Shown here: piece by piece, positions 1 through 24,884 of the stretch
Layout of the letters: each line of letters starts with the position of its first letter
Numbering within the stretch: the first letter of the stretch is position 1
DNA from: a virus
IMG/VR virus record: IMGVR_UViG_3300016657_000126
Span: 1 to 24,884 of that record
Reading direction: 5' to 3' (one strand)
Length of the DNA stretch: 24,884 nt
The notes under the pieces: generated by a model
Databases searched by the model: none
The model's input: only the letters and a program-made list of their open reading frames with translations
Told to the model about the DNA's origin: nothing
Position numbers and translations under genes: made by a program

Positions 1-555
1 CTCGATCAGCGCGGCGTGCTGCGCCGGGTTCGATGACTCGAGCGCCTTGATCGCCGCCGAAGCCTCCGCATGGGGGAGTGTAAGCAGGTTCAGGTTTTTA
101 GCCTCGAGGCCCGGCGCCGGGGAGTGTGTGAGGATGTAGTTTGTCAGAGAGCCTGGGCTCTCGTTGAAGAACCGCTTGTAGTGGAGATGTCGATACTTGT
201 CCGGCATATCGGCGCGCCCAAAAAGCGATTTCGCGTAGTCGCGCAGTTTCGGAACGTCGCGCTTGAAAAGGGCCTCGCCTACGGGCGCGATCCGCATGGC
301 CGCGTAGGGCACCGGCGCGCCGGCGATGCGCGACTTGAGCAGGCGGCTGCCGCCGCGCGAGTAGATGGCGGACATCTCTCGGGTGTCGGCCAGCAGGTCG
401 CCCGTGCGGGGCATCGACTGAACGTCGCGGAGCCACGACAGAGAACCGCGCTCGATCTTCTGCAGATCGCGCATCGCCTTGTAGGAGGCGGCGCCGACGG
501 CGCCGAGCCCCAGCCCGGGCAGCAAGGACGGTTGGTTGTCAGTTGTCGTAGCCAT
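1..555 (-). CDS. Hypothetical protein, 3'-truncated by the window edge (>=185 aa; MATTTDNQPSLLPGLGLGAVGAASYKAMRDLQK...)
   Basis: Not in the ORF track. Manual translation from ATG at 555-553 stays open to base 1. The start overlaps the end of the upstream gene by 17 nt. Gly/Ala-rich hydrophobic N-terminus. Confidence 0.75.
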   Translation of the reverse strand, partial: MATTTDNQPSLLPGLGLGAVGAASYKAMRDLQKIERGSLSWLRDVQSMPRTGDLLADTREMSAIYSRGGSRLLKSRIAGAPVPYAAMRIAPVGEALFKRDVPKLRDYAKSLFGRADMPDKYRHLHYKRFFNESPGSLTNYILTHSPAPGLEAKNLNLLTLPHAEASAAIKALESSNPAQHAALIE

Positions 556-1315
556 TGAAGTGTTTTTTGGCCTCGTGCAGGACCAGCGGTGACGAGAGAG
601 CGGCCGCGTAAGTGGGAAGCCCGATGAACGCGCCGAGGGCCCGAGCGCGACCGGCACCCATATTGCGCAGCAGACGATACCCGCGCGCGGAGGCTCCCAG
701 CTCCTCCAGCATCATGGGCGTGGCGCCGAGCATGCCCATGGCGGCGTTTCCTGCACCGCCGACTGCGCTGTCAGAAAACGCCACGCCGAGCGATCCGCCG
801 ATAAGCGACGGTCGCCCGATGCCGTAGAGCAAGCTGGCCAACCGGCTGCGCCCGATGGGACCCAGCGCATGTCCCGCCTCGTGACCGAGGATGCCGCTGT
901 TGGAGTTGAGGAGACGCTTTGTTAGACCGACGATCCCGCGAGACGGGTCGAAGTGGTTTCCCTTGGCTCCCACGTTCTCGAGGACGGAAATACCGCGGTC
1001 GCCAAGGAGGCGGCCGACCGCCGCGTTGACCTTCGCGTCACCCGGGCGCGCGATGGCAGGAGCGACGATGGCCTGATTGTAGAGCGCGCTCCCGAGCGCG
1101 ACCGGCGCCTCACCGGCGAGCCATCCCCAGCCGGTGCCAGGCTTTGTCGGGTCGCCATAGAGAAGCCGCTTGGCGCGGTCGCCCAGCGATTCGATCTGGG
1201 CGCCGTCGACCGCCGCGCGCTTGGTGATGTGCGCTCGGAGGTCGACGAACTGACCGCGGCGTGCATAGAGCCGCGCGAGGCGAACAAACGAGGAGTAGGC
1301 GAGCTTCGCGGGCAT
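539..1315 (-). CDS. Putative membrane-associated zinc metallopeptidase (zincin; YugP/neutral zinc metallopeptidase-like)
   Basis: HEAGH (HExxH) motif, then a Gly-rich hydrophobic stretch and a downstream E-x-x-A-S-x-R motif (EELGASARG) as in YugP-like peptidases. ATG directly abuts the stop of the RNAP gene (1316). Confidence 0.7.
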   Translation of the reverse strand: MPAKLAYSSFVRLARLYARRGQFVDLRAHITKRAAVDGAQIESLGDRAKRLLYGDPTKPGTGWGWLAGEAPVALGSALYNQAIVAPAIARPGDAKVNAAVGRLLGDRGISVLENVGAKGNHFDPSRGIVGLTKRLLNSNSGILGHEAGHALGPIGRSRLASLLYGIGRPSLIGGSLGVAFSDSAVGGAGNAAMGMLGATPMMLEELGASARGYRLLRNMGAGRARALGAFIGLPTYAAALSSPLVLHEAKKHFNGYDN

Positions 1316-4300
1316 TTAGAATTTTCCGGTTTCCTTTACTTTCTGACCGAAACCCTCGCCGTAGGCCAGCCTGGGCATCCAGTGCTCGTTCTCCTCGACG
1401 TTCGTGTCGAGGCCGGAGGTAGCGCTCTCCTCAAGGCCCTTTGAGAGGTAGGAAGAATTGAAGCGCACCATCCAGTCGTCGGTGGCGTGCGTCGCGGTGC
1501 GAAGGCGGACCATGTCCGGCGAGAACGGCGGCGGGTTGTCCTGGATCTGCACCTCGTCGATGTCCGCGTTCTTCAGCGTGCTCAGCATGCGCGGCGTGAG
1601 CTTGGTCCCGATGGTGTAGTGCATCGCCGGCGCCGCGAGAAACTTTCCGACCGCATTCTCCGCGGGCGACTTGATCTTGAGGCGCCGCGCGTCCTTCGGC
1701 GGGACATATTTCTGAGCGAGCTTCGAGTAGTAGACTACCTCGTCGGGCAGCTCGTCGACGCCCTGCTCCTCGTCCTGCTGATCGACGACCACGTGGTCGA
1801 GCGCCGCGCGCGCCAGCATCTCAGTGTGGCGTAGATCGGTCTTGGCGCCGCCATCATCCAGCATCTGCTTGAGGCGCTCGGCCAGGTAACGACGACCCTC
1901 GCCGAGCCCGCGAAGGCGCACGATGTCGCGAGGATCCACGAGCCCGTCGGACAGCGCGTCACCCGGCTCGACTTCGTCTCCCTCCTTCACCGCGATCTCC
2001 TGGCCGGGCAGGACGTAGACGGGGTTGCCGTTCACGTGGACGTAGGTGCCGCCCTGCGGCGCCGGCTCGATGCGTGTCACGCGACCTGATTCCTCGGCGA
2101 CGGCCGCGCGGTCCTTGAATACTTCAGGCGCCTGCACCAGCTGGTTCAGATACTCGAAGCCGGTGTATTTCTTGCGCCCCTTCGCCTGGCCGGCGGTGTT
2201 TTTAACGATCAGCCCGTTCTCGAGCACGAAGAGCTGGTCTTTGTGCTTCACGGTAATGTCGAAGCAATGCGCGGGTCCAATGTGCTCGACCGCACGTAAA
2301 GCTGCTGTCGAGTTTTTCTCAGGTTGCCCTGCTTTAGCCAGACGCTGAAGTAGGGCGTTCTTAACACCGGGGATCTTGCCCACGTAGGCAGCGAATCGCG
2401 CGACGTTGTCGATGCCCGCCAGCCCGAACGTAAAGATGTCGTTTTTTCTGTTTTCCTCTCCTGCCGAGCCATGCAGGCGGATCGACTGGCAAACAATACC
2501 AGCTCGAAATTCAATTAAATCGCGGGTGTCCTTCAGCAGTTGAAGTGAGGTGGAGGCAAAGCTGATAGCGGGACACTTTCCACTGATGTAGACGCAACCG
2601 TCCGTAGCCAGGTAGCCGGCCAGAACTGCGCCTACACTGAAATCGTCCCACGAGGTCAAAACCTCCGAAGGAATCCGCTTTTCATGCGCATACTTATTCG
2701 CCAATCCCCAGCGAAGCGCTGCGAGCTTGGCCTTATTCGCCATACCCCCGGCAACGACGCGACCCTTGGCGTCTTTGACGTATTCCGGCTTAATTTGAAC
2801 AATGCGCCAGTCGTGGCTGCGCTTGCTCTTCTTTAGAACCAGATTGTGCGTCACGAGCAGCGCGTTCATGTCGTGGATTTGGGTCTCGTCCGCGCAGGAA
2901 ATCGTGATGTGCGCCGTTCCAGAATTTCGGGCAGTAGCGTGCCTGGTGGTGGTGCTGTTCCAGCGATTACCATCACCCAGGAAAACGCCCAGCAGCAGTG
3001 CCAGAGGTTCATGCGTAGCGTGGCTCCCGTTATGCGGTCCCGGGAGGACTGCGTGATCTTTCGAGACACGCAAATCTCCCGCCTTAACTTTCTTCTGCGA
3101 GCCGGACTGCAGCGAAAGGATCTGGTGCTCGGTAGTGCACTCGACGGTGCGTAGGTTTCTCGAACAGCCCTTCTGGAAGGTATACTTGTAAACGTCCTGA
3201 GTGCCTTGATCCCAGCTCGCCAGAACCTCCACAGGGAAAGTTCGGCCCGCCACGTCGGCGCCAAGGACCAAGTCTCCAGGCTTCACGTCCTCGATCGGCT
3301 TAACGCTGAAATCAGCCATGCGCACGCGCGTGCCTTTTTTGAGGCAGTGCTTCGTGGACAACGCCGCCTGCGTCACGGGCTCGGCGGCGGCATGCGCGGA
3401 GGTGATACCCACCATCTCGCCGATCGGCGGCAGGAAGCCGCGGGCGTCGGCGCCGGCGCAGTGCGCGCAGATACCGTGCTTCGCGCGGCACACGAGGGGG
3501 CTGCGGACGAGAACGCTGCCGACTTTCTTGCGTTCGAGCACAGAGATCGCGTCGCGGTCGAGGATGGTGCCGGCCTCGAGGCCGGCGGTGGCTTTTGCCA
3601 ATACACGGTTCCGGAGTCCGGATCCTACCTCGGCGTCCAGTCCGTCGGTCACCCCGCAGTCGTCTTCCGACACCACCAGGTGCGACGAGGTCTGCGCCCA
3701 CTGTTTGCCGAGGTCGCCGCCCTTGGCCGTGGAGTTCGACACGATGATGCCGTTCGCCAGCACAAACAGGTGATCCGGATGGTCCACCTCAAGGTCGCAG
3801 CAACGCGAGGCGGGTCCGATGCGCTCGTCGGCCAGCGACACCGGCTTGCCGTCCGCGCACATCAGGTAGTCGCGCTTCGCCACGTCACGGAGAGCGACGA
3901 CTTCGTTCGCCGAGTCGCGACCGCCCTCACGGAGGAACTTGTGGTCGCGCGTGCAGTAGACCGTGAGGCGCGTAGTGTTGAGCGGGTCCATTCCGCGTTT
4001 TCGGAACGAGAAAAACACGACCGGCTTGTGACCCTGGTCGAAGTTGTTGAGCACGGTGACCGGAAACGTCGCGCCATTTTTGTCGGCGCCCATCACCTTC
4101 TCACCGACCTCGATGTCCCGGATCTCTTTCACCCGGCCGTCGGCCATGCGGACCTGCGTTCGTTCCCACAGACAGCGCTTCGTTGAGACCACCGAGTGAC
4201 GCGCGCCGTAGCTGCCGGCGAGGTGCTCGTAGGGGCGAAGGCCCTGCGCGAAGCTGTGGCGGATGAAGAGCGGGACCGTGCGCCCCACCGAGTCTTGGTA

Positions 4301-4762
4301 GAGGCCTGGCGTGGTGATCATCGCCTTCAGCTGCGCCGGCTTGCCGCGGGCGCCGGAGGCCACGGAGAAGGCGAGGCCCGTCTGACGCTTCATACTCTCC
4401 TGCATCGTGAGCGGTTCCAGCTCGTCGGAATAACGAAGCCAGATCTGCTCGCGCTTCTGGGCGAACTCCTCCGGGCTCTTCGCAGCCTTCTTTGCCGCGG
4501 CGATCTCGCGGTCCATCGCGGCGAAGATCTTTGGCGTGTCGACAACCGGCTTCATGTCGTCGAGCGAGAGCGTCTCGCCCATCGTGTAGGCGGCGAGGCG
4601 ACCGGCGTCGTTGATGCGCTTCACGACGTCCGAGAACTTGTCGGGGTGGTCGCGCGCGACCTCGACGAGGAGACTCTCCACGCCCTTGGCATCCAGCTTG
4701 ATTTCCCTGTCCCGCATCTCCTTGGGGAGCGCGGCGCGCACGATGAGTTCGATAGCCTTCAC
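1316..4762 (-). CDS. rpoC2-like: DNA-directed RNA polymerase beta-prime subunit, C-terminal half (RpoC2/beta''-like), precursor with two inteins; predicted spliced product 618 aa
   Basis: SGARGK...QL, SFAQGL...SYGAR (F-loop/bridge helix), EDDCG plus RSPLVC-x6-C-x2-C zinc site, GEMVGITSAHAAAEPVTQAALSTKH (trigger helix/loop), VKEGDEVEPGDALSDGLVDPRDIVRLRG, RHTEMLAR. No NADFDGD catalytic motif. GTG start. Confidence 0.95.
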   Translation of the reverse strand: MKAIELIVRAALPKEMRDREIKLDAKGVESLLVEVARDHPDKFSDVVKRINDAGRLAAYTMGETLSLDDMKPVVDTPKIFAAMDREIAAAKKAAKSPEEFAQKREQIWLRYSDELEPLTMQESMKRQTGLAFSVASGARGKPAQLKAMITTPGLYQDSVGRTVPLFIRHSFAQGLRPYEHLAGSYGARHSVVSTKRCLWERTQVRMADGRVKEIRDIEVGEKVMGADKNGATFPVTVLNNFDQGHKPVVFFSFRKRGMDPLNTTRLTVYCTRDHKFLREGGRDSANEVVALRDVAKRDYLMCADGKPVSLADERIGPASRCCDLEVDHPDHLFVLANGIIVSNSTAKGGDLGKQWAQTSSHLVVSEDDCGVTDGLDAEVGSGLRNRVLAKATAGLEAGTILDRDAISVLERKKVGSVLVRSPLVCRAKHGICAHCAGADARGFLPPIGEMVGITSAHAAAEPVTQAALSTKHCLKKGTRVRMADFSVKPIEDVKPGDLVLGADVAGRTFPVEVLASWDQGTQDVYKYTFQKGCSRNLRTVECTTEHQILSLQSGSQKKVKAGDLRVSKDHAVLPGPHNGSHATHEPLALLLGVFLGDGNRWNSTTTRHATARNSGTAHITISCADETQIHDMNALLVTHNLVLKKSKRSHDWRIVQIKPEYVKDAKGRVVAGGMANKAKLAALRWGLANKYAHEKRIPSEVLTSWDDFSVGAVLAGYLATDGCVYISGKCPAISFASTSLQLLKDTRDLIEFRAGIVCQSIRLHGSAGEENRKNDIFTFGLAGIDNVARFAAYVGKIPGVKNALLQRLAKAGQPEKNSTAALRAVEHIGPAHCFDITVKHKDQLFVLENGLIVKNTAGQAKGRKKYTGFEYLNQLVQAPEVFKDRAAVAEESGRVTRIEPAPQGGTYVHVNGNPVYVLPGQEIAVKEGDEVEPGDALSDGLVDPRDIVRLRGLGEGRRYLAERLKQMLDDGGAKTDLRHTEMLARAALDHVVVDQQDEEQGVDELPDEVVYYSKLAQKYVPPKDARRLKIKSPAENAVGKFLAAPAMHYTIGTKLTPRMLSTLKNADIDEVQIQDNPPPFSPDMVRLRTATHATDDWMVRFNSSYLSKGLEESATSGLDTNVEENEHWMPRLAYGEGFGQKVKETGKF
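2198..3346 (-). mobile_element. Intein with LAGLIDADG homing endonuclease (383 aa, aa 473-855) inserted in the RNAP trigger loop
   Basis: Starts CLKKGTRVRMADF, block B TTEH, two LAGLIDADG-type helices (LLGVFLGDG; LAGYLATDG), ends QLFVLENGLIVKN followed by Thr. Removal restores EPVTQAALSTKH|TAG (cf. EPGTQLTMRTFH|IGG). Visibly more AT-rich than the flanks. Confidence 0.94.
3734..4174 (-). mobile_element. Mini-intein (147 aa, aa 197-343) inserted in the RNAP bridge helix
   Basis: Starts CLWERTQVRMADG, block B TRDH, ends HLFVLANGIIVSN followed by Ser. Removal restores GARHSVVSTKR|STAKGGDL, which aligns with bacterial GARKGLADTALKTANSGYL. Too short to hold an endonuclease. Confidence 0.93.
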
Positions 4763-4768
4763 CGCGTC

Positions 4769-4797
4769 AGTCTGCGGAGGTGGCCGCCGACCGGCAA
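4769..4797 (-). promoter_or_regulatory. Candidate sigma70-type leaderless promoter of the RNAP gene
   Basis: TTGCCG-17 nt-CAGACT-6 nt-GTG start in a 38-nt gap; no Shine-Dalgarno. Confidence 0.4.
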
Positions 4798-4800
4798 GCG

Positions 4801-5145
4801 TCAGAAGACGCGCGGGCTGCCGTGGGAGCGAACAAGCACGCTGACGGGGCGGGTGCTGTTGTCGCGCTTCACCCGGATCGCGTAGATCGGGGTGCTCGGG
4901 AGGTTCAAAAAGAAGGGAGCGGCGGCGGCCGCGGCGACGTTCACCCAGTCGCTCTCAGCGAGCGGATCGCGAGCGCAAACTTGCACGGTGAGCTGCACGG
5001 CGCCGGCGGTGTTGTCGGTGAAGGTGGCGAACACCGCGTGGTTGAGGAACTCATCGCGACGCACGGGATTCGACGTGGCGTTGGCCGTCACGTTGGCGGT
5101 GAAAAGCTCGACGTAGGAAGCGGTGGAAGTGTTCAGCGCGGGCAT
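4801..5145 (-). CDS. Hypothetical small beta-rich protein (114 aa), possibly a virion decoration-type beta-sandwich
   Basis: Fits the gene tiling; alternating hydrophobic strands (AVQLTVQVC...DWVNV...IYAIRVKR). Function is a guess. Confidence 0.7.
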   Translation of the reverse strand: MPALNTSTASYVELFTANVTANATSNPVRRDEFLNHAVFATFTDNTAGAVQLTVQVCARDPLAESDWVNVAAAAAAPFFLNLPSTPIYAIRVKRDNSTRPVSVLVRSHGSPRVF

Positions 5146-5151
5146 GAGCGG

Positions 5152-5180
5152 ATATTTCCAGATCAGGCGTTAGGACGCAA
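5152..5180 (-). promoter_or_regulatory. Candidate sigma70-type leaderless promoter
   Basis: TTGCGT-17 nt-AAATAT-6 nt-ATG in a 38-nt gap, same geometry as the adjacent gap. Confidence 0.4.
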
Positions 5181-5183
5181 CCA

Positions 5184-5729
5184 TCACTGCTTGGCTGTCT
5201 TTAGCTCGGAACGATACTCGCGTATCTCGGCGCGCATCTCGATAAGGAGCTGGCGCGTGGCTTTGCTCTCGGCGGCGACTTCTCGAAATTCGTTGGCGGC
5301 CCGCTCGACGGCGGCGACGCGCTGATCCAAGACCGGGACGACGGTGGCGAGCGGGCGGATGGTGTCGACGACGCCGCTGATGGAGGCCAGGCGCTCATTG
5401 GTGTTGGTCTGCACGAGCTCGAGGCGCTTGCGCTCGGCCTCCTGCAGCTGCTTGTCGGACTCGCGCTGCTCCTGCGCCTTCTTCGCAGCCTCGCTGAGCG
5501 ACTGGTTGAAGCTGTTGCCAAGATCGGAAATTGCCTGCGCGGTGACCTGCTTGGCCTCCTGCTGATTGACCGCGATGTTCTGCACCGAGTTCTGGAGCGA
5601 ATTGAAGGCCAGCGCCCCGGCGATCACGAACCCCATCACCGTGAGAAGCGTCCCGAGGGACACTCCAAAACCGAAGCGGCGATCGCCGACTTTGACTGGT
5701 GTTTCGGTAGAAAGTTCGCGCGAGCTCAT
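5184..5729 (-). CDS. Single-pass membrane protein with long coiled coil (181 aa from ATG 5729)
   Basis: One TM segment (FGVSLGTLLTVMGFVIAGALAF) then Q/E/A-rich heptads. Start uncertain: the frame stays open upstream (GTG 5969 overlaps the previous stop), but the first part of the 326-aa track ORF looks spurious. Confidence 0.7.
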   Translation of the reverse strand: MSSRELSTETPVKVGDRRFGFGVSLGTLLTVMGFVIAGALAFNSLQNSVQNIAVNQQEAKQVTAQAISDLGNSFNQSLSEAAKKAQEQRESDKQLQEAERKRLELVQTNTNERLASISGVVDTIRPLATVVPVLDQRVAAVERAANEFREVAAESKATRQLLIEMRAEIREYRSELKTAKQ

Positions 5730-5965
5730 GCTAGTTCTATCAGCGTGCGAAGCCTTCCTGCGCCGGTCAACGGAGTGCGCCACCAGCGCACAATAGACCC
5801 GCAAACCACTTACCGCGCGCCAGAACTCGCGTGTGGGCAAGCCGCCGACAGCGCGCCAAAGAGCCCAGGCCTTCGCCAGTCGCTCGTGCTCCATGTGCGT
5901 CCACCGTATCTCCAAGTCCATGGTGCTCACGTTTTGCCAGGTTGGTGTTTTGGCGATGGAGGAAA

Positions 5966-6166
5966 TCACGCAGCAAGTAGCGCGCGCAAAGCGCTTGCCG
6001 TAACTGGAAGCACCCAGGCCACGAGCAGCGCGATCGCCGCGAAGAGCGCGAGGTAGCAGAGAGCGCGGAAGCGGCGGCACCGCCAGAGAGCGCGGAACAC
6101 GCAACCCTGCCAGAGCAGCGCTTGTTTGCAGGGGGAAAGGACGGGGTCTTTGGTGCATCGACACAT
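5966..6166 (-). CDS. Small Cys/Arg-rich putative membrane protein (66 aa)
   Basis: ATG 1 nt after the upstream stop; C-terminal hydrophobic segment LCYLALFAAIALLVAWVLPV. Confidence 0.45.
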   Translation of the reverse strand: MCRCTKDPVLSPCKQALLWQGCVFRALWRCRRFRALCYLALFAAIALLVAWVLPVTASALRALLAA

Positions 6167-6167
6167 G

Positions 6168-6497
6168 TTAGATGGATTTTTCCCAGTCGGGTATTAGCAC
6201 TGTCTGGCTCGTCAGCGCGTGTGTGGTGTCAGAGCAGAATTCGATAAAACCTTCGCGAACGAAAAAGTGGCAGCGGTCCTTCACCAGCTCCGGTTTACCC
6301 GGCCCCTGCGGGAGCGAATAGGCGATGTCGATGGACGGCGAGAACGTGGGCTTGTCGAAGTCGCCGTTGAACGCCCACTGCGCGCCGTTGCTGTTGGGTC
6401 GTGATGTCCACACGCCGTGCGCGCACTTGCAGCCCGGACAGAAGAAAACGAAGTCCGGGCTCTCTGCGTCTTCGATGCGCAGGGCGTGCAGTTTCAT
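6168..6497 (-). CDS. DUF6527-like Cys/His protein (109 aa), probable metal binder
   Basis: FFCPGCKCAH...WAFNGDFDKPTFSPSI...CHFFVREGFIEFCSDTTHAL pattern. Start moved to ATG 6497 because of the ATGA overlap with the upstream stop. Confidence 0.8.
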   Translation of the reverse strand: MKLHALRIEDAESPDFVFFCPGCKCAHGVWTSRPNSNGAQWAFNGDFDKPTFSPSIDIAYSLPQGPGKPELVKDRCHFFVREGFIEFCSDTTHALTSQTVLIPDWEKSI

Positions 6498-6823
6498 TGG
6501 CGCCCCATTCGGTGCCACTGGTTCATGACGATGAACTTTTCCAGCGCGTCAGCGTTCAGGAAAATGGCGCCGGAAACCGTGGTGACGCCGTAGCGGCGCT
6601 CGAGGGGCGGGAGAAACTTGTCGCGATACTTTTCGAGCAGCGCCTCGTAGCGCATGAGCGCGCGCGTGGTGATCTCGGCCCCGCCCTGGGGAAGGAGGCG
6701 GATGATACCTCCGTTTTGCTCGTTCTGATCCCACGAAATCACCGACGGCATTGGCGTCGGCTCGGGGACAACGGTGCCGCACCCCGCGAGCGCGAGGGTG
6801 AGGACCAGAAACAGCGCTTTCAT
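6494..6823 (-). CDS. Lipoprotein, candidate o-spanin-like (109 aa)
   Basis: MKALFLVLTLALAG|C lipobox; Pro-rich stretch after the Cys (VVPEPTPMPS); ATGA-coupled to the upstream small membrane gene. Confidence 0.65.
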   Translation of the reverse strand: MKALFLVLTLALAGCGTVVPEPTPMPSVISWDQNEQNGGIIRLLPQGGAEITTRALMRYEALLEKYRDKFLPPLERRYGVTTVSGAIFLNADALEKFIVMNQWHRMGRQ

Positions 6824-7014
6824 TCGCTGGTGAGTTTGCGGATCTTCTCGAGGTCTTTGTCGGCGATGGCGTCGCGGGCCTCGTCCGCGATCTTGGCATC
6901 CACGCGGGCATCCGCGGAACGCTTCATCTCCGGCGTGTTGTTTGCCTCCTGCCGATTCTTGGCCAGTCCGAAGATATTGGCCAAGATCTGCAGGAGGGCG
7001 GTGAGCGCCTGCAT
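6820..7014 (-). CDS. Small membrane-anchored helical protein, candidate i-spanin-like (64 aa)
   Basis: N-terminal hydrophobic/amphipathic helix (MQALTALLQILANIFGL) then a charged helical tail; AGGAG-free but coupled to the lipoprotein gene. Confidence 0.55.
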   Translation of the reverse strand: MQALTALLQILANIFGLAKNRQEANNTPEMKRSADARVDAKIADEARDAIADKDLEKIRKLTSE

Positions 7015-7025
7015 GGCGAGGAGCC

Positions 7026-7862
7026 TCAGCGGAGCTTGAGGTCGTCGAAGGAGAGCTCGGCGAGCGGGTCGCCGCCGGCGCCGGTCAGCGTGCCAGACGC
7101 GCCAGCTTTCGCGCCCTCGGCGATGGCGATGAGCACCGCCTTGAAGGCGGGCTTTGCGTCGATCGCGTTCTGGACGTTGATCGCGTAGAACGATTGGTAG
7201 ACGCCGAGCGCGAGGGTGAAGGCGTTCGCGGCGAGCGGACCATACTCGGTCTTGGCGAGGGAGGCGCTGATGAGCTTGGTCAACTCGACCGGGTCGTAGG
7301 TGGAGTCGGCCGCGACGAGGATGACATCGGCGACCGCCAACACCGCCGGCGCCGCCTGGGGCTTGGCCAGAAGCGCGGCGTTGGTCGCGGTCGAAGTGGT
7401 CGCACGCACGACGGTCGCGATGCGTTGGATTTGCGCTTCCTGCGTGGGCGCCTTGGTGACGAGGTTGCAGCCGGAGGTCATGCTGATGACTGCGGCAGAG
7501 CCGCCGAGCACGCAGAAGAAGATGAGCATGCCGACCACGCCGCCGTTACCGCCGTCAGGCTTCTTCGCAGGAGTCTGGAGCTCCTGCTTGTAGTCTTCGG
7601 CGATCACCTTCGGGAGATTCTCGCCGTAGAGGAACGCGCGCCACATGCCGATGATACCGCCCTGCGTGCGGGCGCCGTTGTAGATGCGGCCGACGATCAT
7701 GAGCACGAGCGTGGCGGTGACGCCGTTCAACTGCCACTGGCTGATCGGCGTATTGAGCAGCGCGGAGGGATCGGTCACGGCGGCGGCTTCGGCGGCCATG
7801 GCGAGGGAAGCAAGAGCGAACCCCGCGAAGACAAACATCAGGAGACGGAACAAGGACTTCAT
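7026..7862 (-). CDS. Membrane protein with N-terminal signal peptide, holin-like segment and internal lipobox-like motif (278 aa)
   Basis: MKSLFRLLMFVFAGFALASLAMA|AE; hydrophobic VTATLVLMIVGR and GGIIGMWRAFLYG; second hydrophobic run ending MTSG|C; Ala-rich amphipathic C-terminal half. Confidence 0.7.
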   Translation of the reverse strand: MKSLFRLLMFVFAGFALASLAMAAEAAAVTDPSALLNTPISQWQLNGVTATLVLMIVGRIYNGARTQGGIIGMWRAFLYGENLPKVIAEDYKQELQTPAKKPDGGNGGVVGMLIFFCVLGGSAAVISMTSGCNLVTKAPTQEAQIQRIATVVRATTSTATNAALLAKPQAAPAVLAVADVILVAADSTYDPVELTKLISASLAKTEYGPLAANAFTLALGVYQSFYAINVQNAIDAKPAFKAVLIAIAEGAKAGASGTLTGAGGDPLAELSFDDLKLR

Positions 7863-7899
7863 GGTGACTTTGGATTAAGGTTGAACGGAACGACTCCGG

Positions 7900-7929
7900 A
7901 GTATCCGCCCGGGAACGACGTTCGGTCAA
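7900..7929 (-). promoter_or_regulatory. Candidate sigma70-type promoter for the membrane/lysis-like cluster
   Basis: TTGACC-18 nt-GATACT located just downstream of the terminator. Confidence 0.45.
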
Positions 7930-7945
7930 GGCAGCGACTAAACGC

Positions 7946-7974
7946 AAAAAAGCCGCGTGATTTTCTCACGCGGC
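7946..7974 (-). terminator. Intrinsic (Rho-independent) terminator
   Basis: GCCGCGTGA-gaaaa-TCACGCGGC perfect 9-bp stem followed by TTTTTT on the minus strand. Confidence 0.9.
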
Positions 7975-8002
7975 CCAACAACACACAGGAGCTGACAGAA
8001 AA

Positions 8003-8431
8003 TCAGTTTGAAGGCGGAACGTAGGGCGTGGTCAAGATCGTAACGGTGCCGTTCGGATTCACCGTGAACGCATTGGTCGGAAGCGCGACGTCGACGGGAA
8101 CACCGTCGGCGGTCTGCGCGGCGATAAGCGCGTCAGTGAGCGCGGCGTGGATGGCGAAGATCTTACCCGCTTTGGTGCCGAGCGCGTCGCACACCTGCTG
8201 CGGCGTGAGGCCTTCGGAGTTGTGCCAGACAAGATCAATGCCCTGCTTCTGCATGCGCGCGAGCTGGGAGTAGCCGGACTGGGCCAGCATCACAACGCGC
8301 TTGGAGGCGCGCTCCTGCTTGCCGGCGAGGGAGGTGTCGGTGGACGGCTGCAGAATGGATTCCTGCGCCTGGGCGGCGCTCGGCGCGAGGGCCAGCGCGA
8401 GGATCGAGCAAACGAAGAAGAGGAGTTTCAT
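8003..8431 (-). CDS. Exported hypothetical protein (142 aa from ATG 8431)
   Basis: Signal peptide MKLLFFVCSILALALAPSAAQA|QE; helical core VWHNSEGLTPQQVCDALGTKAGKIFAIH and C-terminal FTVNPNGTVT hairpin. Confidence 0.8.
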   Translation of the reverse strand: MKLLFFVCSILALALAPSAAQAQESILQPSTDTSLAGKQERASKRVVMLAQSGYSQLARMQKQGIDLVWHNSEGLTPQQVCDALGTKAGKIFAIHAALTDALIAAQTADGVPVDVALPTNAFTVNPNGTVTILTTPYVPPSN

Positions 8432-8441
8432 ACGAGAATCG

Positions 8442-8470
8442 ATTATCGAAGTGTGAGAGTTAAGAACCAA
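8442..8470 (-). promoter_or_regulatory. Candidate internal promoter
   Basis: TTGGTT-17 nt-GATAAT in an AT-rich gap, 10 nt before the ATG. Confidence 0.35.
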
Positions 8471-8477
8471 GCGTAAA

Positions 8478-9305
8478 TCACCAGTAGCCGTAGGTGGCTG
8501 TCCAGATGTCGGACGTCAGATCCGGGCGCGACACATACTCGAACGGGAGCGAGAAGCGACCGCGCGCGCCCCAGTCAGGGCCCCAGCTATTGAAGCCGAA
8601 GAATAGCTGCGCGCGCTCGTCGTAGCCGTCGATCATCATCGCGTGGCCGCCGATGGCGCGCTCGCCAGCCACCGGAACTGGGATGCGCCCAGAGGTCTGC
8701 ACACCCGGAAAATTGACGCTCTGGTAGAGCTGCACGCCGACGATGATCGGCAGCCGCTCGACCGCGATAGTCGTCATCATCACCGCCGGCGCCGTGGGCA
8801 GAGGAAGGATGCGCTGGTATTCTTTGATGCGCATCGTGCGCGCCCATTTCATCGAGTCTTCCGACGGTGCTGTCTTCGGATTGCGAGACTCGTGCGCGGT
8901 GGACGGCGCCGCACCGTCTTGCTGCATCGTCTTCATTAGATCGCGCAGGTAAGCGCCGCCGTCGGCGCCTTGCATGCCCGACTTCTCGCGCGCCTTGTAG
9001 TAGAGCCAAAACGGACTCGCCGTCCAACCCAAGGACGAGCCGAGCGCGCGACCGTAGATGTTCGCCAGGAATGCGGTGCCGGCGTGTCCGGTGCAGGACT
9101 GCGTGGTGCCTTGATCGAGCGCATCGCGCAAACCGTAGGTCAGGAGCGACACCGTCGGCGAGAAGCTCGAGATGCGCTCTCTGATGTAGTCGCGCGGATC
9201 GCTCGGGTCGGGTAGCGCGCCCAACCGCTCTTCCGCCAGCGGCGCCATGCCGACTGCTCGGCGCGCCAGAAATTTCAGACGCTCACTGAATGTTCGCTGC
9301 TGCAT
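8478..9305 (-). CDS. Papain-family (C1A) cysteine protease, bacterial xylellain-like type
   Basis: DQGTTQSCTGHA (oxyanion Gln, catalytic Cys), GGHAMMIDGY (His), NSWGPDWG (Asn), N-terminal LGALPDPSDPRDY, SPFWLYY...DGGAYLRD. No signal peptide. Confidence 0.93.
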   Translation of the reverse strand: MQQRTFSERLKFLARRAVGMAPLAEERLGALPDPSDPRDYIRERISSFSPTVSLLTYGLRDALDQGTTQSCTGHAGTAFLANIYGRALGSSLGWTASPFWLYYKAREKSGMQGADGGAYLRDLMKTMQQDGAAPSTAHESRNPKTAPSEDSMKWARTMRIKEYQRILPLPTAPAVMMTTIAVERLPIIVGVQLYQSVNFPGVQTSGRIPVPVAGERAIGGHAMMIDGYDERAQLFFGFNSWGPDWGARGRFSLPFEYVSRPDLTSDIWTATYGYW

Positions 9306-9546
9306 GTTGTTTTTTCCAGACGGCTACGGCTTCGGTGAGGATCGCCTGGCGCCGCTCGACCGGGATGACGGCGAGGATTTCATCGACCGTGGTGATGTGC
9401 GTAGGATACTTATCGGGCACAGGCTCTGTGGCGTCGAACCACAGAGCCTGGAAAACAGCCGTGACGAAGAAAGCGTCGTCCGGCGTGCGGGTGGTGGACT
9501 GACATCCGAGCAGCGTGAGGGTGAGCGCAGCGAGGAGAGGTTTCAT
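9283..9546 (-). CDS. Small lipoprotein (87 aa)
   Basis: MKPLLAALTLTLLG|C lipobox; TGATG overlap with the upstream stop. Confidence 0.75.
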   Translation of the reverse strand: MKPLLAALTLTLLGCQSTTRTPDDAFFVTAVFQALWFDATEPVPDKYPTHITTVDEILAVIPVERRQAILTEAVAVWKKQHAAANIQ

Positions 9547-11702
9547 CAGTAGGTATTGAACCCACTGAGATCAATCTCGTGCAAGGAGTATCCGCCCTTC
9601 GTCACCGTGCCGGTCATGCTCCAACCGACGTTCGCCGCGCCCGCCGTGTCCGTGTAGCCGGCGAGCGACTGCAGCAGCAGGGGATTGAAGCGCGCGCGCA
9701 GCGTGGCACCGCTCCACACGGACGCATGGTAGAGCTTGCCGTTGAAGTTCGCGCAGACGACCAGGTTTTCCGTGGAGTCTCCGAGCGCCATGCCGGCATT
9801 GAAGGTGTAGTCGGTGCCCAGCTGCGTCCACGAGCTCCCGTCCGTAGTCGTGCTGGTATAAAAACGAACGATGCCGGAGGACTGGGTCCTGGTGACGCGG
9901 ACCCAACGCTTCGTGCCATCCACGGCCCCGACAGGAAAACCTGTGGTCTTCGCGTTACCGGTCGCCATGTAGAACCCGAGGGCGCCGTCTGTCTCGAGGC
10001 GGAATCGGTAGGCGGTAGAGGCCGGCAGCTTCTGGACGAGTTCCACCGCGCTCGTGGGTGTCCAGTCGTTCGGCGCGATGCGGAGACGAATGTCGATGTC
10101 ACCGGTCACGCTGACGTTCGCATTGTCGGCGGTCGCCGCATATTGCGTCCCGTTCATGCTGACGAACGAGGCGTCGGTCGAAGCCTCAATGAGCGCGTTG
10201 ATCGCCGCCTTGTGGCCTGTCAACGAGGTGCCGGACCCGGCGCCGCCGAAGGTCCACACGTTCAGCAGAACGAGCTGATTGTTGATGATGAGGAACGCGG
10301 GATTTCCAGAGTCGCCGCCGATCTTCTCCTCGTAGAAGAGTTGCCGCTGGGTGTCCGCCGGCACCGTGAAATAGGCCATCGACCCATACATGCCGGCGCC
10401 GGCCGTGATCTGCGCCAGGTCAGTGACCAGCGCCTTCTCCTCTTGGTCGAGGCACAGCGCCGGCACGCGGTAGGTGTAGTTCAGAGACGGGAGCTTGTTC
10501 GGCCAGTTGTCGGGCAGGACCTTCGCGTAGGTGATCTCGGCGGGCACATCGCTGTCGAGCGTCGCAACCCGGTAGTCGGGATAGTAGTTCGTGTAGCCGC
10601 CAGCCGTGGTGATGGATGTGATGGTGCGGGTGTACAGCGTGTTGTCCTGCCCGACGAAGTGCATGACTGCGCCCGTGCCCATGGAAGCGTGCGCGCAGAC
10701 AATGAAGTGGCGCGGGGTTACCAGCGCTCCCGCCCAGAGATTATTCGTCTGGCTGTTGCCAGGGCTGATCGCCGTAAGGTCCAGTCCGTAGGCCCAGCAG
10801 TTGACGTTCCGCACATAGCTCTGCGAGCTCGGGTTGTACGTGCTGAATATACGCAGCGCGTCGACAGGCGCCTTGCCTGCCAGCCGCGAGTCGATCGTGG
10901 ACATGATATTTTGACGCAGGCTTCCGGCGGCGTAGCTGGTAACCGATACCGCCGGCGGCGGGGCGCCGGTTACGGAAGTTGTCACCGTGCGCTGATAGAC
11001 CAACCCGCTGGATGTGGTTAGGCGGAGCGTGGCGGTGCCGCTCCCCACGTAAGTCCAGCGGTAAGGATCCCCGTCCTTCGGAATGATGATCGCGTTGTTC
11101 GTCGACGCGCGGCTGACCGTACCGGGCTCGGAGTTCGAGTCGGCGGGGCGCCACTCCCAGATGTAATCGGAGACTGACGACGAGCCCGTCACGGTGACGA
11201 CCGTGCGGTCCTGCTCGGTGGTGGTGACGGAGGTGGCTGCGGTCGTCGGTCTCGCCACACTGTAGGGCTCGGATACCGTGAGCGTGAACCGCGCTCCCGG
11301 CACGGCGATAGGTCCGCCATCCCAGGTCTTGTGTGTGCCCGTCTGCGCTATCGGTCCTCCGTCCAGCGTCAGCGCGCCCTCGCCGGTGACTGTGGGTGCC
11401 GGCGCCGCGCCAGACAAAACCGTCCACGAGGTCGGCGCGTCGGGCGTGTTGCCCGTCTGTCCGCTTCGGTAGTAGGTTGTCACTCCGCCGGTGCTCGAGA
11501 TGTCCCAGCACGCCTGGACCGAGTTGTAGCGGACCTGATAGCCAGGTTTGGTGTAGAGCGGACGCCCATTCGCAGGACCGGCGTACGCGTACGAGCCGTT
11601 CACAGCAGCGGTTCCCGCGCCGCTGACTTTCACGGGTGAGAACGCCTGACCGCAGCACAGGGAACTCAGCAGACAGAAGACCAGCAGGAGGAGTGTGCGC
11701 AT
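9546..11702 (-). CDS. Exported multidomain trypsin-like (S1/PA clan) serine protease with C-terminal LamG/concanavalin-like domain (718 aa)
   Basis: Signal peptide MRTLLLLVFCLLSSLCCG|QA; GALVTPRHFIVCAH (His), PDYRVATLD (Asp), GGDSGNP (Ser); C-terminal GDIDIRLRIAPNDW...RWVRVTR...VRFYTS...FNGKLY beta-sandwich. Confidence 0.85.
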   Translation of the reverse strand: MRTLLLLVFCLLSSLCCGQAFSPVKVSGAGTAAVNGSYAYAGPANGRPLYTKPGYQVRYNSVQACWDISSTGGVTTYYRSGQTGNTPDAPTSWTVLSGAAPAPTVTGEGALTLDGGPIAQTGTHKTWDGGPIAVPGARFTLTVSEPYSVARPTTAATSVTTTEQDRTVVTVTGSSSVSDYIWEWRPADSNSEPGTVSRASTNNAIIIPKDGDPYRWTYVGSGTATLRLTTSSGLVYQRTVTTSVTGAPPPAVSVTSYAAGSLRQNIMSTIDSRLAGKAPVDALRIFSTYNPSSQSYVRNVNCWAYGLDLTAISPGNSQTNNLWAGALVTPRHFIVCAHASMGTGAVMHFVGQDNTLYTRTITSITTAGGYTNYYPDYRVATLDSDVPAEITYAKVLPDNWPNKLPSLNYTYRVPALCLDQEEKALVTDLAQITAGAGMYGSMAYFTVPADTQRQLFYEEKIGGDSGNPAFLIINNQLVLLNVWTFGGAGSGTSLTGHKAAINALIEASTDASFVSMNGTQYAATADNANVSVTGDIDIRLRIAPNDWTPTSAVELVQKLPASTAYRFRLETDGALGFYMATGNAKTTGFPVGAVDGTKRWVRVTRTQSSGIVRFYTSTTTDGSSWTQLGTDYTFNAGMALGDSTENLVVCANFNGKLYHASVWSGATLRARFNPLLLQSLAGYTDTAGAANVGWSMTGTVTKGGYSLHEIDLSGFNTY

Positions 11703-11706
11703 TGGG

Positions 11707-12216
11707 TCAGAGTTTGGAGGCGGCGATGAAGGCGGCGTCGATCTGCGCGCTGCTCAGGGACAGGACCGCGCCAAGCTGCGTGACCAGCGCGTGGTCGCGT
11801 CGGAATGTCTGGCTCTCGGTCCACCAGTTGAGCGCGAGACGCTTTTGTTTCGCGTCGGGGATGGCGTTGAGCGCCGTCTCCACCTCGTCGATGAGGTCGA
11901 CCTGGATGAGCCACTCCTTCAACTGTCGTCGCGAAACTTCGGAAGGAACAGTTGGTATCGGTTGCGAGGGTGTAGATAGGTAAGTCGCAATGACATCAGC
12001 TGTTAGAGTTTGCTCTGGGTCTGCTGCAGGGATGCCGATCACGCGACCATCTGGCGACTGGACCCGGTAGCCGTTGGCGACATCGACGGAGAGGACGGTG
12101 TAGGTGGTACCAGCGAGATCGACGGTGTAGGTCGCAGGCGGGGAGGGCAGGTCTTCAGCAGCTCTCGCGATTACGCAAAGACTAAGAGCCGCGATATGGT
12201 AGATTTTGTTTTTCAT
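11707..12216 (-). CDS. Tail-fibre-assembly/chaperone-like protein with N-terminal signal peptide (169 aa)
   Basis: C-terminal VPSEVSRRQLKEWL...WWTESQTFRRDHALVTQLGAVLSLSSAQIDAAFIAASKL matches the helical domain commonly encoded next to phage fibre genes; N-terminus MKNKIYHIAALSLCVIARA|AE. Confidence 0.65.
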   Translation of the reverse strand: MKNKIYHIAALSLCVIARAAEDLPSPPATYTVDLAGTTYTVLSVDVANGYRVQSPDGRVIGIPAADPEQTLTADVIATYLSTPSQPIPTVPSEVSRRQLKEWLIQVDLIDEVETALNAIPDAKQKRLALNWWTESQTFRRDHALVTQLGAVLSLSSAQIDAAFIAASKL

Positions 12217-12229
12217 GGAGATCGTGAGC

Positions 12230-14983
12230 TTAATTATTGCCGACGCGTTGGCCGCTGATCGTGTGCAGTAGCTGGTCAGTCCCGTTCGAGTTCACCCAGA
12301 GGTCTGCGGTGGCGTTGAAGCGCGTGGTGGGGGTGACGTCGGTCAGTCCTACGGGGACGGAGAGCGCCGAGCCGTACTGGCTGCCGCCCGAGACGTTCCC
12401 TAGCGAGACCGTGCGGGTGTTAGCGCCCATGTTCGCAATGACCCAGGACTCTATGCGGTTCCGATTGAGATCAGGGAAAACCGATCCGCCGAGGAGCTGT
12501 TGGTTGCCGCTGGTAGAGCTCGAGGCTACGATGCGCCAGCGTCGATCCGGGGTGATACCGACGACGCCGACCAGGCGCCCCGGGTTATTACCCAGCGTGG
12601 TCCAGTCATCCGCGACAGGTATCGCCTGTGGGCGGAGTAGAGAGAGGGCACCGAGCCACTCGACGCGGACGTTTTTGATGTAGAGGTTTTTTCCAACCGC
12701 CAGCGCGCCGGTGCAGGTAAACATGTCGTTGCTCGCCGTAAAGACCTGCGAAGAAAGAAGCACCTGATTGGTCTGCCAGCTACCCTCAACGATAGAGATC
12801 GTGTTGGTCTGCGCCGCGCCGACACCGCCGATGAAGATACCGGTCAATCCGCTCGCTGAGTCCGCGTAGTAGTCGAACACAACCCGAACCTGACGCCAGA
12901 GGTTGCTTGTCGCCGCACGGTTGATTTGAACCGTTCCCGTCGTGCCTCGGGAAACCTGTAATACGTCGTTCACTCCGGCGATGCCGTCGACGTTGCCGGT
13001 CAAGGTCGCCTGACCTCCGGTGTTGTCACTGAATCCGTCGAGTCCGGCAGAGAAGTCGGAGGTGTAGACACTGCGGTGACCGCCGAGGACGACCCACGCC
13101 GGAGGCACACCAGTCGTGCGCCACGCCTCGGACTCGGCGTTGGTGAGGTGGGTGTTGAGCCACTGACCATGCGGGAGTGTGCCCTGGGGCCAGGCGTAAC
13201 CGAGCAGGTGGGTGCCGGCCGCCAACGTAGAGGCAAGCCACGCCGGCGGCGTGCCTTGGGTGGTGTCGACCGAACCGAAGTTGGCCGTGACATCGACACC
13301 GTCGATGCGGACGACGGGGAACACCGTCCCGGCAGTGAAGCGCACCTCCAGCCAGATCCGCTGGCCGCTGTAGCGGGACCGGAAATTCGCCCAATCGCGC
13401 CAACGCCCGTCGACGGTGGCCGTAGCACCGTTGGTCCGCAGGCGGCAGGTGCCGTCGCTGCGAATCATCATGCTGATCGAGTTTGCCTCGCCCTCCGCGG
13501 GACTGGAGGAGACCGACACGAAGAACATGTACGTGTTGGCGCTCGAAGCGGTGGTCGGCACGTTGACCCACCCGCACCACGACGCGGTCGCCGCGCCGGC
13601 CAGATTGCCGCGGGCGCCGGGGTATTGAGCGATGCCGCGGTTCGCCGTGTAGCCATCCGAAAAGAAGTAGGGCGCCGCGTCCTTGGTGAGCGCCTCCTGC
13701 TCCAGCATCGCCTCGGTCTGCATGGCGTCGGTACCTGTCACGCCGGTCATGCCGACGAGGTAGGCGTCGTTGCCACCGATCAGGGTGGCGTCGAGGACGT
13801 TCGCGGTGCCGGGCTGGACCTGGGGTAGCGATAGGGCCCCGACCACCCAAACCTGTATGGACTGGACCTCGATGCCCTCGCCCACGTTGCCGATCCCCAT
13901 GTTGAAGGAGAGGTCACGGTTGCCTCCCATGTTGGGGATCTCGCCCTCGTAATCGGCGAAAGAGTTGGTGAGCGCGTGGCCGGAGTTGGTGGTGCGACAA
14001 GCCCAGACTTGGAGGGTGGTAGCCGCGCCGACCCAGCGGGCGCGAATTTTATATCGCACCTTCCCCTGGAGTAGGAGTTGAGAAATGGCTGCGTTGCGAT
14101 TGGTGCCCTGGAGGAACAGATTCGAGCCGCTGGCGTTGGCAGCGTAGCCCGCCTTGCGGAGCAGACGCACGCCGCCGGTGATGGCGAGGGCGTCGACGTT
14201 GGCGCCCGCCTCCCAGTTGGTGAACGTGTCCGGAGTCGCATCGTCGACGGTGCCGGTAAAGGCCGCAAACGAAGTGTCGGCGGCGATCTGGACCTGCGAA
14301 CCACCGTCGCTCACCCACTTCGGCGGACGACCGGTCAGACGCCACGACTCGGACTCAGCATCGGTGAGATGCGAGTTGATCCACTGGCCGAGGGGAAGCG
14401 TGCCCTGGGGCCACGAGAAGCCCGTGAGGTGAAACGACGAGCTGAGATTGGCGTCGAGCCAGTTAGGCGGTGTCCCGCTCGGAGTCCCGGTCGTAGCTGC
14501 AAGCGGCACTCCGTTCGCACGGATAGTAGGCGAAGACACCCCGCTCACGTACCGGACGTCCAGCCACACCCGCTGCCCAGAAAACTCGGTGCGGAAATTA
14601 TTGTAACGAACCTCGCGATAATCGCTACCTAATGCCCCCGTCTCGTAAATGAGCAGGTTGCCACTGGTATTGATCTGAGCGTGAGTCACGCGCCCAGTCG
14701 CAAAGACAGAGCTGGCGGAAGGGGTGATGGCGTAGATGACCACCCCTGAAGACGGATTGCTCGTCGGCACCTCGACCCAGCCGACCCACGACGCAGTCGC
14801 CGCACCGGCCAGATTGCCGCGCGCGCCGGGCTGCTGGACGATGGCGCGGTTCGTCGTCGCCCCGTCGCTGAAAACGTAGGGAGAGGACTGACGAGTTCCT
14901 ACGTTAAACGGGAACGACTGAGGACTGTACGCACCGTACAAATGTACGGCGACAAGGATAAGGAGTGTTAATATTTTTTTCAT
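12230..14983 (-). CDS. Exported fibre/receptor-binding-like protein with tandemly duplicated LamG-like plus carbohydrate-binding-like module (917 aa)
   Basis: Signal peptide MKKILTLLILVAVHLYG|A; two copies of PY.FSDG...NR.I.Q.PGARGNLAGAATASW.GWV.VPT...SGQR.WL.VR...WPQGTLP.GQW.N.HLT.AESE.WR.TG.PP.WV..GG. Confidence 0.75.
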   Translation of the reverse strand: MKKILTLLILVAVHLYGAYSPQSFPFNVGTRQSSPYVFSDGATTNRAIVQQPGARGNLAGAATASWVGWVEVPTSNPSSGVVIYAITPSASSVFATGRVTHAQINTSGNLLIYETGALGSDYREVRYNNFRTEFSGQRVWLDVRYVSGVSSPTIRANGVPLAATTGTPSGTPPNWLDANLSSSFHLTGFSWPQGTLPLGQWINSHLTDAESESWRLTGRPPKWVSDGGSQVQIAADTSFAAFTGTVDDATPDTFTNWEAGANVDALAITGGVRLLRKAGYAANASGSNLFLQGTNRNAAISQLLLQGKVRYKIRARWVGAATTLQVWACRTTNSGHALTNSFADYEGEIPNMGGNRDLSFNMGIGNVGEGIEVQSIQVWVVGALSLPQVQPGTANVLDATLIGGNDAYLVGMTGVTGTDAMQTEAMLEQEALTKDAAPYFFSDGYTANRGIAQYPGARGNLAGAATASWCGWVNVPTTASSANTYMFFVSVSSSPAEGEANSISMMIRSDGTCRLRTNGATATVDGRWRDWANFRSRYSGQRIWLEVRFTAGTVFPVVRIDGVDVTANFGSVDTTQGTPPAWLASTLAAGTHLLGYAWPQGTLPHGQWLNTHLTNAESEAWRTTGVPPAWVVLGGHRSVYTSDFSAGLDGFSDNTGGQATLTGNVDGIAGVNDVLQVSRGTTGTVQINRAATSNLWRQVRVVFDYYADSASGLTGIFIGGVGAAQTNTISIVEGSWQTNQVLLSSQVFTASNDMFTCTGALAVGKNLYIKNVRVEWLGALSLLRPQAIPVADDWTTLGNNPGRLVGVVGITPDRRWRIVASSSTSGNQQLLGGSVFPDLNRNRIESWVIANMGANTRTVSLGNVSGGSQYGSALSVPVGLTDVTPTTRFNATADLWVNSNGTDQLLHTISGQRVGNN

Positions 14984-15014
14984 ATGCGAAAACTTTATTT
15001 CCCAGAGATCTTAT

Positions 15015-18000
15015 TTAGTAGATGCCCCATTCGGTACCGTCAGAAATGAGCGTGATCGATTGGTACTGTCCGAGAGTCGTAGAAGCAGCTCCGTCAATGT
15101 TACCACCTCCCTGCACGGTCACCGTTCCCGTGTTCTTGTTTTTGATCTGGTACTCTCGCCCGGTGTTGGACGAGGCTGTGGGTAGGGTTACCGTGAAGGC
15201 TGACGCACTATTGCAGACTACGACATGGTAGGTGGCATCGAGCGTGAAATTGCCGGTGAGTATGTTCACCTTCTTAGCGCGCCCGAACATCGTCTGGAGG
15301 TCGCCAGCAGCATTTATCTGCGCATATGTAGTCACGCCACCCGGAGATGACCATATATGACGCCGATTGGCGTCAGCGTGCCAGCGAGAGAATTCCACAC
15401 CAGAAGTGTCAGTCAACGCGACCGACGCGTAGTTTCCTTCGCGGAAAATTTGGATGGGACCGCCGCCGTCAGTGCTGAGGCGCCTGTTCGCCGCATCGAT
15501 ATTCACGAACTGCGTCGAGCTGTTCGCGCGAACAGTGGCGCCACCATTAATCGCGCCGCCCACACCAAGACCTCCGGTGACGACCAGCGCACCGGTGCCG
15601 GTGGTCGTGGATGCGGTGCTGGCGGTGACCGTGGTCACGCCAGTGCTGGCCACGGTGACGGCATCGGAGGCCGAGTTGTTCACGCGCAGGCTCACACCGA
15701 ACCCGGCGTTGGCTTTCAGCACGAGGGAGTTCGAGGGCGAGAACACTTCGCCAGCAGCATTTCCGAGCATGAGATTGGTGCCGCCCACATTGACCGCTCC
15801 GCCCGTATATACGGCACCAGCCACCCCCACGCCTCCGCCGACCGTAAGCGCGCCTGTGGTCGTGCTGGAGGAGGAGGTCGTGTCCGGGATGTTCACTTGC
15901 GACGTACCGGCGGGGACACGCAGCACGATGTTGGTGTCGCGGTTGACCAACGTGACGTCATTGGTCGAACCGTAACCCTGCACGACCGCGCCGTTCGTGG
16001 AACTCAGACCGACATTCGCGCCGTTCGCTACCAGGGCGGCAAAAGGACTGGCGGTCGAGACATTGAATTTACTTTCGGTGGAGACATTCCCGCCGACGTT
16101 GACCGCTCCAGACACACCGACGCCCCCGGTGACAACCAACGCGCCGGAAGTCTTGCTGGTGGACGCGTTGCTCGCGGAGAACACCATCGGCGGCACCCAG
16201 GTGGCGGTGCCGGGAGTGTTGCCGTTGCGGGTGAAGGTCACGACCGAGGCCGCGGCGCTGTACGCGTCGTTGACGAGCTGTAGGCGCAGCTGTTCGGCGT
16301 TGAGATACCACCGCCAGATCTTGTTGTCGGTGGTGCCGTCGATGTCCTTCAGGACAAATTGAGGAATGCTTGAGGCAGACCAGACCCCACCCACTTCACC
16401 AGTGCCGTCGGCGGCAGTCGCTTTGATCGTGCCGCCGCTGGTCGTGCCGGTGAGCGTGGGCGAGGCGAGCGTTTTGTTGGAGAGCGTCTGCGTCTGGTCC
16501 GTGCTCACGACCACTTTGGTCGCGCCGGAGACGCTGTAGTTGATCGCTCCGCCGGTATACCAGACCGCGCCATCGGTCGCGCTGGAGGTGGATGCGAGCA
16601 CCGGGGCGGTCAGCGTCTTGTTGGAGAGTGTCTGGCTCAGGCTGAGATCCACGAGCGTGCGTTCGCCGGCGCCGTAGAAACGAATCGTGTCGGAGTTATA
16701 CCAGATGCGTCCGGCCGTCGTCTGCGGGGTGCTGTTGAGCTGGAGGGCGCCGAAGGAAGCCGTGCCGCCGGCGACCACCGCGCCGCCCACGCCCACGCCG
16801 CCGGTGACGACCAGCGCGCCGGTGCTAGACGAGTTGGCGGCGGTGGACATCGGAATGGTGACCGCAGAGCCGGTGAGCGTCATCGCGTCGGTCAGCGCGG
16901 TGGTGCTGCCGGCATTGACCTGAATCGCGGCCGTGCTGCCCGAGGCGCCGGCGCTGTTGCCCCACTGGAGGTCGGTGCCGATGCGCGCGGTGAACGCAGC
17001 GCCAGGAACGAAGGTGCCTGCGTCGGTGCCGGTGCCGGTGATCTCGAAGCTGCCGATGGTCGTGGCGCCGGCGGGCCAGGTGCCCGTCTGACGTCGGGCG
17101 ACCGTCACGCGGCCGGAGTTTCCGGCCGCTGGCATGACGACAACGGAGCCCAGCTTGTCGCCGGTAGAGTTGGCGATGGTCGTGCTCGGACCGAACCACG
17201 CGACGCCGCCGCTGTTGGTGCCAGTGCCGGGAAACTGGACCTGCGTGGTGTTGGCCAGCACCTGCATGGCCGCGGTACCCGCGCGATTGAGGAAGCTGAC
17301 GTCGGCCGTCGTACCGAAGCCCTGCACAACACCGCCGGCAGTGGTGGAGGCGTTCACGCGCACGCCGGTGGCGGTTAGCGTGCTGCTCGAGACGTTGCTG
17401 TTCGATACAAACTGCCCGGCGGTGGAGACACTGCCGGTGGCGTTGATCGCACCACCCACGCCCACGCCGCCGGTGACGACGACTGCCCCTGAGGATGCGG
17501 TGGTCGAGGCCGTGCTGCCGGGAAAGGTGACGGTGCCTGGCGTGGTGCCGGTGCGCCCGACCGTCATCCAGTTGTTGGATGAGGAGAAGGCGTCATTCGC
17601 CAGGCGGAACTGCAGAACGCTGCCGGAGACGATGGCGTCCCAGGTCTTGTTGTCGGTGGACGCGTCCGTCTCGTGCCACAGGAATGAGGGGGTCGTGGCC
17701 TCCGATTGGATGCCACCCAAGCGCCCGGAGGTGGAGCTGGAAGTGACGCGAAATGTGTTCTCTGAGCCCAGAACACCGGACGCTAAGCGATAGAGCGCGG
17801 TGTCCGAGCCAACCCACAGACCTTGCCACGGCTGCCCAGTCTGGTTGTACGGGTTAACGACGACCTTGTTCTGATTTATGTTCGACGTGCTGAGGGTGAG
17901 ATCAGAGTAGCCGGCGTGAAGCGCGATGTTGTCGCCGATCGTGAGGGTCGAGCCGTTATCCATCTGCTGCAGGCTGATGTAGTAGCGCGCCTGCGCCGTG

Positions 18001-19454
18001 ATCATGTAGTCGGCGACCATATTGATGGTGGCGCCGTCCGAGCTGGTCGCGTCCTGCTCCAGACTGATAAACGCGCCATCCGGGCCGTTGGACATGTCCG
18101 ACAACGCCGGCACCGCCACACGGGCCTCCTGCGTCACCGTGTTGTAGCTCGAGCTGTAGCCGAACGGAGCCACCTGCACGCCGCCGAAGGTCGTGCCATC
18201 GCCCACCCAGAGGCGCTTTTTGTCCGTGGTCCACCAGGCCTCTCCGTTGAGGGGCACGCCCACCAGGCGCTCGGCGTCGGTACCGCGCCGGAACTGAAGC
18301 GACAGGTTGGTCTTGTCGATCAGGTCGTTGACGTTGCCCGACGCATTGGTGCGTGCCAGCTTGCTGGCTCCTCCGGAGGTGGACGCGGATGTCGCGGTGC
18401 CGCCCACGGCACCGCCGTCGATGGTGATGCCTCCGGTGCCTTGAATCAGCAGAGGTCCTCCGGTCACCAGTCCGGCGTCGGTGTCCGTGAAATAAAGCGA
18501 GCAGTAGTTACCATCATCCAAAGTCAGCGCTATCGTGTTGTCTTGGAAAATCAGCGCGCCGGGCCCGCTACCTGTGGCCAGGTAGCTCTGCGCGTTGAAA
18601 TACGCATCGGCGTTAGAGTAGATCGAGACGTTGGCGTCGGCATGAACGTCGATCGCGCCGTTAAGCGTGATGTAGCTGGCGTTCGCGGCGTCATGGCGCA
18701 TCTCCATTTGCGCAGGGGCCAGGCTCAGGGTGGCGGCACCTGAACGGATCGACATCGAGGTATCGGCGTTCACGTCCAGCGCACCCTCCGCATTGATAAA
18801 CGCCGCGGCGCCGGCGACCGACATCGCAGCCTGCCCGGTTCCGCTGACCAATCCGGCAGATCCTCCACTCAGGCTTTGAACGGTCGAGTCCGCCCCACCG
18901 CCGGAGGCTTTGTTGAACACCAGGAAGTCGCCTTGGGATACGCCGGCCTCGTCCAGTCCGCTGAAGCTCAGTTTGCCATTGGACGCCGACACGCGCCAAC
19001 GCCGTTCGCCGCTGATGGAGGCGTTGTCCGTGATGTCGAAGCGCGGATTGTTTCCGGATAGCGTCATCTGTGTCGTGAACGCCGGGCTCGCCAACGGAGC
19101 CTTGAGGGCGAGCGAGGCGTTGGTCGAGGCGATGAAGCTGGCGATGTTCTGCGTGACGCCGTCCAAGTAGCTCAGCTCGGTGGGCGTGATGGTCGCGCCA
19201 TTCGCGCTGATGGTGCCGGTGAAGGTCACGGAGCCGGCGAGAGTCGAAGCGCCGGACGTAGCGAGGCCTCCGGCAAGGGTCAGCGTGGAGCCCGCCTCGA
19301 AGGTGACGGCGCGGCCGGCGGGGACTTTGAAATCCTCGGTCAGTCTGTCGCCGGTCGTGGTCTTTGTGATCGCCCGCGGCGCGGTGCCGATGGTGGTGGT
19401 TTGCGCCGTGGCGGTGCACGCCAGGGCCAGCAGCAGGAGGAGCAGTTTCTTCAT
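15015..19454 (-). CDS. Long tail-fibre-like repeat protein with N-terminal signal peptide (1479 aa from ATG 19454)
   Basis: MKKLLLLLLALACTATA|QT; Mtd-N/hyaluronidase-like motif QFRRGT...GEAWWTTDKKRLWVGDG; five GA(L/V)xVxGGxGVxGA repeats; two QTLSNKTL repeats; C-terminal TVTLPTA...IKN...IDG...SITLISDGTEW domain. The first 33 codons of the track ORF overlap the upstream gene. Confidence 0.85.
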   Translation of the reverse strand: MKKLLLLLLALACTATAQTTTIGTAPRAITKTTTGDRLTEDFKVPAGRAVTFEAGSTLTLAGGLATSGASTLAGSVTFTGTISANGATITPTELSYLDGVTQNIASFIASTNASLALKAPLASPAFTTQMTLSGNNPRFDITDNASISGERRWRVSASNGKLSFSGLDEAGVSQGDFLVFNKASGGGADSTVQSLSGGSAGLVSGTGQAAMSVAGAAAFINAEGALDVNADTSMSIRSGAATLSLAPAQMEMRHDAANASYITLNGAIDVHADANVSIYSNADAYFNAQSYLATGSGPGALIFQDNTIALTLDDGNYCSLYFTDTDAGLVTGGPLLIQGTGGITIDGGAVGGTATSASTSGGASKLARTNASGNVNDLIDKTNLSLQFRRGTDAERLVGVPLNGEAWWTTDKKRLWVGDGTTFGGVQVAPFGYSSSYNTVTQEARVAVPALSDMSNGPDGAFISLEQDATSSDGATINMVADYMITAQARYYISLQQMDNGSTLTIGDNIALHAGYSDLTLSTSNINQNKVVVNPYNQTGQPWQGLWVGSDTALYRLASGVLGSENTFRVTSSSTSGRLGGIQSEATTPSFLWHETDASTDNKTWDAIVSGSVLQFRLANDAFSSSNNWMTVGRTGTTPGTVTFPGSTASTTASSGAVVVTGGVGVGGAINATGSVSTAGQFVSNSNVSSSTLTATGVRVNASTTAGGVVQGFGTTADVSFLNRAGTAAMQVLANTTQVQFPGTGTNSGGVAWFGPSTTIANSTGDKLGSVVVMPAAGNSGRVTVARRQTGTWPAGATTIGSFEITGTGTDAGTFVPGAAFTARIGTDLQWGNSAGASGSTAAIQVNAGSTTALTDAMTLTGSAVTIPMSTAANSSSTGALVVTGGVGVGGAVVAGGTASFGALQLNSTPQTTAGRIWYNSDTIRFYGAGERTLVDLSLSQTLSNKTLTAPVLASTSSATDGAVWYTGGAINYSVSGATKVVVSTDQTQTLSNKTLASPTLTGTTSGGTIKATAADGTGEVGGVWSASSIPQFVLKDIDGTTDNKIWRWYLNAEQLRLQLVNDAYSAAASVVTFTRNGNTPGTATWVPPMVFSASNASTSKTSGALVVTGGVGVSGAVNVGGNVSTESKFNVSTASPFAALVANGANVGLSSTNGAVVQGYGSTNDVTLVNRDTNIVLRVPAGTSQVNIPDTTSSSSTTTGALTVGGGVGVAGAVYTGGAVNVGGTNLMLGNAAGEVFSPSNSLVLKANAGFGVSLRVNNSASDAVTVASTGVTTVTASTASTTTGTGALVVTGGLGVGGAINGGATVRANSSTQFVNIDAANRRLSTDGGGPIQIFREGNYASVALTDTSGVEFSRWHADANRRHIWSSPGGVTTYAQINAAGDLQTMFGRAKKVNILTGNFTLDATYHVVVCNSASAFTVTLPTASSNTGREYQIKNKNTGTVTVQGGGNIDGAASTTLGQYQSITLISDGTEWGIY

Positions 19455-19455
19455 T

Positions 19456-20013
19456 TTAGAAAGAGAAGATGAGAACGAGGACGCGGGGGTTGTTATCCTG
19501 ATGGAAGTCGTTGGGGAACACCAGCCCGGCGTCGACGTCCTCGACCGACTCACCGTTCCAGGGTTGGATCTGCCAAAACGAGGCGCGACCGCCGATGGTC
19601 GTGAGCATGATCTGGTTCATGCGCCCCTCGCCGACGGTCGGCTGCGCGGAGAGCGCGGTGTCGATGTCGCTACCCTTATACGCGGTGAGCAGCGTCTTGT
19701 TCTGCACCGCGTTGTTCAGGCCAGTCGCCCGGGCCGCCTCGAACTCGGCGCGCCGCACGTAGAGCCGGTCGGCGTCAGCCTGATTCAGGAACTGCGCGGG
19801 CGGCGCCACGGGCGGGACTGCGGATGTCTGCGCGCCGGTGCGGATGATGATCTGCTTCGAGTCGAGCAACTGCTGCCCCTTGACGTCAAAGCGTTCGGCC
19901 TCGGTCGTGACCGAGCTTTTGGCGGGAATGGCGATGTTGCGCCAAGCGCCGCGTTGCAGCACCTGGAACTGGACAGCGGCGTTGGTGATGTTAGCGATGG
20001 TGACGACGGACAT
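19456..20013 (-). CDS. Hypothetical protein, first gene of the fibre operon, no signal peptide (185 aa)
   Basis: Stop is 1 nt from the fibre ATG; contains FLNQADADRLYVRR, similar to fibre neck motifs, and a Pro/Ala linker between two small domains. Confidence 0.8.
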   Translation of the reverse strand: MSVVTIANITNAAVQFQVLQRGAWRNIAIPAKSSVTTEAERFDVKGQQLLDSKQIIIRTGAQTSAVPPVAPPAQFLNQADADRLYVRRAEFEAARATGLNNAVQNKTLLTAYKGSDIDTALSAQPTVGEGRMNQIMLTTIGGRASFWQIQPWNGESVEDVDAGLVFPNDFHQDNNPRVLVLIFSF

Positions 20014-20019
20014 TCCCCC

Positions 20020-20047
20020 ACAGTAAATCGCGTGTGAGATTGGGCAA
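20020..20047 (-). promoter_or_regulatory. Candidate leaderless promoter of the fibre operon
   Basis: TTGCCC-16 nt-TACTGT-6 nt-ATG, just downstream of a terminator. Confidence 0.4.
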
Positions 20048-20073
20048 CGCTGGCGGAGACAGGCCTGATAGCT

Positions 20074-20108
20074 AAAAAAAAAGCCGCCACACCCGAAGGT
20101 GCAGCGGC
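20074..20108 (-). terminator. Intrinsic terminator with cUUCGg tetraloop
   Basis: GCCGCTGCACC-TTCG-GGTGTGGCGGC (11 bp with two G-U pairs) followed by nine T on the minus strand. Confidence 0.93.
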
Positions 20109-20173
20109 TCCCGGCTGGCGGGCGTCAGCGAGGTTTACACCGCGCCGCCGTCCAGCCCACCAGCCAAGGTGGG

Positions 20174-20746
20174 TCAGCGTTGAGCGATGATGCGCCCGAC
20201 GCGCTCCGCAATCTGCGGCAACAGGTGCTGCACGACCGACAGCGGCGCGATCAGGAACGTCTGCTCCTCGGACTGGTCGAAGCGCCGCTGCATCACGTAG
20301 ACGTGCGTCGGGCCGCGGTCGAAGCCCGCCTTTCCGGTGCAGATACGCACGCTCGCCAGATCCTTGTCGACGTGCGTGTGCGGCGTGGTGACGGCGCGCA
20401 CGAGCATCGAACTGTCCTCGAGCACGTCGAACGCCAGGCGAGGGTGCCCTTGGTGTGCGTTTGCCAGCGTCTTGAATGTGTCCACCAGCGGCCGGAGGTA
20501 GCTGGCGTCGCGCTCGAGCCGTGCCGCCTCGCTGTCGGCACGCAAGGTCTCCAGCATGTCGTAGTGGCGCATGGCGCCGGCGATGTGGTCCATGAACTGG
20601 ACGGCGGGGTCCTTGCGAGCCTCTTCGGCGGCCTTGGTCACAGCGGCCTTCGCGGCGTCGGCATCAGCTTGCGCCAACTCCTTGGCGGACGGCTTGGATT
20701 TCTTGACGGTCTTGCGCGGGGCGCGGGGGGATTTGGAAGCGGGCAT
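20174..20746 (-). CDS. Hypothetical protein with basic N-terminal tail (190 aa)
   Basis: MPASKSPRAPRKTVKKSKPSAK then an Ala-rich helix; fills the space between an AT-rich gap and the terminator. Confidence 0.75.
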   Translation of the reverse strand: MPASKSPRAPRKTVKKSKPSAKELAQADADAAKAAVTKAAEEARKDPAVQFMDHIAGAMRHYDMLETLRADSEAARLERDASYLRPLVDTFKTLANAHQGHPRLAFDVLEDSSMLVRAVTTPHTHVDKDLASVRICTGKAGFDRGPTHVYVMQRRFDQSEEQTFLIAPLSVVQHLLPQIAERVGRIIAQR

Positions 20747-20801
20747 GATAGATGAGAAAGGAAGATGGTTTTATGAAAGTCCGCCGTGAGGCAATAACGC
20801 T

Positions 20802-21599
20802 TTACATGTTCCACGCGCCGCCAATCGCCTTCGGCTTTTCGCCGGCGTTCAGCGCGTCGCGGATACTCTGCAGCGAGCGTCCATTCTGGAACGTGTGTCC
20901 GATTTCTTTTTCGACCTCGCAGTAACGGTCGAGCATGTCAGGGCGCAGCTGCCCGGCCAGCATCAGCGCATCGCGAGGAGCGAAGATGCAGAACGAGCAT
21001 GAAAGGCGCGGCATGCCTTGATCGTAGACCGGATGATGCGGGATGCCGCTCGCGCGGATGTCGTCCCACACCTGCTTCTCTGTCCAGTCGTGGATCGGCA
21101 GCCAATCCCAGACCTCGCGGCTCTTCGTGGAGAAGCGCATGTTCTTAGAGTAGACACTGCGCTTGGCCCGCGCCGGCGATTCCTCTGCGCGGAAACCGAA
21201 GACGTTCAGAATCGGGCCGGGGTCTTCGTGGAAGAGGAGCGACACGATGCGCCCGCCTGGCCCGCGCTTATATTCCGAGGTGCAGAACCTGGTGGTAGAG
21301 CTCGGCCATTTGCCGCGCCGGCGCACGTAGTCGAGAAGTGACAGGTTTTCGCCGCGACGTGTGCGGTAGCTGGCGACCTCGAAACGCAGCCCGTGTAGGC
21401 GCGCCTGCTCGGCCGCCAACTCCCGCGACCCCGGCCACTCCATCTCGCCGAGATCCGCGTGAGCGACCACCAACCTGTCCTTCGGCAAGCCGGCCATCGC
21501 CGCGGCCTCCACGGTGACGCGGAGCGCGGTCTGGCTGTCTTTGCCGCCGGACGAGTTGATGACCACCCAACGCGGGCGGAGCGGTAGGGCGACGCTCAC
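20802..21599 (-). CDS. Phosphoadenosine phosphosulfate (PAPS) reductase family protein, phage type
   Basis: PP-loop SSGGKDS, RFCTSEYK, GFRAEESPARAK, LPIHDWTEKQVW, HPVYDQGMPRLSCSFC (CxxC). GTGA overlap at the start. Confidence 0.92.
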   Translation of the reverse strand: MSVALPLRPRWVVINSSGGKDSQTALRVTVEAAAMAGLPKDRLVVAHADLGEMEWPGSRELAAEQARLHGLRFEVASYRTRRGENLSLLDYVRRRGKWPSSTTRFCTSEYKRGPGGRIVSLLFHEDPGPILNVFGFRAEESPARAKRSVYSKNMRFSTKSREVWDWLPIHDWTEKQVWDDIRASGIPHHPVYDQGMPRLSCSFCIFAPRDALMLAGQLRPDMLDRYCEVEKEIGHTFQNGRSLQSIRDALNAGEKPKAIGGAWNM

Positions 21600-21898
21600 T
21601 TGTAGTTGTCGACCACTTGGGTGTAGATGGCGAAGCGCGTCGACTCGTCCAGGTCGCCGACGTCTGTGAGCCCGGCGCTGTCCTCGACCAGCAGCTGGTC
21701 GTTCTCGTCGATGACCAACCGCTGGTAGGTGTCCCGGAAATCGGGCCCGGCGAAGTCCACCGGGAACGGGAGCTTGAACGAGTTCGTGCCCAGCTTCGGG
21801 AACAGCTTCTTCAGCTCCGGCTCCATGGCGTCCACGGCCTTGGTGAACGCCTCGCGGGCGCGCTCAGCATCCTCTCGGAGAGCCTGTAGCGCGCTCAT
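21596..21898 (-). CDS. Hypothetical acidic protein (100 aa from ATG 21898, MSALQALREDAER...)
   Basis: ATGA overlap with the upstream stop (21895-21898) and GTGA overlap downstream; the longer track start lies inside the upstream gene. Confidence 0.75.
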   Translation of the reverse strand: MSALQALREDAERAREAFTKAVDAMEPELKKLFPKLGTNSFKLPFPVDFAGPDFRDTYQRLVIDENDQLLVEDSAGLTDVGDLDESTRFAIYTQVVDNYK

Positions 21899-23040
21899 TT
21901 GCGAGATCCCCGCTGTTCCAGAACCTCCATCGTGATGGAGTCCATCCCCAGCTCGCGCCGAAGCGCGTTCCACACGGTCAGCGCCTTCGGGTTGGCGCCG
22001 GTGTCCTGCGCCGAACGGAAGTGCTGTTCCTCGACACGCTGCACGAGTTCCTCGGCGCGCGACGCCGCCTTTGCGACGAACACCTTCTCGCCAGGAAACA
22101 ACCAGCACTGTGCGGTGAACCACACACTGCCGTCGCTGTAGCTGGACTTGCCGGGATGCTCGCCGATCTGGCGAGGCCAGGAGCCAGGCGGCTTCGGCGC
22201 GCGCCCGTTCTTGCCCTGCAGCACCTCGTCGTGCCGCGCGAGCAGCGCAGCCGCTTCGTTGTAGCAGCTCGCGTTAAGCACCGCGTCCTCGCCTGGCTTG
22301 GGCGTGGAGTTGAGGATGCGTGACAGGCACGCCGCCATGTCGTGCGCGAGCGCCGCCGTCACCTGCAGGTCGGCGATCTGCTTGCAGCATGCCTCGGCGT
22401 CCACCTGGTGGATCAGGCTGACGGTGCCGGAGTCCTTGCGCGCGGCCTCGTAGAGGGTGCACGGTATACGGGCCGGCGGCCGCTTCATCTGCAGAGCCTC
22501 GGCCCAAACGACGTCGAACGAGATGTTCGTGCTGACGCCCCAGTCGCGCTTGGCCTGGTCGGTCCACTCAGCGTTCTTTCGCGCGTCCTCGCGGAGCATC
22601 CTCGCATCTTCTTCGGCCGTCGCCGCGCGAATCAGCGCCTGCTCCAGTTTCGCGCTGAGCTCGGTCACCTGTGCTTTCACCTGCTCGTGCGTCTTCATGC
22701 ACTCACCGAACTGCATCAGCCTATCCTTGTAGGTGGCCTTGGACGAACGCAACGCGCCATCCACCTTGCCGACGGTTTCGTTGTCGAAATCCATGACCGC
22801 GATCTCGCCGATGATCGCCAGGTTCGCCTCGGCGTTGCGAAGCTCTCCGCGAAGAGCGATCACCTCCTGCCGCGCGCTGTGGAGGTTACGTTCGATTCCC
22901 GCCGCCACCGCCGCCGGCACCACCGGGCAGCCGCACACCAGAATGCACGGGCGCTCCGGCTTGTAGTTGTCTACCAGGGTGAAGAACTCCGTCATTGGAG
23001 TCGGAACTTCCGTCGGCGTGATTTGAGGTTTGTCGGACAT
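21895..23040 (-). CDS. Hypothetical mosaic coiled-coil protein (381 aa)
   Basis: Long ORF in the main direction with heptad stretches; coupled to the downstream gene. Confidence 0.8.
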   Translation of the reverse strand: MSDKPQITPTEVPTPMTEFFTLVDNYKPERPCILVCGCPVVPAAVAAGIERNLHSARQEVIALRGELRNAEANLAIIGEIAVMDFDNETVGKVDGALRSSKATYKDRLMQFGECMKTHEQVKAQVTELSAKLEQALIRAATAEEDARMLREDARKNAEWTDQAKRDWGVSTNISFDVVWAEALQMKRPPARIPCTLYEAARKDSGTVSLIHQVDAEACCKQIADLQVTAALAHDMAACLSRILNSTPKPGEDAVLNASCYNEAAALLARHDEVLQGKNGRAPKPPGSWPRQIGEHPGKSSYSDGSVWFTAQCWLFPGEKVFVAKAASRAEELVQRVEEQHFRSAQDTGANPKALTVWNALRRELGMDSITMEVLEQRGSRK

Positions 23041-23126
23041 CTGCTTTGCGTGATTGAGAATTACGATAGTGGTTCTTGATTCCTTTTAGCGACGGGTGCG
23101 GGTCGCGCCCGATCCTGAGCCGCACG

Positions 23127-23636
23127 TTACTGGACCAGCAGGCGCAACGTGGTTTTGATGACCTCGAGCTCCGTCAGCTTTTCGGCCGCCTGCAGCACGC
23201 AGTGCTCGGGACTCTCTCCGCGGAACGACTGCATACCGAACGTCACCGTCCAGGGCCATTCGTCGGACGCCAGCTGAGAGTTATACGCGATGCGCACATT
23301 TGAAGGTATGGCTTCCGAGTTGGTCAGCCGCTGCACCAGCTCTTCGGCGTCCTTTTGCGAAAGCGCGTTCTGCCCGTCGGGTGTGACGATGGCGAAGGTC
23401 TTGCCGTGCTTGCGCAGAGTCGCCCGGTAGCGGGAATACTCCCAGGCGCTGCCTTCGACGGTGACGGTAGCGCCGACCTTGACAGGCTGCAGCATCACCG
23501 GGTGCTCCATATCGGAGGCGGCCGCCCTGAGGGCTTGGATAAGTGCGTCCTTGTCCTCCTCGCCGATCGTGACCGGTCCGTTGGATATGGTGAGGGCGGT
23601 GGCGAGTTCGGACAGAATTACGTGCGGTGCTTTCAT
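23127..23636 (-). CDS. Hypothetical protein (169 aa)
   Basis: ATGA overlap with the upstream gene; plausible composition. Confidence 0.75.
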   Translation of the reverse strand: MKAPHVILSELATALTISNGPVTIGEEDKDALIQALRAAASDMEHPVMLQPVKVGATVTVEGSAWEYSRYRATLRKHGKTFAIVTPDGQNALSQKDAEELVQRLTNSEAIPSNVRIAYNSQLASDEWPWTVTFGMQSFRGESPEHCVLQAAEKLTELEVIKTTLRLLVQ

Positions 23637-23968
23637 GACTTGGGTGAGGTGAGTTTCTTCATGCGTTCCTCTTCGTGCGCCTCCACGAGCTTGGCGTCGG
23701 AGATCGCCTGCTCCAGCTGCGGCTTGAAGTCGTCGAGGAACCGCTGGGTCAGTTCTACGAACAGCGGATTCTTCGTTGGCTTACCGACGTGCGCCTTCAA
23801 GAAAGCGTCGCGCTGGCGCCGGTGGTGGTCGGCCCATTCCGTGAGCAGGCGCTCGACGTCCTTCTTTGCGGCGTAGGCGTGGATCAGCTTTCCGGTGCCA
23901 ACTTCCTCGTGCACCATGATCTCCTCGTCGTCACCCCATGGCGAGACAGTGAATTCTCGGTAGCTCAT
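23633..23968 (-). CDS. Hypothetical protein (111 aa)
   Basis: ATGA overlaps at both ends. Confidence 0.75.
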   Translation of the reverse strand: MSYREFTVSPWGDDEEIMVHEEVGTGKLIHAYAAKKDVERLLTEWADHHRRQRDAFLKAHVGKPTKNPLFVELTQRFLDDFKPQLEQAISDAKLVEAHEEERMKKLTSPKS

Positions 23969-24269
23969 GCGCCCTTCTTATCCCGCATGGCCTGATATAC
24001 CCTAAGCAGGAGCATCTCGCCCGAAGTAAGCCGGCGAAGACCCATCACGACGTAACCGGGTTGCTGGGCGAAGTCAGTCATGAAGGTGACAACGCGCGCG
24101 CGATCTCGCGCCCATCCGACGTGTTCGTCTTCGGGTCGAAATGTCGCAGCACGAGGACATCACCGACCTTGAAGTCGCGGTCGTTCAGGCGGATCTCGAA
24201 CGGCTTGGCGCCGCTCGCCACCGCGTCGAAGTATTCGGGCCAGGTTTTGAGCTCGTGGACGGGTCTCAT
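23965..24269 (-). pseudogene. DUF3850/ASCH (PUA-like) domain gene interrupted by a 2-nt frameshift in a (CG)5 run
   Basis: MRPVHELKTWPEYFDAVASGAKPFEIRLNDRDFKVGDVLVLR... stops at 24078, but the expected tail VVTFMTDFAQQPGYVVMGL continues in another frame to a TGA at 23967-23965 that overlaps the next ATG. Confidence 0.8.
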
Positions 24270-24884
24270 GATTGAGGAGGGAGGGTTGGAAGCGGCGCCC
24301 ACATCAGCGCAGGGTTGCCGCCCATGCACAGCCACGGGCCGTATTCCTTGTCCGCGGGGTCGAACTTGCGGACGGTCCACGGCGAGTCGGTGTGGTTCCC
24401 GACGCCCGGCCCGAAGCACAGGTAGAAGCCTGGCGCCGGCGGATCGGTGCGACCGAGCTCGAACTTCCAGCCCGCTGCGCCCGGCGAGTAGGGCAGCTCT
24501 ATGTAGGCGACGATGTCCGGAATGTTGGACATCTCGGTGCCGTCGTCGTCCCACCACACGGCGCCATCATGAAAGCCCGTGTCATAGTCCCCGTCGCGAT
24601 CCATCATCAGACACCACTGGTGCGGCTTCGGCAGGCTGTCGGACGTGCGCTTCAGGTGCAGCGCGACAGGCGCGGGAGGCGGGACCGGCTCGGCTTCCTT
24701 CGTCGCGGCATCCGGCGGAGGTATGGCGCGGAACCGCGAGGCGTGGCACATGCGCAGCTTCCCATCCACACGAACGCCGACGTAAGCGGGCCAGACGAAG
24801 CCGCCGTCCGTCGGCGTCCGCGGCTCGTATTCCTCGATTATGTAGTGACCGCCTTCCACAAACGGGTAGCCGTCGGCGTGACAG
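24266..24884 (-). CDS. DUF551-like domain protein, 5'-truncated by the window edge
   Basis: Frame is open upstream of 24859 to the edge. Two DUF551-like units: SDSLPKPHQWCLM...WW...IVAYIELPYSP and DPPAPGFYLC...W...LMWAPLPTLP. Confidence 0.7.
   Translation of the reverse strand, partial: CHADGYPFVEGGHYIIEEYEPRTPTDGGFVWPAYVGVRVDGKLRMCHASRFRAIPPPDAATKEAEPVPPPAPVALHLKRTSDSLPKPHQWCLMMDRDGDYDTGFHDGAVWWDDDGTEMSNIPDIVAYIELPYSPGAAGWKFELGRTDPPAPGFYLCFGPGVGNHTDSPWTVRKFDPADKEYGPWLCMGGNPALMWAPLPTLPPQS

Follow-up and report, generated by a model that had tools for sequence, protein, structure and literature searches.

Inteins that occupy more than one position of the same gene have been described before. 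In the Prp8 gene of Anaeramoeba flamelloides, the inteins at site b and site d are related to each other and were published as a potential case of intragenic transfer (PMC10710043). Non-allelic inteins are also found at conserved sites in the second-largest subunits of eukaryotic and viral RNA polymerases (Goodwin et al., 2006, PMC1635734). With respect to the architecture of the element, PI-SceI, the intein of VMA1, and the mini-intein of Mtu RecA both contain a HINT domain, which in PI-SceI is combined with a LAGLIDADG nuclease. Finally, the beta and beta-prime RNA polymerase subunits of phage Arash were detected in virions, in a study that never mentions an intein (PMC10585845). Inteins located in the bridge helix or the trigger loop of a phage RNA polymerase did not appear in any paper recovered by our literature search.

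The locus described here, a phage gene for the beta-prime subunit carrying two inteins, shares features with each of these systems. The process proposed for the Prp8 inteins corresponds to that suggested in a first-pass annotation of this DNA, where the two inteins were regarded as siblings, one of which had colonised the site of the other. Yet the Prp8 inteins branch together, whereas those of the present gene do not, and they reside in a eukaryotic nuclear gene at sites whose motifs are unlike each other, whereas the two sites in this case look alike. As in the second-largest subunits, several sites in highly conserved regions of one RNA polymerase subunit family are occupied, although the former concern a beta-like subunit with a handful of sites over its paralogues and not one family packed into two short catalytic elements. 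Both window inteins contain the HINT domain found in PI-SceI and the Mtu RecA mini-intein and one of them, like PI-SceI, a LAGLIDADG nuclease, but a Ser or a Lys replaces the penultimate His of both reference proteins. The polymerase of phage Arash is a distant relative of the encoded protein.

The window, a stretch of 24,884 nucleotides, constitutes the first 24.9 kb of an IMG/VR virus record of 196,897 bp. On its minus strand, a single open frame (positions 1316..4762) encodes the C-terminal half of the beta-prime subunit of a bacterial-type RNA polymerase, as assigned from the reading frame, Pfam, solved chains and intein-free homologues, with a precursor of 1148 aa and a spliced product of 618 aa. 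When analysed as a whole, the 1148-aa protein exceeds the Pfam cut-offs for RNA_pol_Rpb1_5 (PF04998; 40.3 bits, cut-off 28.5), for the curated Hint models Hom_end_hint (55.9, cut-off 32.1) and Hint (46.2, cut-off 29.7), and for LAGLIDADG_3. Solved bacterial beta-prime chains align to it in three colinear pieces with E-values down to 9e-26 (HMMER), corresponding to three exteins on the same strand. The N-extein (aa 1-196, 4175..4762) terminates with GARHSVVSTKR in the first half of the bridge helix, whose second half opens the middle extein (aa 344-472, 3347..3733). The latter continues as far as the His of the trigger loop (...AALSTKH), and the C-extein (aa 856-1148, with the stop codon 1316..2197) starts with TAGQAKG directly after this residue. 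In the HMMER alignments to the solved chains, the N-extein stops at ...GARKGLADTA, the start of the bridge helix, and the middle extein at ...MRTFHTG of the trigger loop, with the motifs GAR...TK and ...TKH of the phage protein pairing with GARKGLADTA and MRTFH. Since the alignments end at these motifs, the assignment of the two interruptions to the bridge helix and to the trigger loop right after its conserved His, already made in the first-pass annotation, is correct. A DNA search of GenBank phages with the host gene returned zero matches, and the nearest homologue from a cultured phage is the RNA polymerase of Salmonella phage Arash (OQ632216.1), with 28.5% identity over the C-extein.

Two inserts, each opening with a Cys and closing with an Asn, separate the exteins. 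Intein 1 (aa 197-343, 3734..4174, minus strand) is a mini-intein of 147 aa without endonuclease, which resides in the bridge helix at a position that we number 196 in the alignment of family exteins. It contains Cys1, TRDH in block B, a Ser-Asn end and a Ser at +1, and with its flanks reads STKR|C...VSN|STAKGG. Intein 2 (aa 473-855, 2198..3346, minus strand) comprises 383 aa including a LAGLIDADG homing endonuclease and resides in the trigger loop at site 325, with Cys1, TTEH in block B, a Lys-Asn end and a Thr at +1 (STKH|C...VKN|TAGQ). Its endonuclease insert, whose borders are approximate, spans about aa 571-815 (2318..3052, minus strand) and is recognized by Pfam as LAGLIDADG_3 (34.1 bits against a cut-off of 22.5). 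A motif search located LLLGVFLGDG (2969-2998) and VLAGYLATDG (2597-2626), both on the minus strand and both with their Asp, and the endonuclease appears to be intact. Hom_end_hint and Hint are recognized by Pfam in both inserts. Taken alone, intein 1 scores 35.9 against a Pfam Hint-type model and intein 2 scores 29.0, marginally under the cut-off. Of the 28 family columns conserved at 80% or above, 27 are retained in intein 1 and 26 in intein 2.

Further evidence for their identity comes from the excision of both inserts, which restores a colinear conserved beta-prime protein, and from intein-free homologues of about 612 aa, where STKxATAKGG and KHTAG are read without interruption. Both inserts contain the residues of class 1 inteins, namely Cys1, TxxH in block B, a C-terminal Asn and a Ser or Thr at +1. 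The penultimate His of block G is absent, with a Ser at its place in intein 1 and a Lys in intein 2, as is the case throughout the family, where among 289 inteins 245 end with SN, 17 with KN and 14 with HN. The residue is also missing from some active inteins, and its absence is thus not disqualifying. Judged by these features, we regard both inserts as confirmed genuine inteins of one common family. Because both sit in catalytic moving parts, both would have to be spliced before the enzyme works, a requirement that we infer from their position, with Cys1, the C-terminal Asn and the Ser/Thr at +1 being present in both.

Both inteins are preceded by S-T-K-x, and their empty sites match at 18 of 25 nucleotides, as had been pointed out in the first-pass annotation. 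Only 17 of 179,700 in-frame site pairs of the host gene reach this value (about 1e-4), and among the 2,345 pairs with Ser, Thr or Cys at +1 it is the sole one. In a set of 20 distinct relatives without inteins, the corresponding positions agree at 5-14 of 25 nucleotides, with a mean of 8.2 that equals the background. The likeness of the two sites is thus special to this lineage and not a family-wide property. Only part of the match can be attributed to the Thr-Lys and Lys-His residues, which are conserved and encoded under a strong GC3 bias.

Searches of metagenomic proteins place both inteins in a large family. A word-indexed search with intein 2 identified 28 other proteins, most with the same polymerase domain and about 1000 aa long, the size of an extein plus one intein. 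An exhaustive HMMER search with intein 1 yielded 422 cluster representatives (54 at E of 1e-30 or below), and in 174 of 176 proteins examined the extein is the same polymerase. Small HMMs of the N-terminal and C-terminal blocks served to pair 289 inteins, with one to four per gene, of which 287 could be placed on the extein alignment at positions 181-204 and 312-343. The sites in the bridge helix are 181, 191, 192, 193, 195, 196 (44 members including intein 1) and 204 (49 members) and those in the trigger loop 312, 316, 318, 321 (71 members), 322 (36 members), 325 (20 members including intein 2), 326 and 343, with at least five members at 11 sites and two or three at four others. Sites with more than three members hold mini as well as nuclease-bearing forms, with the exception of site 193, where six of six inteins are full-length. 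Since site 196 shows both forms in other phages, the loss of the nuclease at this position is real. The consensus of the family starts with CL.EGT.VRMAD...G..VLGAD..G.TFPV and ends with D.EVDHPDHLFVLANG..VSN. The start and end shared by the two window inteins are thus those of a large family. In GenBank phages, a protein search with intein 1 gave zero matches and intein 2 found only distant inteins of 20-32% identity in primase/helicase, terminase and other genes. Among solved structures, intein 1 shows very weak matches (E 0.003-0.05, with 1gpp and 3igd being nearest by sequence), and for intein 2 there is nothing at E 0.01.

Alleles that lack these inteins are common. We found 347 intein-free clusters (up to 630 aa), with most of the best 120 listed being about 612 aa long. 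In IMG/VR, 35 of 49 loci are without these inteins and 14 contain one or two, six of them being the same allele, a count that is biased against bridge-helix inteins because one of the two search patterns requires an intact bridge helix. The loci were identified with an alignment of intein-free homologues, whereas a single C-extein as query gave one locus. The +1 position of site 196 is mostly Ala in intein-free alleles. Such occupancy agrees with a homing cycle in which an intein is gained, loses its nuclease and finally disappears, and not with a required control device. The inteins are thus selfish and not needed, and the frequency of intein-free alleles leaves the post-translational control point that had been considered for this gene without support.

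The two window inteins have different relatives. In a comparison of splicing domains based on 111 columns, for which the endonuclease was cut out beforehand and columns 81-112 were dropped because mini and long forms are not comparable in this region, the best matches of intein 2 are inteins at sites 325 and 322 of other phages (58-60% identity), and those of intein 1 are spread over mixed sites (52-59% identity). A maximum likelihood tree of 58 inteins calculated with IQ-TREE groups intein 2 with inteins of sites 322 and 325 and shows intein 1 as sister of the site-196 mini-intein of the metagenomic homologue P0107 (support 97/76), which counters the sister status of the two window inteins that had been put forward. 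The P0107 intein has flanks identical to those of intein 1 and a similar length (144 vs 147 aa), although it is only 43% identical to it overall and its gene has no trigger-loop intein. A comparison to profiles of bridge-helix and trigger-loop inteins assigned intein 1 to neither class. The best full-length BLAST matches of intein 2 are exclusively at sites 322, 325 or 321, and the intein is part of a clade of 25 members that contains trigger-loop inteins exclusively, from sites 321, 322, 325 and 326, with a support of 99 in FastTree and 98 in a quick IQ-TREE tree. Four inteins of this kind (P0156, P0006, P0009 and P0114), located at site 325 or at site 322, three codons upstream, resemble intein 2 in their host gene, in the combination of HINT domain and double-motif LAGLIDADG nuclease and in their clade. 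Their insertion points are at the same codon as that of intein 2 or at a neighbouring one, immediately on either side of the trigger-loop Lys-His, but since these best relatives are only 42-43% identical over their full length, no close donor of intein 2 was sampled.

On a full-length tree of 141 nuclease-bearing inteins (385 columns, FastTree), the label of bridge helix or trigger loop requires only three changes, compared to a mean of 47 upon shuffling, whereas the label of the exact site requires 40, with a minimum of 14. In the quick IQ-TREE tree, subgroups of the trigger-loop clade mix adjacent sites, as in the case of 322 with 326 (support 98), 325 with 326 (99) and 325 with 322 (96). 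An example of such proximity is P0009 (LNAKH|TGG) and P0012 (LN|TKHTGG), which are 53% identical over their full length. Since the element label changes only three times and clades mix neighbouring sites, switches between elements are rare and old and hops over a few codons common. In the course of its history, the family must have changed between non-allelic sites within this gene, and in this respect the proposal of ectopic movement stands for the family, although not for movement between the two inteins of the window. We lean towards the view that the gene family ranks among the densest hot spots observed for inteins, with two deep lineages, one for each element, of which the window inteins would be one ordinary member each. 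Within an element, diversification would mainly proceed from one Ser/Thr codon to a nearby one over distances of 1-4 codons. Precise homing would not account for such hops, and an alternative such as offset cleavage followed by repair that keeps the intervening codons would be required. The inteins at the look-alike sites 196 and 325 show no affinity for each other in a family-level test of cross-homing. Their mean identity of 41.2% is among the lowest of all site pairs, only 192/312, 192/316, 196/312, 196/316 and 316/322 being lower (40.4-41.1%).

The proposal of sibling inteins, where relaxed specificity of the endonuclease would have allowed one intein to be copied between the trigger-loop site and the look-alike bridge-helix site, in either direction, with subsequent loss of the nuclease from the bridge-helix copy, draws on genuine observations. 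The first 81 aa of both inteins are 46% identical (E 1e-17), a resemblance that had initially been recognized without a value, a C-terminal alignment of 101 gapped columns that includes the last ~30 residues shows 33% identity (E 1e-9), the match of the empty sites is rare in the host gene, and site 196 harbours full-length and mini forms in other phages. Against this stands the comparison with the entire family, encompassing 287 inteins from 176 metagenomic homologues, where the two window inteins, being 45% identical on the 111 columns, rank only 171 and 127 of 286 in their mutual similarity. They agree at 44 of 61 family-conserved columns but at only 6 of 50 variable columns, a share (12%) that falls short of the 14-16% median in the family and places them at ranks 214 and 235 of 286. 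Forcing them into one clade lowers the log-likelihood by 32.7 with an AU p-value of 0.029, and a sister relationship is thus rejected by these data, with the p-value being only moderate and the tree of 111 columns poorly resolved. The coding sequences show no synonymous similarity, with a nucleotide identity of 53% over the first 60 codons, a match of 19 of 60 third positions, which is about chance level with synonymous sites being saturated, the same codon in 10 of 30 identical residues and a longest identical run of 9 nt. The GC3 also differs between both inteins, intein 2 belongs to a clade composed of trigger-loop inteins, inteins of sites 196 and 325 form one of the most dissimilar site pairs, and P0107 contains a site-196 intein next to an empty trigger-loop site. 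We thus consider the colonisation of one site by the intein of the other as very improbable, and despite the look-alike sites the present inteins did not cross-home. The likeness of the two inteins is instead that of a family consensus and not of descent within this gene. Even less credible is the maintenance of this likeness by gene conversion between co-resident inteins in a process of concerted evolution. Such inteins are, family-wide, slightly enriched among mutual closest relatives (12.5% in the top 5%), and P0031 carries two mini-inteins that are 69% identical in their core, but in the window the third positions, codon choice and identical runs are so unlike that they argue against any recent copying or conversion, and the residues common to both inteins are those conserved in the family.

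An older event is somewhat easier to envisage, although we still regard it as unlikely. The lineage of intein 1 and its P0107 relative might have originated when an intein of the trigger loop inserted at the look-alike STKx|S/T site of the bridge helix, too long ago to leave a sister signal with the present intein 2. Such a jump would be in line with the presence of several site-321 inteins among the nearest neighbours of intein 1, with the 2-3 switches between elements that the full-length tree requires somewhere in the family, and with the likeness of the two sites being confined to this lineage. However, intein 1 does not group with any trigger-loop clade with support, its only supported partner being a site-196 intein, and mini-inteins offer too few columns to decide the question. 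The sole pair in the FastTree tree that combines sites 196 and 325 (P0092 and P0091) was rejected as a jump between elements, since both inteins are only 34.5% identical and their BLAST neighbours disagree with the grouping, which is probably a long-branch artefact.

We are thus left with a reading that we hold with considerable confidence, where the beta-prime gene of the phage itself would have independently acquired two selfish inteins of one polymerase-specific family, intein 1 being an old resident and intein 2 having arrived later by homing. P0107, the closest homologue of the host gene in the sample (66% extein identity), carries its intein of 144 aa between the same STKR|STAKGG flanks, and its uninterrupted trigger loop reads AALSTKHTAGQA, with the empty site being identical to that of the window. 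GC3 amounts to 0.85-0.89 in the exteins, 0.83 in intein 1 and 0.64-0.70 in intein 2. Because of this difference in GC3 and because P0107 has only the site-196 intein, an old intein 1 and a later intein 2 are the simplest reading. Intein 1 would in this case be a vertically inherited resident common to both genes, whose codon usage has become nearly host-like, and intein 2, whose lineage is confined to trigger-loop sites, most likely the later arrival, probably donated through ordinary homing by another phage that already carried a trigger-loop intein, with a codon usage that still appears foreign. Weaker selection on a selfish insert, instead of a recent arrival, could be part of the reason for the low GC3 of intein 2, and the empty trigger-loop site in P0107 could reflect a loss and not the ancestral state. 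Of the interpretation initially offered for this locus, the single family, the genuine inteins and the look-alike sites are retained, and the sibling relationship is not.

The two inteins of the window are new but ordinary additions to an established class of elements, in a hot spot that is defined at the level of the family. A striking resemblance of two inteins in one gene can thus be a family consensus and not evidence for a jump, and the separate comparison of identity in conserved and variable columns, which exposes such family likeness, is a check that can be reused in other cases. The family constitutes a natural experiment with hundreds of alleles of one essential gene, where empty, mini-intein and nuclease-bearing states are found at many neighbouring codons of two catalytic moving parts. 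It would let specialists test the reach of the 'allelic rule' of homing and shifts of insertion points, and it would allow asking whether splicing in the bridge helix or the trigger loop ever gates an enzyme that in phage Arash is packaged in virions (PMC10585845).

Among the homologues of the interrupted polymerase gene is P0031, a metagenomic beta-prime protein of 1044 amino acids in which sites 204, 312 and 321 of the extein alignment are each occupied by a mini-intein. The mini-inteins at sites 312 and 321 are mutual best hits, with an identity of 69% in their core and 59% over their full length. The pair is the best candidate in our data for real intragenic copying, which, if it took place, would have proceeded without a nuclease in either copy.

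Across the homologues, the trigger-loop sites 321, 322, 325 and 326 harbour closely related nuclease-bearing inteins that are inserted one to four codons apart, with a Ser or Thr always located directly downstream of the insertion point. Examples of related inteins at shifted positions are found in P0009 versus P0012 and in P0113, P0114 and P0121. Such shifts of the insertion point are unexpected and should not occur under precise homing.

The same viral genome probably contains a third polymerase intein, located outside the window on the minus strand (G000:C1:89624-90736, corresponding to L056:2625-3737). This insert of 371 amino acids (CYDADTEV...KVCVSGN, followed by SDQQ) is housed in an ORF of 1005 residues with an RNA_pol_Rpb2_6 domain, corresponding to the beta-like part of the polymerase. 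Its LAGLIDADG_3 score equals exactly the cut-off value, and its intein family was not detected with intein 1, the mini-intein of the bridge helix, as query. Another intein may be present on the minus strand at about G000:C1:111399-112334 (L057:2400-3335), also outside the window, where an insert of about 312 residues starting with CFAGETKV and ending at an approximate C-terminal boundary interrupts a 907-residue ORF containing no Pfam family. The insert shows a weak match to LAGLIDADG_3.

Within the window, the GC content drops to 57.5% at positions 2001-3000, coinciding with intein 2 and its endonuclease, compared to 62–66% in nearly all of the remaining window; four other 1-kb bins show 60–61%.

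At the bridge-helix site 196, P0092 appears to carry two inteins back to back (residues 199-578 and 579-863), with zero extein residues in between, as judged from boundaries extrapolated from HMM matches. The bridge-helix consensus in alignment A1, comprising 52 intein-free homologues, is STKxATAKGG. The +1 residue of this site is Ser in intein-bearing alleles and mostly Ala in the intein-free alleles of A1. An arriving intein must carry its nucleophile in the flanking DNA.

Follow-up and report, generated by a model that had tools for sequence, protein, structure and literature searches.

Signal peptides on fibre-like proteins encoded beside a signal-less, predicted tailspike-like adaptor in an uncultured freshwater phage: a possible split tailspike

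The window analysed here is a stretch of 24,884 nucleotides from a complete freshwater phage record of about 197 kb in IMG/VR (196,897 bp, CheckV 100%), and the host is probably a member of the Verrucomicrobiota. Ten genes between 19454 and 6494, each named here by its start position (Table 1), all lie on the minus strand with the starts given in an earlier note on this DNA. Positions 6000–20200 were found as a single contig in a Logan assembly, which is probably from the same sample. The terminase gene is at 144.5–146.6 kb of the phage genome and, together with the completeness of the record, this supports the earlier assumption that the locus is viral and not cellular DNA. The block 20013–8003 was also found to be flanked by two clear terminators, as described before; no other terminator of the region is as strong as these two. 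Genes 7862, 7014 and 6823 are outside the bounded block because they lie beyond the second terminator. Searches of Pfam, PHROGs, NCBIfam and PDB sequences named little in the block, and Atlas searches returned only unnamed viral clusters, or nothing.

Table 1. Features of the fibre block and the adjoining genes
Feature	Position	Strand	Basis
Intrinsic terminator, upstream of fibre block	20079..20112	-	15-pair stem and T-run
Adaptor, 185 aa, signal-less, predicted cytoplasmic	19456..20013	-	no leader by rule
Adaptor C-terminal domain, ~70 aa, predicted D3'-like tailspike module	19468..19680	-	AF2 pLDDT 89
Fibre/spike with Sec signal, 1479 aa, G+S+T 37%	15015..19454	-	sequence
Predicted signal peptide, 17 aa, cleavage ATA↓Q	19404..19454	-	rule and homologues
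Anchor domain, conserved mature N-terminus, aa 18-68, variable bodies after	19251..19403	-	profile search
917-aa signal-bearing protein, duplicated all-beta (lectin/CBM-like) unit	12230..14983	-	homologues match both halves
169-aa fibre-assembly-chaperone-like protein, weaker signal	11707..12216	-	phrog_6034 E 3e-21 (function unassigned)
718-aa signal-bearing predicted trypsin-like serine protease, C-terminal LamG-like domain	9546..11702	-	sequence motifs
Predicted lipoprotein, 87 aa, no homologue found	9283..9546	-	lipobox LLG↓C
Papain-like C1 cysteine peptidase, signal-less	8478..9305	-	PF00112 E 0.003, phrog_16701 E 1e-11, catalytic motifs
142-aa signal-bearing protein, AQA↓Q	8003..8431	-	similarity to L134 gene
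Intrinsic terminator, closes fibre block	7950..7976	-	11-pair stem and T-run
278-aa membrane protein, signal and second hydrophobic segment, outside fibre block	7026..7862	-	sequence
64-aa protein without cleavable signal, spanin-like position	6820..7014	-	gene context
109-aa lipoprotein, o-spanin-like position	6494..6823	-	lipobox LAG↓C

Signal peptides were sought from corrected starts with a home-made rule that asks for a basic n-region, an h-region of 8 residues and small residues at positions -3 and -1. Seven of the ten genes were positive (19454, 14983, 12216, 11702, 8431, 7862 and 6823), 12216 having the least typical leader among the signal-bearing genes. Gene 9546 fell narrowly below the rule, with a hydrophobicity of 2.17 against a cut-off of 2.2, and has a clear lipobox. 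Counting this lipobox, eight of the ten genes from 19454 to 6494 carry signal-like leaders, the number reported in the earlier note. The seven rule-positive genes compare with 5/218 in the rest of the genome when alternative starts were permitted (Fisher p=4e-8). Just one of those five, 45991–47049, was convincing. No leader was found in genes 9305, 7014 and 20013. The Gln noted previously at the predicted +1 position was likewise found in three genes, 19454, 11702 and 8431. Putative pyroglutamate capping, raised in the earlier note, relates to the Q-rule, which combines Gln at +1 with a periplasmic glutaminyl cyclase in the host. The rule was called specific to Bacteroidetes in a study that does not mention Verrucomicrobia (PMC5837995), and the probable host here falls outside that study.

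The rule labelled 19454 a lipoprotein (Cys13), but its homologues retain the Gln and do not conserve Cys13, so that signal peptidase I more probably cleaves at ATA↓Q. A search of PDB sequences with 19454 gave no match, and an internal Mtd_N domain (PF18454) was detected at aa 387–422 (E 4e-6, above the cut-off). When the mature N-terminal domain by itself, the anchor domain, was used as a profile against 1.84e9 proteins, 62 N-terminal matches were recovered. Of these, 57 were rule-positive, two more had leaders by eye and three resemble truncated gene calls; Gln was at +1 in 50/62. In 38 anchor homologues, residue -1 was A or G throughout and D/E were absent from the 15 residues before the Gln. 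The leaders were only 24% alike in pairwise comparisons versus 60% for the 15 residues from the Gln onward and yet keep the -1/-3 pattern and the lack of acidic residues, which argues for selection on signal function. Retention of the signals among homologues, proposed earlier as a check, was thus seen in unrelated phages for the 19454 family but not generally, as signals were mostly absent from the homologues of 14983 (present in about 5/20) and 11702 (present in 18/120). The 19454 family has the conserved N-terminal attachment domain and variable C-terminal body of fibres and tailspikes, and departs by the rule calls from a cytoplasmic, signal-less origin. Disulfide formation was considered as a reason for export and rejected, the 1462-aa mature fibre having 2 Cys.

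That the leaders arose by chance or from gene calling, or that this is a cellular locus coding for ordinary adhesins, is very improbable and has largely been refuted already. The signal rule is home-made and bacterial MAG contigs are among the sources of homologues, but the MAG contigs have a prophage tail gene order, the window comes from a complete virus record with a terminase, and both the enrichment within the genome and the leaders of 59/62 homologues argue against chance. Across 185,579 species genomes, a search with a single strict anchor pattern, which is weak as evidence of absence, gave 16 matches, all of them internal, beta-helix-like, attributable to chance and without an adaptor.

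The signal-less adaptor, 20013, precedes the fibre. A signal was absent from 87/89 of its homologues, and the adaptor is always placed immediately upstream of the signal-bearing fibre. The C-terminal domain is predicted to adopt the fold of the D3' module, an open-face four-stranded sheet around a short helix of about 60 aa, which is placed between the neck and the beta-helix and is known only from tailspikes (PMC7506556). In a fold search of 48,161 chains, the top 14 matches were all tailspikes or tailspike-like, the best being residues 265–332 of CBA120 TSP2 (Z 6.2, rmsd 3.2, 61 aligned), and unrelated rows were at Z<=3.1. CBA120 TSP2 and TSP4 and Acinetobacter tailspikes (PDB 6w4q, 5w6h, 6c72) matched with Z 6.2/5.3/5.8. 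Foldseek on BFVD gave no significant match. A Z of 6.2 is below 8, and the match may reflect just a common arrangement. Both the CBA120-type tailspikes (PMC7506556) and the fibre module here have a conserved attachment part and a variable receptor-binding body. In the former, D3' and the body form one cytoplasmic chain, whereas here the chain stops after the D3'-like domain, and a second, signal-bearing gene encodes the body. The CBA120-type body is a beta-helix; for 19454, no catalytic beta-helix was demonstrated.

The pairing was also examined in reverse, starting from the adaptor alone. At 30/30 viral loci with a protein-terminal adaptor domain, representing 16 distinct loci, the gene that follows carries a signal, called by the rule in 27 and by eye in 3. 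In L161, L162, L164 and L128, where a long protein carries the adaptor domain internally, no signal was seen on the following gene; L158 is the exception among loci of this kind. The anchor domain was not found directly after internal adaptor domains among the relatives, so an unsplit ancestor of the exact adaptor–anchor pair was not seen. At two loci (L009/L011) the anchor was present but the adaptor end was different, and at L160 the adaptor–fibre pair was signal-less. In the relatives, the module genes are in the structural module adjoining tail or neck genes, and in four small phages (L134, L143, L152, L153) the sole long G/S/T-rich gene between tape-measure-like and lysis-like genes is signal-bearing. 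No cultured phage had a sequence match to the adaptor or the anchor.

The adaptor and anchor domains were modelled together as 3+3, with only the partner interface scored. The score was 0.34 (runs 0.00, 0.34, 0.76) and the best control scored 0.00; run agreement was at least 0% and partner pLDDT at least 66. In calibration, the mark was passed by 58/80 solved and 2/110 mismatched pairs, and scores <=0.60 included only 7/80 solved pairs together with both passing mismatches. Passes in this range are false more often than true, except where binding was already likely. Binding of the adaptor domain to the anchor domain is weakly predicted by the models.

The remaining genes of the block are more variable. 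The model of the 14983 product (pLDDT 70) gave low-TM matches to CBM and LamG/ConA-type sandwiches, and a unit of this type is fused after the anchor domain in homologue P0138, making this protein a candidate receptor-binding part. The binding domains of Vip3, Cry and BoNT also matched (TM about 0.2), but through shared beta-sandwiches only, and a toxin was rejected. Homologues of 12216 come after fibre genes in two loci (L107, L140) and the protein may be a chaperone. The motifs of 11702 predict a trypsin-like serine protease, with a triad read from the sequence (His near 338, Asp376, GDSG at 463). The GDSG was conserved in 60/60 homologues, which are located in phage tail modules; no Pfam or PDB protease match was found. 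Searching viral contigs with 11702 or 14983 as single proteins gave nothing, the homologues having been recovered via alignments. The 8431 product shares 27% identity (pairwise E 5e-8) with a signal-bearing gene directly after the fibre in L134 and is a probable fibre accessory. It is quite improbable that only 19454 docks on the virion while 14983, 11702 and 8431 are periplasmic maturation or lysis helpers. These three genes do come and go among relatives, and protease and chaperone-like genes would suit a maturation role, but where homologues of 14983 and 11702 lack a signal, they are in tail modules and begin with an N-terminus of fibre or Ig type, which points to virion parts.

The earlier view of the eight signal-bearing genes as one fibre module did not stand: there look to be two gene groups, an upstream mobile fibre module that includes the predicted protease, and a separate lysis-cassette-like unit, 7862–6494, behind the terminator. 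A 6823 homologue in L163 (34% identical, E 2e-10) is downstream of fibre and holin-like genes and preceded by a gene similar to 7014. In lipoprotein signal, size and position, 6823 and its neighbours would fit spanins of the Rz/Rz1 type, in which a lipoprotein and an inner-membrane partner act in membrane fusion; 7014 is spanin-like by position, from which the lysis role of 7862 is also suggested. No match to spanin families was found in Pfam or PHROGs. Lipoprotein signals are ordinary in lysis cassettes, and a spanin identity, if true, would be ordinary and is not among the novel points. Elsewhere in the genome, no library identified the tail genes, and signal-less fibres are therefore possible at 157850–159208 and 161853–163904. 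Candidates for sheath, baseplate and capsid genes at 151–197 kb had no match, so no tail type is asserted. A distant jumbo relative does not have the fibre module.

A similar arrangement was found in Cellulophaga phage phi10:1 (NC_021802), where a small signal-less gene, gp090, is followed in the fibre slot (gp090–gp095) by genes with a signal and Gln, gp091–gp094, which are annotated as structural by MS/MS. It differs in its Bacteroidota host and protein family, and neither the adaptor nor the anchor has a sequence match there. No paper remarking on the gp091–gp094 signals was found. Porphyromonas prophages are also described as encoding proteins with a Sec signal and a +1 Gln; in the passages found, the genes are capsid, spanin or unassigned and read as host-modifying, with tail parts not mentioned (PMC10367356). 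No report of exported tail fibres in tailed phages was found in a literature search that covered few subscription papers.

Taken together, these data are consistent with a split tailspike, in which the adaptor stays in the cytoplasm while the body is exported and docks on it at lysis, and we consider the chances of this to be about even. The block 20013–8003 would be a swappable host-recognition module of phages that probably infect Verrucomicrobiota. The proximal half, 20013, would be synthesized in the cytoplasm, join the particle there via its variable N-terminal part and have the D3'-like neck module at its end. As for the distal half, 19454, it and the accessories 14983, 12216, 11702 and 8431 would leave through Sec, be cleaved by signal peptidase I and fold in the periplasm. 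Lysis would then mix the compartments and allow the freed N-terminal anchor domain to dock onto the adaptor. The leaders, their conservation, the gene pairing and the viral setting are observed, and the D3' fold and, more weakly, the binding are predicted, whereas we infer export, presence in the virion and the timing of docking. The likely gain would be that an active protease and parts that stick to glycans are held outside the cytoplasm; nothing in these data points to concealment from cytoplasmic sensors. Of the earlier suggestion of periplasmic maturation and docking at lysis, the signals, their conservation and the viral context stand, and the adaptor–anchor pair adds a mechanism, but the eight genes are not one module.

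It is unlikely that the exported proteins instead act on or around the infected cell, as adhesins, receptor masks or decoys, in superinfection exclusion or as capsule-clearing enzymes. The conserved leaders of the 19454 homologues and the predicted protease would suit such roles, and display of phage proteins on host envelopes is known (bioRxiv 10.64898/2026.10.24.761521). The MAT fibres of Bdellovibrio bacteriovorus are signal-bearing, phage-spike-like cell surface adhesins in which a conserved beta-rich domain follows the signal peptide, as here (PMC10769870). However, those are cellular and some have an S74 chaperone, whereas this block is viral, has a predicted cytoplasmic adaptor partner and gave no S74 match in Pfam. 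No membrane anchor, sorting signal or barrel was seen in 19454, 14983 or 11702, the genes fill fibre slots, without them small phages would have no evident fibre, and it would be left unexplained why they are so strictly paired with an adaptor that is tailspike-like and has no signal.

A leader serving as a temporary inner-membrane tether, or leaky export, with the virion fibre folding on the cytoplasmic face and attaching before lysis, would agree with textbook cytoplasmic assembly. Signal-less versions of the same domains occur in the same slots (L008 vs L013, L098, L160), and a quick protease tree needs at least four gains or losses of the signal. We nevertheless regard this as improbable, as the c-regions are canonical for signal peptidase I, the active site of which faces the periplasm, and the 19454 homologues have no Met at the mature start that could give an internal form.

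Tailed-phage particles are taught as being completed in the cytoplasm, and the presence of a signal peptide is commonly taken to exclude a virion part or to mark a contig as cellular. Here, ordinary bacterial export signals were found on host-recognition fibre proteins and not on the small preceding adaptor, and dozens of unrelated uncultured phages are alike. It is possible, though somewhat short of an even prospect, that many tailed phages build their receptor-binding apparatus from two compartments, with Sec-exported spikes plugging into a D3'-like socket after lysis and the particles unarmed inside the cell. The window contributes a defined domain pair, with lengths of roughly 70 and 50 residues, for which in vitro tests need no culture of the phage itself; among cultured phages, phi10:1 is available as a test case. 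If export and docking at lysis are correct, the exclusion of signal-bearing proteins would fail for a widespread group, the host-range genes of such phages would currently be missed, and assembly would include a post-lysis step.

A home-made signal rule (basic n-region, 8-residue h-region and small residues at -3/-1), which is not a trained predictor, was positive for 7 of the 11 genes in the stretch 20013-6494, compared with 5 of 218 elsewhere in the genome when alternative starts were allowed (p=4e-8). Genes are named here by their start positions, and 9546, which encodes a plain lipobox, fell narrowly below the cut-off. An earlier note had read an exported tail-fibre operon in 20013-6494 from the sequence alone, and the ten genes and their leaders were as it stated. 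Predicted cleavage leaves Gln first in 19454, 11702 and 8431, and the two clear terminators bounding the fibre block are the strongest of the region. The sole convincing protein with signal and Gln outside the block (352 aa; genome 45991-47049, minus strand) lies among small early-type genes, and a Pfam search with it gave no match. The 8-mer TCTCACAC, with four copies on the minus strand of the genome, is found at window 20039 and 8458, and the 7-mer GATTTAC at 20029 and 8479 (all minus strand), in each case just 5' of 20013 and 8431; together they may form a promoter or regulatory element common to these genes.

Proteins of the fibre block
Gene	Strand	Feature	Remark
19454	-	fibre	1479 aa; G+S+T 37%; Mtd_N domain inside
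14983	-	duplicated all-beta unit	lectin/CBM-like sandwiches, fold matches at low TM
12216	-	phrog_6034 match	library match
11702	-	trypsin-like triad and LamG-like domain	GDSG conserved in 60/60 homologues
9305	-	papain-like peptidase, signal-less	
8431	-		signal-bearing homologue directly 3' of the fibre in small phage L134

The window opens a 196,897-bp IMG/VR virus record (CheckV 100%), of which it covers the initial 24.9 kb; a terminase large subunit gene lies at 144.5-146.6 kb (phrog_675, E 1e-17). Window positions 6000-20200 form a single contig in the best-matching run, a freshwater metagenome that is probably the source sample. That the leaders are an artefact, or the locus cellular DNA, is very improbable. 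Named homologues stem from Opitutaceae, Ca. Didemnitutus and Rariglobus bins, and a Verrucomicrobiota host is therefore likely. No library match picked out any tail gene of this genome, and a distant 162-kb relative has no fibre module. Two signal-less fibre candidates are present near 158-164 kb; two genes on the opposite strand of the presumed tail region (157850-159978, plus strand; one with 31% G+S+T) may be a signal-less fibre or an inverted cassette.

The profile of the anchor (the mature N-terminal domain of 19454, aa 18-68), built from only the first 47 mature positions and searched against 1.84 billion proteins, gave 62 matches near an N-terminus. Of these, 57 pass the rule, two more do so by eye and three look truncated; Gln is at the predicted cut in 50. 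Their leaders diverge (24% identity, compared with 60% from Gln on), with A or G at -1 in 38/38 scored leaders and no acidic residue in the 570 leader positions of these 38; the C-termini are variable. Signals are kept for 19454 and are optional for 14983 (about 5 of 20 homologues) and 11702 (18 of 120), the protease family having gained or lost its signal at least four times in a quick tree. The same slot is filled without signals in locus L008 and with them in L013, and protease homologues P0008 and P0009 share an identical N-terminal sequence, respectively without and with a 22-aa leader ahead. It seems quite unlikely that the leader is a tether, or export leaky, with assembly in the cytoplasm.

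The product of 20013, the adaptor, is leaderless, as are 87 of its 89 homologues. Conservation covers its last 70 residues; the N-terminal part varies with phage type. A reverse search from this C-terminal domain alone found 36 viral loci. The domain ends the protein in 30 (16 distinct), where the next gene is signal-bearing in 30/30 and includes the anchor in 24. A signal gene also follows adaptors with a C-terminal extension in L156 and L158; the next gene has no signal in three loci with an internal domain and in L160. In the last (L160:7001-7600), the adaptor carries a 33-aa extension and the next gene matches the anchor weakly (E 2e-4), possibly a cytoplasmic form of the pair. Signal-less P0261 (734 aa) has six tandem adaptor domains, and could be a multi-socket branching adaptor; P0267 and P0301 have two each. 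A small HK97-type phage (L017) shares the window's gene succession of adaptor, Gln-fibre, second signal protein, small gene and signal protease, and prophage-like tail regions (L009, L011, L013) have part of it. On one 69-kb contig (L107, L109) the fibre-lysis region occurs twice, nearly in parallel and with differing fibre bodies, reflecting either strain mixture or duplication. In four small phages (L134, L143, L152, L153), the signal gene is the sole long G/S/T-rich gene from the tape-measure-like to the lysis-like genes; it is unlikely that the exported products are cell-surface or released proteins.

The adaptor domain was modelled at pLDDT 89 and, among 48,161 chains, its 14 best matches were all tailspikes or tailspike-like. 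The best was CBA120 TSP2 residues 265-332 (Z 6.2, rmsd 3.2, 61 aligned; unrelated rows Z 3.1 or less), the D3' region between neck and beta-helix, seen only in tailspikes (PMC7506556). The domain is likely, not surely, a D3'-like module, a grade set by a Z under 8. Anchor and adaptor domains predicted as a 3+3 complex scored 0.34 (runs 0.00, 0.34 and 0.76; run agreement at least 0%, partner pLDDT at least 66) and the best control 0.00. The score mark was reached by 58/80 solved compared with 2/110 mismatched pairs, and 7/80 solved pairs and both mismatches lie between it and 0.60. The prediction gives weak support to binding. A virion carrying 19454 alone is improbable.

The most likely mechanism, to which we give an even chance, is a tailspike cut behind D3'. 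Its proximal half (20013) would join the particle in the cytoplasm; the distal half (19454) would pass to the periplasm by export, be trimmed and fold there, and dock at lysis. Disulfide formation as the reason for export was rejected. The interpretation proposed earlier is partly supported: the viral locus, the conserved signals of 19454 and the gene pairing fit it, but the leader-bearing genes do not form one module, and signals are missing from most homologues of 14983 and 11702.

The stretch 20013-6494 divides into two units, both with leaders. Behind the terminator at 7976-7950 lie 7862, 7014 and lipoprotein gene 6823, a 34% identical homologue of which follows fibre, holin-like and 7014-like genes in L163; from their position these are probably lysis genes, where signals are ordinary, and the novelty rests in 20013-8003. 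The region's only sigma70-like promoter match, not above chance, is at 7929-7900 (minus strand), between terminator and 7862. Within 7862 (7529-7026, minus strand), Met112 opens a second hydrophobic stretch closing in a lipobox-like TSG|C (Cys132), possibly a fused or nested lipoprotein. A 109-aa Cys-rich DUF6527 (PF20137) gene (6168-6497, minus strand) is also represented in the tail region of prophage L097, by a homologue of 51% identity. At 1316-4762 (minus strand) lies a fragment resembling RNA polymerase beta-prime that carries two intein-like insertions; the L129 homologue aligned to it only at residues 5-195, 344-476 and 846-1140.

No paper on exported tail fibres was found in the literature searched, most subscription papers lying outside it. 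Among the nearest known systems are Bdellovibrio MAT fibres (PMC10769870), Porphyromonas prophage signal genes (PMC10367356) and envelope proteins of huge phages (bioRxiv 10.64898/2026.10.24.761521). In Cellulophaga phage phi10:1, gp091-gp094, 3' of signal-less gp090, have signal plus Gln and are annotated as structural from MS/MS; they belong to another protein family than the window's fibre proteins, but show that such signal-bearing proteins are present in a phage proteome. New here are the pairing of the two genes in searches from either side, a D3'-like fold where the tailspike would be split, and a binding test of the two domains. The assembly route, with an exported tailspike half, would be new if shown.
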